The translations under genes and the position numbers were made by a program. 54,011 nucleotides of DNA from a virus (taxonomy: Duplodnaviria > Caudoviricetes). Shown piece after piece: positions 1 through 54,011 of this stretch. The stretch covers positions 1 through 54,011 of the IMG/VR virus record IMGVR_UViG_3300003465_000009; one strand, written 5' to 3'. The notes beneath the pieces are model-generated. The model worked only from the letters and a program-made list of their open reading frames with translations. It did not search any database and was not told the origin of the DNA. How positions within the stretch are numbered: position 1 is the stretch's first letter; every line of letters starts with the position of its first letter.

Positions 1-87
1 CTTGAAGTCATGGTCGCAACGCAGGTAGTTCCTTACGGCCCTAGGCATCTCACGCATCGCCTCAACCAGCTTTCTTGCAATGCCCAT
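1..87 (-). CDS. hypothetical protein (partial, runs off window)
   Basis: ATG at 87, two nt past the stop of 90..440; MGIARKLVEAMREMPRAVRNYLRCDHDFK is open to the edge. Confidence 0.5.
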   Translation of the reverse strand, partial: MGIARKLVEAMREMPRAVRNYLRCDHDFK

Positions 88-89
88 CT

Positions 90-440
90 TTACTCCTGAA
101 CGGTACTCGAAATTCGCCTGATCGCTTCTTCAATAACTTCCCCGATTGATCCGCCATCCATCCCCAAGGCCGTTCGTAGCCGCCCAACTGGCGTTTGTGT
201 TGGATCGCGCGGCGGCGACCTGGAAACACAGTCGTTGACAATGCGGTCGATTTCCTCCTCGTCTTTGCGATAGCGGTCGATTACCTCATCTGCCCGCAGG
301 AGAAGATTCGCGGCCACCTTCAATTGCATGACCAGCCCGCTCTTGTCGGCAAACTGTGGCATTTCAGCGAGCCTCAGTAATGCAGAGGCACCACCTTTGC
401 GGTCGTCTCCAACGGCTGGCAACTCTTGTGCGATTCCCAT
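90..440 (-). CDS. hypothetical protein
   Basis: 116 aa ORF tightly packed in the minus-strand operon. Confidence 0.65.
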   Translation of the reverse strand: MGIAQELPAVGDDRKGGASALLRLAEMPQFADKSGLVMQLKVAANLLLRADEVIDRYRKDEEEIDRIVNDCVSRSPPRDPTQTPVGRLRTALGMDGGSIGEVIEEAIRRISSTVQE

Positions 441-443
441 AGA

Positions 444-800
444 TCACCTTTCGTTTATGCGAACCTCAAATCTGATATCCTCGCTGGCCGCACTATCACC
501 GTTGCAACGCGGCTCCATCACTATCAAGCCATCACGCAACGCCGCGACCGCGCCACCGTAGCCGCGATTGGAAGCCATGAATCGTTGGCGATTGTCCCCG
601 GTGTGCTCGCCATCATCCCGAGCGACCCATTCGTAGGAAGCATCTTCGGGATGTCCGATCACCGCCAGCCAACCGCACCATCCGACGCGGACAAAATGCA
701 GGATCACGGATTCCTTGATGTCGATGTACTTGAAACCGCGATAGGCAAACAGTTTGCGGATTTCTTCGATGGTCGGGTTTGTTTGTGTTTGAGTTGCCAT
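444..800 (-). CDS. hypothetical protein
   Basis: 118 aa, GGGAG upstream, operon packing. Confidence 0.65.
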   Translation of the reverse strand: MATQTQTNPTIEEIRKLFAYRGFKYIDIKESVILHFVRVGWCGWLAVIGHPEDASYEWVARDDGEHTGDNRQRFMASNRGYGGAVAALRDGLIVMEPRCNGDSAASEDIRFEVRINER

Positions 801-921
801 CCCAGATACGCTCCCAGAAGATTCACCTTAAAATGCCACGCGGCACCGTTAGATGCCGGTGGCATCGGGCTACCCTAGGCGCTAACGCACCGTTGCCCTG
901 GGCTTCACAAAAAAGTAATCG

Positions 922-1143
922 CTATGCCGTCGCCGGCGTGAAATCGATGTAATACTCCTTGTTGATCTCGAATTGCTCCAACGCTGACGGGTTGTCGATT
1001 CCCATTTTGATGTCGCCCCACGGCGTAGCCTTTGTGAAACGAGCATTCTCAGCATCCCGCTTCTCGTCCGGCTCATAGACTGTGGTGAAATGGACCTCGT
1101 TACCAGTCTTCGCGTTGCAACGCACCTTAGAACGAACTGCCAT
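922..1143 (-). CDS. small phage hypothetical protein
   Basis: AGGAGG RBS; ENARFTKATPWG...EYYIDFTPA resembles a common small phage protein family. Confidence 0.8.
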   Translation of the reverse strand: MAVRSKVRCNAKTGNEVHFTTVYEPDEKRDAENARFTKATPWGDIKMGIDNPSALEQFEINKEYYIDFTPATA

Positions 1144-1160
1144 AATCCAACCTCCTAAAG

Positions 1161-1349
1161 TTAATCCTCGAACCCTCTACGCATGATCTCTGCGTCGGTC
1201 AGCCGTGTGCTAATGGACCGACCTTGATCTATCGCTCTTGGTTCCGGCTCCGGCTTCTCCGGCTTGTCTGGGCATTTGTGGGAACACTTATCGTCCCAGT
1301 CCTTGTATTTGTGATTGCAGACCACGCAAAACAACGCTTCAAAGGTCAT
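1161..1349 (-). CDS. small Cys-containing hypothetical protein
   Basis: CxxC and CxxxC motifs, operon packing. Confidence 0.55.
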   Translation of the reverse strand: MTFEALFCVVCNHKYKDWDDKCSHKCPDKPEKPEPEPRAIDQGRSISTRLTDAEIMRRGFED

Positions 1350-1374
1350 AAAACACCGTCCCCACCCAAAGATG

Positions 1375-1641
1375 TCAGGCCGCTTCGATCAACTCGCGAA
1401 GCTGGCTTGTTTGGCCCGGCGTGAGAGAAGAGATACCTGTTTCCCTGTCCAACACCTTGTTGGCAAGCCACGGCAAACTGTACTGAAGCGGAGTCAATTT
1501 CAATTTCGCCACTTCATCCCGTAGGGCGTCTCGCTCTTTATCTCGCAGGCCGATCAATCCGGCTAATTGGTCAATCGTGTCGAATTCAATCGTAATTTTC
1601 ATCTTACCTATCCCTAAATCATTGCTTCGCAGCACGGGCAA
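1375..1641 (-). CDS. hypothetical protein (start may be internal, MKITIEF)
   Basis: ORF in operon with a short coiled-coil. Confidence 0.6.
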   Translation of the reverse strand: MPVLRSNDLGIGKMKITIEFDTIDQLAGLIGLRDKERDALRDEVAKLKLTPLQYSLPWLANKVLDRETGISSLTPGQTSQLRELIEAA

Positions 1642-1940
1642 ATTGGCTTGCCGGTGCGACCATCAAACGCCGATGTAAAGTCGCTCGTGCTGCACCTGTC
1701 GCCGCAATGAGCGCATTTGTAAGTCCGTCCCCTTGGAAATCTCGGGGAAGGTGTAGCATCCTCAAATCCAACAAACACAAACTGACTATTCATGAATCGG
1801 TAAATTGGCCGGTTATTGGATGTCTTGGCTGGAATAAAGGTATTACCGTCTACAAAATCACGACTGAAAAACGTATCGCCGTCGTGTGGGCCACCTATAA
1901 CCGGAGCAACCTCGTTCCCATTCTCGTCAGTCGTTCTCAT
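1614..1940 (-). CDS. hypothetical protein with C-terminal Zn-finger
   Basis: GGPHDG motif; CAHC...CPCC; GAGG RBS. Confidence 0.7.
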   Translation of the reverse strand: MRTTDENGNEVAPVIGGPHDGDTFFSRDFVDGNTFIPAKTSNNRPIYRFMNSQFVFVGFEDATPSPRFPRGRTYKCAHCGDRCSTSDFTSAFDGRTGKPICPCCEAMI

Positions 1941-1980
1941 GCCTCATCCCCAGCGTTGTCTTTGTGGGTGCATCTGCTAC

Positions 1981-2247
1981 CTACCATTGCTCACCCGATA
2001 CCGAGTCGAACTCTCCTGTGGCCAGCGGATCACCGTTGCCACACGATCCGCAACGATGGCCACCGTCGTAAGGTGCTCCGCAGTGGGCGCAATATTCTGA
2101 ATCGTCGTAATCGTAAAAATCCGGCTCGCTGTCATCGCCTGCACAGTGAGTGCAGCCATTGACGTATTTGTCCAGGTCCAATAACAGATCGTCGATGTCA
2201 CCACCGCAGTGGCAGGTTAAACCGCAATCAGGGCACTGATGAGTCAT
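1981..2247 (-). CDS. Cys-rich acidic hypothetical protein
   Basis: CPDC, CHC, CTHC, CAHC, CGSC; ATGA overlap with upstream gene. Confidence 0.7.
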   Translation of the reverse strand: MTHQCPDCGLTCHCGGDIDDLLLDLDKYVNGCTHCAGDDSEPDFYDYDDSEYCAHCGAPYDGGHRCGSCGNGDPLATGEFDSVSGEQW

Positions 2248-2405
2248 GGCATCCTCAATTCCGCCTGCTCGGCCGCATTCTCCCGCGATTCGTCACAAGC
2301 CCGACATTCACAGTCGGGGTCGTCGTCCCGATGCGGACATTCAGGGCACGAGTCGCCAGTGTTCATCAACGAATCACAGTTCGGGCACCGGCTGTATTCT
2401 GGCAT
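2244..2405 (-). CDS. small Cys-rich protein (MPEYSRCPNC...)
   Basis: GAGGTG RBS before ATG 2405; CPNC, CPEC, CECxxC. Confidence 0.65.
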   Translation of the reverse strand: MPEYSRCPNCDSLMNTGDSCPECPHRDDDPDCECRACDESRENAAEQAELRMP

Positions 2406-2452
2406 TTTGCACCTCACTTTGATAAATCCCAGATATCCACCTAATAGCTGTC

Positions 2453-2674
2453 CTAGAACTCGACCATGTACATTGCTTCCGCCGCTCGTTTCAGTTCTGC
2501 CACTGGTGTTTTCTCTGAACACTCGCGGCAGTGCATGTAGCTGTTGAAGCACGAGTCGCAAACCTCTTTCCCGCACCCTGGACACGCCCACGGCTTCTCG
2601 TGTTCCCACTCCCCGCACGACTCACATTCCCAAGTTGTGCCGATGTACTTAGCCATCCGAAAGTCCCTCCACAA
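2453..2674 (-). CDS. Zn-finger protein
   Basis: four CxxC motifs; likely ATG start at MAKYIG after GGAGGG. Confidence 0.7.
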   Translation of the reverse strand: MWRDFRMAKYIGTTWECESCGEWEHEKPWACPGCGKEVCDSCFNSYMHCRECSEKTPVAELKRAAEAMYMVEF

Positions 2675-2872
2675 CTATTCCTCTGGTTCATCCTTCTTTG
2701 GCCGTCCAGCGCCTTTGGCTTCTGCCAGTCCCTTCCGTACCTTGGCCGGAAGATTCTCGAAGCCACAGTCGCGGAGCCATTCACTAACCGTCTTCCCCGA
2801 CGACTTGGCAGCAGCCTCGAAAGCCTTCCACCAGTCGTCAGGGGCCGTCACGTTACGTCGTTCGCTGGTCAT
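2675..2872 (-). CDS. ribbon-helix-helix-like DNA-binding protein
   Basis: RRNVT strand, helix WWKAFEAAAK, GKTVSEWLR helix, GRPKK tail. Confidence 0.7.
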   Translation of the reverse strand: MTSERRNVTAPDDWWKAFEAAAKSSGKTVSEWLRDCGFENLPAKVRKGLAEAKGAGRPKKDEPEE

Positions 2873-3384
2873 ATCGACTTACTCACCAACTGTTGAGCCA
2901 CTTGTCCGAAGCAATGATTTTCCACGCACCATTGAACGTAATCGTAGGCTGTGCATCCTTCGCGACCCTTTGGGTGAGGCATTGATCGCAACGACTCGCA
3001 TTTACCTCCAATAAAAGCATCCCGCAAGTCACACTCTCTCTGCCATTTCGCCTCACCGCGCTTTCGGTTGGCGGCACGTCGCTTGGCCTTCTCCTCCTCG
3101 GTCACACATTTAATCAGCCCAGAATCGCCAGTCTTGCGAATGCAATCGCAACCAACCTTAAAGTCCTTACCGTCCGCCGAACGAACACGGTAAGCATTCA
3201 TAATGCCCTGGCCGCAATAATCGCAGCTTGTGGCATTATTTGTTGTGTAGACCATCCCGCTTGACGCTCGCTCCATCTGGATCGCCGCACGCTCCGCTCC
3301 AGTCTCGACACCAATAAACCTGAACGGTGCTCGTCCTAAACCTGCTTCTTCAAACTTGTGAATCTTTGTTACCGTTGCTGTCAT
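2869..3384 (-). CDS. conserved phage Zn-binding hypothetical protein
   Basis: AAGGAG RBS; CDYCGQGI...FKVGCDCI motif. Confidence 0.8.
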   Translation of the reverse strand: MTATVTKIHKFEEAGLGRAPFRFIGVETGAERAAIQMERASSGMVYTTNNATSCDYCGQGIMNAYRVRSADGKDFKVGCDCIRKTGDSGLIKCVTEEEKAKRRAANRKRGEAKWQRECDLRDAFIGGKCESLRSMPHPKGREGCTAYDYVQWCVENHCFGQVAQQLVSKSI

Positions 3385-3408
3385 CGCGTTTCTCCTTGTG
3401 ATGCTGTA

Positions 3409-3455
3409 ATTCTACACATAATTATCGGCAACGCAAGTATTCTACACACAATTAT
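3409..3455 (-). promoter_or_regulatory. sigma70-type promoter (TTGCGT-N16-TAGAAT, TG-extended) overlapped by two 17-bp direct repeats
   Basis: ATTCTACACATAATTAT (3409-3425) and ATTCTACACACAATTAT (3439-3455), 30 bp apart. Confidence 0.6.
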
Positions 3456-3522
3456 TTTCGGAATTTGCAAAATAGTTGTAAGGCCCTATCCGTAATGGAT
3501 TCCCAGCTTTGTCCAACAACGT

Positions 3523-4569
3523 TCACGCCTCGATTCGCGCCGCTACTTCCGGTCTGCGGAACTCTGGGTACAACTTCTTCCACAATGCTGGTGCGGTTGG
3601 CTTCCCATCCAGTGCCAGGAACGCCGCACTCGACACGTCCGCAAACTCTGCCTTGATCTTCATTGCCTGAGACTTACGGTCAGGCAAACAATTAACCGCC
3701 AGATACGCTTCCTCAGTCCGAGCACTCATCGCATTGAAGGCGGCAATCAGGCTGTCACGCTCACGCCGAACCCAATCGCCGAACTCGTCGGGGATCACGG
3801 CCAACATCTCATCGAACGACTGGTTGGTTGAAAGCGCCTCCCAGATCGTCCGGCTGGACGTTCCGCATATCAGCCGATGCAGTTCGATATACCGCTGGCC
3901 CTTTACCTTGACTCGGAATCCGTTCTCAAACCGAACGACGTAGCCTTCCTGGTCGTCTGTAATGATCGACCGCAGTTCCTTAGCCGACGCATCGGGCGGC
4001 AAGCGGCGAACGACATTGAAGCCGTGTGGGGCTCTATCTAGCGGCCACTCGACACCGGTGTCGGTCTCGATCATGGCCAACAAGATCACGTCTTCGGTGT
4101 CGCCGTAGTTCACCACGATTCGATTCTCTGGATAGATGACCTCAAACAAGTAGGTCATGCCGATTACCAAGTCCGAGTAACTGTGTCGGCTTTCAAATAT
4201 CTGTCGGCCTCGCTCCGCCTGCTTGCTGGCGAATGATCCACGGGTGGCGAAGTACCAACGGCCCTCGAACCAGAAGCAAATCAGCAGCGAGCCATCGAGC
4301 TTTTCCGTGACCTCGTTGGCTAGGTGCCACGGGATCTCTGATTCCTGGTGCTCGGTATCATTGAAGAACTTGCGGAATGGGCGAGCCACGATTTCTTCGT
4401 CTGACAGGATCAGCCCGCGACATTGCAGAGTCACGTCGTCCCATAGCCGTTCAAACTGGCACCGCTGGGAATAGTTGTAAATCGAGATGGGTAGCGACGG
4501 GTGCCGCTGCTCGTTGATTGCGCCGGTTGCAACCCTGATTTCGATCTGCGTTCTATCTATGTGAGTCAT
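3523..4569 (-). CDS. T4 Rnl1 (RnlA)-family RNA ligase
   Basis: nucleotidyltransferase motif I EKLDGS, CRGLI, RPFRKFFN, ATRGSF, FE, EGYVV, RVKVK. Confidence 0.9.
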   Translation of the reverse strand: MTHIDRTQIEIRVATGAINEQRHPSLPISIYNYSQRCQFERLWDDVTLQCRGLILSDEEIVARPFRKFFNDTEHQESEIPWHLANEVTEKLDGSLLICFWFEGRWYFATRGSFASKQAERGRQIFESRHSYSDLVIGMTYLFEVIYPENRIVVNYGDTEDVILLAMIETDTGVEWPLDRAPHGFNVVRRLPPDASAKELRSIITDDQEGYVVRFENGFRVKVKGQRYIELHRLICGTSSRTIWEALSTNQSFDEMLAVIPDEFGDWVRRERDSLIAAFNAMSARTEEAYLAVNCLPDRKSQAMKIKAEFADVSSAAFLALDGKPTAPALWKKLYPEFRRPEVAARIEA

Positions 4570-4609
4570 ACTTAACCAGCTTTATCTAGTTGCTAATGTT
4601 GAACTTCTG

Positions 4610-4858
4610 TTACGAACGGTTCCTACGAGCTTCTCGTTCTTTCTTCCGCTTCTCGAAATATGCCGCAACCTGTCCGTTGCATACTGGGCAGTCCCATTGA
4701 CCTGGACCTAACTGCCTCGCCCCAACCTTGGGAACGCATTGACAGCACACGTCATGTCTGTCAGTGCAATTCATGGCGTACACAAAGTCCGGGTCATCTC
4801 CATCGGGTGCCTTACCGCACACGTCGCAAAAAGTCTCTTCGATTGTTCGCGTGCTCAT
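4610..4858 (-). CDS. Zn-finger protein
   Basis: CDVC, HDVCCQC, CPVC; AAGGTG RBS. Confidence 0.7.
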   Translation of the reverse strand: MSTRTIEETFCDVCGKAPDGDDPDFVYAMNCTDRHDVCCQCVPKVGARQLGPGQWDCPVCNGQVAAYFEKRKKEREARRNRS

Positions 4859-4864
4859 CGTCGT

Positions 4865-5212
4865 TCACCTTTCCGCAACGGTTCCTATCCGGTGTAACAC
4901 TGCCACTTGCGAATCCGCCAGGCCACGCTCTTTTGCAGCCTCTAATGCGTTCACCACCGTTTGAATCCCGTGGTGGAATACTCCAAGCGTCCCGTCAGTT
5001 CGATGACCGCCGCCGTAATCAAAGCATCCCTTGGCAATCGCCAGTGCGTCGTCGAATGCGAGCCCATCGTTTCTGGGAACTTCCGCCAGTTTCTCGCAGA
5101 ACGTCGCCAAGTCCTTGTGGGCGCCGGCATTCATCTTGTCCAAGTGTTCGTGGAGCCAACGGTTTTCGTTTTCCAACCGCTCGACTTCCGCTCGCAATGC
5201 TTTGTAATTCAT
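4865..5212 (-). CDS. hypothetical protein
   Basis: 115 aa with N-terminal coiled-coil. Confidence 0.65.
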   Translation of the reverse strand: MNYKALRAEVERLENENRWLHEHLDKMNAGAHKDLATFCEKLAEVPRNDGLAFDDALAIAKGCFDYGGGHRTDGTLGVFHHGIQTVVNALEAAKERGLADSQVAVLHRIGTVAER

Positions 5213-5261
5213 GGGTTCACCGATCTGCTAGAACTTTCGTCCGACCAATCACAGTTGCGAA

Positions 5262-6048
5262 TCACGCCTGGGTATTAGTGTTAGTATCGTGCGAGCGAAA
5301 CCCACGAATGATCTCATACAATCGCCGCTGAACTCGTTTCAGTAATGACCGCACATTCCATTTCTGCCGCTGTGGCACCTTGCGGAATTCGGGAGGCACT
5401 GGCGATGGCAGTTCCTCTATGACCGCAATCATTTCTTGATCTTCCATCGCGCCGGAAATGTAGTGACCAAGCGTCACGCTGCTGTCCGAGTGACCGAGCG
5501 ACTTCTGAGCTAGATTCAGGTTCCGTTGATGAGGCGTTTTGTATCGTTTTACTTCGGTGCCATGAGCCTTTCTGATCGAATGGAATCCCCACCAGCGAGA
5601 CTCGGGAAGGCCAGCGAGTTTCTGTAGCAAATGAAAATCGTCGTAAAGTGTGCGCCGCTGCCGGTGATACTTGGGAACACGCAAAATCACGTCCCGGTCG
5701 GGCGTCCTGATCCGCTCGATATGCTCGATCGCTTCGAGTGGCAGCCAGTGCGGTTGCGTCTTTTTGTTCTTGCCGACTTCGGGATCTGCCTGCATTACTT
5801 GGTTGTGAATGTTGGAATACTTGACGTTTATCAACTCGGTAATACGCAGACCGGCGTAGTATCCGAGCACCAGCAACGCTCGCCAATAGTCCGGCGTGTT
5901 GTAGCCATCGACCACTGGCAAGGTCATTTTCCCGGCCGCTCTGTAGAGGCTGTGAATTCCGCTCCGTCTTGGGGTCGAGATCCTTCGCCTTGATCCATCC
6001 CGGCAAGAAGTGAGACTCGAAATACTCCGGCAGTGTTGGGAATGACAT
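5262..6048 (-). pseudogene. tyrosine recombinase/integrase, internally deleted and frameshifted; catalytic domain intact (5262-5927)
   Basis: GLR, K, FHSIRK, LGHS and HY catalytic residues; an integrase-like N-terminus at 6048 joins out of frame near 5958. Confidence 0.75.
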
Positions 6049-6145
6049 GGAGTGTTGCCCGTCTCGGTGAGATCATGTTGCTACCTCCTGCGTAAATTCC
6101 TGTCTCTCAATCACGATTGCCACTTCTCCGTTGCCATGCTCAAAA

Positions 6146-6217
6146 TTGCGGGACCGGGTAACGCTCCCGGCTCGGTGAGCTTATGAGGCTCACCAGGACA
6201 CTTGCCCACCTCCCGCG
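6146..6217 (-). tRNA. tRNA-Met (CAT), initiator-like and atypical
   Basis: acceptor CGCGGGA/TCCCGCA with C1xA72 mismatch; anticodon arm TGAGC-CTCATAA-GCTCA; T arm CCGGG-AGCGTTA-CCCGG; no encoded CCA. Confidence 0.8.
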
Positions 6218-6304
6218 ATAAATAAACCGGGATCTCCATACCAATCGGATTGGCTTGATCCCGGTCGCCTCGTCAGCTACCAGCTGCCGATGCCTACAAG
6301 TCCA

Positions 6305-6856
6305 TTATCGCCGTCGGAAGAAACCACCGAACGGCTGAAACCGACTTCGACTTCTCGAACCAGACGCATTGCACGAGGCTGACGTACAGACTTCCTCGCC
6401 GGCAGTCTGATCTCCGCCAAACGCTCCGGCGTAGTAGGCGTTCCCATTGCGTCCGATCGCATACCCGAACCCACAGCGACTGACTCGCGAGTACAGCCAA
6501 GAGCGATGCGGCGGTGAGTTGAGCCACAAGCGAAATCCCGCGTTGTAGCTTCTATCGACACCCGAATACGCGATGACTTGCTCACCGCCTCCATGTTGCA
6601 TGACGCCGCGAGACGCCATCACTTCCGCCCAGCGTTGGGCGACTTGCGATAGTCGTTCATCCGTCGCTTGAGCCGGCAAACCGGCCTCGGCTCGAAACTG
6701 ATTGTGCAACTGAGCCATCGCCTCCGAATGACTGACAGGCTTTATCACAGGCGCGGAATCCGCGACTGAGTCATCGCCCTTCGACGTCGAGCACTGCAGA
6801 ATCACAATCGGTAACAGAATCGCAATCGCCACCATTAACTCGAACTTCCATTTCAT
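6305..6856 (-). CDS. secreted CAP/SCP-domain protein
   Basis: signal peptide; HNQFRA, LSQVAQRWA, MQH, GE, WLNSPPHR, GFG motifs. Confidence 0.85.
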   Translation of the reverse strand: MKWKFELMVAIAILLPIVILQCSTSKGDDSVADSAPVIKPVSHSEAMAQLHNQFRAEAGLPAQATDERLSQVAQRWAEVMASRGVMQHGGGEQVIAYSGVDRSYNAGFRLWLNSPPHRSWLYSRVSRCGFGYAIGRNGNAYYAGAFGGDQTAGEEVCTSASCNASGSRSRSRFQPFGGFFRRR

Positions 6857-6992
6857 TGCATTCTTCCTTGCCAAAAAAAGCGTTGAAAAAACAGCCCGCC
6901 GCCTACCGCGTATCGGCAGTTAGGGCAACGTCATCTTCGACTTCCACGCGGTGCAAATTCATCCTTGTCCATCCAGCAACGCTAGATGATTA

Positions 6993-7352
6993 CTAGGCGG
7001 GAGTTGGTTCCGGTGTTGGCTCAGGATTGGGAACTGGAGCTGGCTTTTCTTCGGGCGCTCCGAAGTTCAAGCTCATTACGACCGCCTCGCCAGCAACGAC
7101 CTCGATCGTCTCGGTGCCAAGCAAGAGCTTTTCGCCATCACCGATCCGAGCGTCGGCCTCGGCATTCAACTGGGCCGTTCCGACCTTGCCGGTCGACTGA
7201 ACCAAAAAACTTCCGTCGCCGAGACTCGACACAGTGACAACCGACTCATCGCTCGATTGCAACCGGACATTCTCGACCGGAGCTGGATTACCCGCTCCGC
7301 TTTGTGCGCTAAAACCTACGCGCACCTGCTGCGTATCCGTCAATCTAAACAT
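6993..7352 (-). CDS. hypothetical beta-rich (Ig-like) protein
   Basis: AGGAG RBS; SSDESVVTV motif; Pro-rich tail. Confidence 0.7.
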   Translation of the reverse strand: MFRLTDTQQVRVGFSAQSGAGNPAPVENVRLQSSDESVVTVSSLGDGSFLVQSTGKVGTAQLNAEADARIGDGEKLLLGTETIEVVAGEAVVMSLNFGAPEEKPAPVPNPEPTPEPTPA

Positions 7353-7356
7353 CCTG

Positions 7357-7614
7357 CTACTCCTGCGGTCCCGACTCCATTGGAATGGGCCGCTCCGACA
7401 CGGGACCAAAGTTAAACCGGAGCGACTCCTGTGACTGCTTCGCCAGCTGGGCCATGTAGTAAAAGACCCAGCGGCCGAACGGTCCCCACTGACGCCAGCG
7501 CCATTGACCCTTAGTGCTCGTGACGGTCCAGCCTTCTTTGATGCGAGTGTCTAGCTCGCGTAGAAATTGCGCGCCGTCCGTCGCTTCCACACTCAGAGCC
7601 TCGTCCGCTGCCAT
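7357..7614 (-). CDS. hypothetical protein
   Basis: AAAGGA RBS before ATG 7614; packed against the next gene. Confidence 0.55.
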   Translation of the reverse strand: MAADEALSVEATDGAQFLRELDTRIKEGWTVTSTKGQWRWRQWGPFGRWVFYYMAQLAKQSQESLRFNFGPVSERPIPMESGPQE

Positions 7615-7697
7615 AGCGAGTCCTTTCGATACCGTGCCTTTGATGCCCGGTAGTTCGATGCATTTGGTTGGATATTGGAAAATGTATTTAGAAATTT

Positions 7698-8204
7698 TCA
7701 AGCCGTTAAATTCGCGACTTTGTGTTTGTTCAAAAACCACAGCAGCAACCCAGCTGCATCACAGGCGTCGAGACCTCTGTCCGCGTCGACATTGATTTGC
7801 CGCCACTTCATAGCAACGATCTGCGCGCGTTTCGCCTTGGGAGTGTTGGCTGTCCATTCAGACTCAAGCACTGGTAGCAGATAAGACTCCGGGAGAGTGC
7901 GCGCAATGGCCTCGTAGATCCTGCCGCAAGCCACGCCGTATGTAGACAACCCATGCCCCTTACCTTTAATGCGGCCGTGAACCTTACCGCCGGGCATTTC
8001 GATCAGAATCACATCCGGCTTCACCTCATTCGCCAAGTCGATGACATCCAAAATGATCTGATCCATTCTCAGCATCGCCGACACTAGCTTCGGCGACGGA
8101 CGGATCATGCCTGCGTCAAGCAACTTTTCGTTAAACGTGGCCACCGCGTATCCGCAAACGGACGATGACGGATCTAACGCAAGGATGATGTTTGTTTCGT
8201 TCAA
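7698..8204 (-). CDS. RuvC-like Holliday junction resolvase
   Basis: ILALDPSSSVCGYA, ILIE, DACDA acidic catalytic pattern. Confidence 0.8.
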   Translation of the reverse strand: MNETNIILALDPSSSVCGYAVATFNEKLLDAGMIRPSPKLVSAMLRMDQIILDVIDLANEVKPDVILIEMPGGKVHGRIKGKGHGLSTYGVACGRIYEAIARTLPESYLLPVLESEWTANTPKAKRAQIVAMKWRQINVDADRGLDACDAAGLLLWFLNKHKVANLTA

Positions 8205-8963
8205 CTACGAACCCTCCGCGTAACGTCTAGATTTGAAAACAGCGTCCCGTGGCTCGTGGCCTAATCGAAGGCGGTCGTAAGCGGTTTTCCTCGACACAGC
8301 GCCGGGCTGTTCACACCACTCAACGAGGGACTTCCTCACCCCGTCGATCGTCAAATAAATCGTGTTCGTTTTATTCCTGGCCTGCCGACTCATTGGGATG
8401 AAGGTGCAATTGCCGGGCTCGTAATTCCCGTCAACGTCCTTGCGTTCGATCGTCAGACCTTGCACCCAGCCGTTGGACAAAGCCCAATCGCGGAATGCGG
8501 AATAAGTCAGCCACTCTTGTAAGATCCTTATGCCGCGTCCACCATACGTCGCATATTTTTCGTTTTTCGGATTGGTGCATCTGGCCCTCATCGTTCGCCA
8601 GACATTCAGCAGAGATCGAGTGTCGTCGGCGTGAACTTTCCTGGCTCTGCCAGTAGCACGACGACTCTCATCACCGACACATCCGCAACTGCGTGTGTGA
8701 CCTGTGGCCAAGGCGCATACATTGACGACAGCAACCTTGGAGCATTCGCATTGAACGACAGCCTTCCAGTGAGTGCCAAGTTTGAATTGATGACCCAGAA
8801 TCGTGAGACGATTGAACGTCTGCCCAGGCGCTGCCACCTTACCCCGCTCGCGAATTAAGAATCCGACGCATGACGCACTGCGGGTTGTTTGGTGTTTAGG
8901 AGCCATATCAAAACTCAGAGCTTGCGTACTGCCGTGTCCTAGCGGTGTCGGCTCGATTTTCAC
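8205..8963 (-). CDS. HNH-type homing endonuclease-like protein
   Basis: CEC...SCGC, WRTMRARC, YGGRGI, TIERKDVDGNYEPGNC. Confidence 0.85.
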   Translation of the reverse strand: MKIEPTPLGHGSTQALSFDMAPKHQTTRSASCVGFLIRERGKVAAPGQTFNRLTILGHQFKLGTHWKAVVQCECSKVAVVNVCALATGHTRSCGCVGDESRRATGRARKVHADDTRSLLNVWRTMRARCTNPKNEKYATYGGRGIRILQEWLTYSAFRDWALSNGWVQGLTIERKDVDGNYEPGNCTFIPMSRQARNKTNTIYLTIDGVRKSLVEWCEQPGAVSRKTAYDRLRLGHEPRDAVFKSRRYAEGS

Positions 8964-9441
8964 CCGCCGGCCTCAGACGCAAGTTGTCGATGCAATCGCT
9001 CGGACCCTCGATGTGATCGACGTCATACCCAGCCGGCGGAATCATTCGGTTGGCTGCAATCCACACGAGCCGATGCAACGCGATTTTCTTTTTCTTTCCG
9101 CCGGCGCAGACCTCAACAAACCGATAGGTGCTGCCGTTTGACTCTCTCTCAATCACTCGCAGCTGACGCTCGCCACAGTGACTGACACCCACCACAGTTG
9201 CGGTGGCACAATCGACTATCAAATTTCCGTCGTTGATCCGCTGCAGGATCTGCTCGTCGCTCATGCCAGACCTTTTCTCCGGTTTGTGGTCTCGCATGAT
9301 CGCCGCATACTTCGCTCGCGTTAGCCACGAATGCCGGCAGCGCAGGCAGTACAGTCGCGTACACTTCCCCCCACGATCAATGACTCGCCATTCGGTCCAT
9401 CGCTCGTATATCGTTCCTGGGCAGTTGCAAGTTCCGGCCAT
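8908..9441 (-). CDS. HNH endonuclease with N-terminal Zn-ribbon
   Basis: CNC...CLRC; LHRLVW...DVDH...NLRL...EN. Confidence 0.75.
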   Translation of the reverse strand: MAGTCNCPGTIYERWTEWRVIDRGGKCTRLYCLRCRHSWLTRAKYAAIMRDHKPEKRSGMSDEQILQRINDGNLIVDCATATVVGVSHCGERQLRVIERESNGSTYRFVEVCAGGKKKKIALHRLVWIAANRMIPPAGYDVDHIEGPSDCIDNLRLRPAGENRADTARTRQYASSEF

Positions 9442-9442
9442 G

Positions 9443-10288
9443 TCAGTTTGAGACTGCGCGGTCTCTGCCTCCTGCGTTATTCCAGTCATCGAAAGCGGGA
9501 TTGCGTTTGCCTTGCTGCGCGGCAAGTAATCGCTCCGCACACCAATCCTTAAATGCAGAAATTGCGTCCGGTGACTCCGTATCGCCACGCGGACAAATGC
9601 AATGTCGATCGGTGGCGTAGACAGCATCAGGCGTGCGCCATCCAGACCAGCCTCGCGGCGGATCTCCACTGTTTCTCCAAACCTTTGGATCTCCCGCTCG
9701 ACAGCAACACGGCGCGCCAGAGACCCGTCGATTTCCAGGCTTGTCAAGTTCGTTGTTCAGCGCCGCCCGGATTGACACTGGGGACCAAACAATCACGATT
9801 CCAGAATCCAAGCAGAGGTGACAGTCGTATCGCCTTCCGTTGGGATTCTCGGCGGCCGGTGGCATCACTTGCTCTGCGGCCTCGCGCGCTGAGAGATCAG
9901 GATTCGCGTCCATCAGCGCGAGCATTTGGCTGTACAGCTCGCCAGCTCCTGGGCCTTGCGGACCGCTGCGTCTTGCATCATCAGTGTTTCGTCGCCGCTT
10001 TATTTCATCATCACGCTCGATTCGACGAAGCCGATTCGCGGCCGCTAATTTCCTGACATGAGCGGCGGTGAGTTCGCGATCAAATGACGGCGGCGGCGGA
10101 TCATCACCGAGGCTCATTCGGACAGTTACAGCTTTCGCATCGCGGATCTCAACATCCTCAAACACTTCGCGCCACGACAGTCGGACGCCGGTGTTGTCAT
10201 CGCCCGGCAAAGCAACGAGCCAAGCCTTGACGGATGGGAACGCCTTGCAAAATCCAGTCAGCCACTCATTAAACTCAGAATCGTTCAT
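9443..10288 (-). CDS. replication-associated protein (helicase loader-like?) with Zn motif
   Basis: follows the initiator with a 4-nt overlap; CHLCLDSG...PCCC. Confidence 0.6.
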   Translation of the reverse strand: MNDSEFNEWLTGFCKAFPSVKAWLVALPGDDNTGVRLSWREVFEDVEIRDAKAVTVRMSLGDDPPPPSFDRELTAAHVRKLAAANRLRRIERDDEIKRRRNTDDARRSGPQGPGAGELYSQMLALMDANPDLSAREAAEQVMPPAAENPNGRRYDCHLCLDSGIVIVWSPVSIRAALNNELDKPGNRRVSGAPCCCRAGDPKVWRNSGDPPRGWSGWRTPDAVYATDRHCICPRGDTESPDAISAFKDWCAERLLAAQQGKRNPAFDDWNNAGGRDRAVSN

Positions 10289-11091
10289 TTACCGACCCTC
10301 ACTGGCAGCGCCAAACTCTCAGACGGAACAGCCATTCTCTCGCTGAATGATGCGACCCTTGGCTTGTCCTTATCGTTCGCCGGATCGAGCCAGTTCTTGG
10401 CACCTACGGAAATAGAAAAAGAAATAGATTTTTCCAAATCCTCTGGACTCCATCGCCGCTCACCTTGTGACCGTCGTAACTGCTCGTCCAGTTGAAAGTC
10501 ATTGAATTTCGAGCCGTGTCTGGTTTCATAGAAGACACACCAGCGCGCTATCTCGCTGGCGGTAGACTCCTGCCCGTAGAAAGTCGGTATCAGTTTTTTT
10601 TGTTTCAGCCGCTCTTTCTCTTTAAGAATTAACACTTCTAAAGAATTAGTATCAGAGAGAGATTTAGCCGAAGCTGAAGATGAAGATGAAGGGGTTGGAT
10701 TTTGCTTAACCTGGGTGGTTGGTTTTTGCTTAACCAAAGCCGGGTTGCCACCCTTCGACCCGGCAGTTCTGCGAACTTGGCGAAGATTTTCGTCGCGAAC
10801 CATCCGCCTGCACATCAATGCGCCGGTGTCTTCCTCAATGCTGGCTACACCATATTCAAGAATTGTGGTTAAGGTGGTGGTTAGGATTTGGTTATCCAAA
10901 CCGAGCAGTCTCCCGAGCGCCTCCGTCGGCATTTTCTTCCCATTCAGTAGCAAGACTCCGCGGCGCTCGGACTCGTGCATTAACAGCATGATCTCGAACC
11001 AGACGCCTCGATCGTGAAAACTCAGCGCCTGAACGCCTGGGTCTTTACGCCAATCGCCTGGGTACATCTGAAAAGATGGCAGCTTCGCCAT
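10285..11091 (-). CDS. phage replication initiation protein (DUF1376-like N-terminus)
   Basis: PSFQMYPGDW..DP, RGVW, RRMVRD, GSKGGNP, SSSSS linker. Confidence 0.75.
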   Translation of the reverse strand: MAKLPSFQMYPGDWRKDPGVQALSFHDRGVWFEIMLLMHESERRGVLLLNGKKMPTEALGRLLGLDNQILTTTLTTILEYGVASIEEDTGALMCRRMVRDENLRQVRRTAGSKGGNPALVKQKPTTQVKQNPTPSSSSSASAKSLSDTNSLEVLILKEKERLKQKKLIPTFYGQESTASEIARWCVFYETRHGSKFNDFQLDEQLRRSQGERRWSPEDLEKSISFSISVGAKNWLDPANDKDKPRVASFSERMAVPSESLALPVRVGK

Positions 11092-11122
11092 GCGGCTCAA
11101 TCCGTTATCCGTGCCGTGAAAT

Positions 11123-11209
11123 AAAAAAACCGCACACCACAGCGGCTGGACCCCGCGCAGTAACGCGCAAGACAGCTGTGGCGGCGGCGGTGATCGAGCT
11201 GGGTCCAGC
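11123..11209 (-). promoter_or_regulatory. leader terminator/antiterminator (attenuator-like) upstream of the replication gene
   Basis: hairpin 11130-11143/11175-11190 followed by U7; competing helix 11145-11153/11201-11209. Confidence 0.5.
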
Positions 11210-11288
11210 AGCGGGCCGAAAATCTAAACGAATAGATTTCAAAATACAAGACCATTTTCCTGGATTCACGAAAATGGTTGACCATCGG

Positions 11289-11317
11289 CGTCTAGCGAAC
11301 CGCCTCGCGACTGTCAA
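11289..11317 (-). promoter_or_regulatory. sigma70 promoter TTGACA-N17-TAGACG
   Basis: perfect -35 with 17-nt spacer, facing the replication operon. Confidence 0.55.
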
Positions 11318-11436
11318 TCAGCCCGGCCGCGTTTGCGCCCGATGAGTATTCAATTGTTCAGCTTGTCATCCGCCGGCCACACCGCGATTCTGAAGACGGG
11401 TAACACAGGGGAGCATCTTTTTCATTGGGGGAAATC

Positions 11437-11808
11437 GTGAGGATCAATGCCGTTCTAATGTTGGCCGTCCTGCTGATAGGCTGCGTACAGAATCAACCTG
11501 GACCGACCTACGATCAGGCCGTCGCCACTTTGGCTAATGAAATCAAAGTGCTCGATGACTTGGTTGCCTCACGACAATCGGAAGTGGACCGATGGGGTGG
11601 TGTCATGGACGCCTACCTAGGAGGCTCAAAAAGATTAGACGACGTTCCTTACGAACTCGCAAAAAAAACACGCGAAGAAATGTCCGCTGTTATGCGAGTT
11701 GAGGAACCGAAACATAAGCAAAGACTCGCGGAGCTGGACGCCCAAATAGAAAAACAGCAAGCCGCGGTCGATGCTGCAAAAAAACGTCGCGATGGCCTCT
11801 CACCCTGA
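11437..11808 (+). CDS. lipoprotein with coiled-coil
   Basis: signal peptide with LLIG-C lipobox; one of two convincing plus-strand genes. Confidence 0.75.
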   Translation: MRINAVLMLAVLLIGCVQNQPGPTYDQAVATLANEIKVLDDLVASRQSEVDRWGGVMDAYLGGSKRLDDVPYELAKKTREEMSAVMRVEEPKHKQRLAELDAQIEKQQAAVDAAKKRRDGLSP

Positions 11809-12411
11809 CGCTTTCGATTTCTGCTTCGCGATAAATGCGAGTAGTCGCTTCGATACCGCACTTTCGCAGCGGCCTACTCGCGAGGCAATCTCATCAAGAT
11901 TCAACCCGTGCCGATACCGCAGCTCGATCACGTCTGCCATCGGTGGCTGCAACTGAGACAGCACGTCGTCTAAAAATAAACGGGCTACAGCTGACTCCAT
12001 TTCAGCCGGCGCGTGATCGCATTCGAGATCCATCGACCTACCGTCGGCAAGTCCGTGGATACTCAAGATCCGATGACGACCGCGGGCGCTGGAATTCTTT
12101 TTGCGTGAACCGCTTGGCGACTGACTGCGATAATAGTCCCGGATCGCGCCGAACAACCGACGGTCGATGTAGGTCGAGAACAGATACCCACGCTCCGGGT
12201 CGAAACGCCGGACGGCCTCGATAATCGCGATAGCGCACTCTTGCAAAAGATCCTTCAAAGGCACCTGACCGCGTCGGCCGCTAGCCATCGCGAGCTGTGT
12301 CGCCCTCGGCTCAAGCGATTTAATCAGCTTGGCCATCGCGCCTTGATCGCCAGACTTCGCGGCGAGAACCATCGCCAGCTGCTTGCTGTTGAAATCCATT
12401 TCGATACCCAT
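11800..12411 (-). CDS. sigma-70 family RNA polymerase sigma factor (FliA/WhiG-like)
   Basis: region 2 DLLQE...EAVRRFDPERGYLFSTY...GAIRDY; region 4 HTH LDEIASRVGRCESAVS. Confidence 0.9.
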   Translation of the reverse strand: MGIEMDFNSKQLAMVLAAKSGDQGAMAKLIKSLEPRATQLAMASGRRGQVPLKDLLQECAIAIIEAVRRFDPERGYLFSTYIDRRLFGAIRDYYRSQSPSGSRKKNSSARGRHRILSIHGLADGRSMDLECDHAPAEMESAVARLFLDDVLSQLQPPMADVIELRYRHGLNLDEIASRVGRCESAVSKRLLAFIAKQKSKASG

Positions 12412-12442
12412 CGGGAAATCCGTTGGCCGGTATCATAGCAAA

Positions 12443-12985
12443 TCACGAGCAAGATCCTAGCAACATTTGATTTCCGAACTGGTCTGGCGTCCCGTCCAGT
12501 AGCAGCTCAAAGTCAAGCGACCTGAGCTCGGCCGCCGTCCAAAGTGATCGGTGCCGCTCAAGCTCGTTGCCGTAGACCGCGCCCTGATCCATCCAGACAG
12601 CCGGTGTCCCGACAAAGAATCGCCCTCCCGGTGAGAGTCGCGCTCGGATCGCGGAAATAAGCTCGCCGCCAGCTGCGTGCTCGAAGTGCTCAAGGACGTC
12701 AAGCAACAACACCGCCTCCCACGTCCTGTCCGTGGTCTCTATGAAACGCTCGATCGTCTCAATCACGACTTCGTCATATAACGCCCAGCACGGGCTCCTG
12801 TAAGCGGCGAACCCTTCAACGCCTACCAAGTGCGTTCGCCACGGTCGGACGCCGCTGTCGAGCCACTGGCGAACTACAGCCCCATAAAAACCCATGCCGA
12901 TACCTAGGTCGAGAACCGTGTCGGGCTGACTTTTCCACAGCTCGCTGGCAATGATCGGCGTCAAAGACAAGCAACCGATCGGCAC
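12443..12985 (-). CDS. class I SAM-dependent methyltransferase
   Basis: VLDLGIGMG, DVLEHF, YGNELERHRSLW. Confidence 0.85.
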   Translation of the reverse strand: MPIGCLSLTPIIASELWKSQPDTVLDLGIGMGFYGAVVRQWLDSGVRPWRTHLVGVEGFAAYRSPCWALYDEVVIETIERFIETTDRTWEAVLLLDVLEHFEHAAGGELISAIRARLSPGGRFFVGTPAVWMDQGAVYGNELERHRSLWTAAELRSLDFELLLDGTPDQFGNQMLLGSCS

Positions 12986-12994
12986 TGCCCGCTC

Positions 12995-14146
12995 CTAGAT
13001 CAGACTGAGGATCAACTGTTGAAACGCTCGGTTATTTTCTGCAGCAACGCGCTCGGAAATCTTCCGGGCTTCGGCAGACCGTTCTTGCCAGTGTCGGCAA
13101 TGGTCGATCAGCACGTCCGCGATCGACTCCGCGTCGTCCGGGTTTGCCTGCCAGCTGCGTGGTAGATAGCGAATAGCCGGCGAACCCACGATCGGCACAC
13201 CTTGCCCCATGTGATCGAGCGAGACGTAGTTGAACGACTCGGTGAACGATGTTTGCAGACCGACGTCGACATTTGCACCCAGCCATTGCTTGAACTGCTC
13301 TTGCTTATGCCACGGGACGGACTCGACCGGGAGTTTGAGCAGCTTCGCCATGTCGATGAAATCCTCGGCCGGTCCGCGGATGCCCAACACGAGCTTGATC
13401 GGCACCGTTTTCGACGCGAAGCCGCAAGCCATAATCATCGTCGGGATGCTTTTAATCACGTCACGCCGGCAACAGATAGAAACGCAGAACGGATTGTGCG
13501 GCTCGCGAATCTTCGGTGCAGGTAGCAATGGCACGACGTTCGGAATCCAGATGATCCGCTTCGCGCCTGTGACCTTGCCAAGCCAGTTCCGTTCATCGGG
13601 CGTTCCATACCAGCAATTTTTTCTCGCGATCGCCAGCTTCGCGTAGCCGTTTTGCCAAGCAAGGTGACCATCGAACCGAACGAGGTATGCCTGAGAATCA
13701 TGGCAGCCATTCACAAATTTCGTCTTCGGGTACTTCAACGATAGCCGCTCGACCACGTCCGGGTACAAAGCGATATTTCGGTCGAGAATGACCTTGGGTT
13801 GGTAGACCTGCAAAGCAGCTTCAATCATCGCCTCGGATTCACCGCATAACGTGACACAGGCAGACGACACTCCCGCGGCGTCCAAGAACGAGTCGACGCG
13901 CCACAGATCCGCCTCCAGGGTCATGAGCACGTCGACCGGCCCCGGCCGCCTCCGCGGCGGAGTGTTGACGTCGGCCACTTTTTCAGCGAACGACGTCGGC
14001 CACTTCTCCCGTGACTTCAATAACGCCTTCCCATGCGCCAACGCGGTCCGAAAATTCCGTCGCGCCAGCGATGGCATGCGATCGCATAGCCCGAACAATT
14101 CAGCCCGCCGCGAGATCTCGACAATCGGGTCATACGCTACAGCCAC
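12995..14146 (-). CDS. GT-B (family 4-like) glycosyltransferase
   Basis: IWIPN, K, LQTSFTESFNYVSLDHMGQGVPIVGS; GTG start overlapping the upstream stop. Confidence 0.8.
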   Translation of the reverse strand: MAVAYDPIVEISRRAELFGLCDRMPSLARRNFRTALAHGKALLKSREKWPTSFAEKVADVNTPPRRRPGPVDVLMTLEADLWRVDSFLDAAGVSSACVTLCGESEAMIEAALQVYQPKVILDRNIALYPDVVERLSLKYPKTKFVNGCHDSQAYLVRFDGHLAWQNGYAKLAIARKNCWYGTPDERNWLGKVTGAKRIIWIPNVVPLLPAPKIREPHNPFCVSICCRRDVIKSIPTMIMACGFASKTVPIKLVLGIRGPAEDFIDMAKLLKLPVESVPWHKQEQFKQWLGANVDVGLQTSFTESFNYVSLDHMGQGVPIVGSPAIRYLPRSWQANPDDAESIADVLIDHCRHWQERSAEARKISERVAAENNRAFQQLILSLI

Positions 14147-15102
14147 AGAGCATCCTCCCACGGACAGACGTTGTGTTCTGACACCGCGCCGATGTGAATC
14201 ACGCTCACAACAAACGTCTCGATAACGACAGTGACGTTGCTCGTGTTCTGCAGTGAGATCGCGAAGCCGTGCCGTAGCGCAAGCGTTCCGCTGATTCCAA
14301 TCTGCGTTCGCTTTTGGCGCGACGGACTGTAATAGTCCTCCGCCTCGTCCAGCTTCGTAGTTCCATACCCCATCAACGCGGACAGATGGTAGTCGTTTGC
14401 GACCGTGCGGACGCGCCACCGGAAGGATAGATCCGTCTCCGTCGTCAATCCTGTGTCCGAGTAGCACATGCCGTTGAACGCCACGAGATACCGCCCTCGC
14501 CGCGGGATGACAAGCTCGCTGCCCTCGTTGCTGTAGGCACTCTGCAGGAGCAAATCACTGGCGAAGTTTTTGGCGTAATTATCCCGGACGGCCGCGGCGC
14601 TCAATGCCGAAACGGTGTAGGTAGAGCCAGTAAATGTGACATGGTCACCAGACGGCACGATGAGCGGTCCGCCCTGAACCTGGAAGCCTGGGCCAGCGTA
14701 GCCGGCTTGCGCTGGATAGACCCACACGAGCCGCTCGCCGTCTTCATCGGCGAGCATCCCGCGAGCGTAGAACGCGGTTCCCCACCGCAGATCCCACTCG
14801 CCTGCAACCGGTCCGAGTCGCGCCCCCACTTCGATCGGTCCGAAAGTTTTCGGGACGCTGGCAACAGCTGGCCAGTGCTGCGTGAGCTGTCCAGGTTTGC
14901 CCGGCCGAACTGACTGCGGTCCGTTGAAACCTAGCAGAGCGTGATCCTGTTTCGCTTCATCGAGTCGCGTAACCATTCGTCCCGAGCGCCCATCCATCGA
15001 ATACTCGAATGGAACACACCCGAAAGCCGGAATCGTTTCGTTTGACGTGTTAACGAACGTCTCGTACACCGTGTTTTGGTGGAACGAGTTTCTGTAGCTC
15101 AT
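14137..15102 (-). CDS. virion-associated paralog 3 (shared N-terminal PAFG/FNGP domain)
   Basis: FVNTSNETIPAFG...FNGPQSV...G...WPA; ATGA overlap. Confidence 0.7.
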   Translation of the reverse strand: MSYRNSFHQNTVYETFVNTSNETIPAFGCVPFEYSMDGRSGRMVTRLDEAKQDHALLGFNGPQSVRPGKPGQLTQHWPAVASVPKTFGPIEVGARLGPVAGEWDLRWGTAFYARGMLADEDGERLVWVYPAQAGYAGPGFQVQGGPLIVPSGDHVTFTGSTYTVSALSAAAVRDNYAKNFASDLLLQSAYSNEGSELVIPRRGRYLVAFNGMCYSDTGLTTETDLSFRWRVRTVANDYHLSALMGYGTTKLDEAEDYYSPSRQKRTQIGISGTLALRHGFAISLQNTSNVTVVIETFVVSVIHIGAVSEHNVCPWEDALWL

Positions 15103-16040
15103 TCGTTGTAAGCCCCTATTGGACCCGTCCACAAACCATGCGGCTGCAGCGGTCCCAGTCGCGTTACCGATAGCGTGAATCCGCGATAGCCATCCTCGCT
15201 GATGACGGCATGCACCGAGATCCCCATTCCTCCGATGCATGGCAGAACAGTCATCCCGCTTGAGGATTCAAGTCCAAGATTGCTGAAATTGGATCGCGAA
15301 CTAATTACCACGATCGTCGATCCCGGCAATTCTGGATAACTTGGGGGCGGCCATCGACCCTGAAACACGAGATAAATACCCGGCGTGTTTGACGCGACCG
15401 CGGAGTGTGAAAACCCATACATCCCGTCGGATGGGAGGATGAGTTGTTCGGCTCCAGATGAATGAGTCTCAATCCTGATCCTGCCTTCCGCCGCGACAAC
15501 GTCAGACTTTGCAACCGCGATGTTCGAATAGCTCTCGTGAATGACTTCGGCGTCACTCAGCGTCATGAATGAATCCACTAGCCCGGATGGCGTGACGCCA
15601 AACATCAACGTAATTGATGGTCCGACGTCGCATGTTTTTCTTCGGGGTGCGACCAACGCGAGTTGATGGTCGCTGGCGCGGTCATCGAAAACGCCGATGC
15701 ATTCCAAGAGCGTGCCATAATCCAGCTCAAAATTTTCGGCGATATTCAGTCCGGTCCCTGGATGTAAGTCGACGTCTTTTCTCACCCTCGCGATTGCTGG
15801 CCATGAAATCGAACCGATACCGCTTGCGCCTGGGTATGATGCCGTCGGCCCATTAAAGAGAAAGCTTTCTTGCGACGGGTCGCTACTGCCGGCCTCATTG
15901 CCTGGGGATTGAAAAGCCGCAAAACTCCCATAACGACACTGGTAATGCGCGACGCCGAACGGTGGGCAGACGTCCGTCGGAAACTTCTCCCGAGTAAATG
16001 AAGTCTTGCGTTGGCGCTGCCACCAGGACTTTGCGTACAT
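15099..16040 (-). CDS. virion-associated paralog 2
   Basis: CPPFGV...FLFNGP...G...WPAIA. Confidence 0.7.
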   Translation of the reverse strand: MYAKSWWQRQRKTSFTREKFPTDVCPPFGVAHYQCRYGSFAAFQSPGNEAGSSDPSQESFLFNGPTASYPGASGIGSISWPAIARVRKDVDLHPGTGLNIAENFELDYGTLLECIGVFDDRASDHQLALVAPRRKTCDVGPSITLMFGVTPSGLVDSFMTLSDAEVIHESYSNIAVAKSDVVAAEGRIRIETHSSGAEQLILPSDGMYGFSHSAVASNTPGIYLVFQGRWPPPSYPELPGSTIVVISSRSNFSNLGLESSSGMTVLPCIGGMGISVHAVISEDGYRGFTLSVTRLGPLQPHGLWTGPIGAYNE

Positions 16041-17135
16041 TTAATCCGGCGCTCCATACAATTGAGACGCCCAAGGAACATCGCACACTTCCGGCAGCTC
16101 TCCGAGATAGACAGTCGACCACAATGCATGGACCTTGATCGGCGTGCTGTGCTCGTTCATTACCATCACGCTCCACCACTTCTTGAGCGGCAACCAGCCC
16201 GAAATTGAGTAGCGGCTATAGACAAGTTGCTGAGCGCCCGGGATCTGAGAATAGATGAAATCTTCCGCTCCATGCGATACGAGGTGCGTATCAAATAATT
16301 GATTTGACTCGCCGTCGTAGGCATTGAGCCGCACCCGGAAAGAGAATGGAGTATCAATAATATTTTCCGCAGTAGCCGCTGAAATTGCGATGTCAAGCCA
16401 GTAGATCCCGTCGCGAGTGACGGTGTGCGTGTAAGGGTATCCATCGTCCGTGCGAAACAAACCGTTGTAGCCTCGATACACTCCACTACCGGCAGCGCGG
16501 ACGATTTCAACTACGTCCGATCGACCGCGAAAAGTTCCTTGCGATTCGATCGAACCAGCACTGCCGCCCCCGAAAATCGACTTGAGCGGAAGCAGGAACA
16601 CGCTAGTGAGCGCCTCCTTATGAAATGTCCTTATCGTCGGCCGAACCGCATCGACCATGCACACCTGCCCATCGAACCAACCATTGACCGAATAGGTCGA
16701 TCCCTCGCGAAGCAACCACTCATCCTTTGATGGCCCTCCGGTATACATTCCGTCAACTGCCCTCTCCCCATCATTCGTAATATCATGAGCGGACCGAAAC
16801 CCGTTGGTGACGGAATCGACGTTGCCGACTACGAACGGACCGGCCCGTAGCGCCATCGCCGGCATGTCCTGAGTACACAGACCGCGTCGACCTTTCTTTA
16901 CAGCACGCGCCCCGTTGAAAACGATGAAAGCCGGATTGCATTGCCGCTCGGCCAGTGCATCGGGCTTGCGAACAATCAAGCACTGAATGCCGTCAACTTC
17001 TCGCGTACACGAGGTGACTCGATCGCCGTCGGTGGAAGTTGGCAGAGCGCCGCACCCGAACGCCGGCATGTCTTCGTCAGAGTCGTTGACGAACGGTTGC
17101 CATCGAATCTGCTGGTCCCAACTAAGAGCACTCAT
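16041..17135 (-). CDS. virion-associated paralog 1
   Basis: FVNDSDEDMPAFG...FNGARAV...G..TQDMPAMA; TGATG overlap. Confidence 0.7.
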   Translation of the reverse strand: MSALSWDQQIRWQPFVNDSDEDMPAFGCGALPTSTDGDRVTSCTREVDGIQCLIVRKPDALAERQCNPAFIVFNGARAVKKGRRGLCTQDMPAMALRAGPFVVGNVDSVTNGFRSAHDITNDGERAVDGMYTGGPSKDEWLLREGSTYSVNGWFDGQVCMVDAVRPTIRTFHKEALTSVFLLPLKSIFGGGSAGSIESQGTFRGRSDVVEIVRAAGSGVYRGYNGLFRTDDGYPYTHTVTRDGIYWLDIAISAATAENIIDTPFSFRVRLNAYDGESNQLFDTHLVSHGAEDFIYSQIPGAQQLVYSRYSISGWLPLKKWWSVMVMNEHSTPIKVHALWSTVYLGELPEVCDVPWASQLYGAPD

Positions 17136-18796
17136 CACGACGCCTTCGGATTCGACTTGAATTTCGTGGCCAGCCGTCGCAACAGCGAGATCTCCCGCAG
17201 CTCGTCGTATGTCAACGATTCCTTTGCCCGCTCCCGGTTGCGTGAGATGGTAGTCGTGGTCCCCGATTCCTTGCTGACTGACCACGTAATCTCAGGAATA
17301 GCCCCGCTTGCTCCAATGAGAACCAAACCGGCGTACACTCGCGAGCCCGGCGTGAGAATTTCGTAGCGAGCGATTTCTTCATCGAGATATGCGTTGCCGT
17401 GCCGCTCGATCTGCGTCAAGTTGTTCTTATCAGTGACCGTACTTCCGATGGTTGAATGCCAATACTTGGCGGCAATGTCATCGCGCCGCACGTAATGCGG
17501 TGGCGTTCCGAGCGGTCTGGAACCTGGCTTTCTTTTGATTTCGTGACGAATGAATGCCCCAGTTTCTTTGTCTCGCACCGACACGCCAGTTCGCAAAATC
17601 AATTGGCCGCCACGGATTTGGGTTTGCGATAGATCACCAGGGTTGTTGATGTCGACGTCCACCCCCTGCGCGTTGGTGATGCGAAATAATGGTTCACTCG
17701 TATGGATGATCCCTCGCTCCCGGTCGATCGTAAACCCGCGGGTGAACTCAGCCATGACGCCGAACTTCGTCTGGAGAAAGTACGGAACCGGCTTTAAGTC
17801 CGGCTCGCCTTGATAGAACTTGGCGAATAGTTTGGCCGGCGGCTTCTCGGTAAGCGTTTTGTCGATATTCACCGACTGAACCATCCGATCGTGCAATGGC
17901 AGTATTAACTCTCGGTGCTCGATCTTGTGCCCCCACTGTTTGATCGGAAGTTTCGGACGCCAGTATCGAAACACCTGATCCTTGGCATGTTCACGATATT
18001 TCAGCGCGACGTTCGGCCAGTCGGGAGGATGATCTTTTTCAAACCCACCCGGCGGCTTCCATGACACGTCTTCAAGTGGCAAGAATTTTCCTTTGTCTGA
18101 CCCATTCAATTCTTCCGCGACCGGCTCAAGTTCGATGTCCATTTCCCAGATAGTATCGCCGAACTGAAAGATGAACTCATCCGGCAGCTCCGGCGGATCG
18201 ACCGTGAGCGAGTCGGCTTTGATGTCCCCGTTGGGAAGTGGCGGACCGACGCCAACGACAACGATCGTCGCCTTGTTGGTAATCGGATCGAGCGTCGGCC
18301 GGCACCCACGCGACTCGCATAACCGGGTGAGCATTTCCGCCGGCAGACCTTCCCAAACGCATTCTGGCCGCGCATCGTTGGGGAGCGCTGAAACGACAGC
18401 GCCTGCCTCTCGCATTGCCGCCCAACAGAGATTCGCTAATTCCTGCGGAGTCTTTTCGTTGCGCAGCTTTCGTTGAACTTCCTCGCCCTCGCGATAATTG
18501 TATCGGCCGCGGATGTCGCCATCCTGCCATCGCCAGCGACGATCGGCGATGTGGTACTGAATCTGCTGGCCCGACTCGGTCGCCACCATTTCGAGGTCAA
18601 TGAGGTAGCAGTCCGGCAGTTGGATGGCGATGCCGCCGTAGGAAATCACGAGCGTCCCGATTTTCGGGTACGGTCCGCTTTGCAACGGAGCCGCGAGCGT
18701 CGCGATCGACGGCGTCGTTCCATGCTTCCAAGTCAACGTCCCTGACTGAACGCCAAAGATACCGGGAAACGTGAATAAGCCACCAGGAGCGGACAT
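17135..18796 (-). CDS. tail tip/hub-like protein
   Basis: 553 aa downstream of tape measure; assignment is positional. Confidence 0.6.
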   Translation of the reverse strand: MSAPGGLFTFPGIFGVQSGTLTWKHGTTPSIATLAAPLQSGPYPKIGTLVISYGGIAIQLPDCYLIDLEMVATESGQQIQYHIADRRWRWQDGDIRGRYNYREGEEVQRKLRNEKTPQELANLCWAAMREAGAVVSALPNDARPECVWEGLPAEMLTRLCESRGCRPTLDPITNKATIVVVGVGPPLPNGDIKADSLTVDPPELPDEFIFQFGDTIWEMDIELEPVAEELNGSDKGKFLPLEDVSWKPPGGFEKDHPPDWPNVALKYREHAKDQVFRYWRPKLPIKQWGHKIEHRELILPLHDRMVQSVNIDKTLTEKPPAKLFAKFYQGEPDLKPVPYFLQTKFGVMAEFTRGFTIDRERGIIHTSEPLFRITNAQGVDVDINNPGDLSQTQIRGGQLILRTGVSVRDKETGAFIRHEIKRKPGSRPLGTPPHYVRRDDIAAKYWHSTIGSTVTDKNNLTQIERHGNAYLDEEIARYEILTPGSRVYAGLVLIGASGAIPEITWSVSKESGTTTTISRNRERAKESLTYDELREISLLRRLATKFKSNPKAS

Positions 18797-18811
18797 GCGT
18801 TGACTTTCTCT

Positions 18812-21800
18812 TTATGCAGCACGGAACACGACAATACCGTCTTGCGGCAATCCTGCGACCGGTCCGGCGTTGTGGTAATAAACTGCGAACTCGCCCGTCA
18901 AATAGGTCAGTGTCGTGACGTGTCGCATGTCGTTCTCGACTTTGGCGTCCTTCCCATAGACGTCGATGGCGATGGCAACAGAACGATCGGCCAGTGAGTG
19001 ACCGAACTGCAGAATCGCCTCATTGGCGACTTCGATCGAGCCAACGCGGCCCCAGAACCCGCCGGAGCTATAAGCGGTGTAGCCGGTTGAGTCCACGCCA
19101 ATTAGTTTGAAGTTGTCCACGTCGACCACTTCCACCGTTGCCTCGGTCTGATTCAACTCCGTCATGCCGACGATTCCAGCGATGCGGACTTTGTCTCCGG
19201 TAGCGAGTCCGTGATCTTCCGATTCGATGACGCACGGATCGGCTTGCGAAGCGTCGGTGATCGCTCCCCACTCGCCCAGCAGCCCGCTGGTCGAGCTGAT
19301 GACCAACCCGCCGCGTTGGATGTATTCGCGGATGTTGCCCGCTCCAGTGATGTTCACGTCGCCGGCGATGTTTTTGAACAGCGTCACGCTTGTCCCGGAT
19401 GCGGTGTCGAGTGACAAAGCGCCGCCCGTTTTCTCGATCGCTACCGGCGTGCAACCCGGACCGACCACAACGCGCACATCCGTTTCGACGTTTCCGCGGT
19501 GAGCAATGCACAGCGTCGCCACGCTCGCTGTCTCGCCTGGGAAGTAAGCGATACCCAGTGAGCCACGGTAAGCCTCGACGCGATTCTCGGCGTGACTTCC
19601 AATCCACAGTAGCGCCGGCGTGGCGCCATCTTCCGGCGTGCCGGTATGATGATTAACGAGCGTCGTCTTTTTCGTGCCCGTGTCGAGGTTGATAAACGGA
19701 GAACCATTTCCTTCTCCCTCGCCAACGTGGATGTAAAGCGTATCGGATGAACCGTCGCCATTTGTTCCAAGTGTGAGTTTGGTATCAAGGTTCTCGTAAT
19801 AGTCTCCGTTATGCGGCTTCAGACCGACCGGGGCTGTGTAGCTCGCATAGAAGTGACAACTTGCAGGCGTGATTTCTGGGTGGTTGATGTCATACAGGCA
19901 AGGCACGTCCGAGTCTCGCCACACAAGATCCTGATTGTCGGCCGGCAGACCCAGCGTCCAGTTTCCGGCAAGGTAGAAATGATTCGGGCTCTCTGCGTCT
20001 TGAATTGGAGTTGACGCGAAATCCTGTGTGCCGCTGCCGGTGAGCGACGCCCCGCTTCCGGTCATTTCAGCCACGTTAGTTGCGGCATAGGTGCCAGTGA
20101 ACGTCACGAGGAACGGCCCGCCGTCATCGCCAGTCACCGAAAAATCACCCGGTGCCGGAGTAGCCAGACCTTCGAGCGCCGTCTGGACCGTCGCCGCCGA
20201 TGCGTTGTAGGCAATCGCGCCGGTCGTTTCAGCGCCGCCGCCCGGATTCCAAGACAGTGTGAAAGTGCCGCCCTCCGCGGTTGGATCGACGGTCACCAAC
20301 TGCACCTCATTGACCGCTGCTGACGAACTCTGAGTCGTTGCGATGTCGACACGCGAGCCGGTGAGCGACGCCCCGCTTCCGGTCATTTCCCCAACGTCGC
20401 CTGACGGATTCGAGAACGTCACGGTGTACGGACCGCCGGCATTCCCAGTGACTGCGACCGCGGTGATGTTCGACAACGCCTCCAGTGCCGTCTCGACAGT
20501 ACCGGCCGCGGCATCGAAAGCAATCGCGCCTGTGGTCTGTCCTTCGAACGACAGAGTAAACGTGCCGGCTGTGGGACCGTTGTTGATCGTGACTCGCTGC
20601 ACCTCGGCCACGCCGCTAGCGCTGCCCTCGGTGATTGTCTCGACCGAACCGTTTCCATCGCCAGCTCCGGGAACGGCCTCGATCGTCGGCTCAGACATAT
20701 CCGTCGCTGCATACAATCCGGTGAACTCAACCTGCACAACCCAGACACTGCTGGTACTGGACTGAGTGGTGATCGTGAAGTTGCTTCCAATCTGCCCAGA
20801 TAGATACCCAGTTAGTTGGGCCTCATTGAACGCCTGCTGCCCGCCCTGCAGCGGCATTGAATCGAGAAAGTATTCATCGGCCGTGACGCTAAACAATACC
20901 GTTCCGCTGGCGGTGTCCCATTCGAATGTCCACTCTTGAACCTCACTCGTGCTCGACGTTCCGTCGGTTACCGTCTGAACGGTCACACTCGCCGCGCCCG
21001 TCAAGCTCCCGCCGTTGCCAGTCATCAACGCCACGTTCGTGCCGGCCAGTGCGCTCACAAACTCAACAACCCACGGTCCGCCCGCGCTGCCTGTGACTGA
21101 GACGTCGGCAGCGACGCCGGCCACATTCGTGCTCGGCACCACGGTGCCACCGGTCGCGTTAGTATTGTCGATTGAAACCTGAGTGCGATTACTGCGACCC
21201 AACGCTTGGCGGAATGTGATGACGATCGGCGTCGTATTGAGAGGACCGCCGGACGTCGTCACGTCATTGACTGCAATATTCGACAACGCCTCAAGCGTCG
21301 TCTTCAGAGTCGCCGCCGAGACATTGAACGCGATACCGGCCGCCGTCTGCCCTTCGAATGTCAAATCAAAAGTGCCACCGCTGGCTGTGCTCGTCAGCGT
21401 CTGCTGCTCGTCCGTGCCAAGGATGTTCGAGAGGTCGCACAATGCATCTCGCACGGTGTAGTTGGTAGCGTTGTAGGCAATCGCCGCCGACGTTTGACCG
21501 GAGAAAGTGAGAGTGAACGTGCCACCCCCTGGAGGTCCAGGCAGAGTCACCGATTGTTTTTCGTTCGCAGCTGCGTTCCCCTGCACGAGCGTGCTGACGT
21601 CTACCTCCAACGCTCCAGCATCGCCGGCCGAAAGGACTGCCTCAAATGGTTTGCCGTCCTCGTCGCCTGTAACTGTGATTGACACGATCTCGTCCGCGTT
21701 GTCTTCGTCAGAAACCAACTCAAGAGTGAACGGCTCGAACTCAGCGATTGAATCCTGCAGCGCGACAACGGCTGCGTAAATCCCGCGCATCGCGACGGAG

Positions 21801-21973
21801 CTTGTGGTTTGAGTGCCCTCCGCCTCGTCGACGTCATCCTGAGTAAGGATGTACTCGGCACGCTTCTTGCCGATTGCCACGACGAACTCGTCACCGATTT
21901 CCGCATCGGTGATAACCCATGACTCGATTTGCGGGACAGCCATCGCGTCCCCGCGCCAGATATTGAATGCCAT
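18812..21973 (-). CDS. large acidic repeat-containing tail protein with C-terminal E1-FCCH-like domain
   Basis: about 5 repeats of NEVQ..GGTFTL.F.GQTT..IA.NA...ALEAL; C-terminal HGLATGDKVRIAGIVGMTELN...DSTGYTAYSSGG; GGAGAGG RBS. Confidence 0.8.
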   Translation of the reverse strand: MAFNIWRGDAMAVPQIESWVITDAEIGDEFVVAIGKKRAEYILTQDDVDEAEGTQTTSSVAMRGIYAAVVALQDSIAEFEPFTLELVSDEDNADEIVSITVTGDEDGKPFEAVLSAGDAGALEVDVSTLVQGNAAANEKQSVTLPGPPGGGTFTLTFSGQTSAAIAYNATNYTVRDALCDLSNILGTDEQQTLTSTASGGTFDLTFEGQTAAGIAFNVSAATLKTTLEALSNIAVNDVTTSGGPLNTTPIVITFRQALGRSNRTQVSIDNTNATGGTVVPSTNVAGVAADVSVTGSAGGPWVVEFVSALAGTNVALMTGNGGSLTGAASVTVQTVTDGTSSTSEVQEWTFEWDTASGTVLFSVTADEYFLDSMPLQGGQQAFNEAQLTGYLSGQIGSNFTITTQSSTSSVWVVQVEFTGLYAATDMSEPTIEAVPGAGDGNGSVETITEGSASGVAEVQRVTINNGPTAGTFTLSFEGQTTGAIAFDAAAGTVETALEALSNITAVAVTGNAGGPYTVTFSNPSGDVGEMTGSGASLTGSRVDIATTQSSSAAVNEVQLVTVDPTAEGGTFTLSWNPGGGAETTGAIAYNASAATVQTALEGLATPAPGDFSVTGDDGGPFLVTFTGTYAATNVAEMTGSGASLTGSGTQDFASTPIQDAESPNHFYLAGNWTLGLPADNQDLVWRDSDVPCLYDINHPEITPASCHFYASYTAPVGLKPHNGDYYENLDTKLTLGTNGDGSSDTLYIHVGEGEGNGSPFINLDTGTKKTTLVNHHTGTPEDGATPALLWIGSHAENRVEAYRGSLGIAYFPGETASVATLCIAHRGNVETDVRVVVGPGCTPVAIEKTGGALSLDTASGTSVTLFKNIAGDVNITGAGNIREYIQRGGLVISSTSGLLGEWGAITDASQADPCVIESEDHGLATGDKVRIAGIVGMTELNQTEATVEVVDVDNFKLIGVDSTGYTAYSSGGFWGRVGSIEVANEAILQFGHSLADRSVAIAIDVYGKDAKVENDMRHVTTLTYLTGEFAVYYHNAGPVAGLPQDGIVVFRAA
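20036..20389. repeat. 33-bp exact direct repeat inside the tail-protein repeats
   Basis: GCCGGTGAGCGACGCCCCGCTTCCGGTCATTTC at 20036-20068 and 20357-20389. Confidence 0.85.
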
Positions 21974-21996
21974 CGTGGCCTCTCCTTGCTTCCGTG

Positions 21997-22752
21997 TTAA
22001 AAGATATTTCGACGCCAGATATTGGGGCGTCCGCTCAATCTGGTTTCCGATGCATACAGCCACGTCCAGCTAATCGGGAAGTTGCAGAGATCGTTTCCGA
22101 TTACTTCCGGGTGACCGTAAATCACCAACGGATCTTCATTGACCAAAGCAAACGGCCAAAGCGGTCGCGGTACTTGCGGATACCCATACAAACCGATCGC
22201 CGTTCCTGATTGCGTTGCTCGATACGCTTGATAGCGCTGCAGCCGTTGCCGGACCGCGCGAGTTTCGAGCGTCTCCTGCATACCGTACTTTGCCCCGGCC
22301 GGCTCAAACCGAACTTCTTCCGTGAACTTCGACAGCAGCGATTTCAGGTTCGATGAGTCAACAGGGACTCGCCCGCCAACCTTGACCGTCATTGTGCGTT
22401 TCGTGACGTGCTCCGCCCCTTTACTATCCGGCCATTGCGGTGGCTCCAGGATGCGGACACCGCCCAGGCACTGACTGTTCAACAGAACGATATGCGAGTT
22501 GGTGCCGTTCAAATGCTGGTAGCGGATGTCCAGATTGTTTCGTGCGAACAGCTGCGCAACTGCATTCGTCTGGGACGTGATGTCGGCGATTTGCTGATTG
22601 TGCGTCGCCCGCTGAGTCGTAATGAAGATGCTGATCTCAAGTGTGACGTCGTGCGCCCAGATCTCGCGCAGGTCGTTAAGCACCGGATCTTGTCGGATAG
22701 CGACGCCGGCCGAACCGCGTGCAAGTCTCGTAGTTCCGACTTTGAGGTACAT
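21997..22752 (-). CDS. distal tail-like protein
   Basis: 251 aa directly after the tape measure gene. Confidence 0.6.
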   Translation of the reverse strand: MYLKVGTTRLARGSAGVAIRQDPVLNDLREIWAHDVTLEISIFITTQRATHNQQIADITSQTNAVAQLFARNNLDIRYQHLNGTNSHIVLLNSQCLGGVRILEPPQWPDSKGAEHVTKRTMTVKVGGRVPVDSSNLKSLLSKFTEEVRFEPAGAKYGMQETLETRAVRQRLQRYQAYRATQSGTAIGLYGYPQVPRPLWPFALVNEDPLVIYGHPEVIGNDLCNFPISWTWLYASETRLSGRPNIWRRNIF

Positions 22753-22754
22753 AA

Positions 22755-25700
22755 CTATTTACGCGCCAGCGCCCCCTGGGTTGCTCGTGCGTTCGCGCCA
22801 GTGTTGGCAGCCGCCATCTGCTTTCGGAAATCCTCCGTCACCTGCCGAGCGAGATCGACCTTGATTTGCTCGACCAGAGGTAGAAGCGTGTTGACGATCG
22901 CCGTAGCCATCGCTGGCACGTTGGCATCGAGCTTCGCCGTGAAGTCCAGTTTGTTCTTTAATTCGATGTCAAGTTTCTTTCTGGCAGCGTCCGCGATATT
23001 CGCGTCGGTACGATCATCCCTTCCGAACGCGGTATCGAACCCAGCACGCTTCGCAGCTGTACGCGCACCAGACGATGCCGCGGCCACGTCATCACTCAAG
23101 CCTAGGGACTTGAGTCGGCCTCTTTCTTCGCGGGTCAAAGCATTCCCGGCAGCGTCAGTGCGTTTCTGGCGCAACTGCGCGAGATTGGCTTGCTCTGCGT
23201 CGGTTAGACCGCCCGGTGATTCCGCCTTTTTGTTCAGCGTGTCGAACTTCGCTTTTTCATTCGGTGACAGAGCCTTGTCGGCAGCCGCGTTCGACTTGGC
23301 CTTGGCCCTCATCGCCAACTGCTGATCGAGTAGCGTCATTTCCCCGAAAGCCTCCGCGGCCGACTTCACCCGACCTTCGGCGTCTCGCTTCTGCTGACTG
23401 CGCATTTCAATCTCGGAACGCAAACTGGAAATCGCTTCCTCGTTTGCCCGCCGTCGCTCGTCACCAATCTGTTGCTCGATCGACAGACGTTCGCGACCCA
23501 GATCGAGCATCCGTTGGTGCACTTCCGCGATACGCTGAGAGACGGCCTGCTTCTCCGCGTCAGAACCCTTTGTTTCAAGTTGCTTTTGCTGAGCAAGCAA
23601 TCCATTGAGTTCCTTTTGGGACTCGACACGAGAATCCTTGTTCACACTTTTGCGAGCCTCGATCTCCGGTGACACAGCCGCCACCGAAACGGACCGCTGC
23701 ATTTTGCTCAGCTCGCGAATGCGGCCCTCTAACAGTCTCGCTATTGGTTTGGAGCCATCTGGCAAGTCAGCCAACCGTCTCTGGGTTGCGTCAATTTCAC
23801 GCTGCAGAGTTTTCAACTGGCGAGTCGCTGCGTTATCTCGCGGCGCAGCATCTAGTCGCAGCTGAGTGGTGACATCGCGGCGTCGATCCGTCGCGGTGAA
23901 ATCCGACCGCATGCGATCGGCGCGAATGCCTCCTTGCTCCTCCTGAAACGCACGATTCGCTGTCCGTCGTTCGCGAGCTTTGACCGCCTTGTCGGCGGAA
24001 ATGTCATCGGACGCAGCCTGAGTGAATGGCTGTAGCGGATTCGAGCCCAACCCGCCGGCAATCTTCCCCGGCAGACCCATCAACGTCCCGCTCAGCATCC
24101 GCATCATGCTTTGGGTGTTTTCAACCCCCAGCATTTTGATCGCACCGACACCGATACTGGCTTCCTTCTCTGCGATCTTCCCGGCGATAGTGTCTTGGCG
24201 AGCGCCGCCACCGAACCCGAATTTGGCGGCCTCTTTGAATGTGCTGCTCGCGGACAGGATTCCGGCTGCACCGCCGACGAACGCTGCGACGGCGGCCCCA
24301 AAGGTGATGGCCGCGCCACCGACCGCGGGAACTGCGCCAGCGCCAGCGATGCCGGCCGATCCAGCGGACGCCGCGCCACGAACTGCAGTAGACCCGGCCG
24401 TCGCAGCGCTCGTAGCCGCGGACGCTGCACCGCCACCCGCTCCGGCTACACGCGCCGTAGCAAGCCTGCCATGCGCCGCAGCTGCAGCCGTCGCCGCTTG
24501 GGCCTCGGCTGTGAGAGATACGATATGGCGAGCGTTCGCGGCGGCAGCGATTTCAGCTGCCAGTTTTGCCGCCGTGTTCGCCTCGGACCACAGGTGAGTT
24601 GCGTCTGTGATTCCCTTAACGACCTTGGCTCCGCCGACAATGATGTCGAACCCGGACTGGATCTTGATCCAGCCTTCGAGTAAATCCTTGGTGGATTCTT
24701 CGCCGACTAGACCCAACTGCAGGAACCCGCGAGTCGCTTGACCGATCGAACCCGCGACGCCCATGACTTTATTCGACAGCGCCGCGTTGGCTTGATTCAC
24801 GGTGGCGACGTTGCGGGAGTAGTCGCTTTCCATCGCGCGAGACTGAGCCAGAGCTTCGCGAGCCTCGGCGTCACGCGCCGCGCGATTCGCCTTGGCGATG
24901 CTTAACTGCCGCGCACGATGGCGACCGTGCTGACGATCGGCCTCGCGGTCCGCCTCTTGCGCCGCACGCGCCACTTCCTTGGCTTCCCCCTCCCGAGCTG
25001 CACGGTTCGCCTTCGCCGTCGACAACTGCCGGGCTCGATGGCGAGAATGCAATCGCTCCTGCTCGGCGTCCTCGGCCGCGATTTGTTTTTTCAGCACCGC
25101 ATCGAAACTCAACAGCTCCCGAATGGACGATGTGATGACCACTTGGCGAGCCTTCAACGTCTTCTGCACCGCGGTGCTCTCGACCGCATGGGCCTGCCCG
25201 GCTGCCGCCTTGGTTTCATTGAGCAACACCTGCAGCGACTGTGCCTTCGCCTGGACCGCCTTGCGGAACTCGGCGAGATCCTTTCCCTGGAGGTTACCCA
25301 CCGCGGTGAAGTAAGACGTCTCGTTTTTGATCTTCCGCTGAATCACCGCCTCTTGCTCGTCAAGCGATGACTGAGCGAACTTCTCCGCCTGATCGCTGCC
25401 GGCTGGAACGCCAACCCGCTGAGCGGTTTGGATGTTCGCTTGACGCTGCACCTGTTGACGGTCCGATTCTCTGCTTTGGTCGGCGGCTGCCGCTTGTGAC
25501 TTCGCCAGATCCTTCTTCCGCTTCTCGTGCTCGGCCGCTTGCTGGCGAACATTGGTCTCGCGTTCACGCCGCTCGTCATCCTCCGCCAGCTTGCGCCGTC
25601 GGGCCTCTGCTGCGCTCATTCCGGCGTCAAACGAATCAGACACCGTTGGAGCCGATGACCGCGTCCGCGAAGCCCTGCGAGCCTCGGGTGGACGTCCCGG

Positions 25701-26276
25701 ACCTTGCAACTGCGAATGATGCTTTTGCAGTTGAGATCGCTCGGACTCCAGCATCTCGGTCAGCGACTTGCGCCGAACGTCGGCGACGGCGTCCATGTGG
25801 CCTTTGTGTGCCGATACTTCGGTCGATCGCCACTCATCCACTTGCGCCGCCAGCTGCTCACCGGCCGACATGGGAACCTGCTGGGCAGTCGAACCAGCGC
25901 CGCCTCGCGAACGAGATCCCGCCCCGACCCCCACTGTGACCGGCGTTGGCGAGTAGACACCCGACGTCGGCGCTTTGACGGGTGCCGCCATCCGGCGCAG
26001 CGATTCCATTTCCGCTTTCGCCGTAGCTACCATCCCGCTAATCGTCGACGTGAACGATCGCTCGGCCGCGGAGATACTCGACGCCATTCCCTTCGAGATG
26101 ACGTCGGCCGCTTCCTTCGCCCGTCGGCCGACAAGCGACATGGAGCGTTCAAGGTTTCTCTGGATCTGCAGCGCAGAGTCGCCCAAATCCTTGAGCGAGC
26201 GCTTTGACTCAGGATGCGCGGCGACGCCTACTCGAAAGAGGACGTCTTTGTCGCCTTTTCCTTTGCTTTTGGCCAC
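22755..26276 (-). CDS. tail tape measure protein
   Basis: 1173 aa, Ala-rich helical/coiled-coil, follows the G/GT chaperones. Confidence 0.8.
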   Translation of the reverse strand: MAKSKGKGDKDVLFRVGVAAHPESKRSLKDLGDSALQIQRNLERSMSLVGRRAKEAADVISKGMASSISAAERSFTSTISGMVATAKAEMESLRRMAAPVKAPTSGVYSPTPVTVGVGAGSRSRGGAGSTAQQVPMSAGEQLAAQVDEWRSTEVSAHKGHMDAVADVRRKSLTEMLESERSQLQKHHSQLQGPGRPPEARRASRTRSSAPTVSDSFDAGMSAAEARRRKLAEDDERRERETNVRQQAAEHEKRKKDLAKSQAAAADQSRESDRQQVQRQANIQTAQRVGVPAGSDQAEKFAQSSLDEQEAVIQRKIKNETSYFTAVGNLQGKDLAEFRKAVQAKAQSLQVLLNETKAAAGQAHAVESTAVQKTLKARQVVITSSIRELLSFDAVLKKQIAAEDAEQERLHSRHRARQLSTAKANRAAREGEAKEVARAAQEADREADRQHGRHRARQLSIAKANRAARDAEAREALAQSRAMESDYSRNVATVNQANAALSNKVMGVAGSIGQATRGFLQLGLVGEESTKDLLEGWIKIQSGFDIIVGGAKVVKGITDATHLWSEANTAAKLAAEIAAAANARHIVSLTAEAQAATAAAAAHGRLATARVAGAGGGAASAATSAATAGSTAVRGAASAGSAGIAGAGAVPAVGGAAITFGAAVAAFVGGAAGILSASSTFKEAAKFGFGGGARQDTIAGKIAEKEASIGVGAIKMLGVENTQSMMRMLSGTLMGLPGKIAGGLGSNPLQPFTQAASDDISADKAVKARERRTANRAFQEEQGGIRADRMRSDFTATDRRRDVTTQLRLDAAPRDNAATRQLKTLQREIDATQRRLADLPDGSKPIARLLEGRIRELSKMQRSVSVAAVSPEIEARKSVNKDSRVESQKELNGLLAQQKQLETKGSDAEKQAVSQRIAEVHQRMLDLGRERLSIEQQIGDERRRANEEAISSLRSEIEMRSQQKRDAEGRVKSAAEAFGEMTLLDQQLAMRAKAKSNAAADKALSPNEKAKFDTLNKKAESPGGLTDAEQANLAQLRQKRTDAAGNALTREERGRLKSLGLSDDVAAASSGARTAAKRAGFDTAFGRDDRTDANIADAARKKLDIELKNKLDFTAKLDANVPAMATAIVNTLLPLVEQIKVDLARQVTEDFRKQMAAANTGANARATQGALARK

Positions 26277-26279
26277 AGG

Positions 26280-27172
26280 TCACCTTGAACATGCTTTGAC
26301 GACTGACAGGATTTGCTCGATCGACTCCGCCCGCTCCGCGTCGCGGAACAAACTGTCCAAATGGCGGAAGGCGATGCACGCCAACTCATCCGGCGATTGA
26401 ACGAGTGACCGACCGTGAGTGGCTCTCGCACTGAGGAACGATCGCATCATCCGCTCGTTCCGTTCGCACAACTCAAATTCCGACTCGTGCTCGGGCGAAA
26501 TCTTTGGACACTGAAAACCCAGCTTGCATGGCGGCGGCGTCGGCCGTGGCTGGGGAACGTCTCGGCTACCATCAAAGTAGGTGCCGATTTTCCCCGTCTC
26601 CATGTCATAGACCCACTTCTTGCAGGCATCGCAGCTAATGTTCGCGATGACTGGATGCCGCAAGAGGAAGGCCACGGCCTTTACGAGTTTTTTTCCAACT
26701 CATCAATCATGGCATCAGACACGGACCCGCCGGTCGCGAGTGCATTCAGGACGGCGGCGTCGTGCGACTTTTTGTCCTGCTCGCTCCATGCTGGGTCTCG
26801 GTCGCCCGGATCGCTTCCGTAAACGATCAACCCTAACAGCCGTTGCCAGATCAGCGGCGCTAATTGCTTCACCGATGCTGCATTGATTGGCGCGACCGCC
26901 GGCTTGCTATCCTTGGTGGTCGGTGCCTCCTTGACGTTCCAACTCTTAATGCGGCTGGCGACTGTCTCCGCCATCCGAGCGTCAACCGCCTGCCCGTTGC
27001 TTTGGGCAATCGACAAGAGCGCGTCTTTCTCCGGCCGCGTGAACGGGCGATAGCGAAAACGCATCGGTCCGTGCAAGTTTGGAACGGCCTCGAAATACCC
27101 CGGCAGCGTCCATCCATCGTCTGCCGGGTAGAGGTGAACGTCGTCAAAAAAACTGTGATCGAACTCTCGCAT
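26280..27172 (-). CDS. tail assembly chaperone GT (-1 frameshift fusion of 26681..27172 with 26280..26675)
   Basis: slippery A AAA AAC before the stop; the -1 frame reads K-L-V-K-A-V-A-F-L-L into the downstream ORF. Confidence 0.75.
26681..27172 (-). CDS. tail assembly chaperone G
   Basis: lies between tail tube and tape measure; ends ELEKNS. Confidence 0.75.
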   Translation of the reverse strand: MREFDHSFFDDVHLYPADDGWTLPGYFEAVPNLHGPMRFRYRPFTRPEKDALLSIAQSNGQAVDARMAETVASRIKSWNVKEAPTTKDSKPAVAPINAASVKQLAPLIWQRLLGLIVYGSDPGDRDPAWSEQDKKSHDAAVLNALATGGSVSDAMIDELEKNS

Positions 27173-27174
27173 GA

Positions 27175-27513
27175 TTATCCTGCCTTACTGTCACTTCCCC
27201 CGGCCGCGTCCTTGGCACTCGCTTCGGGCTCCGCGGCCGGCTGCTGTTCATCCGCCGGTTTGCCGGCATCCTTCTTCGCCTTCTCGCGATCGGCCTTTTT
27301 CCGCTCATGTCGAGCGGTGACTTCGGCGTCGCGTTTGCGCTCCAGGTCCGTCAAGCCGAACGTGATGTCGAGCTTTGACAGACCATCGGCCTTGTCGTAG
27401 ACCACTTCATACGCGCGGCCATCCATCACGACCGAATTGCGGAACTGACGCCACAACTCGTCGAGCTTTCCCAGAGCGTTTGGATCATTGCTGTTGAAAA
27501 CTTGCTTCGGCAT
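27175..27513 (-). CDS. hypothetical protein
   Basis: AAGGA RBS; low-complexity C-terminus. Confidence 0.7.
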   Translation of the reverse strand: MPKQVFNSNDPNALGKLDELWRQFRNSVVMDGRAYEVVYDKADGLSKLDITFGLTDLERKRDAEVTARHERKKADREKAKKDAGKPADEQQPAAEPEASAKDAAGGSDSKAG

Positions 27514-27576
27514 GGTCGGTTCCTTGCGGCGTTGGATTGTTTAACGGTCGGTTCGGCTATTGCTCCGATGGAACGA

Positions 27577-28479
27577 TTACGGAGTCGAGTCGAGGGTGAT
27601 TTTGATTTCGTCGGCGATTGGATCCCCGACTAAAGTTTTGGCAGTGAACACGGGACGCAGCATCAACTCCTGCCGGCGGTCCGTGAACTCAGGATCTTCG
27701 ATGTTGGCCTGCAGCGCCGGGAATTGCATAAGCAGTGACGTGCCGCCGGTCGTCCATGTGATGTCGCCAGCGATGCCCGTGACGGCCGCTTCCAAAATGT
27801 CCAATTCCGTGGTGCGGAATGGCGTCATCATTTCGAGCGTGATGAGCCGATCGCCCTGGGGGATCTCGGTCCGCGTCAAACTGTTGAACATGCGGTCGAG
27901 AATCAGCCCGTTGTCGACCACGAGATTGAAGTCTCCGAACTGCCGCGCCGTGCTGGCTACGTTGAACACCGCTCCGTTGTGAATGAACGGAACTTGCGTT
28001 GACAGTGACAGCGACGGGAACGTACCGGCGTTCGCCACATTGCGGATGCGGCCCTCAAGATCCAACTGCAGACGCAGCTGCTGGCCCGCGCGAGAGATGA
28101 ACGTCGCTTTCGAGACCTTCATGCCCTCGTAGTTGTAGACCTTGGCCTTGCGGTCCTTGCCGTACCAGAACTCATCGACGATCGCGGCCGGCGTCAGAAC
28201 CGTGCCGGAAAACGAGCCGCCGAAAATCAATGGCAACCAACGGACTAAATCCTCCGGCCTTGGCACCATCACAACCGTACCGGAAACGACGTATTGCGAT
28301 TCCACGGACGGCTCGATCGGATGCGACAGCGCGCCCCGCGCCTCGTTAGGCTCCGTCTTGAGCGGGATGCGTCGAACGGTACACGACTCGGGCGCGAACC
28401 GGTGAGTGAGCGGCAGTGCTGCGCCGGCCGCGGTGATTCCCCATTGAAATGAACTCGGCATCGAGGCTGTGTCGGTCAT
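27577..28479 (-). CDS. major tail tube protein
   Basis: 300 aa; YEGMKVS, FNLVVDNGL, GDRLITLEM pattern; position. Confidence 0.8.
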   Translation of the reverse strand: MTDTASMPSSFQWGITAAGAALPLTHRFAPESCTVRRIPLKTEPNEARGALSHPIEPSVESQYVVSGTVVMVPRPEDLVRWLPLIFGGSFSGTVLTPAAIVDEFWYGKDRKAKVYNYEGMKVSKATFISRAGQQLRLQLDLEGRIRNVANAGTFPSLSLSTQVPFIHNGAVFNVASTARQFGDFNLVVDNGLILDRMFNSLTRTEIPQGDRLITLEMMTPFRTTELDILEAAVTGIAGDITWTTGGTSLLMQFPALQANIEDPEFTDRRQELMLRPVFTAKTLVGDPIADEIKITLDSTP

Positions 28480-28507
28480 GACTTATGACTCCGTTCGTGG
28501 TTGATTC

Positions 28508-29260
28508 CTAAAGCACGGCGCGATTCACCTTGCACATACAATGCAAGATGATTCCGCCTACGTCGTAGTTCGCTTCCACACCTTCGGGAATGATGATCGG
28601 CCCTGGGTCGACGTAGACGATGGAATTTTCGGTGACACCTGGCAGTATCAATTCGCTGAACGCTCGCGTGACAAGCTCGCGTCGCAACAGCGCGCGACCA
28701 AGCCCAAGTGTGAGCTTGCCGTCCGCGGCCTCAACGAACGCTACCTGCACCCGGTAATCCAACTCGTCGCGATTGTTGTCGTCTGACTCCAGCCCCTCGC
28801 GGATCGGGCTAATGATGATCCCGAGCTGGTCGATCTCCAGGCCGGCTCGCCACGGCAGTTTCATCACCTTGACGTTGGCAGGATCGAGCGTCGCATCGTC
28901 TTCAACACCGACCAGCGACAACGCCTGAATGGTTTCCTTGACGGAGTCGCAACACCGCATGTGGATTGCGTCCAACCCGTCGCTCGCGCGAAAACTGCTG
29001 ATCGCGGACAACGCCACGTCCGTCGCTGAGACCTCGCTGCGGACCACTGAGAACCACAAACCAAGCGGATCAACTGCGAACTCAACCGAGCCGTCGCCAA
29101 CGCGAGACGCGAGCTGAGCGAACGACACAGCCAAGATGCTGGCCGCCCATCGGGCACCAAGCACTTTGTTGGTCGAGCCAGCCGTCGAGCCGGCGATGGT
29201 GGCCGTGACGGTCCCATCTGCGTTGTCGACGTAGGTGACTGTTGGTGTTGCAGCCGGCAT
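28508..29260 (-). CDS. tail terminator-like protein with N-terminal beta extension
   Basis: immediately upstream of the tail tube gene. Confidence 0.55.
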   Translation of the reverse strand: MPAATPTVTYVDNADGTVTATIAGSTAGSTNKVLGARWAASILAVSFAQLASRVGDGSVEFAVDPLGLWFSVVRSEVSATDVALSAISSFRASDGLDAIHMRCCDSVKETIQALSLVGVEDDATLDPANVKVMKLPWRAGLEIDQLGIIISPIREGLESDDNNRDELDYRVQVAFVEAADGKLTLGLGRALLRRELVTRAFSELILPGVTENSIVYVDPGPIIIPEGVEANYDVGGIILHCMCKVNRAVL

Positions 29261-29263
29261 GAT

Positions 29264-29701
29264 CTATCCGAATCCGAATAAAACAAAGTAAGCTGAGCTC
29301 GCGAACGCCTCGGCACACGCCTTGGACGTTTCAGGACTCGCATACAAAAACTGACGTTGCGGGATGTTGCCGGCTCCATCGTTGTGGATGGATGCGTAGG
29401 CAATCACACTCCCTTTCACGCCTGTTTCGAGATTCCGTTCCGAAACTGTGTGAATATTGCCGGCGCTGCCTGTGTCTCGCGTCGCTTCGATTAGCGCCCC
29501 GCTCAAAATCAACAGCGGATGTGGCAGGTCATCAACTCGCGGTGGCCACGGTGTGCCTGACTCATTCTCCGCCCGCATGAAATTCTGTTCGAACCCTTCC
29601 ATCAACACCGGCAAAACTTCGCGTAGCGGTTCCTCGAACGAGCCGCTTTCGCAGTGCTCGCCAAGATCGTCCAGGTATTCCGCGAAGTCTTCAGGGGACA
29701 T
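29264..29701 (-). CDS. phage virion morphogenesis (tail completion) protein
   Basis: NF...GTPWPP...LILSGAL...YASIHNDG...IPQRQFL. Confidence 0.85.
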   Translation of the reverse strand: MSPEDFAEYLDDLGEHCESGSFEEPLREVLPVLMEGFEQNFMRAENESGTPWPPRVDDLPHPLLILSGALIEATRDTGSAGNIHTVSERNLETGVKGSVIAYASIHNDGAGNIPQRQFLYASPETSKACAEAFASSAYFVLFGFG

Positions 29702-29703
29702 GG

Positions 29704-30093
29704 TTACGTTGGGTCGTAAAGGATCTCGCCTTGAATTCGTGCCGTGCCAACCGCACCCAGGGTGACGTGGATGCCAGTAGCAATGTCCGTCGTGATCGGA
29801 CACGCTTCCGCATCACCTTCCGCCCAGTCGATTGATCCGCCAGCGGCCAATGAGAAGGAGTCATCGGGCGTTCCCGCGTCATTCGTTTCGAGCAAGGCAA
29901 CCTTATCGCTCTTAATGAACACGCCTTTGATCTTGGCCGCGGTCACCGCGAATGCGATCAACGTCGTGGCGCTCTGCGGACATTCCTCATCGAACGTGAT
30001 GCGACCGCCGGACGTCTTGGTGACCTCCGATACGATGGCTGCGTCGCCGCCGGCTTGCACGGAGCGGTTAAAAACCATTGTGTGTCCAGACAT
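29704..30093 (-). CDS. hypothetical structural protein
   Basis: AAAGGA RBS; 129 aa beta-rich. Confidence 0.7.
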   Translation of the reverse strand: MSGHTMVFNRSVQAGGDAAIVSEVTKTSGGRITFDEECPQSATTLIAFAVTAAKIKGVFIKSDKVALLETNDAGTPDDSFSLAAGGSIDWAEGDAEACPITTDIATGIHVTLGAVGTARIQGEILYDPT

Positions 30094-30119
30094 GAGCGTG
30101 AATCCTTTCGCGGGGTGAT

Positions 30120-30353
30120 TTAACTTTGATGGTTAAGCAGTGCGTCAAGCGCTGCGCTGTGTGGATCTTTACCGTAACCGTGAAACGTCATTTGCGTTGT
30201 GCTCCACAGACACATCCAGCGATTCGTGTCCGTGTTCCAACTCAAGTCCAGACGCTCGCCGTTCTCTTGCATCCATTTCAGTAAGCGAGTCTGTGACCAC
30301 GTCACACCCTCGCGTTTTATGCGGCCCTCCCCTTCGTACAACTCAAACGCCAT
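30120..30353 (-). CDS. hypothetical protein
   Basis: AGGAGG RBS; 77 aa. Confidence 0.65.
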   Translation of the reverse strand: MAFELYEGEGRIKREGVTWSQTRLLKWMQENGERLDLSWNTDTNRWMCLWSTTQMTFHGYGKDPHSAALDALLNHQS

Positions 30354-30661
30354 CGTGCCCCTCCTAACTCATTTCCGATCAGAGCGACTAACCAGACACT
30401 GCCATCCGCGGCTGTCAGCTTGTCGCCAATTTTCGGAACGATCGCTCCCAGCTTTTCAGACCAGAGAAACCACGTCCTGGTTTCAACGGTCGCCTTGACT
30501 TCCATGAACCGGCGTTCGTCTAAACTCGTGGGCCTCCACTCGGCTGACTTCACCTCGACAGCCGTCGCGAATGCGTCTGCTTTCTGTCGAACCGAATACT
30601 GAACCGCCTCCTTGATCGGCATCTTCCGGTGAAGTTTTCGCAGCGTGCTGCGTCGAATCAT
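30317..30661 (-). CDS. head closure/head-tail joining protein
   Basis: PKIGDKL...WLV...WRL pattern; follows the connector. Confidence 0.65.
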   Translation of the reverse strand: MIRRSTLRKLHRKMPIKEAVQYSVRQKADAFATAVEVKSAEWRPTSLDERRFMEVKATVETRTWFLWSEKLGAIVPKIGDKLTAADGSVWLVALIGNELGGARWRLSCTKGRAA

Positions 30662-30668
30662 TTCGCAC

Positions 30669-31520
30669 CTAAACCAGCGGGGTCGTGAACCGCTTGAGCA
30701 AGCTCTTTGCGGAGCTTAAAGCGTTTTCCTCATCCGCCGCCGACAATCGCGTGTACGAGTAATAGTCGATCGACTCGCTGGCCATCGACGCGCCGTCCGA
30801 CGCCGTGCGGTACAAGTCTGCGACGACAACCTCGGCGGCGAGACTTAAGTCCGTGGGCATCGACCTGTACCCGGACACATACTGAACTTTGATGTTGCCG
30901 TTGCCGGGAACTGCAATCGCCTGCATCCCGACGCGGTCCGTATTGCCCGGCCAGACGCCCCACAGCTTGCGTAGGCAGCCCGTCGCGGAATAACCCACTT
31001 CGGACAGCTCAAGGTCGTAATCCTGCGCCACAACCAATAGCGTTGAGCTATTGAACGCATCCGCTCCCTGGCCATAGTGACCGTTGGGATCGAGCCACAC
31101 GTTTGCGACTGAGCGAACTGGCACGTTGCGGAGCTGCAGCTCACGCAGGTTATTGCCGTCGTAATACTCAATGAACTGCTTGGCGTAGTAGCCGGCCGTC
31201 CCCGCCGACGTGACTGCGATGGGCACCGTGAACGAGTCTTGATCGAGCACAGTGACAACCCGCGAACCGTCGATCGTCGGCGTGCAATTGCTGCCACTGA
31301 TGACGATCGTGTCGCCGCTCTCCAATCCGTGCCCGTAGGAACGAATGATCGTCGGTGACGCTTCGTTGTTGGACTCAATCACGCCACCATGAAACCGCCG
31401 CGTCCGCGTTCGAATCAGCGCGTTAGCTCTGCGCAGCAGGTGCTTGAGCGCAGCTTGCTCGGCCGTCTCCGCTTCCGGGTCGACCGTTTGAATCACGTTT
31501 GCGAGAGTAGTCAGAGCCAT
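30669..31520 (-). CDS. head-tail connector (gp6-like) with FCCH-like insert
   Basis: MALTTL, YYDG, LRNVPVRSV, NIKVQYVSGY..MPTDL, SESIDYYSY. Confidence 0.8.
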   Translation of the reverse strand: MALTTLANVIQTVDPEAETAEQAALKHLLRRANALIRTRTRRFHGGVIESNNEASPTIIRSYGHGLESGDTIVISGSNCTPTIDGSRVVTVLDQDSFTVPIAVTSAGTAGYYAKQFIEYYDGNNLRELQLRNVPVRSVANVWLDPNGHYGQGADAFNSSTLLVVAQDYDLELSEVGYSATGCLRKLWGVWPGNTDRVGMQAIAVPGNGNIKVQYVSGYRSMPTDLSLAAEVVVADLYRTASDGASMASESIDYYSYTRLSAADEENALSSAKSLLKRFTTPLV

Positions 31521-31544
31521 GCAATAACACGCTAAATCGTCTCG

Positions 31545-31835
31545 TTAAACGGTTGCTGGGGATGTTTCTGTTGGCGCTGGAGTTGCGACGCCCGACGGAG
31601 TTGCTGGAGTCACGACAACAGCAGGCTTGTTGAACGACTCGGAAATTGCTTCCACTCGCCGCTCACCTTCCGCTACAAATTCTTCCGCGTGTTTGAAAGC
31701 CATATTTCGGAAGTAGACGGGGTCCATTCCGTTCGAACCGGCGATGATCGGGCCGAACGATTTCAGGATTTCCAGGGCCACACCCTGAACTTGCCGGTCC
31801 CGTTCGATCGCTCGCTGCTTATCGTTCTTACTCAT
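31545..31835 (-). CDS. hypothetical protein
   Basis: operon packing. Confidence 0.65.
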   Translation of the reverse strand: MSKNDKQRAIERDRQVQGVALEILKSFGPIIAGSNGMDPVYFRNMAFKHAEEFVAEGERRVEAISESFNKPAVVVTPATPSGVATPAPTETSPATV

Positions 31836-31838
31836 CGT

Positions 31839-32090
31839 TTACACCCGAATATTCAGCCCCCAAGGGGCTTCATCGCAAACCCATAAATGGTAAACGCACT
31901 TCCCGTCTACAAGTTGGTCCTTGGGCGGAAAGCATTGCACGGCCCACTTGCCCGGATATGCCTCCGCGAACTTCTCCCACACTTCTCGCCAACTGAGTTG
32001 CCGGTAACCAGGTGCGAAAATTTTCAGTTGTAAAACGCGACCGAGACGCGACTCGCGATAGCCACGCTCGGTCACGATCAAGTCGCTCAT
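31839..32090 (-). CDS. hypothetical protein
   Basis: LSW.EV...AVQCFP...LVD...YHLWV motif; TAATG overlap. Confidence 0.7.
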   Translation of the reverse strand: MSDLIVTERGYRESRLGRVLQLKIFAPGYRQLSWREVWEKFAEAYPGKWAVQCFPPKDQLVDGKCVYHLWVCDEAPWGLNIRV

Positions 32091-33010
32091 TAGTCGTCGA
32101 CCGACTCAGTCTTAACCAGCGTGCCGGCCTCGTTTCCAACCTCGACGTACTTCACGTCAAAATGACCCATGCCATCGGCAACGGTAGATGCGTCGATCGT
32201 TCCGAGATCACCCATGATTTGGGTGTTGCGGATCACGCCTGTGGTTCCCGTCAACACTTCGATCCCCGGCTCCGCGTCCGTGACGAGGATGCAATTGTCG
32301 ATCAGCAGCCGCGTGGACAGAGTAGTATCGCCATTGATTGGTGCAACCAGTCCAGCCCCAGCGGCCCACATGACGCAATTCGTGATCTTTACTTGATCGC
32401 TTGCTCCCGTGAGGCAGACGCATGACAACACGCCGGCTGCGCTCGCGTGCTGGCTGAATGTGCATCCGTCAATATGCGTCCGGCTGCAACCGGCTTTGAT
32501 GTCGATCGTCTTGGCGAACTCATCGACCCCAGCACCATCCTCTCCCGGAAGGGATTCGATTTGGCTGAGTAGCGTGTCGGTGACCCCCGCTTCGATGTCG
32601 ATCGCAATCAACACGGCCGTGACGGATGGTAGCAGCCGAATATTGTGAATCTTGATCCCATTGGCCTTGACGTTGATTGACGCATTGGCGTGATCGAAGT
32701 CGAACCTGGGAGCGGATGAGCCACGGCCTAATCCGATAATCTCGATCCCGGCAACATTCAGATCCCACTGAGCGTCACCCTTGCCCTCGTTGTGACCTTC
32801 CATCACGTAGATGCGGTCGCCGTTATTAGCCTCGCAAAGAGCGACGGCCGCCGCGAGCGTGCTGAGCGGGGCGGATGGCGTGTGGCCGTACTGCGAGCCA
32901 GTCCCGCCGCTGCTGTGAACCCAGTACCGATTGCCGGTACTGACACTGGCGTCCTCCAGTGCGATTGGTCCGCCCGGAAGGTCCGCAAGGACAAAAGGTG
33001 TCTTCGACAT
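32090..33010 (-). CDS. beta-helix (pectin lyase-like) head fiber/decoration protein
   Basis: PLSTLAAAV..C..NNGDRIYVMEGH, IIGLG.G, parallel beta-helix repeats. Confidence 0.75.
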   Translation of the reverse strand: MSKTPFVLADLPGGPIALEDASVSTGNRYWVHSSGGTGSQYGHTPSAPLSTLAAAVALCEANNGDRIYVMEGHNEGKGDAQWDLNVAGIEIIGLGRGSSAPRFDFDHANASINVKANGIKIHNIRLLPSVTAVLIAIDIEAGVTDTLLSQIESLPGEDGAGVDEFAKTIDIKAGCSRTHIDGCTFSQHASAAGVLSCVCLTGASDQVKITNCVMWAAGAGLVAPINGDTTLSTRLLIDNCILVTDAEPGIEVLTGTTGVIRNTQIMGDLGTIDASTVADGMGHFDVKYVEVGNEAGTLVKTESVDD

Positions 33011-33061
33011 GAGCAATTACTCCGAAAAATGTGTTTTTGTGTTGTGCGGGCGGTTGAAACA

Positions 33062-33093
33062 AACGGCGGCCGGTCTTGGCACCGGCCGCCGTT
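33062..33093 (-). terminator. stem-loop, probable intrinsic terminator
   Basis: AACGGCGGCCGGT/ACCGGCCGCCGTT perfect 13-bp stem. Confidence 0.6.
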
Positions 33094-33117
33094 GGAGGGA
33101 ACGTGGCAGCCGGAGAA

Positions 33118-33633
33118 CTAGGAAATCAAACTTGCTGGGGTCTCGCGTTTGTAGGCGCGGTCCAGCAAGATGTAGAACAGGCAGCCGAGCATCGCGTTGC
33201 CTCCGACGTCGGCGACTCGACCGCGAACCCAGGTGAATCCGTTGGTTGCATCCAGCATGTCTGGCGTAATCTCTACCGCCAACAATTGCTCGTTTTCTGC
33301 GCCCGCAATCGGGTCGGTGTCATAGCTGGCAGCTGCGGACTGAGTGACCTTCGTCCACTGACCAACGGCTGACAGCAGCGTCGCGCCAGTCTTGTGGCGG
33401 ATCTTGGTGAAAGTCAGATCCTTCGCGCCGGTGCCTGCTGCGTCGATCGCTTGCTGCAGCGCGAGAATCGGATCGTCACCGGCAGTGCCAATGCCGGAGT
33501 AGACCACCACCACACAGCGGCCGACGTTGGCGAGGTTGACCCAGTCGCCGTCATTCGCGCCAGTCTGCAAGTCGACGGGAGTCACCCCTCCGACAATGTC
33601 GTTGCCTTCGAGAAACTCACAGTTTTGGTTCAT
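33118..33633 (-). CDS. capsid decoration/minor head protein
   Basis: directly after the capsid gene; AGGGAG RBS; GDWVNL...LQQA...NGFTWV. Confidence 0.7.
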   Translation of the reverse strand: MNQNCEFLEGNDIVGGVTPVDLQTGANDGDWVNLANVGRCVVVVYSGIGTAGDDPILALQQAIDAAGTGAKDLTFTKIRHKTGATLLSAVGQWTKVTQSAAASYDTDPIAGAENEQLLAVEITPDMLDATNGFTWVRGRVADVGGNAMLGCLFYILLDRAYKRETPASLIS

Positions 33634-33686
33634 TGGGAACACTCCCTAAAATTGACTTGGTAAAAGTGATTTGCTTTGGCCGAGTT

Positions 33687-33712
33687 AAAAAGCGGGGGCA
33701 CTCCATGCCCCC
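33687..33712 (-). terminator. intrinsic terminator after the capsid gene (GGA in loop)
   Basis: GGGGGCA-TGGAG-TGCCCCC followed by GCTTTTT. Confidence 0.65.
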
Positions 33713-33735
33713 TTGGACGTTCAATCCGTGAATTA

Positions 33736-35013
33736 CTACCGGGTTGCGAGCCCGATGAAGCTGGATTGCGTATCGCTTCCGTTCGATTGAAACGGAGTGA
33801 TCGGGCTGTCCTCATAGGGACGGCCGTCCAGCCGCATGATGAATCGCACGGCCAGCTGATCCGTGAGGAACTCGACGTGCATCGACACAGCTTCCGAGAT
33901 CCCTCCCTTGCTGATCGTGACGTAGTCCTTCAGGTTGGCCAGCGTGATGTCGCCGACGGTCCCGCATGCCGAGCTGAACTCGCATGGGATAACCGGGCGG
34001 CCCATCAACGTCGCGTAGGGCGTTGACGACAGACCGCCGGGCGGGGTGTAGACGACTTGACCGCCGGTGCCAACCGACATGGTCATTTTGTTCAACTGCG
34101 GTTCGCAGTTTTGGTTGATGTACCAAGCCAGCTGGCTCGTATCACCAACCGCCAACCGTCGCGACCACATGTCCAGGATGTTCTGCGCGACGATCGTGCC
34201 CGCGCCTTGACCTGGGATCGCATCAACGGGAATGAACGCTGAGCTATTCAGGAATCCGAGCGGCTGAGCACCGCCTGCCCCGCGGAACACGGACAGCCCC
34301 GTCATGAAGTTGAATTCGTCGGTGGCCTTCTTCATTGCCCACTGTTCCAGAGCGTAAGCATTGTCGTCAATCAACTCTTGCGTGAGGTAAATCACGACCG
34401 CGAGCTTCTTGAGTTTCAGCTCCGTCTCCGCCAATTTCGGCGCGCTCTTTTCGATGTCGCCGCCTTCGCCAACCCAGTAAGCCCGGATGCCACCCGACCG
34501 ACTGCCGGTTGCGCGGCTGGTTTCCGCGTTGCGCGGGAAAGTCATGCGATTGCCGCCGACGGTGAAGTTGTCGGTCCGGCTGAAAATGTCGTTCGCGTAA
34601 ACGCGCTCGTAGATTCCCGGCGCGAACTCTGGCAGGATGGCAAAGCCACCGTCTGCCCCGGCCGAGGTGCTCATGCCTTGAATGGTTTTGAAGCAACCGA
34701 AATACTGCTGCGTGAAATCGAGAATCTTCGCGGAGTTTCCGCCGACTTCGGTGTAGTGCGATTTCACACCATCGCGCAGACATTGACCGAGTGTCTTCCA
34801 AGTGCTGTAGGGCTTGTAACCCTCGGGCAATCGCGTGCGGCCGAAACCGCCGCCGATGTTCAGCCCCTTCATCACCGTCGGGTGTCGTTCCTCCTGGAAA
34901 TAGGACAGCGAGTCGCCGGTGAACCGACCGGGAGCCCACGCTTGATCCAGCTGGTCAAGACGGTCCAGGATCTTCTTCGACTGTTCTTCAATCACTTCCA
35001 TGCGGTCGGCCAT
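33736..35013 (-). CDS. HK97-fold major capsid protein
   Basis: ADGGFAILP, AYWVGEG, KKLAV...ELIDD, G.G..QPLG, TLMGRPV, F.TDQLA.RFIMR.DG.P. Confidence 0.95.
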   Translation of the reverse strand: MADRMEVIEEQSKKILDRLDQLDQAWAPGRFTGDSLSYFQEERHPTVMKGLNIGGGFGRTRLPEGYKPYSTWKTLGQCLRDGVKSHYTEVGGNSAKILDFTQQYFGCFKTIQGMSTSAGADGGFAILPEFAPGIYERVYANDIFSRTDNFTVGGNRMTFPRNAETSRATGSRSGGIRAYWVGEGGDIEKSAPKLAETELKLKKLAVVIYLTQELIDDNAYALEQWAMKKATDEFNFMTGLSVFRGAGGAQPLGFLNSSAFIPVDAIPGQGAGTIVAQNILDMWSRRLAVGDTSQLAWYINQNCEPQLNKMTMSVGTGGQVVYTPPGGLSSTPYATLMGRPVIPCEFSSACGTVGDITLANLKDYVTISKGGISEAVSMHVEFLTDQLAVRFIMRLDGRPYEDSPITPFQSNGSDTQSSFIGLATR

Positions 35014-35095
35014 TTGCGTCTCTCCGTAAAGAAAAAAAGTTGTTTTGTGGTAGCTGCTGGGGTTGGGCCGTGAACTGATTTGGTGGTTGGTGGAA

Positions 35096-36640
35096 CTAGC
35101 GACGGTTCGCCGGGATGGCTTTGTCGAGCCGCTTATTGATCGCGGCCAACGTGTTCTCGATCTCCGTCATTCGTTTCTGCTCGGCAGTCTCCGCCTCTGC
35201 ACTGGCAGTGCTGAGCACCTTGTCGAAGAAACTTTTTGCCGTGCCGAGCGACTTGCGTTGCGCCGGCTTCAAGTTCGTCGCCGATGCGAGTGCGGCCAGT
35301 TGCGAGCCGATGCCGCCGAACTGCAGCTCGTTGCGCTTCGATGCGCGGAGCCACGACTTGACGACTGACTCCGACGTGTCCGGCGTTTCTTCCTCGCCGC
35401 TGCTCGACAGCCCCGTCTGGTCCGGGTAGGACTTCGAGAACAGCCCCTCGACTTCGGTCAAAATGGTGCGAAGCGATTCGAGCAACGCCTCCGCGCCTTC
35501 TTTGACGTCCGCGTTTTCGACCGGCTTCAATGCCGTTTCCGCGACGTCAATCACGCCTTTGATCGACTCGTGAATGGATGTCAGCACCTGAGCGCCGAGC
35601 GGCGTGTCGTCCGGTTCGTCCTCGGTCTCGACTTCACCAGGCTTTTCCTCGCCGGCAGGCTGATCCGCTGGCTTCGCCGCACGCTTGGCAATTTCAGCCT
35701 TGACCAATTCCTGAGTGGCGTCGTCAAGTTCGGCCGACTTTTCGCCGACGGCTTTCAATTCGTCGTCGCTCATCGCGGCCAATGCTTCGGCGGTGTAAGA
35801 CATGGCGTTTCCTTTCGCCGCGTTCTCCGCGGTCAGTGTTTTCGCGGTGGTTTCCAGAGCCGGCGGCTCGACGATTTCAGCTGTCACTTCGGGTGGCTTC
35901 GCTACAGCCGTTGCCGTTAGAACTGGCTCGATCGCCGGTTGACTGACAGCCGGAGTTTCCAGAGCCATGCCCGGTGACCACGCCACTCGGTGCGGCGCGT
36001 AGGGCGTGAGCATCTGCTTGATGTGGTCCGTGATTGGGCGGCCGGCGAGTCGACCAACGGCCAGCGTCTTGGCGACGCACGCCGGGTTGACACCTAAACA
36101 GCCCCACGACCACTCGATGAGATCCGATTCGAGCGTCAACAGGATTTTTCCCAGACCCTCGATCGTCTCGTACTTGCGCGTGATCGGTTGAACGTGAATG
36201 GAGACAGCACGGACGGTTTTGTCCTTCACCAGTTCGTAGAGCTGGCATGCCTCCAGCGTCTTCTGCGTGAAGTAGCACGTCGCATCAATACCGGTCTCCC
36301 GGATGTCCAGCGACAGCGCCCCGTCTTTTTCGGACGATCCGACCGGGAACGGGATGGAGCCGAACCCATGATCCCAGAGCACCGTCGGATTGAGCCGGTA
36401 GTTGTCGATCCGCACGCCCGTCGGAACGATGACCTCTTTGACGCGGTCCGGGTTCAGCGTTGCAATCGTGGCGCGAGCGGACATTTCCGTGTCACAGCAC
36501 ACCGGATCAGCGATGCAATCGACGCCGATGCTATTGTCCAGCAGCTTGTAAACACTGCCCGGAACGCGCGGTCGATCGGCGAAGTGTTGAGCCACTTCCC
36601 GTGCGATGTCGAGTTGATCCGCTTCCAGTGCGTCGGCCAT
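35096..36640 (-). CDS. HK97-family prohead protease with C-terminal scaffold-like region
   Basis: VLWDH, RAVSI, LIEWS...NP; long acidic helical C-terminus. Confidence 0.85.
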   Translation of the reverse strand: MADALEADQLDIAREVAQHFADRPRVPGSVYKLLDNSIGVDCIADPVCCDTEMSARATIATLNPDRVKEVIVPTGVRIDNYRLNPTVLWDHGFGSIPFPVGSSEKDGALSLDIRETGIDATCYFTQKTLEACQLYELVKDKTVRAVSIHVQPITRKYETIEGLGKILLTLESDLIEWSWGCLGVNPACVAKTLAVGRLAGRPITDHIKQMLTPYAPHRVAWSPGMALETPAVSQPAIEPVLTATAVAKPPEVTAEIVEPPALETTAKTLTAENAAKGNAMSYTAEALAAMSDDELKAVGEKSAELDDATQELVKAEIAKRAAKPADQPAGEEKPGEVETEDEPDDTPLGAQVLTSIHESIKGVIDVAETALKPVENADVKEGAEALLESLRTILTEVEGLFSKSYPDQTGLSSSGEEETPDTSESVVKSWLRASKRNELQFGGIGSQLAALASATNLKPAQRKSLGTAKSFFDKVLSTASAEAETAEQKRMTEIENTLAAINKRLDKAIPANRR

Positions 36641-36760
36641 CCGTACCTCTCGTGACAGAAACCATCCGTGTCACGGAGGATATTCCTAGAACAACGCCTG
36701 GATATTTGACAATACCCATCAGGTTAGATTTTCAAAAATATTTTTCCAATCCGGCCGGAA

Positions 36761-37042
36761 CTACTTCGCCTCGATAAACAGATCGCTCCAGGTTTCGCAT
36801 CCATCATAGCCCGAATGAGCCGTGATCTTGCATCGTCGCTTGACTTTGCCGCAAAGCATGCGCACGCGGCTCTCGTTCTCGCGGTGAATCGGTCTGCGGA
36901 TTTCGTCGCCAGATCCCAGGTCAGCCAAAAGCATTTGGAACTCAATGCCGCAGACAAACATTTCACGATCTCGATCTGAGTACCCGTCGGTGTCAATCCA
37001 GAACGGAACGACACACTCCCACTTTTCGTCACCGTCTTCCAT
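36761..37042 (-). CDS. hypothetical protein
   Basis: 93 aa, FVCGIEF motif. Confidence 0.65.
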   Translation of the reverse strand: MEDGDEKWECVVPFWIDTDGYSDRDREMFVCGIEFQMLLADLGSGDEIRRPIHRENESRVRMLCGKVKRRCKITAHSGYDGCETWSDLFIEAK

Positions 37043-37057
37043 AAAGGCGAATCCAAA

Positions 37058-38089
37058 TCACAGCAACACGATCGGCGCAATAGCCAACTGAGCGGCAGAT
37101 CGAATGCGAATCGGCGACGTACCGCCAGTCGCCGCATTGCTTAAACGTCGAATGAAACCGCGCACGTCCAAACTGCGAGCCTTCCGGCAGTCGATGCCAA
37201 AATCGTTGTCGACCGTGACGCAGTCTCGCACTGTCACGCATGTGCTTTGGGAGTCGATCGGGTCAATCAATATTGCGGTGGTCCCTGGAGCCGCCAGTGC
37301 CCCAGGTTGATTCTCGAAAACGCAGCTATCAATCAGAAGCGTTCCGATCGTCCCGACCCTCAGTCCGATTCCTGGCTTGTACGTCTCATCCGTGGAGGGA
37401 TCGAGAATATCGAACTTGACAGCTGACACTCGCATTGAGGATGGTCGAACCAGTTCTGTCATATCGAACGCGAGCCCGGTTCCGCAAAGTGATACCCACC
37501 CGTTGGCCCAGTGACCGCTAAAGGTGTCGATCAATCCACCGACATTGCACCCCATAACGAACGACTGGTCGACAACCCAGCCTGCGTTGTCTCCCGACGC
37601 ACCTTTTTGTAACCGGGCTCCAACATCTCCCCAAAACATTCCGACGTTGCGCAGCGACCAGCGGTTGACGTTGCGTAGATTCACGAGCGTCATCGTGCCT
37701 GGAGATCCCGTCTTCATCCCGCCGGCATCCCAAATTGACAAGTCCGAAATTGCCGGACCCGCCTGCTCAGTATCGGTCCCGAGATTACCGACGCCGTCGC
37801 ACTGCAACACGACCATGCCGGGGGTAGTGCCGATGAGGTTACTGCTCGACCTGCCGGTCGCCGCCGGAACTTCCCCGAACTTGCTGGCTCGGAACGCCCC
37901 GCCATTACTGCCACTCAGGCGAATGGACGGCTTGCTTACCGCGATGGTCTTTGAGACCAAATAGTCACCGGGCGGAAACCAGATTGACGAGCCGAACGGC
38001 GACCGATCAATCGCAGCTTGAATAGCCGCTGCATCGTCCGCAACTCCGTCGCCCCTCGCTCCAAAAGTTTTCACGTTGATGGATTGCAT
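37058..38089 (-). CDS. pectate lyase 3-like beta-helix protein
   Basis: INVKTFGARGDGVADDAAAIQAAID...WFPPGDY. Confidence 0.85.
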   Translation of the reverse strand: MQSINVKTFGARGDGVADDAAAIQAAIDRSPFGSSIWFPPGDYLVSKTIAVSKPSIRLSGSNGGAFRASKFGEVPAATGRSSSNLIGTTPGMVVLQCDGVGNLGTDTEQAGPAISDLSIWDAGGMKTGSPGTMTLVNLRNVNRWSLRNVGMFWGDVGARLQKGASGDNAGWVVDQSFVMGCNVGGLIDTFSGHWANGWVSLCGTGLAFDMTELVRPSSMRVSAVKFDILDPSTDETYKPGIGLRVGTIGTLLIDSCVFENQPGALAAPGTTAILIDPIDSQSTCVTVRDCVTVDNDFGIDCRKARSLDVRGFIRRLSNAATGGTSPIRIRSAAQLAIAPIVLL

Positions 38090-38091
38090 AT

Positions 38092-38280
38092 TTAATCCGG
38101 GTTCGCGGTCATGTTTCCGCAGTAGCCGCATTCGAGAGGCACGAGCGGTTCGCCCTGGCCTCGATCAAGTTCGATCACTGAGACTTGCTTGTGACCGCAC
38201 ATCGTGCATGTGCATGGACCTTGCCACCAACGGGCGTCGGGATCGACGTAGTTCGGATCATTCTCGTCAAGGATGCTCAT
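38092..38280 (-). CDS. Zn-ribbon protein
   Basis: CTMCGH...ECGYCG; ATGA overlap. Confidence 0.7.
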   Translation of the reverse strand: MSILDENDPNYVDPDARWWQGPCTCTMCGHKQVSVIELDRGQGEPLVPLECGYCGNMTANPD

Positions 38281-38729
38281 TCGATCAGTCCTTTTTGACT
38301 CTCATTTTCAATGCGTTCGGCGGACATGTCAGAAGCTTCCTGTTCAAGTTCCTGGAGAGGCTTCAAAGCTGGCGTCGCAGCAATATTCAATGCATCCTCA
38401 AGCTGAGACAAACGAGCCTCGATGTCCGCGTTTCCTTTTAGCCGCATAAGGTAATCCAGGATTGCTGTTGAAGCTTTGAGCCTGTCGCTCGTCTTTTCAG
38501 CCTTCTCAGAGATTTCAACAAGTCGTTTAGCTGCCCCAGCCGCTGCCCCAGCAAGGATTCCAGCAGCTTCATCCAAAATCCTCCGACGTGCGTCCCTAAC
38601 GTGATTATTAAATTCTGGATCTTCAAGTTGCCTCCACATGGTCCGCAAACTGACTCCTGTTAGCTTTGCGGTTTCGGCGACAGTTTCACCGCGAGCAAGA
38701 CACATTACAGCTAAATCGACGTTCCTCAT
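38277..38729 (-). CDS. HTH protein (TerS-like architecture)
   Basis: LARGETVAETAKLTGVSLRT...DPEF...RLKASTAILD; AGGAG RBS. Confidence 0.75.
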   Translation of the reverse strand: MRNVDLAVMCLARGETVAETAKLTGVSLRTMWRQLEDPEFNNHVRDARRRILDEAAGILAGAAAGAAKRLVEISEKAEKTSDRLKASTAILDYLMRLKGNADIEARLSQLEDALNIAATPALKPLQELEQEASDMSAERIENESQKGLIE

Positions 38730-38873
38730 TGATTCACACTCCTAAGGTTAAAAACTCCCCGTTTTGCAGGTCAGACGTTTTCTATTTACGAAGCCGTGCC
38801 AACCAAGTAAGTAGAAGTCTGATTACTAACGCCGGGGCACGCGGTGCCACGGGGAAACAGCACCGACCGCTAA

Positions 38874-39071
38874 CTATTCGTCGGACTCGCCGTCATCTTG
38901 AATATTTTGCGATGGATTTCTTTTTAGAAGTTCTTCCTTCACAATTTTCCGGACGGTGACACGAGTCACGTTTGACCGGCGAGCCATCTCCGAAACACTG
39001 AACCCGCGGTCGCGCAACCACATGATGAGACTCCGCGTTCCGTCGTCAGTCGCCTTGCCGCTAACAGCCAC
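38874..39071 (-). CDS. small HTH DNA-binding protein
   Basis: RGFSVSEMARRSNVTRVTVRKIV. Confidence 0.7.
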   Translation of the reverse strand: MAVSGKATDDGTRSLIMWLRDRGFSVSEMARRSNVTRVTVRKIVKEELLKRNPSQNIQDDGESDE

Positions 39072-39073
39072 GA

Positions 39074-39391
39074 CTACCCCGCTTTCATGCGTCTCGAAAA
39101 CGACGCTTTGGCTTGTCCGATCGTCAACACCGTCTTAATGACGAAGTGCCGCGCCTTCTCGATGCACACGAAAACCACCTGCTGCGGGTTGATCCGCTCA
39201 TCGCTCAACAGATAAAGCTTTCTCGACCCGTCGCGCAGCCTGTAGCTGGGGCCATACTCAATGCCCGTCAAAACCAGCCGAACCATGCTTCGACGAATAG
39301 CGCGTTGCGTAGTACACGATCCGCCGGACCGCTGCCGGAACCGGTGAACCGAATGCGATGTCATCACGATGCGTCGGCGTTGCCTTGTCAT
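39074..39391 (-). CDS. hypothetical basic protein (DUF4258/RelE-like?)
   Basis: TSHSVHRFRQR...VIKTVL; TGATG overlap. Confidence 0.6.
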   Translation of the reverse strand: MTRQRRRIVMTSHSVHRFRQRSGGSCTTQRAIRRSMVRLVLTGIEYGPSYRLRDGSRKLYLLSDERINPQQVVFVCIEKARHFVIKTVLTIGQAKASFSRRMKAG

Positions 39392-40005
39392 CACAGTGCC
39401 TCCGTGGATGGTGACCAGACCCAGCGAATCCAGCAGCGACAAACGGGGTGAATCGGCGGACCAGCGGCATACCTGTGCCGCCAGTATCGTTCTGGCTTTC
39501 CGTCAAGGCTCTGGCATTCTTTACAAACCTTGCCGTCTCGCTCAGTAAACCAGTAACCGACCAGGGTGCCGGCGCCAGACCGATTGACTTTCTTTGAGAG
39601 GTCTCGCTCGCCGCGAGTGATGGCCCGCGTGATCTCCGTCGCCGCGATTACGATCGCTGCCCCTGCCAGCGCGTGCCCGATCAGGAAGCCATCGTCTTTT
39701 TCGTCCGCGGCTGTGAACCGCTTCCGCATTCCCTTCGCGATGTCTTTCGCCAGTGCCGTCGAGTACCTGGCTGCCCATCGTTCGGCCCGTCGCGCGGTCC
39801 CTTCGAGCGGAACGACGTACGAGATTTCATCCGCCAGTTGCAAGTAGGCTTCGAGGTATGTCGCGCCCAACTCGCCCGCTAATGCATCGCGGAGCTTGCT
39901 TGGAAAATCCGCCCGCAAGTAGGCTTCCGGGTCATCACGGAACAGCGACAGTATCGCCGCCTGCAGGCGATTTTCATTGGCCACCCGGTTGGCAAGTTCC
40001 GGCAT
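39391..40005 (-). CDS. phage head morphogenesis (Mu gpF/SPP1 gp7-like) protein
   Basis: IAATEITRA, W.TERD.KVC..C..LDG, PPIHPVCRC. Confidence 0.85.
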   Translation of the reverse strand: MPELANRVANENRLQAAILSLFRDDPEAYLRADFPSKLRDALAGELGATYLEAYLQLADEISYVVPLEGTARRAERWAARYSTALAKDIAKGMRKRFTAADEKDDGFLIGHALAGAAIVIAATEITRAITRGERDLSKKVNRSGAGTLVGYWFTERDGKVCKECQSLDGKPERYWRHRYAAGPPIHPVCRCWIRWVWSPSTEAL

Positions 40006-40016
40006 TGTCGGCCTGC

Positions 40017-42374
40017 CTAACTGTGACCGTTGCCGCCGGCCGATACGCCGCGCATCCGATCAAATACCGAACCGTAAAGCGTGTCGACCGCATTGCCGGA
40101 CAGAGGGATAACTGTCCTGGCTCCGTTGACTCCAGAGAAAACGAGCTTGTCGACGGTGATGACTTGGCCGCTGAGCTCGCACTCGCCAGCGTATTGCTTT
40201 CCCTTGCCAGCTTGGACATAGGCGAGCGTGATGTGGGGCCGATAAGCGTACCCGCCTTCCCGATGTGCGAACGAGTCGTTGAGCATCTCGTTGGCTTCTA
40301 CGGCATCTTCGCTTTCGACCTCCAGGATCACGACGTCGGTGTCCCGAGACTCGTCGGCCTCGAACACAGCGATGTTGCCGATGGTCAACTCGACCGGGTC
40401 CAGCGTCTGCAGTAAGCGAGCGACCTTGCGAGGTGCCACCGGGAGCAAGCCGTACATGATCGTTAGATGCGGCTCGTTCTCGATGCCTTTGTCAGCGAGC
40501 GCTGACTTGGGGATCTTGCGTGCGACTTCCCGTATCTCGTCGGCGATGCCGATCGGGAAAATGGCGAGCACCGATGCGTACTCGTGCATCGTCTTGGCAG
40601 CGGTCCCATTGACCTCGCCGGCCGCCGTTTGCAGTTCCGACTCATCATTCGGCGTAGCCAGCAAGCCGTCGATCGTTTGCGCCGCCAAGCCAATCGAGCT
40701 GAGAAACACCTTCGCCCGCTGCTCGTCGATCTTCCCGGATGCGAGATCATTCAGCACGTCGTCAATCGCGCGACGATTGCGGATCAGCTGCTGACGACTA
40801 AGGTTTCCAAGTTCACCGGTCCCGGTCGCAGTAGCCGCCGCGGCCGTTTCAACGCCACGCAACGGCGCGAGCATAGCCTCGATCTGCTCTGGCGGAATGG
40901 TTTGGAACGCCGCCCCAATGATGACCTTGGCCGAGTCAACCGGCAGTACCTTGCTCGACACCTGCTCGACGATCGAAAGCAAGCTGTCAATCTGCGCGCC
41001 ATTCAACGCCGTGTCCGATTGAGCCTGGGTGGGAGTCGCCGTCACGCCGGCTGCCGTTTCCACGTTCGGTGCCGCGGCCGGTTGCTCACCAGCTGAACCA
41101 GCGACTCGGTCGTCCCGCTCATCGTTGAACAGCTTTCGTCCGCGGAGCATGCGGATCTCACCGACGGTGATAGCGCCCGCCTGCAGGTCGGTTTGAATCT
41201 GTTGCTCCAGAATCTCAGGGTCATCGACTGTCGGGCAGGTTAGTTCAAGCGTTAAGTTTTCCTCGAACTCTACCGACTGTTGCTCGGTATCTTCCTCGGC
41301 CAGCAATGACGCCATCGGTTGAACGGTCAATTGAACCCACGCGCGGATACCCGCTGCAATGGAACCGTACGTCATGTTATCGACCAACCCGACAGCCGCT
41401 TTGTTGGTCCCATGAATCGCCAAAATGGAATCTCGCAGCTGCTCGAATCCCTCGACATAGCTCATGTCCTTGGGGTTCGTCGATAGCGGCGACACCGCCC
41501 CATGCGTAGCGACGAAAATCTTTCCGTGATTCCCGACGCCTCCGTATTTTTGGTTGAGCCGCTTCTCGTAAGCATCCAGCTCGGTTTGACTCGCTGCTTC
41601 GTAATCCTTCGGCGGACTAACCAACATGCTGGGGTCAGGACCGTTATGCATCTGAGCCCAGCGAGCACTATCAAGCATCGCGGCTGTGTCAATCCACTTT
41701 GACGCCGCCGCGGTCGGGCTGAACCCGTCGCCTTTCACGATCGGATGAGGCAGCCGAATAATCATCATGTCTTCGACAGAGATGACCTTGCCGACGGCGA
41801 GACTGTACCCGGTTGTCTCGGCGAATCCATCGGCATCGCGAGCCGAAAGTTGGCCGTGCGGCATGACTCGAAAACCACCAAGTGGAAGTCCGGGATGCGG
41901 TTGTATCGGTGCGCAGACGCACGTTGGCAGCACGTATCGCTCGACGGTGAGACCGAACGCATTGCGGACTTTCCACACGAGGCACGATCCTGTCAGACCG
42001 AGCTGAACGACTTGCTCGTAACGGAAGGATGATCCCGACTGCCACTTATTCGGCCTGGATTGCAGTTTGAGATAGCGATGGTCCGCTTCGACCGGGACGC
42101 CCGTGTCTTCGCGCTCGCTCGCCTTCTCGACGGACTCATCGGCGGGTCGGTACACAGCGACTTTAGCCTGCATGACCAGCTTGGCCATCGCGTGAATCGC
42201 AACGTAGTTCCAGCCGGTGAAGTGCTGTGATTCTGCGCCGTGGTCGCTGGCCCATTGACCGGGCTGCCCTTGGCGCACCGCTTGCCGCAATCCTGAGATC
42301 CCGCGAAGTGTCTTAGTCGTCCACCGCTGAAAGAAGTTGGTAACGACTCCCGCAATCCTGCGAAGGGGCTGCAT
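40017..42374 (-). CDS. HK97-type portal protein fused to a C-terminal 2H phosphoesterase (Acb1/LigT-like) domain
   Basis: portal motifs (RPNKWQS, LTGS, GFSP, DM, ITVGEIR) plus two HxT motifs PHLTI and PHITL; AGGAG RBS before ATG 42374. Confidence 0.85.
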   Translation of the reverse strand: MQPLRRIAGVVTNFFQRWTTKTLRGISGLRQAVRQGQPGQWASDHGAESQHFTGWNYVAIHAMAKLVMQAKVAVYRPADESVEKASEREDTGVPVEADHRYLKLQSRPNKWQSGSSFRYEQVVQLGLTGSCLVWKVRNAFGLTVERYVLPTCVCAPIQPHPGLPLGGFRVMPHGQLSARDADGFAETTGYSLAVGKVISVEDMMIIRLPHPIVKGDGFSPTAAASKWIDTAAMLDSARWAQMHNGPDPSMLVSPPKDYEAASQTELDAYEKRLNQKYGGVGNHGKIFVATHGAVSPLSTNPKDMSYVEGFEQLRDSILAIHGTNKAAVGLVDNMTYGSIAAGIRAWVQLTVQPMASLLAEEDTEQQSVEFEENLTLELTCPTVDDPEILEQQIQTDLQAGAITVGEIRMLRGRKLFNDERDDRVAGSAGEQPAAAPNVETAAGVTATPTQAQSDTALNGAQIDSLLSIVEQVSSKVLPVDSAKVIIGAAFQTIPPEQIEAMLAPLRGVETAAAATATGTGELGNLSRQQLIRNRRAIDDVLNDLASGKIDEQRAKVFLSSIGLAAQTIDGLLATPNDESELQTAAGEVNGTAAKTMHEYASVLAIFPIGIADEIREVARKIPKSALADKGIENEPHLTIMYGLLPVAPRKVARLLQTLDPVELTIGNIAVFEADESRDTDVVILEVESEDAVEANEMLNDSFAHREGGYAYRPHITLAYVQAGKGKQYAGECELSGQVITVDKLVFSGVNGARTVIPLSGNAVDTLYGSVFDRMRGVSAGGNGHS

Positions 42375-42449
42375 CCGTGGCTCCTGGAGAAAAGCGCCCC
42401 GCCGGTAAAATCCCGTAAACCGGACGGGGCAGTCGGCCCATTGCAATAG

Positions 42450-42482
42450 CCAGACTATCAATCCAAATGGATTTTGCAATAG
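42450..42482 (-). promoter_or_regulatory. putative portal-operon promoter (TTGCAA-N16-TAGTCT) with a palindromic operator in the spacer
   Basis: ATCCAAATGGAT palindrome; near-identical 16-mer at 46190-46205. Confidence 0.45.
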
Positions 42483-42492
42483 AAGTCAGCGG

Positions 42493-42714
42493 TTAAGGCT
42501 GAATATCCATCATCGCCCGCTTCGCTTTTTCGAGCCGATCGCGAGCGTCGTTCCGCTCGTTTGCCAGTTCGAGCGTCTGCTTTTTCTTCTGCTCAACCGT
42601 CGCACGAAGTTCCTCGTTTTGCGACTTGAGATCGTCGCAGCGCTCAAGAGCCCGGCACCATAGCGACGCCAGTACCATGACAGCGGCAATCAGAAAGAAG
42701 ACAGTCCATGCCAT
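42493..42714 (-). CDS. membrane-anchored coiled-coil protein
   Basis: GGAGGG RBS; N-terminal TM helix then heptads. Confidence 0.7.
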   Translation of the reverse strand: MAWTVFFLIAAVMVLASLWCRALERCDDLKSQNEELRATVEQKKKQTLELANERNDARDRLEKAKRAMMDIQP

Positions 42715-42738
42715 TTGTCCACCCTCCGTGAATGAAAA

Positions 42739-42869
42739 AATGCACGACCGTCGCTGACTCTCCAGGTCGCATTTCCGGGGCGCGTGCCTGGGGTTGGGGG
42801 ACTCCCAACGTGACGGGGGAGACAACCGTCGCTGTCTCGTACCGGCCTCGCCAGCAATTGGCGTGCATT
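42739..42869 (-). ncRNA. candidate structured RNA
   Basis: closing stem AATGCACG/CGTGCATT, several internal hairpins, ends in a U-tract. Confidence 0.35.
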
Positions 42870-43064
42870 CAATATCGTATTCGCCGGTGCCGATCCTGTC
42901 TTGGTATTTTCGGATAGATTTTTGAACAGATTGGTGTCGGATCAATCGGCGACTGATCGAAATCCAACCGGACTCGCCCGGAACCGGCCCGACTGCACAG
43001 GCGCACGACTTGCTGACTTCCACCGTGTTCAGAATTCTTGGCAAGTTAGACAAGGGAATGTGTC

Positions 43065-43286
43065 ATGCTCGTACTTACCCGCCGGCTCGGGGAAACGATC
43101 GTTATCGACGGCAATATCACGGTTGAGGTCGTAGAGATCGACGGCAATCGGATTAAACTCGGCGTCACGGCGCCGCGCGAGGTGCGCGTCGACCGTAAAG
43201 AGATTCACGACGAGAGGATTTCCGGCATCCCAAAGAATCTCCGGCACACTGGCCACTGCCGGCAGGAACCGGTGCTCGTGAGTTAG
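43065..43286 (+). CDS. csrA: carbon storage regulator CsrA
   Basis: MLVLTRRLGETIVIDGNITVEVVEIDGNRIKLGVTAPREVRVDRKEI. Confidence 0.95.
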   Translation: MLVLTRRLGETIVIDGNITVEVVEIDGNRIKLGVTAPREVRVDRKEIHDERISGIPKNLRHTGHCRQEPVLVS

Positions 43287-43420
43287 GATCGATCCTAGAC
43301 GCCTACGCTCACTCCAAGGGTTTTTGCGACTGTCTCCTGTCTGGCGAGCGGTACGGCACGGCTTCTGGACTCCGCATCGCTCCGTTGAAGAGTTGCTTGC
43401 TGTCCGTCTAGGACCTGTCA

Positions 43421-43639
43421 TCACATGATACCCAGCTGCTGGCACCGTCGCACCGCCGCCGTGAGTTTGTTGTTATCGCCGCGGATGCCTGCCCGGATGG
43501 CAGCAATCATCGCAAGCTCGCGTTTCTGCTTTTGCTCCCGAGCCTCCGCGACAGCCAGTTCGGGTGGATTCAATGTTCGGCCGAACGGCGATTTCGCCAG
43601 CTTCGCCGAAATGTGAAGAACGGTGTCGTTCAGGTTCAT
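43421..43639 (-). CDS. hypothetical protein
   Basis: 72 aa; TTGATA-N17-TACATG promoter-like site upstream (about 43740-43768). Confidence 0.5.
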   Translation of the reverse strand: MNLNDTVLHISAKLAKSPFGRTLNPPELAVAEAREQKQKRELAMIAAIRAGIRGDNNKLTAAVRRCQQLGIM

Positions 43640-43800
43640 CGGACTGCCCAGTTGCGATTGGAGAATGCTCGGCCGTCATCCTCCATGCAGTGAATCAGGC
43701 CACCCCGTGTCGCCCGATACCGCTGAGTGATTCGCCGACATGTAGCGCATATTCGCAAATCTATCAAAATAGATTTGTTCACCGGGACGGTTGTTCAGCA

Positions 43801-45534
43801 CTACGATTGCAGTTTGACGTAGTGGTCGTTCCAGCGAACGCAGCACGCTGGAGAATGCGGAGCGGCATCGGTATTCCCGGTCTCCCGGCACTGGGCGCAG
43901 CAATACTCGGTCCCCGGTTCGATGAGCCGTTGGCACCCGGCGGTCTTGCAGATGTGGCCGTAGCCGCCGTCTTGCGCAGGCGGATCGGTCGCACCGGCTA
44001 CAAGGAGTTTTTTGCGAGGGCGCGCAAGGTAACGATAGGCACCCGCTGCAGCGTCGACACGGTTGTCCTTCGCCCCGTGTGGAAACACGCACAGTTCGTC
44101 AATCAATGCCTTATTCCAATGGGCCTCGACCATATAGAAATGGCCTCTCTCGCATTCGATCGCGAGTGGCTCAGCTCGAATGGGTTTGGCAGTGATAGGC
44201 TTTTCGACGCCGACTCTCAATCCGCGAAGACGATCGACTGAAATCTCGGCTGACTGCTTTCCGCCGGAACCAGGCTCTTGCTCGAATCGCGTCATCACGG
44301 TCAGACCGTACTCGGTCTCGTCCATCACGGCTGTCAAGTCAATATTGTCGTCTCGCTTGCCGGCTGACCATTGACCGACGACAACGTCCAGAGCAAAAAA
44401 ATCATCGCCCTTTCGTCCAATCAAAACGCCGGCAGTGTCGTCGCCAGCATCTTGTGTTCCTGCTTTGTCCCAGTACCGACACAGTGCATCGAATTCGCTT
44501 GGCCGAGGGAGACGCTCCGGCTTAATGATTTTGTTGTTGAACCACTCACGCTTGAACATTCCGCCTTCGCGAGGAGCCGGCCTCTGCTGCAGCTGGCCAG
44601 CAGCACCATATGAGCCAAGGCTATATTCGAATTCGCGTACCTTGTCTTCACCAAAGACGGAAGGCCAAAGTAACTCTCGCCCAGCGAACTCCCCGCCCGG
44701 TGCGCGCAGATCGCTCCAAAACTCTCCCGTCGAACCTCGCCGAAATGGCATTACTTTCATTCTGTCTGGTTCGTACCGCATCGGCACGCACACATGAACC
44801 CAGTCCGGTTTCTTCAAGACGTGCCCTGACAGATCCTCCTCGTTCAGTCTCTGCATGACTCCAACACGTTCGGATCGTTTGGACGCACCGCGGAGTGTGA
44901 CAGTCAGGTCCCACCAATCGAGAACCGACTGCCGCTCGGTCGGACTTTCAGCGCGCTTGACGTTATGTGGGTCGTCAAAACAAAAACAGTCTGGATGCTC
45001 TCCCGTACCTCGACCATTTGGAATAGTGGATAGCCTGAATCCGCCGGCCGTCGTTTCGTAATACACCTTTTGGTTTTGGTCACTGGCAAACTCAACCTTG
45101 TCGCCCCACCGCTCTTGATACCACGGAGACTCGATCAGGTTTCTGGTGCGCACCGCATCGCGAATTGATAACCCGTGATCGTAACAAGCGAAGACGAATC
45201 GCAACCACGGCTTCCGCGCCCACCGCCACGCCGGCCAGAACACGGACGTGATGAGCGATTTTGTACAGCCGGGTGGCACGTTCATTAGGAGCTTCAATAC
45301 CGCCCCTTCGTGAACAGCCTGAAGCGCGTCGGCCATTAGCTCAACGTGCCAATTGTGTTGATACGGATTAGGCTCGATGATCGGCCAAGCCTGCAGGATG
45401 AAGTCGAAGAAACTGGCTTCGCACAGCTGCCGAGACGCATCAATTACTGCTTGGGGTTGTCGAAGCCAATCGCTCCACTGGGCTTCCAGTTGCGCCTGAT
45501 CCCATTGAGGCAGACATTCTTGCTGCGATTCCAT
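43801..45534 (-). CDS. terL: terminase large subunit
   Basis: NVPPGCTKS Walker A, FDDPH Walker B, VMQRL, YWDKA, EQEPGSGGK, FPHG..DNRVDA; C-terminal Cys-rich tail. Confidence 0.95.
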   Translation of the reverse strand: MESQQECLPQWDQAQLEAQWSDWLRQPQAVIDASRQLCEASFFDFILQAWPIIEPNPYQHNWHVELMADALQAVHEGAVLKLLMNVPPGCTKSLITSVFWPAWRWARKPWLRFVFACYDHGLSIRDAVRTRNLIESPWYQERWGDKVEFASDQNQKVYYETTAGGFRLSTIPNGRGTGEHPDCFCFDDPHNVKRAESPTERQSVLDWWDLTVTLRGASKRSERVGVMQRLNEEDLSGHVLKKPDWVHVCVPMRYEPDRMKVMPFRRGSTGEFWSDLRAPGGEFAGRELLWPSVFGEDKVREFEYSLGSYGAAGQLQQRPAPREGGMFKREWFNNKIIKPERLPRPSEFDALCRYWDKAGTQDAGDDTAGVLIGRKGDDFFALDVVVGQWSAGKRDDNIDLTAVMDETEYGLTVMTRFEQEPGSGGKQSAEISVDRLRGLRVGVEKPITAKPIRAEPLAIECERGHFYMVEAHWNKALIDELCVFPHGAKDNRVDAAAGAYRYLARPRKKLLVAGATDPPAQDGGYGHICKTAGCQRLIEPGTEYCCAQCRETGNTDAAPHSPACCVRWNDHYVKLQS

Positions 45535-46135
45535 GCACTACTCGCAATTCAGCAACGCTGAGCTGGGACAGCGGCACAGGTGGGGTAGACACCTCGACCT
45601 TCACCGGGTTCTCGTCATCACCGGAATGCTGGATTTTCTTCGGCTTATCAAGCCCCAGCAGTTCGCATCGTTTGTGAACACATTGCAAAACCTGATTTAA
45701 GAATGCCGGGTTTCCATCCCGTTCCTCACGCCGTTGCTCTCGAACTGTCTCGGTAACCTGTGGTGGCGCAGCCCCGCCGCTTTCAACCGGGGCGACGTTT
45801 CCGTGCGTTTGAGCAAGAGCCCGCGTCCGACTTTCCTTCCGGCTCAACTTGCGAGGAGACTTCGAGCGTTCCCACGCCGCCCATGCCTCTGATTCAATGG
45901 CGTCCAAGCGGTCGAGTTCATGCCCCAACGCCTCATCGAAATCACGAACTGCCGATTCTTTCCACGCCTGTTTGATCGCCGTGATGTCACGGCTGACTGC
46001 AGTTCGTTGGTTCGGCTTCAGATTCAACTGCCGGCAAATCTCGTATTGGTTTGAGACGCCACGCAATAATAGTTCGGCGACCCTGGACCGGCGAGAAAGG
46101 ATCTGAGCCTGTTGAGCATTACTTACCATGTGCAT
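45440..46135 (-). CDS. terminase small subunit-like HTH protein
   Basis: HTH (EICRQL...AVSRDI), ELDRLD, AWERSK, RCELLGLDKP; directly upstream of TerL. Confidence 0.7.
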   Translation of the reverse strand: MHMVSNAQQAQILSRRSRVAELLLRGVSNQYEICRQLNLKPNQRTAVSRDITAIKQAWKESAVRDFDEALGHELDRLDAIESEAWAAWERSKSPRKLSRKESRTRALAQTHGNVAPVESGGAAPPQVTETVREQRREERDGNPAFLNQVLQCVHKRCELLGLDKPKKIQHSGDDENPVKVEVSTPPVPLSQLSVAELRVVHGIAARMSASMGSGATGSPVERLASTTPSSN

Positions 46136-46145
46136 CCATCCGTGT

Positions 46146-46175
46146 GCATCATAAAAATCAACTTACCCAGTCGCA
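46146..46175 (-). promoter_or_regulatory. putative promoter TTGCGA-N17-TATGAT for the terminase operon
   Basis: AT-rich gap with consensus-like hexamers. Confidence 0.45.
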
Positions 46176-46223
46176 ATGTCAAGCGGAATATCCATTTAGA
46201 TTGATTTTATTATGCCGCGCAGT

Positions 46224-46634
46224 TCAACTGCTCTCGCGTCTGGTTTTTACTGCTACGTGTTCGGCAATTCTCACCGCCAATCGCATCGCCTCTGCTGAGT
46301 TTCCACAGTCACATACCGCGCGAAGTCTATCCAAGGCCTCTCTCTCATTCGGTAACAGCCGAAAGGACCGGACACGTCCGCTCACTGAGATTCCTGGACT
46401 CTCCCGCTTAAACCGCTTTGCAATGCCCGGTGCGTTCTCTACAGCCTCGGTTGCCAGTCTGAGGCACTGGATAATCACATCGATCACGTAACGCTTCCCT
46501 GGACGAAGCCAGAGGGCTTCCCGGACCGCTTCGATTGACCGCTCGTCATCGGCGTCGAACTTGATCGGGGCGAGTTGCTCGGCCGTAGCCGTCTCGGTGG
46601 TCGGTTCTTTACTCCGCTTCGTGCTCTTGGGCAT
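46224..46634 (-). CDS. hypothetical protein, paralog of the C-terminal domain of 47129..47953 (tandem RHH-like)
   Basis: PIKF...ALWL...IIQCLRLA...FRL.P.ER...CGNSAEAMRLAVRI; AAAGGA RBS. Confidence 0.75.
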   Translation of the reverse strand: MPKSTKRSKEPTTETATAEQLAPIKFDADDERSIEAVREALWLRPGKRYVIDVIIQCLRLATEAVENAPGIAKRFKRESPGISVSGRVRSFRLLPNEREALDRLRAVCDCGNSAEAMRLAVRIAEHVAVKTRRESS

Positions 46635-46914
46635 TGCTGTCCTTTTCGATGATCGGGTATCCAAAAAGCAACCGCCGCTCCAGCTGATCGAATTGCGGTT
46701 CCGGCTTCACTCCGCAGACCTTTTGCACGAGGTCCGCCATAGCGTCCGACGTTATCTCGCCGGCCATCATTTTGCCCATCGCGTCGTGCATCGTGTACTC
46801 AAACGGTCCGCCGATCGCTCGGCAGCCGCCGCGGTTGTGACAGTGCTGGCAATTGCCGTCGCCGTCGGTATCGTAGGCACACTTATCTTGCTGGGTCATC
46901 AGGAACCTCGCCAC
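46609..46914 (-). CDS. hypothetical Cys-containing protein
   Basis: CAYDTDGDGNCQHC motif. Confidence 0.65.
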   Translation of the reverse strand: MARFLMTQQDKCAYDTDGDGNCQHCHNRGGCRAIGGPFEYTMHDAMGKMMAGEITSDAMADLVQKVCGVKPEPQFDQLERRLLFGYPIIEKDSNAQEHEAE

Positions 46915-47107
46915 GGATTATCTCCGCTAGGGTCATGTGCAACAGGCGACGCACGTCCGCCTCTTTCACTTGCACGCAATGCCCGACGTTGACGGCACTC
47001 GTAACGACTTCATCAATTGACCGCCTGTCCCCATGCCGAACGTCTGAGCCGAGCACGAGTGACAACGCCCAAAACGCTTCGCGTTCGCCTTTTGTCATCG
47101 CAGCCAT
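46883..47107 (-). CDS. hypothetical protein
   Basis: GGAGG RBS. Confidence 0.6.
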   Translation of the reverse strand: MAAMTKGEREAFWALSLVLGSDVRHGDRRSIDEVVTSAVNVGHCVQVKEADVRRLLHMTLAEIIRGEVPDDPAR

Positions 47108-47128
47108 ACCGCCTCCGCCATCACGACT

Positions 47129-47953
47129 CTATGTCGTGGAAACTATAGCGGCTGGCATTTGCCACCGGCAACCACAGTCGAACCGCTCCATTCTCTCCGG
47201 GTCGGAGACCACCCACTCTCCGATCCTGACAGCCAGTCGCATGGTTTCAGCGTTATTTTCGCAGCCCAACACGGATCGCAGGTGTTCGAACCCCGCCCGC
47301 TCGTGCGGCCGTAGCCGGTAAACCCGCTGCTGGCCGTCATGCCGAACGCTCGAATTATCGACCTTGAATTGTCCGGCGATGTCAGGCAGTTCAGCAATGA
47401 CGTTCAACGCCAAGCGGATGCACTGGACTATGCCGTCGCTAATTTGTTCGAGCCAAAGGGCTCGCATGACAGCGGATAACGCTTGCTCATCGGCTTCGCA
47501 AAGCCGTATCGGTGAAAGCTGATTGGTGACCGGCGAGTATGGAGCCGTAGGCGGTGCATCCGGGCCTCGAAGCATGGCATTCATGCGCCTTCGATCTTCG
47601 CCGTTTTCCTGCGGTGTACCCCAGCGAAGGTTGTCTAGTCTGCAGTTTGCCGGATCAGGGTCGGGATCGTGGCACGCTTGCATCCCATCGGGGCATGGTC
47701 CAACGAACGCCTCCAGCACTAACCGATGTACTAATTTCGAGAACTGTTTTCCGCTGCGACTGAGCGTAACTTGAAGATAGCCATGCTCATTCGGACTTGG
47801 TTTCAGTCGCCTCAAGTGATCGCTGAGATACGCCTCCAGCCATCGGTTGGTGGAATTTCTTCGCACGGCCCAACACGACCAGACTGACCCATCGTTGCCG
47901 ACGCGATAGCCTGGGAATTCCAGGATGTCACGGTACTCAATAGGTTCGCTCAC
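47129..47953 (-). CDS. NUMOD4-HNH endonuclease fused to an RHH-like domain
   Basis: YRDILEFPGYRVGNDGSVWS; VHRLVLEAFVGPCP..QACH...NCRLDNLRWGT..EN; GTGA overlap. Confidence 0.85.
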   Translation of the reverse strand: MSEPIEYRDILEFPGYRVGNDGSVWSCWAVRRNSTNRWLEAYLSDHLRRLKPSPNEHGYLQVTLSRSGKQFSKLVHRLVLEAFVGPCPDGMQACHDPDPDPANCRLDNLRWGTPQENGEDRRRMNAMLRGPDAPPTAPYSPVTNQLSPIRLCEADEQALSAVMRALWLEQISDGIVQCIRLALNVIAELPDIAGQFKVDNSSVRHDGQQRVYRLRPHERAGFEHLRSVLGCENNAETMRLAVRIGEWVVSDPERMERFDCGCRWQMPAAIVSTT

Positions 47954-48342
47954 TGCCAGTCTCCCATTTTCAGACCAAGATTTACGATTACCAAATCCAC
48001 CTCGGATTCGGTTATGGAGTCGTCCGCTCGGCCGCGAAGCCGATTGACGGTCAGTCGACAATAGCCAAAAGGGTCCGCTAGTTTCTTCCACGCCAACTGA
48101 ACAACAATCGGCACTCTCGAATAATCGCCGCATTCTCGGTGATCGTCCTCACACAAATGCAACAGCGCCGCCCGGATGCTTAAAGCCATCGCTCTTGCCG
48201 GTCCCCTGGCTATCTCATGGAGCTGCTTCGCACGTTTCAGGCATCCCGGTCTCTGACACCAGCGGAACTCCGATCGGTACGACTCTCGAACTGGTTGTGC
48301 CTGACGGTTCTTTTTGGCGCGACGCGGAGAGTATGGACGCAT
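47950..48342 (-). CDS. HNH-like (NinG/Ref-like) Zn nuclease
   Basis: CQRPGC...LHEI...LHLCEDDH. Confidence 0.6.
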   Translation of the reverse strand: MRPYSPRRAKKNRQAQPVRESYRSEFRWCQRPGCLKRAKQLHEIARGPARAMALSIRAALLHLCEDDHRECGDYSRVPIVVQLAWKKLADPFGYCRLTVNRLRGRADDSITESEVDLVIVNLGLKMGDWQ

Positions 48343-48362
48343 TGCGATGGTATCCAGAGAGA

Positions 48363-48761
48363 TTATCCAACGTCCCGAACGGCATCGTCGTTTCCGAATA
48401 TCGCCTCACCCCGTGTTGCTCTTGCTCGCAACACGTCGAGCTTTTCTGGGCTGCCGGGTAGTGATCTCGCCGGTTCGCTCGGTTGGGGTGGCTGGGGCTG
48501 CTCAATCACCATGTTGTTCTGAATGGCGGTTTTGACTTGACCTCCCAGGATGTACTCAAAGAAATACTTCAAGGCGTCCTTGTCGCCTGCCTTTGCTCGC
48601 TTGACGATGCCGGCAACGATGTCTTTCACGTCCGATTCATTCACGCCGTTGAAGACGGCTGCTCGCAACCTCGCTTGCGCTGTTTGGCTTTCTTCGACTC
48701 GTTTCTGTTTTGGAGCGATGATGCTACGGTTTGATCCGCTTGGCTTTGAAGTTGTGGCCAC
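48363..48761 (-). CDS. hypothetical protein (TerS/DUF5681-like helical motif)
   Basis: IVKRAKAGDKDALKYFFEYILG; GAGGAG RBS. Confidence 0.7.
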   Translation of the reverse strand: MATTSKPSGSNRSIIAPKQKRVEESQTAQARLRAAVFNGVNESDVKDIVAGIVKRAKAGDKDALKYFFEYILGGQVKTAIQNNMVIEQPQPPQPSEPARSLPGSPEKLDVLRARATRGEAIFGNDDAVRDVG

Positions 48762-49504
48762 GTTGATGCGTCTCCTCGAATGATGGTTAGTGGGATTGCG
48801 TAGATGTCAGATGAACGGCCCTTACCCTGACCGGTCACACGGTGCCCTCTCAGAAGTCGCTGCACGAAACCACGGGATGCGAGATAAGCCAGATACGAAC
48901 CCCGGCCGCCGCGCCGGCGACGTTCGCCTGCATCCCATTTCAGGCTCTTTCGCGAGCCCAACCACGGAAGGCCGATGGCTTCTGCAATCTCGCGCCGCGT
49001 CATTGGCCCACGTTCATAAATCGCGTTCATAATTTGCACGGCGCGCGGCGGAAAATCGGAAGGCCATCCGCTATCGGTCGCGTATTCTTCAAACCGCTTT
49101 GAGCGGATCTCGGCCAACGATTTCACCCCGGCCGCTGCGCATTGAGCCTTCGTCTTCTCAGACACTCGCTCTCGACGATGCGATGAGTAGGCGTTATGCG
49201 GCAGACCCAGCTGCGTTCGAGTATCTCGAACCGTCTCCCGACTTACTCTTGGTCCGGTGTAAGCCGTTGCGATTTCTGAATCAGACCAACCAAGAGTGTT
49301 CTTTTCACGAATGAACGCATCCAGTTGGCCATCATGCTGCGGATGACGATTCGATAATCCAAAACGATCGGCCGCTTGATAGACGGCTGACTTCGTGGCT
49401 CTCAATTGCAGAGCACACCACGCAGCGCCGCGACGTCGGTAATGCCGGCGAAGAAATGCCTTCGCTGTGTCGTCCCAGTTCCGTTTCGTTCGTGTCTTGG
49501 CCAC
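48641..49504 (-). CDS. multi-HTH DNA-binding protein
   Basis: WDD...FLRRHY, GWSDSEIA, GPMTRREIAEAIG wHTH. Confidence 0.75.
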   Translation of the reverse strand: MAKTRTKRNWDDTAKAFLRRHYRRRGAAWCALQLRATKSAVYQAADRFGLSNRHPQHDGQLDAFIREKNTLGWSDSEIATAYTGPRVSRETVRDTRTQLGLPHNAYSSHRRERVSEKTKAQCAAAGVKSLAEIRSKRFEEYATDSGWPSDFPPRAVQIMNAIYERGPMTRREIAEAIGLPWLGSRKSLKWDAGERRRRGGRGSYLAYLASRGFVQRLLRGHRVTGQGKGRSSDIYAIPLTIIRGDASTWPQLQSQADQTVASSLQNRNESKKAKQRKRGCEQPSSTA

Positions 49505-49518
49505 TGCAACCTGTCCAT

Positions 49519-49776
49519 CTACGCTTGCACGTACTCTCTTGACTCGTCTCCGGTCGGACGGCGACGCCCACTATGTGGATGCCGCATCCATCCACTGGGC
49601 TCGCCGATCCCATCCCACGCGGCTAGTGCCGCAACTGCGGCTTCTGGCGTGTCGTATCACCAGCAGTCATCGACGGACCAATGACCGTCGCCGACGTTGA
49701 TTCTCGCTCGACCAAACGTCAGCGGAACAACTTCCGCGATTCGTCCATCTGGTAACTTTTTCACGATCGCATTCAC
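49519..49776 (-). CDS. candidate selenoprotein / TGA read-through protein, 85 aa (in-frame TGA at 49659-49657)
   Basis: GTGA-coupled start; frame open past TGA to a TAG 14 nt before the next gene; MNAIVKKLPDGRIAEVVPLTFGRARINVGDGHWSVDDCW-U-YDTPEAAVAALAAWDGIGEPSGWMRHPHSGRRRPTGDESREYVQA. Confidence 0.65.
49616..49651 (-). promoter_or_regulatory. bacterial SECIS-like stem-loop
   Basis: CACGC...GCCGC-AGTT-GCGGC...GCGTG; apical loop starts 20 nt after the UGA and contains GU. Confidence 0.5.
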
Positions 49777-49988
49777 AGGATCATTGACAACGGAATCGCT
49801 GGCGCTGCGGGAGGCATTTGCTCTTGGAGCTCCCGGTCAAACTGACCGGAGTCGTCGTCTTTGTGGACGGCGATGCGATGAACAAACACCTTGCACTTAA
49901 CGCCGCTCTCTGTGACGCCTTCCCATAGACGCACGGGAACGCCGTCGATCGTCGTAATCTTTTCGGTCGCTTCGATCTGAATTCGCAT
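49773..49988 (-). CDS. conserved small phage protein
   Basis: AGGAGG RBS; GVPVRLWEG.T..G...FV.RIAV. Confidence 0.8.
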   Translation of the reverse strand: MRIQIEATEKITTIDGVPVRLWEGVTESGVKCKVFVHRIAVHKDDDSGQFDRELQEQMPPAAPAIPLSMIL

Positions 49989-50018
49989 GGTCCCCTCCTT
50001 TGTCCGCTTCGGGTGTGT

Positions 50019-51515
50019 CTAAGCGGCGATAGCCGTGGTAATAGCTGCCGCCACATCGGGGCATACTGAGTTACCGATTTGCTTTGTCACATCGCCCTTG
50101 TTTCCATGAAACAAATAATGCGATGGGAATCCTTGAGCTAGAGACAGTTCAGCGTTAGCCAGCATTCGAAAGCCGACGTCCGCGACTCCTAGCTCTTGCA
50201 TCGTCGCGTACAGTCGGCGCTCTCCGTCTGTGCGTGGAGCAATCGCTACGGCCGATTGAATGACCGCGTAGCCAAGCCCACAACGATCACGAGTTGTCAA
50301 CGTGCAGAGTGGGTCGGTAACCGGGTATGCCTTGCCGTTGCCGTAGTAGGTGACGATGAACGGCATTATCAAATCGCCTGCGCCGCGAGTCGTCACCGTA
50401 GGTAGCGCATCGCTTAGGCCGTGCGAACGGTGCTGTTGCCCATCACGTTTGTTAACGTTCGGCTTGATAAATGGAATCGCGATGCCAGTCTCACCACGAT
50501 GCGCCGTGGTGATTGTCGGTAGTGTGCCACCGATCGAGGACAGCCGGCCGCCGTGCGTCAACTGGTAAATGAATGGCACTGCAAGATGAACGCCGCCATT
50601 AGCCGTCTGCGTCGGTGTCGGCTGTTCGATTGAACGCGGCGCGCCTCCGCCAAGTGATGACAAGGTGAAAGGCACTGCCATTCCATGATGAGCACCGCTG
50701 GCCGTCACGGTACTTATGGGTTGGTCGATCGACCGAGCCGTCATGTTGTTCCGCAATTCGACTACGAACGGTTCAACAAACTTTCGAAGCCCAGCGTCAA
50801 TCCTTAAAAGAGTTTTGTCTTTCAACGGATGTTTGCGTGCGAAGACGCTTTGACATGGTATCGACCAGTCGATGATTTCCGCCGCCGATCGCCACCGGTT
50901 CAAACGAAACCCCGGTAATTCACCACCGACACGTCGGGAGTGCGAAGGCTCTGGCCATCGGATAGAGCGATTACCCTTGCGGGCAACAACAAACAATCGC
51001 GTTCTCGATGTTGCCGCCCCATAGTCGGCAGCATTCAATAGCCGGTCATCGACTCTATATCCAGCAGAACGAATCGCTTCGATCCACGCAGAAAAGAAAC
51101 GACCTTGATAAGAAACCAAAGGCCTACCGTCAGCACCTACCGGCCCCCAGGATCTGAACTCTGGGACGTTCTCGATTACGATCCATTGAGGGCGGTGAAA
51201 CTCAACCCATCGCATCACGTCCCATGCACCGCTTCTAGCTTGATCGTTTGTCGGTCTGCCACCACGAGCCCGGCTGTGGTGAATGCATTCTGGCGAAGCG
51301 AAAAGCAAATCAATCTTCGGGCACTCACTGGGATTGACCTGATCTAACCGACTGTTGATATGCCTGGCATGCGGGAAGTTGGCGGAATGCGTCTCGACTG
51401 CAACCTGCCAATGGTTCACGGCGCAAACGACTCTCGCGGCTCCAGACTGTTCCGCTCCCTGTGATGTGCCACCCGCGCCGCAAAACAAATCCGCCGCTCT
51501 AAGAATTGAAGTCAT
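50019..51515 (-). CDS. DNA (cytosine-5)-methyltransferase
   Basis: DLFCGAGG, ASPEC, IENV, YG..TSRTRLF, RML, KQIGNSV. Confidence 0.95.
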   Translation of the reverse strand: MTSILRAADLFCGAGGTSQGAEQSGAARVVCAVNHWQVAVETHSANFPHARHINSRLDQVNPSECPKIDLLFASPECIHHSRARGGRPTNDQARSGAWDVMRWVEFHRPQWIVIENVPEFRSWGPVGADGRPLVSYQGRFFSAWIEAIRSAGYRVDDRLLNAADYGAATSRTRLFVVARKGNRSIRWPEPSHSRRVGGELPGFRLNRWRSAAEIIDWSIPCQSVFARKHPLKDKTLLRIDAGLRKFVEPFVVELRNNMTARSIDQPISTVTASGAHHGMAVPFTLSSLGGGAPRSIEQPTPTQTANGGVHLAVPFIYQLTHGGRLSSIGGTLPTITTAHRGETGIAIPFIKPNVNKRDGQQHRSHGLSDALPTVTTRGAGDLIMPFIVTYYGNGKAYPVTDPLCTLTTRDRCGLGYAVIQSAVAIAPRTDGERRLYATMQELGVADVGFRMLANAELSLAQGFPSHYLFHGNKGDVTKQIGNSVCPDVAAAITTAIAA

Positions 51516-51538
51516 TGAAAATCCTGCTTAAACGATTG

Positions 51539-52864
51539 CTACTTTTGGATGACAACCATCCGGGTTGACACGCCGGTCCGGTTGAACGACTCGATGCTGT
51601 TAAAAGAATTGGCCGGCAGCGCCTCGATCTCCGCGCCGACATACGCGAGCCATTGCTCGAACTCGTCTGAGCCTCGCGGCGTCATGATCGCCACCAACCG
51701 ACCGCCGTCTTTCAGCAGCTCGTAAGCGCGACGCACATGCTTCTCGTCTTGGCGTCGTTCAAATGGAGGGTTCATCAAGACTTTGTCGAACAGCTCGCCC
51801 GCCTTGAATTCTTCGAGGAAGTCACCGTGGACGGTCGCATAACCTTTCAGCAACAGGATCTCGACCAGCGAGTGACGCAGCTCGCACACGATCAACGCAG
51901 TGTTTGGACAGCTGCTGTTGATTTCGTCGGCGATTGAGCCGATGCCGGCCGACGGCTCCAGCACGCGGTCACCCTCGCGAATGTCTGCCGCTTCGAGCAT
52001 GCGAGCCACAACACTGACCGGGGTCGGAAAGAACCCGTCAATCTTCACGCCACGCAGTTTGCTGATCGCGTGGTCGAGGTCTCGCTTCCGTCGCTCCGCG
52101 GCCTCACGCTCGACGTCGGCCGATGATTTCACATTGTCGACCAGCTCACGCAATGCAACCGCTGCAGGTGACTTGTCCGCAAACTCATCGGTCTCCCGAT
52201 AGTCGTAATACCCTTGGGAGGCTCCGCGGGTGCGCATCATTTCGCAGACTTGGGCTTTGGTCTTGATCTCCAAAAGGATGTATGGGACTTGTCCGGCGTC
52301 GTAGGCTCTGGCCAATGCACGCAATGCGGCCTGCGCCCGCTGCAGGTTGTGCCCATCATGAACACGAGATGCGTGCTCGCGCCCCCGCTTCGGCGTCCAC
52401 CCCTGGGACATGGGAGCCAGCTTGGCCTCGATCGTTGACTCCATCGCGTCGGCCAGTTCGCGAAACTTCTCAGCCCGGTTCACGACGGCCGGCTTGGGCG
52501 TCGACTTCGGGGCTCGCTCGATATGCGGTTTACTGACAGCGGGTTCGCTATTCACCGGCACGGCCGGCGCGGTCTCACGTTGAATCGACCGAGCGACAGT
52601 TTTCTCGCCCAACTGATCGCGAAGCCACTCGGCGAACTCAGTCGCGGTCGATTCCTTTCTGAAGCCAAACCCCGCCGGGATCTCCTGCCACGCTCGCGAG
52701 TACCAGCCGCCGGTCTCAACGGCTTTCGCGTAGACTTTACGGAACAGCGGGGTATCAAGATTCCGGCCGGCGACAACCAACCAGTAATCGAATCGTCGGC
52801 GCTCGTTGAAGTGCTTTTGAACATCGACGCCAGCTGCAGGTCGTGAGAGAGTTGCTGTAGACAT
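51539..52864 (-). CDS. N6-adenine-type class I DNA methyltransferase with N-terminal extension
   Basis: FFPTP, VLEPSAGIG, GDFL, MNPPF, GGRLVAI; AGGAG RBS. Confidence 0.85.
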   Translation of the reverse strand: MSTATLSRPAAGVDVQKHFNERRRFDYWLVVAGRNLDTPLFRKVYAKAVETGGWYSRAWQEIPAGFGFRKESTATEFAEWLRDQLGEKTVARSIQRETAPAVPVNSEPAVSKPHIERAPKSTPKPAVVNRAEKFRELADAMESTIEAKLAPMSQGWTPKRGREHASRVHDGHNLQRAQAALRALARAYDAGQVPYILLEIKTKAQVCEMMRTRGASQGYYDYRETDEFADKSPAAVALRELVDNVKSSADVEREAAERRKRDLDHAISKLRGVKIDGFFPTPVSVVARMLEAADIREGDRVLEPSAGIGSIADEINSSCPNTALIVCELRHSLVEILLLKGYATVHGDFLEEFKAGELFDKVLMNPPFERRQDEKHVRRAYELLKDGGRLVAIMTPRGSDEFEQWLAYVGAEIEALPANSFNSIESFNRTGVSTRMVVIQK

Positions 52865-52932
52865 CCGTGCTCCTAGATGCTCTTGATCCAACCTATTCGT
52901 TTAGATTTTGCGATTGTTGGAAGTCTGCCGGC

Positions 52933-53091
52933 TTATTCAGCAGAGGGCGCCTCGCGCTCGTAATCGGCTTCAACTTCGGCTTCCACACGATCCGCCCAGT
53001 TGCGCAGAATTCTCGCGGGAAGCTCGAATATTGCAGCCCATTGGCGAGCGATATGGGCTAAGTGATACCAGTCGATAGCGAAGATGTTCAT
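52933..53091 (-). CDS. small hypothetical protein (52 aa, possibly leaderless)
   Basis: MNIFAIDWYHLAHIARQWAAIFELPARILRNWADRVEAEVEADYEREAPSAE; the ATG lies about 9 nt after a TATACT box. Confidence 0.45.
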   Translation of the reverse strand: MNIFAIDWYHLAHIARQWAAIFELPARILRNWADRVEAEVEADYEREAPSAE

Positions 53092-53099
53092 GGCGATGA

Positions 53100-53127
53100 A
53101 GTATAGCGACTCGCGATATCAATACAA
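53100..53127 (-). promoter_or_regulatory. sigma70-like promoter TTGTAT-N16-TATACT with AT-rich UP region
   Basis: consensus-like hexamers in an AT-rich intergenic stretch. Confidence 0.5.
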
Positions 53128-53245
53128 TCCATATCGGCCATAAAATTGAAATATATTTTAAAATCTAAAAGATTACACAAGGCGATGCCGCGGCAGAAGT
53201 TGCGGCTGAAGTGACCGTCGATCGGCCTAAAACGCTGCGATTTCT

Positions 53246-54011
53246 TTACGGTTCGCCGAGCATTTGGGGCATCAGAAAGTTGGCTGCCGTGACTGCAAAC
53301 CGGACCTTCGTCCCGTCGGCTCGCCAGCCGTCGTAGCTACTGCCGATCATGAACCCGTTGAACGTGGCCCAGCCGTCGGATGCCGAGCGGATCTCGAATT
53401 CCAGGGTGGATGGAGAAGTGCCGACGACGGCGTCGCCCGTCACCAGCTGCAGCGTGATCGGTACGTTCGCCTTCGGTAGCCCATTGGTCCCATAGCAACG
53501 CACTCGACCAGTAGCGAGCCCTGGGCCTGCAGGCTCCGGGACTTCGTCAGCTGTCAACTCGTAAGTCTGGTCGACGTCGTCAGCGACAACCAGCTCCACG
53601 GGAGTGAAGGTGTGCCCGACTGCCTCGATCGCTACTTCCCATGTGGCAGCGACGCATCCCAATTGAACAACTCCATCGCCGTCGGAGTAGTCAAATCTGG
53701 ATTGGCCAGTTCGAGAGAGACGCACGAGCGCAGACTCAACCGGGTTACCGTCTTCATCCTCGACGGTAATTGTCACGACATAGGGACCGATGCCGACACC
53801 TAAACTCGTCAACGTATCGACGATCAACTTGCCGATACTTCCCACCGTTGAAAGCGTCGCTGCGAGCGCCGCCCAAATAGCTGCAATTGCTCCGGCCGTG
53901 AGCCCCACCGTAGTGCCAGTAAGATCCGGCACCGTGAGCTTGATCGTGAAATTGGACTGCTGCCCGTCCACCGTTGCCGACACAACTAACACGAACTGAT
54001 CGCCGGCCACT
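53246..54011 (-). CDS. virion/surface protein with carboxypeptidase-regulatory-like domains (5' partial)
   Basis: ITVEDEDGNPVESALVRL...SDGDG; second unit ASDGWATF. Confidence 0.65.
   Translation of the reverse strand, partial: VAGDQFVLVVSATVDGQQSNFTIKLTVPDLTGTTVGLTAGAIAAIWAALAATLSTVGSIGKLIVDTLTSLGVGIGPYVVTITVEDEDGNPVESALVRLSRTGQSRFDYSDGDGVVQLGCVAATWEVAIEAVGHTFTPVELVVADDVDQTYELTADEVPEPAGPGLATGRVRCYGTNGLPKANVPITLQLVTGDAVVGTSPSTLEFEIRSASDGWATFNGFMIGSSYDGWRADGTKVRFAVTAANFLMPQMLGEP

Follow-up and report, generated by a model that had tools for sequence, protein, structure and literature searches.

The portal protein encoded in the window (the whole 54,011-nucleotide stretch of phage DNA analyzed here) ends in a domain of the 2H phosphoesterase superfamily whose motif pair is intact and which, judged from its sequence, is a predicted phosphoesterase. 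We consider it most likely that the fusion works as a head-packaged counter-defence phosphodiesterase, a reading to which we give a probability of roughly 55%. Both this design and a likely anti-immunity role for it had already been predicted in publications of 2017 and 2022. The idea has been available since 2017, the module is very common, and the fusion introduces no new principle. What the window contributes is a real further instance, uncluttered and minimal, in which the portal bears a single cargo domain, MuF is a separate gene, and the phage also encodes an Rnl1-type RNA ligase.

The portal-2H gene and its domains

The fusion gene lies on the minus strand at 40017..42374, with an ATG at 42374 and the stop at 40017-40019, and encodes 785 aa. 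The open frame itself extends over 40017..42479 on the same strand (820 codons, counted from an upstream TTG at 42479). The ATG at 42374 is the likely start codon; an AGGAG ribosome site is found 8 nt upstream of it, and the 785-aa product has the length of the collection gene call P0003. In this single chain an HK97-family portal core is followed by two small portal-extension modules, the 2H phosphoesterase, and a disordered 24-residue tail. The source record, IMGVR_UViG_3300003465_000009, is ~60% complete.

The portal core (41142..42113, minus strand) matches Phage_portal PF04860 with a Pfam E value of 6.3e-30 and 104.9 bits against a cut-off of 39.1, which places it in the HK97 family, and it matches PHROG 2662 ("portal protein") at E 2.9e-31. 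The narrower portal equivalog TIGR01537 was not reached (29.2 versus 112 bits). Between the core and the 2H domain is a linker of 186 residues (40584-41141), in which the frame is unbroken, with no stop or frame change. Local phmmer comparisons found two conserved portal-extension modules here, both on the minus strand: the first (ALNGAQ...MLAPL, 50 aa, 40860..41009) is shared by 7 of 44 relatives, among them portals that lack 2H and a lambda-family portal, and the second (LSRQQL...IDGLL, 48 aa, 40659..40802) in 3 of the 44. The linker carrying these modules matched no Pfam family even at E <= 10, and an Atlas look-alike search with the linker (including module 2) returned nothing at or above 0.9.

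The first-pass annotation had reported two HxT motifs in the portal frame (EPHLTIMYGL and YRPHITLAYV) and a 2H domain fused in frame to the portal C terminus, at 40017-40590. Both motifs are present, and these coordinates agree with a folded core at 40092..40583 (residues 598-761, minus strand) plus the tail at 40020..40091. The first catalytic motif, H-L-T (H636/T638), lies at 40461..40469 and starts strand 58-65 of the model; the second, H-I-T (H714/T716), lies at 40227..40235 and starts strand 136-143. An HxT motif alone is no evidence of a 2H domain, because the bare pattern H.[TS] occurs four times in the 785 aa. In the six homologues aligned, at 28-34% identity, both motifs are invariant (6/6). 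The 2'-5' RNA ligase/2H superfamily model PF13563 scores 34.3 bits on the whole protein, 37.8 on the domain alone, and 37.5 in a six-frame search, against a cut-off of 27. The AF2 model of a 207-aa query (pLDDT 82.7, pTM 0.74, core above 90) has a two-lobed alpha+beta fold with both motifs on central strands. The tail, residues 184-206 of the query, falls below pLDDT 50, and it is not conserved among relatives. Taken together, the profile score, the invariance of the motifs, and the fold match put the 2H assignment well beyond chance, and with the unbroken frame they bear out the fusion.

An ATG two codons before the folded core was considered as an internal start yielding free 2H, but it lacks a convincing ribosome site. 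Promoter and terminator counts in a scan of 38000-46000 were not above those in shuffled sequence.

Relation to Acb1, LigT-type enzymes, and RNA ligases

The domain had been described as a "2H phosphoesterase (Acb1-like)" domain. Membership in the 2H superfamily held up, but the Acb1 half of the label is weaker: the Pfam Acb1 model (PF23474) gives 14.7 bits on the whole protein and 18.3 on the domain, under its gathering threshold of 27, which was reached by 7 of 50 family relatives among the matches listed. The ThpR/LigT equivalog TIGR02258 likewise remained under its cut-off (17.6 versus 65.7 bits). Since both models score under their cut-offs, "Acb1-like" is a resemblance only. Acb1 is phage T4 gp57B, with Erwinia phage FBB1 Acb1 in PDB 7T26/7T27, and it has aromatic base-stacking residues Y12, W74, F107, and W147 and a C-terminal lid (Hobbs et al., Nature 2022, PMC9117128). 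The 24-residue disordered tail that follows the core in the window contains Y and F and no W. Acb1, at ~150 aa, is soluble and free-standing, whereas the 2H domain here is tethered to a structural protein.

The annotation had proposed comparing a predicted structure with Acb1 and LigT. That comparison recovered the 2H fold, and in the model the LigT-type RNA-end enzymes are at least as close to the domain as is Acb1; this closeness and the low Acb1 score weigh against the counter-defence reading. The ThpR/LigT proteins and bacterial cyclic phosphodiesterases (CPDases) compared (E. coli LigT, 5LDI; Deinococcus CPDase, 5H7E; Thermus TT0787, 1IUH) have 15-20% identity to it; they are free cellular enzymes for RNA 2',3'-cyclic phosphate ends, while the window's domain is borne by the portal. 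When a six-domain profile was run against the PDB, plant CPDase was the best match (E 3.8e-6), and Acb1 chains matched at E 1.4e-5 and 1.5e-5.

These comparisons also bear on the first of the two proposals made for 2H fusions by Iyer et al. (2017, PMC5512222), in which the domain would use Usb1-like 2H chemistry in the cleaving direction and be injected as an offensive RNase that trims or cuts host RNAs. There is a parallel in the PBECR RNase domains fused to MuF and portal (Iyer et al. 2017, PMC5512222). However, identity across the structure comparison was only 7-9% to Usb1, against 16-22% to LigT and Acb1, and the PDB profile search gave no sequence-level match to Usb1. We regard an RNase of this type as distinctly improbable.

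A role in RNA repair is easier to imagine, though still unlikely. The 2H domain would be a 2',3'-cyclic phosphodiesterase that heals the ends left when host anticodon or abortive-infection nucleases cut tRNA or mRNA, Rnl1 would seal them, and carriage on the portal would ensure early presence or coexpression. Consistent with this, the record does encode a T4 Rnl1-type RNA ligase (3523..4569, minus strand; RNA_lig_T4_1, E 1.9e-16; phrog_562, E 7.5e-63), the top PDB profile match is a CPDase, and in one polyvalent 2H record (G034) a ligase adjoins the 2H gene. The pairing of 2H with a ligase is an established repair combination (Iyer et al. 2022, PMC9503650). The ligase gene of the window, however, lies 36 kb from the portal gene in another module, and the ThpR equivalog score is far from its cut-off. 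Neither Rnl1 nor Rnl2 was found in any of the 14 other portal-2H records (0/14), 5 of which are at least 80% complete; across all 50 records checked, Rnl1 was seen in 2 and Rnl2 in 5. The window showed neither a polynucleotide kinase nor a phosphatase or Tpt1/KptA, which is weak evidence because the record is incomplete. The 2H module thus does not travel with RNA ligases, and the suggestion that the domain works with the phage RNA ligase found little support. The authors who described this 2H version never saw it associated with RNA ligases (Iyer et al. 2017, PMC5512222). In having Rnl1 at all, the window's phage is unlike most relatives, an observation that sits awkwardly with the counter-defence reading.

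Probable packaging in the head and possible delivery

The portal gene belongs to a head module, all on the minus strand, with the large terminase 1.3 kb upstream (43801..45534; Terminase_6C, E 2.2e-4) and MuF, protease, and capsid genes downstream. The major capsid protein is of the HK97 type (33736..35013; Phage_capsid, E 9.7e-38). A separate gene for a MuF/SPP1 gp7-like minor head protein (39391..40005; Phage_Mu_F, E 3e-4, with matches to PHROG head-morphogenesis families) begins 11 nt past the portal stop in a different frame; against TIGR01641 it scores 26.6 bits, under the cut-off of 39.65. Programmed frameshifting or readthrough from portal into MuF was considered and rejected: no slippery run occurs at the junction, and an ATG of its own starts MuF in the other frame.

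Solved portal structures have their C termini on the side of the ring that faces the inside of the capsid. As there are twelve portal subunits with their C termini facing inward, twelve copies of the enzyme would be held within the head, and by this analogy the 2H domain is probably located inside it. We imagine that 2H would be built into the procapsid together with the portal and that the prohead protease would probably release it. Portals remain with the capsid once the DNA has been ejected and are not known to leave it, so delivery would require cleavage. The freed domain could then be delivered with the DNA; alternatively, the enzyme might already work late in infection while its portal is still unassembled. 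In either case it may cut the phosphodiester bonds of host second messengers, such as cyclic oligonucleotides and 2'-5'-linked oligonucleotides, by a two-histidine mechanism that would leave cyclic-phosphate or 3'-phosphate ends, as with Acb1.

The sole candidate within the window for releasing the 2H domain is a putative prohead protease whose long C-terminal part resembles a scaffold (35096..36640, minus strand). Its matches to Peptidase_S78 (15.7 bits) and TIGR01543 (19.9 bits) are both under cut-off, and the weakness of this assignment counts against the counter-defence reading. No cleavage-site word of at least 5 residues is common to the linker and the scaffold, the capsid N terminus, or MuF; a single 4-mer is shared. 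Nor was an embedded peptidase or cleavage motif found in the portal-2H chain.

This last result would fit an alternative without delivery, in which the 2H domain would do its work solely in the cell that makes the phage, late in infection, while the portal is free or being assembled and structural proteins trigger CBASS-type signalling, and is afterwards an inert passenger sealed in the head. The gene order agrees with such a role, the portal being a late protein made with the capsid and terminase genes, as does the fact that portals remain on the capsid. On the other hand, for a late task in the cytoplasm an untethered, soluble enzyme would be better suited than ~12 tethered copies per particle, and the module is indeed known in solo form. 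The same module also occurs on MuF and in giant polyvalent proteins, which published work regards as packaged and injected. We therefore think it improbable that the enzyme stays behind.

Counter-defence by a head-packaged enzyme can be taken one step further, to a more speculative scheme that we hold only tentatively. The portal would itself be the delivery vehicle: a protease cut after the extension modules would free twelve Acb1-like nucleases, which would accompany the DNA out of the capsid and destroy CBASS, Thoeris, Pycsar, or type III CRISPR messengers before phage expression, and the same enzyme might heal tRNA ends for Rnl1. To our knowledge, experiments have yet to demonstrate time-zero counter-defence of this kind in any phage. 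Should the portal-borne 2H indeed be released and injected, phages could shut off nucleotide-based immune signalling as soon as infection begins, which would change our understanding of the timing of defence and counter-defence and would make the portal C terminus a natural cargo-loading site for engineered phages. The T4 Alt ADP-ribosyltransferase and the MuF-toxin fusions (cited in Iyer et al. 2017, PMC5512222) are likewise enzymes loaded into the head and used as the next infection begins, but they ride on ejected proteins or have capsid-targeting signals, whereas the window's enzyme is on the portal.

Recurrence of the module and of the fusion

Fusions of 2H to portal and to MuF have been described, and their head packaging, injection, and degradation of signals proposed, by Iyer et al. 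(2017, J Bacteriol, PMC5512222); the same fusions and reading appear in Iyer et al. (2022, Viruses, PMC9503650). The first-pass annotation's suggestion of twelve head-borne copies that destroy immune messengers or are delivered coincides with this published proposal. The window resembles these systems in the order of portal and then 2H within a terminase-portal head module, in having a 2H whose clade is found on MuF and within giant multidomain proteins as well, and in the lack of linkage to RNA ligase. It differs in being minimal: the chain has a single cargo domain and lacks an embedded peptidase, and MuF is encoded separately, downstream. In addition, its phage has an Rnl1 ligase elsewhere and its 2H is divergent; in the domain tree it has no near neighbour, the nearest patristic distance being 1.9. 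In the openly accessible literature, we found no experimental test of a portal-, MuF-, or polyvalent-borne 2H domain.

The six-domain profile found 6677 representatives at E <= 0.001. Among the matches listed, the module sits mostly in polyvalent proteins of 1000-5000 aa (96 of the best 150 exceed 1200 aa), and in relatives LPD3, LPD5, ART-PolyVal, and ddrB-ParB domains are found beside it. In the 50 listed matches of at most 1200 aa, the query set excluded, 11 carry a portal domain, from three Pfam families, and 3 carry MuF; other partners there are LPD3, ddrB-ParB, ART, NUDIX, His_Phos_1, and TopoIB. Four instances of 2H on MuF are P0004, P0127, P0139, and L065. Sister portals of the same clade bear other cargo, either InPase plus TopoIB or 2H plus ART. 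With an effector on the portal among virion genes and a module that recurs in large polyvalent proteins, the fusion fits the polyvalent, head-packaged effector class in its architecture.

How often the fusion occurs, a survey suggested by the first-pass annotation, could be estimated from IMG/VR, in which 526 stretches encode a relative. The best 80 of these loci yielded 62 ORFs of at least 300 aa, and 14 of the 62 start with a portal domain, drawn from four families; solo forms of the module were present at 18 of the 80 loci. The fusion was also found in 5 of 44 relatives. The 2H domain belongs to a mobile module, repeatedly reused as cargo in polyvalent proteins of phages and conjugative elements, on MuF, and on several portal families.

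The same counts speak to whether an error in assembly or sequencing simply fused two genes, a concern raised by the origin of the record as a single metagenome-derived contig. The frame is intact through the linker, with no stop, and the order of portal, modules, and 2H recurs on contigs independent of one another and spans four portal families. Given that frame and the recurrence of the fusion in relatives (5/44, 11/50, and 14/62), such a join is extremely unlikely, and the annotation's view of a genuine fusion is upheld.

In a search for cultured-phage examples, tblastn with the window's 2H matched 15 phage records, none annotated as portal, and for a typical portal-2H protein (P0159) none of 1146 records covered at least 80% of its length. 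Among genome contigs, a single-protein scan found no relative; when an alignment of 11 sequences served as query, one relative emerged, with 35% identity, from a Planctomycetaceae MAG, which offers no more than a hint of the host.

The gene and its modules

We take the portal-2H gene to occupy 40017-42374 on the minus strand. The frame is open from a TTG for 820 codons without a stop (40017-42479, minus strand), and AGGAG precedes an ATG at 42374 by eight bases; starting at this ATG gives 785 aa, the length of the window protein's own gene call in the protein collection (P0003). The window spans an entire IMG/VR virus record, which is linear, with 54,011 bases, and about 60% complete (CheckV). 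Its head genes follow the usual order, with the portal-2H gene lying between the large terminase (43801-45534) and a MuF/gp7-like gene (39391-40005), followed by a weak prohead-protease/scaffold candidate of 514 aa (35096-36640, minus strand) and an HK97-type major capsid protein (33736-35013). In the candidate, the HK97/S78 prohead-protease match is weak and confined to the first 180 residues, with both protease profile scores below cut-off; a long acidic, alanine-rich stretch follows the protease-like part, and the product may be a fusion of protease and scaffold. Between its gene and the MuF-like gene lie about 2.7 kb of non-head genes (36761-39071, minus strand), among them two for small HTH-like proteins and one for a 357-aa product with a pectate-lyase fold (37058-38131); such an insertion is unusual in a head module.

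The portal core (residues 88-411) matches Pfam Phage_portal (E 6.3e-30) and PHROG 2662, "portal protein" (E 2.9e-31). The closest solved portal by sequence, a weak match at E 0.004, is the HK97-family one of the Rhodobacter gene transfer agent. Between the core and the 2H domain lies a linker of about 186 residues that matches nothing in Pfam, even at E <= 10. It contains two modules of about 50 aa each, beginning ALNGAQ and LSRQQL (residues 456-505 and 525-572; window 40659-41009, minus strand), which local phmmer found in 7 and 3 of 44 relatives, respectively. Other portals, cargo-bearing or not, have them at the C-terminus. Since the relatives carrying them include portals without 2H and one lambda-family portal (P0047), the modules belong to the portal rather than to its cargo, and they may form an unnamed crown extension.

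The first-pass annotation described a portal ending in an Acb1-like 2H domain with two HxT motifs; that observation is confirmed, while its interpretation is partly supported. The motif by itself proves nothing, because the protein contains H.[TS] four times. The 2H domain (residues 598-761) scores 37.8 bits with PF13563 (cut-off, 27), and neither HxT motif varies among six homologues with 28-34% identity. An AlphaFold2 model built from the six-row homologue alignment (pLDDT 82.7, pTM 0.74, core above 90) places each motif at the start of a central strand, and Foldseek returned 52 PDB matches at E <= 0.001, of which those listed are without exception 2H proteins. The 24-residue tail that follows is disordered in the model and unconserved. 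By sequence and model, the domain is real and looks catalytically active.

"Acb1-like" is fair as a statement of resemblance, without shown membership: the Pfam Acb1 model scores 14.7-18.3 bits against a threshold of 27, and the ThpR/LigT equivalog TIGR02258 17.6 against 65.7. Of 50 module relatives scanned, 7 do pass the Acb1 threshold. In the PDB, a six-domain profile matched a plant CPDase (E 3.8e-6) about as well as two Acb1 chains (1.4e-5 and 1.5e-5); the single sequence found only FBB1 Acb1, not significantly (E 0.46), with both motifs aligned. The substrate cannot be read from the fold.

Carriers of the 2H module and published precedent

A profile search over 1.84 billion representatives found the module in 6677 proteins at E <= 0.001 (1961 at E <= 1e-30), and 96 of the 150 matches listed exceed 1200 aa. 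Pfam scanning of 50 listed matches of 1200 aa or less, those in the query alignment left out, identified a portal domain in 11 (six Phage_portal, two Portal_Mu, three Phage_portal_3) and MuF in 3. Other scanned carriers have the polyvalent-protein markers LPD3 and ddrB-ParB or extra enzymes (His_Phos_1, NUDIX, ADP-ribosyltransferase, topoisomerase IB). IMG/VR contains 526 stretches that code for a relative; the best 80 comprise 18 solo genes of less than 300 aa and 62 longer ones, 14 of which carry a portal of one of four families (Pfam, first 650 residues only; the two lambda-type portals 0.2 bits below cut-off). Altogether, portal fusions make up 39 of 232 sampled proteins (Pfam plus local phmmer). 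On a FastTree of these 232 domains, the portal/non-portal label needs 25 changes, against a mean of 36.5 and a minimum of 31 in 500 label shuffles, a comparison limited by the short domain, long branches and "other" proteins that may be unrecognised portals. Even with these limits, the sequences suggest that the module has changed carriers repeatedly. Nothing on the tree lies close to the window's domain.

PF13563 occurs in 5 of 44 relatives of the window portal, itself counted. Related portals bear other cargo, such as InPase with topoisomerase IB (P0042) or 2H with ADP-ribosyltransferase (P0043), and this variety among sister portals implies that the C-terminus of the clade is a swappable cargo site. 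By eye only, an unassigned DxDGT-containing stretch precedes 2H in two metagenomic relatives (P0041 and P0043), and a C-terminal part with HExxH follows it in a third (P0020).

The fusion and its reading were already in print as a prediction, and the window protein is a further member of this described kind. Iyer et al. 2017 (PMC5512222, section "The 2H phosphoesterase domain") show 2H joined to portal or MuF proteins (their Fig. 5B) and propose that it either acts as an RNase or degrades defence signals, namely 2'-5' oligoadenylate and cyclic nucleotides. Iyer et al. 2022 (PMC9503650) hold that MuF- or portal-fused 2H is probably packaged in the head and injected as a counter to SMODS, cyclic-mononucleotide and CRISPR signalling. 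Free Acb1 was shown to cut CBASS signals by Hobbs et al. 2022 (PMC9117128). Literature searches, which did not extend to subscription-only papers, turned up no experiment on a 2H domain borne by a portal or by MuF.

Possible roles: RNA repair or delivery from the head

The domain could instead heal RNA ends for the phage's ligase, a live alternative already raised in the first-pass annotation. The window does encode a T4 Rnl1/gp63-type ligase (3523-4569, minus strand; phrog_562, E 7.5e-63), but 36 kb from the portal gene, and no polynucleotide kinase, end phosphatase or Tpt1 is detectable in a record missing about 40% of its genome. We surveyed 50 of the best 80 viral records (14 portal fusions, 18 solo, and 18 large multidomain on contigs no shorter than 41 kb). 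Rnl1 occurs in 2 and an Rnl2-type ligase in 5, neither in any of the 14 portal fusions, 5 of whose records are at least 80% complete. In line with this, Iyer et al. 2017 (PMC5512222) state that they did not once find this version of 2H linked to RNA ligases. Repair is a possible reading for the window phage, but does not explain the fusion in general. There is an exception to the module's non-linkage: in a complete 103-kb viral record (G034, locus L004), a ligase at 38043-38522, matching both Rnl1 and Rnl2 models, adjoins a giant 2H-bearing polyvalent gene.

Portal C-termini face the capsid interior, so twelve 2H copies, carried on the portal ring, should sit inside the head. MuF is a head protein taken to carry injected effectors in the published work; the presence of 2H on MuF and in polyvalent proteins points to head packaging as a common theme of its carriers. 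Delivery would need a cut after the extension modules, for which the weakly assigned prohead protease (35096-36640) would be the sole candidate enzyme; no cleavage-site motif common to the linker and head proteins was found. We therefore regard packaging and delivery as the best, but unproven, reading, and action in the producer cell only as a live rival.

A possible host and other genes in the window

A search of 185,579 species genomes found a single relative of the window's portal, at 35% identity, on a Planctomycetaceae MAG contig (L083); this is a weak hint that the lineage infects planctomycetes. Elsewhere, on the minus strand, the window encodes an ECF-like sigma factor (Sigma70_r2/r4; 11800-12411), a CAP/SCP-domain protein (6305-6874) and tRNA-Met(CAT) (6147-6216). 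A stand-alone 450-aa methyltransferase gene (51539-52891, minus strand) adjoins a C5 cytosine methylase (50019-51515); the C-terminal half of its product matches PHROG families of polyvalent-type proteins of 1200-3900 aa (best E 5e-66).

What the first reader, a model, noticed from the sequence alone, without database searches (positions are those of the whole stretch)
49519..49776. Hidden phage gene with an in-frame TGA and SECIS-like hairpin: candidate phage-encoded selenoprotein
Seen in the sequence: the 270-nt gap between two operon genes is filled by a single frame. It starts with a GTG overlapping the upstream TGA (GTGA coupling), meets TGA at codon 40 in D-D-C-W-[TGA]-Y-D, then continues 45 protein-like codons (AAVAALAAWDGIGEPSGWMRHPHSGRRR) to a TAG 14 nt before the next gene. 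A hairpin GCCGC-AGUU-GCGGC with lower stem CACGC/GCGUG follows, its loop 20 nt after the UGA. Established: bacterial SECIS elements lie just 3' of the UGA with a G(U) in the apical loop and recruit SelB. Inference: from memory (unverified), related phage proteins read W-C-Y here, so the TGA would replace a conserved Cys and give a CxU motif. The phage would then use host Sec machinery, or make a short or long product depending on selenium. The ORF track misses this gene.
Basis: partly seen in the sequence, partly recalled or inferred. Interest (0 to 1): 0.92.

Follow-up and report, generated by a model that had tools for sequence, protein, structure and literature searches.

The report
Phage gene with selenocysteine-type UGA
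A small phage gene carries a stop codon that is kept in over a hundred relatives, sits where other relatives have cysteine, and is followed by the kind of RNA hairpin that bacteria use to insert selenocysteine, so it is probably a phage-encoded selenoprotein.

Summary
On the minus strand, 49776-49519 is one frame: GTG start overlapping the upstream TGA, in-frame TGA at codon 40 (49659-49657), 45 more codons, then TAG.

It is not an error or an isolated nonsense mutation. Pooled viral, metagenome and genome loci gave 109 distinct stop-type sequences: 107 TGA, 2 TAG.

A profile search found 1376 relatives. In the best 150 plus two earlier hits, the aligned residue is Cys in 79 of 151, Asp/Glu in 40.

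A 5-9 bp hairpin starts 14 nt after the stop, with an N-G-U-N' loop at +21..+24. It covaries and persists where the peptide differs. My strict version of the published bacterial SECIS constraints passes 91 of 109 stop-type against 4 of 30 Cys-type genes. E. coli fdhF has the same GGUC loop 2 nt closer.

TGA is a normal terminator here. No suppressor tRNA, tRNA-Sec, selB or selD was found in the phage records searched.

Best reading (0.7): a host-SelB-dependent selenoprotein of unknown function. Hosts and selenium incorporation are untested.

The parts
49519..49776 (-). Whole gene: 85 sense or recoded codons plus the TAG stop. Codon 40 is TGA.
   Evidence: Homologs cover both halves.
49774..49776 (-). 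GTG start codon, overlapping the TGA stop (49773-49775) of the upstream 71-aa ORF (GTGA).
   Evidence: The N-terminus MNAIVKKLPDGR aligns with the starts of relatives such as MTLYKKIMPDGR.
49657..49659 (-). In-frame TGA at codon 40, the proposed selenocysteine codon.
   Evidence: Stop kept in 109 distinct relatives (107 TGA, 2 TAG). Aligned with Cys in 79 of 151 sense-codon proteins.
49628..49641 (-). SECIS-like hairpin GCCGC-AGUU-GCGGC. The 5-bp stem starts 15 nt after the UGA in the window; in most relatives a sixth pair makes it 14 nt.
   Evidence: Family consensus hairpin and covariation. Passes the bSECIS constraints at -8.4 kcal/mol, spacing 20.
49633..49636 (-). Apical tetraloop AGUU at +21..+24 after the UGA. 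It belongs to the family pattern N-G-U-N' in which N and N' are complementary.
   Evidence: Loop counts: GGUC 66, AGUU 12 of 109. N-G-U-N' is present in 101 of 109 stop-type and 2 of 30 Cys-type sequences.
49519..49521 (-). TAG, the true stop of the gene.
49773..49988 (-). Upstream 71-aa ORF of unknown function, ending in TGA (context).
   Evidence: Shows that TGA terminates translation in the neighbouring gene.
48641..49504 (-). Downstream 287-aa ORF with weak helix-turn-helix matches (context).

Best explanation
The gene encodes an 85-residue phage protein in which UGA codon 40 is read as selenocysteine.

Proposed mechanism (inferred): when the ribosome reaches the UGA, the hairpin 14-15 nt downstream lies just outside the mRNA entry channel. 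Its G-U apical loop is bound by the host's SelB carrying Sec-tRNA(Sec), which decodes the UGA in competition with release factor 2. The phage supplies only the mRNA signal; tRNA(Sec), SelA, SelB and SelD come from the host.

The protein belongs to a large, unnamed family of small phage proteins. At this site, roughly half the family has Cys and about a quarter has Asp or Glu. The site lies in a beta-strand in the middle of a single compact domain, so the 39-residue termination product is probably a by-product rather than a second functional protein.

Shown here: the conserved stop, the Sec/Cys pairing, the covarying SECIS-like hairpin specific to the stop-type genes, and normal use of TGA as a terminator elsewhere in the phage.

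Inferred: SelB dependence, selenium insertion, and any role of residue 40 as a nucleophile or ligand. The protein's function is unknown.
For: 1. Conserved stop. 31 of 31 viral-locus sequences including the window have TGG-TGA-TAY. All 82 metagenome or genome loci have a stop at the site. Pooled with a second viral scan, there are 109 distinct stop-type contexts: 107 TGA, 2 TAG.

2. Sec/Cys pair. The profile search found 1376 proteins at E <= 1e-3. In the best 150 plus P0003, the aligned residue is Cys in 79 of 151. TGC or TGT occurs in 35 of the 80 loci. All three cultured-phage homologs that I translated (Caulobacter phages CcrBL9 and C2, Sinorhizobium phage Phosso) have Cys.

3. Hairpin covariation. 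92.2% of cells are paired, with 28 double-change cells against 7.9 +/- 2.3 in shuffles (0 of 500) and at most 7 in slid controls.

4. The hairpin persists where the peptide differs. Stems of 7-9 bp occur with VVAVLQQ, ESGLLS, LPAWLA, VIALLS and SLAVRE in place of AAVAAL.

5. The hairpin is tied to the stop.
- An uninterrupted stem of at least 6 bp occurs in 94 of 109 stop-type and 8 of 30 Cys-type sequences (Mann-Whitney p = 9e-9).
- My strict implementation of the four published bSECIS constraints passes 91 of 109 (85 of them at spacing 20) against 4 of 30 at scattered spacings.
- The same filter passes 10 of 159 in-frame TGAs with open flanks in the window, one of them this site.

6. Agreement with the published consensus.
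- Stem 6-8 bp with a conserved loop G about 20 nt after the UGA (PMC4605307, passage read).
- Loop 3-9 nt, G in the first two loop positions, N1 and N2 pairing, spacing 16-37 nt, MFE <= -7.5 kcal/mol (PMC13188914, Fig. 2 legend read).
- E. coli fdhF has the loop GGUC at spacing 18.

7. TGA is an ordinary terminator here. It ends 39 of 75 open frames of at least 150 codons.

8. The AF2 model (pLDDT 94.9) is a single domain with residue 40 inside strand 37-41.

9. Host hints, both weak.
- The one phage contig with a TGA-type gene found in genome bins sits in two bins. One of them (G007) has selA (523.8 bits), selB (343 bits) and tRNA-Sec (66.3 bits), all above their cut-offs.
- The Caulobacter vibrioides control genome gave no selA match, and the two Caulobacter phage homologs that I translated carry Cys.
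Against: - No host is known for any TGA-type phage, so the presence of Sec machinery is untested. The G007 link rests on binning only: the contig has 70% GC against 64.7% for the bin, and the same contig also sits in bin G006, which shows no selA, selB or tRNA-Sec above cut-off.
- TGA-type loci span 32-72% GC, which implies very diverse hosts. Only 21.5% of sequenced bacteria use Sec (PMC5029168, passage read). Even so, no sense-codon form appeared among the closest relatives.
- Two loci (L036, L044) have TAG with an intact GGUC hairpin. Standard tRNA(Sec) does not read UAG. UAG-Sec with a CUA anticodon has a precedent in Blastococcus saxobsidens (PMC5330540, S4 legend read).
- There is no conserved partner Cys, Ser or Thr and no classical redox motif. 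The site holds Asp, Glu or Gln in 47 of 151 homologs.
- Rfam gave no match. Bacterial SECIS elements are said to be poorly represented there (preprint 10.64898/2026.04.03.716425, passage read).
- The window's own hairpin is weak: 5 bp, -8.4 kcal/mol, with a competing 6-bp alternative.
- The filter is my own script, not bSECISearch. E. coli fdhF fails its no-bulge stem rule.
Confidence: 0.7

Rival explanations
1. SelB-independent programmed read-through. The conserved hairpin, perhaps through a ribosomal or phage factor, slows termination so that a near-cognate tRNA reads the stop. The full-length protein then carries a standard residue at position 40, and the stop acts as an expression throttle that works in any host.
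For: - The stop is universal in relatives that span 32-72% GC.
- Two TAG variants keep the hairpin.
- The site tolerates many residues in sense-codon homologs.
- No Sec genes were found in the five phage records searched.
Against: - No such hairpin-driven read-through signal is known to me in bacteria (recalled).
- The element matches the SECIS consensus in stem length, loop G-U and spacing.
- A conserved loop sequence points to a trans-acting reader rather than a mere roadblock.
- Trp, the usual UGA misreading (recalled), appears in only 4 of 151 aligned proteins. One of those is really a TGA on its contig.
- Cys dominates the sense forms.
- UGA followed by U is not a leaky context in E. coli (recalled).
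Confidence: 0.17
2. Genome-wide stop-codon reassignment or a phage suppressor tRNA: TGA is read as Trp or Gly (code 4 or 25), or is suppressed late in infection.
For: One database protein (P0003) was called with W at the site, which shows that some pipeline read its contig with TGA as sense.
Against: - TGA ends 39 of 75 long open frames in the window, including the gene immediately upstream.
- The window holds only tRNA-Met.
- Among 103 tRNA genes listed in the stretches examined of relatives G001-G004, none has a TCA, CTA or TTA anticodon.
- No tRNA-Sec hit exceeds the Rfam cut-off in five records.
Confidence: 0.03
3. The real product is only the 39-residue peptide, and the downstream frame is conserved for another reason. 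Alternatively, the gene is a pseudogene or the TGA is a sequencing error.
For: ORF tracks call only the 39-aa piece. One relative (L085) has TGA followed by TAA and may be broken.
Against: - The stop is shared by 109 distinct sequences from independent assemblies.
- Residues 41-85 show a protein-type conservation pattern (EPxGWMRHPxxGRRRPxGD..EY) with varying third positions.
- The same region is part of uninterrupted proteins in the 150 best-scoring relatives fetched, out of 1376 found.
- The model is a single domain spanning the stop.
- No in-frame start codon follows the TGA.
Confidence: 0.02

Closest known systems
Bacterial selenoprotein genes with an in-ORF SECIS, with E. coli fdhF (formate dehydrogenase H) as the type case
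   Same: - In-frame UGA followed within the coding sequence by a short hairpin.
- The apical loop is GGUC in fdhF and in 66 of 109 phage sequences.
- Loop spacing is 18 nt in fdhF and 20 nt here.
- Cys-containing homologs exist.
   Different: - Carried by phages rather than a cell.
- An 85-residue protein of no known family or fold.
- No bulged U in the stem and no conserved lower stem.
- No redox partner residue.
- Two relatives use TAG.
- SelB binding is untested.
Cys-form homologs in cultured jumbo phages: Caulobacter phage CcrBL9 gp257c (AXQ69281.1), Caulobacter phage C2 gp253c (UTU08481.1) and Sinorhizobium phage Phosso XYS97833.1, all annotated as hypothetical proteins
   Same: Same protein family: W/Y-C-Y/F at the site and the C-terminal EPxGWxxHPKTxRxRxxxD motif.
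   Different: They have TGC or TGT (Cys) instead of a stop. As a group, the Cys-type genes lack the conserved hairpin.
UAG-encoded selenocysteine in Blastococcus saxobsidens AhpC (PMC5330540, S4 Fig legend read; Mukai et al. 2016 recalled, not held in the library)
   Same: A stop codon other than UGA, followed by a bSECIS, is read as Sec. This could explain the two TAG relatives L036 and L044.
   Different: The hosts of L036 and L044 are unknown. Their loci have 64-65% GC. No tRNA(Sec) with a CUA anticodon was examined here.
Selenoproteins of eukaryotic viruses, for example the molluscum contagiosum glutathione peroxidase (recalled; of PMC6769590 I saw only the search listing)
   Same: A virus encodes a Sec protein and relies on the host's Sec machinery.
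   Different: Those use the eukaryotic 3'-UTR SECIS and belong to known enzyme families. This case is a bacterial-type in-ORF SECIS in a phage protein of unknown function.
Leaky UGA read-through in phage Q-beta, giving the A1 protein (recalled)
   Same: A phage UGA has to be read through to make a longer product.
   Different: As I recall, Q-beta adds an optional C-terminal extension to a complete coat protein, inserts Trp and needs no hairpin. Here the stop lies inside a single domain and carries a conserved hairpin.

Membership tests
Bacterial SECIS (consensus model as given in PMC13188914, Fig. 2A legend) | Apical loop of 3-9 nt on an upper stem of 4-16 bp, immediately downstream of an in-frame UGA | tested here: met
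   Window: 4-nt loop on a 5-bp stem. Family: median uninterrupted stem 7 bp, and at least 5 bp in 106 of 109.
Bacterial SECIS (consensus model as given in PMC13188914, Fig. 2A legend) | At least one G in the first two loop positions, mostly N1-G-[G|U]-N-N2 with N1 and N2 pairing | tested here: met
   The window loop is AGUU. N-G-U-N' with complementary N and N' at +21..+24 occurs in 101 of 109 stop-type sequences and 2 of 30 Cys-type sequences.
Bacterial SECIS (consensus model as given in PMC13188914, Fig. 2A legend) | Spacing of 16-37 nt between the UGA and the apical loop | tested here: met
   20 nt in the window and in 85 of the 91 passing relatives. E. coli fdhF has 18 nt.
Bacterial SECIS (consensus model as given in PMC13188914, Fig. 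2A legend) | Minimum free energy of -7.5 kcal/mol or lower | tested here: met
   Window hairpin: -8.4 kcal/mol. All four constraints are met by 91 of 109 in my no-bulge implementation. The 18 that fail include some with visibly intact GGUC hairpins. E. coli fdhF itself fails the no-bulge rule, so the filter is strict.
Bacterial SECIS (consensus model as given in PMC13188914, Fig. 2A legend) | Binds SelB and is required for Sec insertion | not testable with these tools
   Needs binding assays, or reporter assays with loop and stem mutants in wild-type and selB-deleted hosts.
Selenoprotein gene (comparative criteria) | Homologs with Cys aligned to the UGA, and conservation on both sides of it | tested here: met
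   Cys in 79 of 151 aligned proteins and in 35 of 80 viral loci. Residues 41-85 are conserved as protein.
Selenoprotein gene (comparative criteria) | The organism that translates it has selA, selB, selC and selD | tested here: inconclusive
   Hosts are unknown. Of the two genome bins that hold a TGA-type phage contig, G007 has selA, selB and tRNA-Sec above cut-off and G006 does not. selD was not searched in those bins. Five phage records have no selB or selD, and no tRNA-Sec above cut-off.
Selenoprotein gene (comparative criteria) | Selenium is incorporated at the UGA position | not testable with these tools
   Needs 75Se labelling or mass spectrometry.
Rfam SECIS families | A covariance-model match | tested here: not met
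   No match up to E = 10 in window 49400-49900. A preprint (10.64898/2026.04.03.716425, passage read) says bacterial SECIS elements are poorly represented in Rfam.
Stop-codon-recoded phages (TGA or TAG reassigned, with a suppressor tRNA) | Many genes interrupted by the same stop codon, which is not used as a terminator | tested here: not met
   TGA ends 39 of 75 long open frames in the window, including the gene directly upstream.
Stop-codon-recoded phages (TGA or TAG reassigned, with a suppressor tRNA) | A phage-encoded suppressor tRNA | tested here: not met
   The window has only tRNA-Met. None of the 103 tRNA genes listed in the stretches of G001-G004 examined has a stop anticodon. The window record is about 60% complete, so absence is not proven.

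The most novel reading that the evidence does not exclude
The hairpin may be a host-independent recoding signal that resembles a SECIS but works without SelB. It would promote read-through of UGA, and in two lineages of UAG, in bacteria of any lineage. That would explain why the stop is never replaced by a sense codon across relatives spanning 32-72% GC. It would be a new class of bacterial read-through stimulator.

A milder version: Sec decoding is used as a sensor. The phage makes the full protein only when the host has selenium and active SelB, so the UGA acts as a switch on host physiological state.
Probability: 0.17. Interest if true: 0.9.

Novelty: new member of a known kind. Interest (0 to 1): 0.76.

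Why it matters
If selenium insertion is confirmed, this would be, as far as my searches show, the first family of bacteriophage-encoded selenoproteins. It has more than a hundred distinct members in soil and freshwater viromes.

- It would show that phages exploit the host's selenocysteine recoding machinery.
- It would give a sequence marker restricting the hosts of these phages to Sec-using bacteria.
- It would supply a very compact natural SECIS (6-bp stem plus GGUC tetraloop) with rich natural variation for studying SelB recognition.
- It exposes an annotation blind spot. Gene callers split or drop this gene, and at least one database entry reads the codon as Trp.

Literature basis. Full-text searches listed no paper on phage selenoproteins. 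A 2026 review of prokaryotic selenoproteomes (PMC13188914) has no occurrence of 'phage', 'virus' or 'viral' in its main text.

Tried and rejected
**Sequencing error or isolated nonsense mutation.** Rejected: the stop is shared by 109 distinct sequences.

**Alternative genetic code or phage suppressor tRNA.** Rejected on stop usage and tRNA content.

**Family searches on the read-through protein and on longer homologs.**
- Pfam and NCBIfam gave no match for the read-through protein. PHROGs gave only two weak matches (E 0.15 and 0.23).
- Pfam on ten longer homologs gave only one sub-threshold match.

**Fold searches with the AF2 model.** None gave a convincing match, so no function was inferred.
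- Foldseek against PDB: best E = 0.69 (AcrF1).
- BFVD: best E = 0.06, an uncharacterised phage protein.
- VIA-align wide: best Z = 4.7.

**Gene neighbourhood.** Of the 11 neighbouring window proteins, 10 had no tblastn match in the 30 viral loci and one (o577) matched in one locus (L004). Context therefore gives no functional clue.

**Tree of 299 family members**, with the site and the hairpin region masked. It was too poorly resolved to say whether the stop-type is one clade: 37 parsimony changes, and the largest pure clade had 15 tips with no support. No claim is made.

Not conserved.

**Sec-containing formate dehydrogenase in bin G007**, sought as an example of a host SECIS. No match had an internal stop.

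**Sequencing runs.** None was listed for window 47000-53000, and no RNA holder was listed.

**Rfam.** No match.

**Papers not held.** Mukai et al. 2016 could not be read by DOI or PMC id. A search for SECIS + GGUC + SelB found no paper.

Full report
**What is in the window.**
The feature lies on the minus strand.
- Reading 49776 to 49519 gives one frame: GTG, 38 sense codons, TGA (49659-49657), 45 sense codons, TAG.
- The GTG overlaps the TGA that ends the upstream 71-aa ORF.
- The TAG lies 14 nt before the next ORF.
- The ORF list shows only the 39-aa piece.
- After the TGA comes GCCGC-AGUU-GCGGC (49641-49628), with the loop starting 20 nt after the stop.
- On its own this fold is not special: z = -1.30 against shuffles.
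- The same bases can also form a competing 6-bp hairpin.

**The stop is conserved.**
- The read-through protein has no Pfam or NCBIfam match, and only two weak PHROGs matches (E 0.15 and 0.23).
- A word-based protein search found two full-length relatives.
- A scan of viral contigs gave 31 loci. All 30 that cover the site, plus the window, read TGG-TGA-TAY.
- A metagenome scan found 130 relatives, of which the best 80 were kept. A genome scan gave 2 loci. All 82 have a stop at the site.
- One of the two database proteins, P0003, shows W at the site. Its own contig (L040) has TGA there, so that W is a gene-calling artefact.
- After a second viral scan, the pooled set holds 109 distinct stop-type contexts: 107 TGA and 2 TAG.
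- One locus, L085, has TGA followed by TAA and may be broken.

**Sense-codon relatives mostly have cysteine.**
- A profile of the family scored against 1.84 billion representatives found 1376 proteins at E <= 1e-3 and 679 at E <= 1e-10. The best 150 are mostly full length across the site.
- In a MAFFT alignment of these plus P0003 (151 proteins), the column of the TGA holds:

| Residue | Count |
|---|---|
| Cys | 79 |
| Asp | 26 |
| Glu | 14 |
| Gln | 7 |
| Trp | 4 |
| Arg, His, Tyr, Thr | 3 each |
| Val, Ile | 2 each |
| Leu, Gly, Asn, Phe, Ser | 1 each |

- Of the four Trp, one is the TGA artefact above and the other three carry the hairpin-encoding peptide, so they may be the same artefact.
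- In the second viral scan (148 relatives, best 80 kept) the codon is TGA in 41, TGC or TGT in 35 (one read by eye after a mis-anchor), GAC in 3 and TAC in 1.
- tblastn against 50,697 phage records found 10 records: nine phages of Caulobacter vibrioides and one Sinorhizobium phage. The three I translated all have Cys (W-C-Y or Y-C-F).

**The hairpin is real, and it is tied to the stop.**
- In an ungapped alignment of 30 sequences, RNAalifold finds one helix (columns 30-35 with 40-45) closing a 4-nt loop.
- 92.2% of cells pair. 28 cells changed on both sides, against 7.9 +/- 2.3 in shuffles (0 of 500 reach it) and at most 7 when partners are slid.
- Part of the stem comes free with the peptide Ala-Ala-Val-Ala-Ala (GCN GCN GUN GCN GCN). 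The pair at the Ala third positions, however, takes six standard pair types.
- Relatives with quite different peptides keep stems of 7-9 bp at the same place, with G-U in the loop: VVAVLQQ, ESGLLS, LPAWLA, VIALLS, SLAVRE.
- Comparison of stop-type and Cys-type sequences:

| Measure | Stop-type (n = 109) | Cys-type (n = 30) |
|---|---|---|
| Uninterrupted stem of at least 6 bp | 94 | 8 |
| N-G-U-N' loop (N, N' complementary) at +21..+24 | 101 | 2 |

- The loop starts at +21 in 89 of 109 stop-type sequences.
- The stem-length difference gives Mann-Whitney p = 9e-9.

**Comparison with the known signal.**
- A structural paper states that bacterial SECIS hairpins have 6-8 bp stems and a conserved loop G about 20 nt after the UGA (PMC4605307, passage read).
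- A 2026 review gives four constraints: loop 3-9 nt on a stem of 4-16 bp; G in the first two loop positions, with N1 and N2 pairing; spacing 16-37 nt; MFE <= -7.5 kcal/mol (PMC13188914, Fig. 2 legend read).
- My own strict script, which allows no bulges, passes:
  - 91 of 109 stop-type sequences, 85 of them at spacing 20;
  - 4 of 30 Cys-type sequences, at scattered spacings;
  - 10 of 159 in-frame TGAs with open flanks in the window, one of them this site.
- The window's element passes at -8.4 kcal/mol.
- E. coli fdhF, read from NC_000913.3, has the loop GGUC at spacing 18. It fails my no-bulge rule, which shows the filter is conservative.
- Rfam gave no match. A preprint notes that bacterial SECIS elements are poorly represented there (10.64898/2026.04.03.716425, passage read).

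**Alternatives.**
- TGA ends 39 of 75 long open frames in the window, so it is a normal terminator.
- The window has only tRNA-Met.
- Large relatives (166-180 kb) carry big tRNA arrays. None of the 103 genes listed has a stop anticodon, and no tRNA-Sec hit exceeds the Rfam cut-off.
- No selB or selD is encoded in the five phage records searched.
- SelB-independent read-through remains possible. It is favoured by the wide GC span of the relatives (32-72%), by the two TAG variants and by the tolerance of the site. I know of no precedent in bacteria (recalled).
- UAG-encoded Sec has a precedent in a soil actinobacterium (PMC5330540, S4 legend read).

**Host hints.** Both are weak.
- The only TGA-type locus in 185,579 species genomes is an 83-kb phage contig. 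It encodes a tape measure protein, a portal and a terminase, and it was binned into two MAGs.
- One bin, G007, has selA, selB and tRNA-Sec above their cut-offs. The other, G006, has none.
- GC content and tetranucleotide usage do not settle which bin, if either, is the host.
- The Caulobacter vibrioides control genome gave no selA match. The two Caulobacter phage homologs that I translated carry the Cys form.

**The protein.**
- AlphaFold2 with 150 sequences gives a confident single domain (pLDDT 94.9): four strands, a helix at 44-53, then short strands. Residue 40 lies inside strand 37-41.
- The 39-residue termination product would therefore be an incomplete fold.
- No solved or predicted viral structure matches convincingly.
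- The gene's neighbours are essentially not shared among relatives: only 1 of 11 window proteins matched, in 1 of 30 loci.
- Function is unknown. A site that takes Sec, Cys, Asp, Glu or Gln suggests a nucleophile or a ligand, but that is inference only.

**Verdict.** The gene is most likely a phage-encoded selenoprotein decoded through a canonical bacterial-type SECIS (confidence 0.7). The decoding mechanism is a known kind. The family and its phage setting appear unreported in the literature I could search. Selenium insertion and host competence remain to be shown.

Noticed in passing
L123-L127 (records G001, G002, G003 of relatives): Phage relatives of 166-176 kb carry very large tRNA sets. 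G001 has 47 tRNA genes in about 27 kb, covering nearly all amino acids. G003 has 30 and G002 has 25.
   Followed up: partly
L125:4617-4691: ARAGORN reports a tRNA with a four-base anticodon (cgat) of undetermined identity within the tRNA array of G003. It could be a frameshift-suppressor-like tRNA or a degenerate gene.
   Followed up: no
L043 and L096 (the same metagenome contig of 132,733 bp): One contig carries two different TGA-type copies of the gene about 26 kb apart.
   Followed up: no
L085:~1476-1721: One relative has TGA immediately followed by TAA (W-stop-stop-D) with an intact 8-bp GGUC hairpin. It is probably a recently broken copy or an assembly error.
   Followed up: partly
L036 and L044: Two relatives have TAG instead of TGA, with intact GGUC hairpins. 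Both share the unusual N-terminal motif SVDPLTFGRAR, which suggests one lineage that switched stop codon.
   Followed up: partly
window 50019-52891 (-) and 47129-48133 (-): Upstream of the gene lie two adjacent DNA methyltransferase genes: a C-5 cytosine type of 498 aa and a 450-aa protein whose C-terminal half matches large phage methyltransferases. Downstream lies an HNH endonuclease.
   Followed up: no
P0003 (contig of L040): A public protein record gives Trp at the site although the DNA has TGA, so the source called this contig with TGA as a sense codon. P0005, P0068 and P0143 may be the same artefact.
   Followed up: partly
window 49621-49641 (-): The 3' arm of the conserved hairpin can instead pair with the next bases (UGCGGC-ACUA-GCCGCG, 6 bp), giving two mutually exclusive hairpins in the window's copy.
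   Followed up: no
L171: A Cys-type relative (TGC) still has GGTC at +21..+24 but with a degraded stem. It may be the remnant of a Sec-to-Cys conversion.
   Followed up: no
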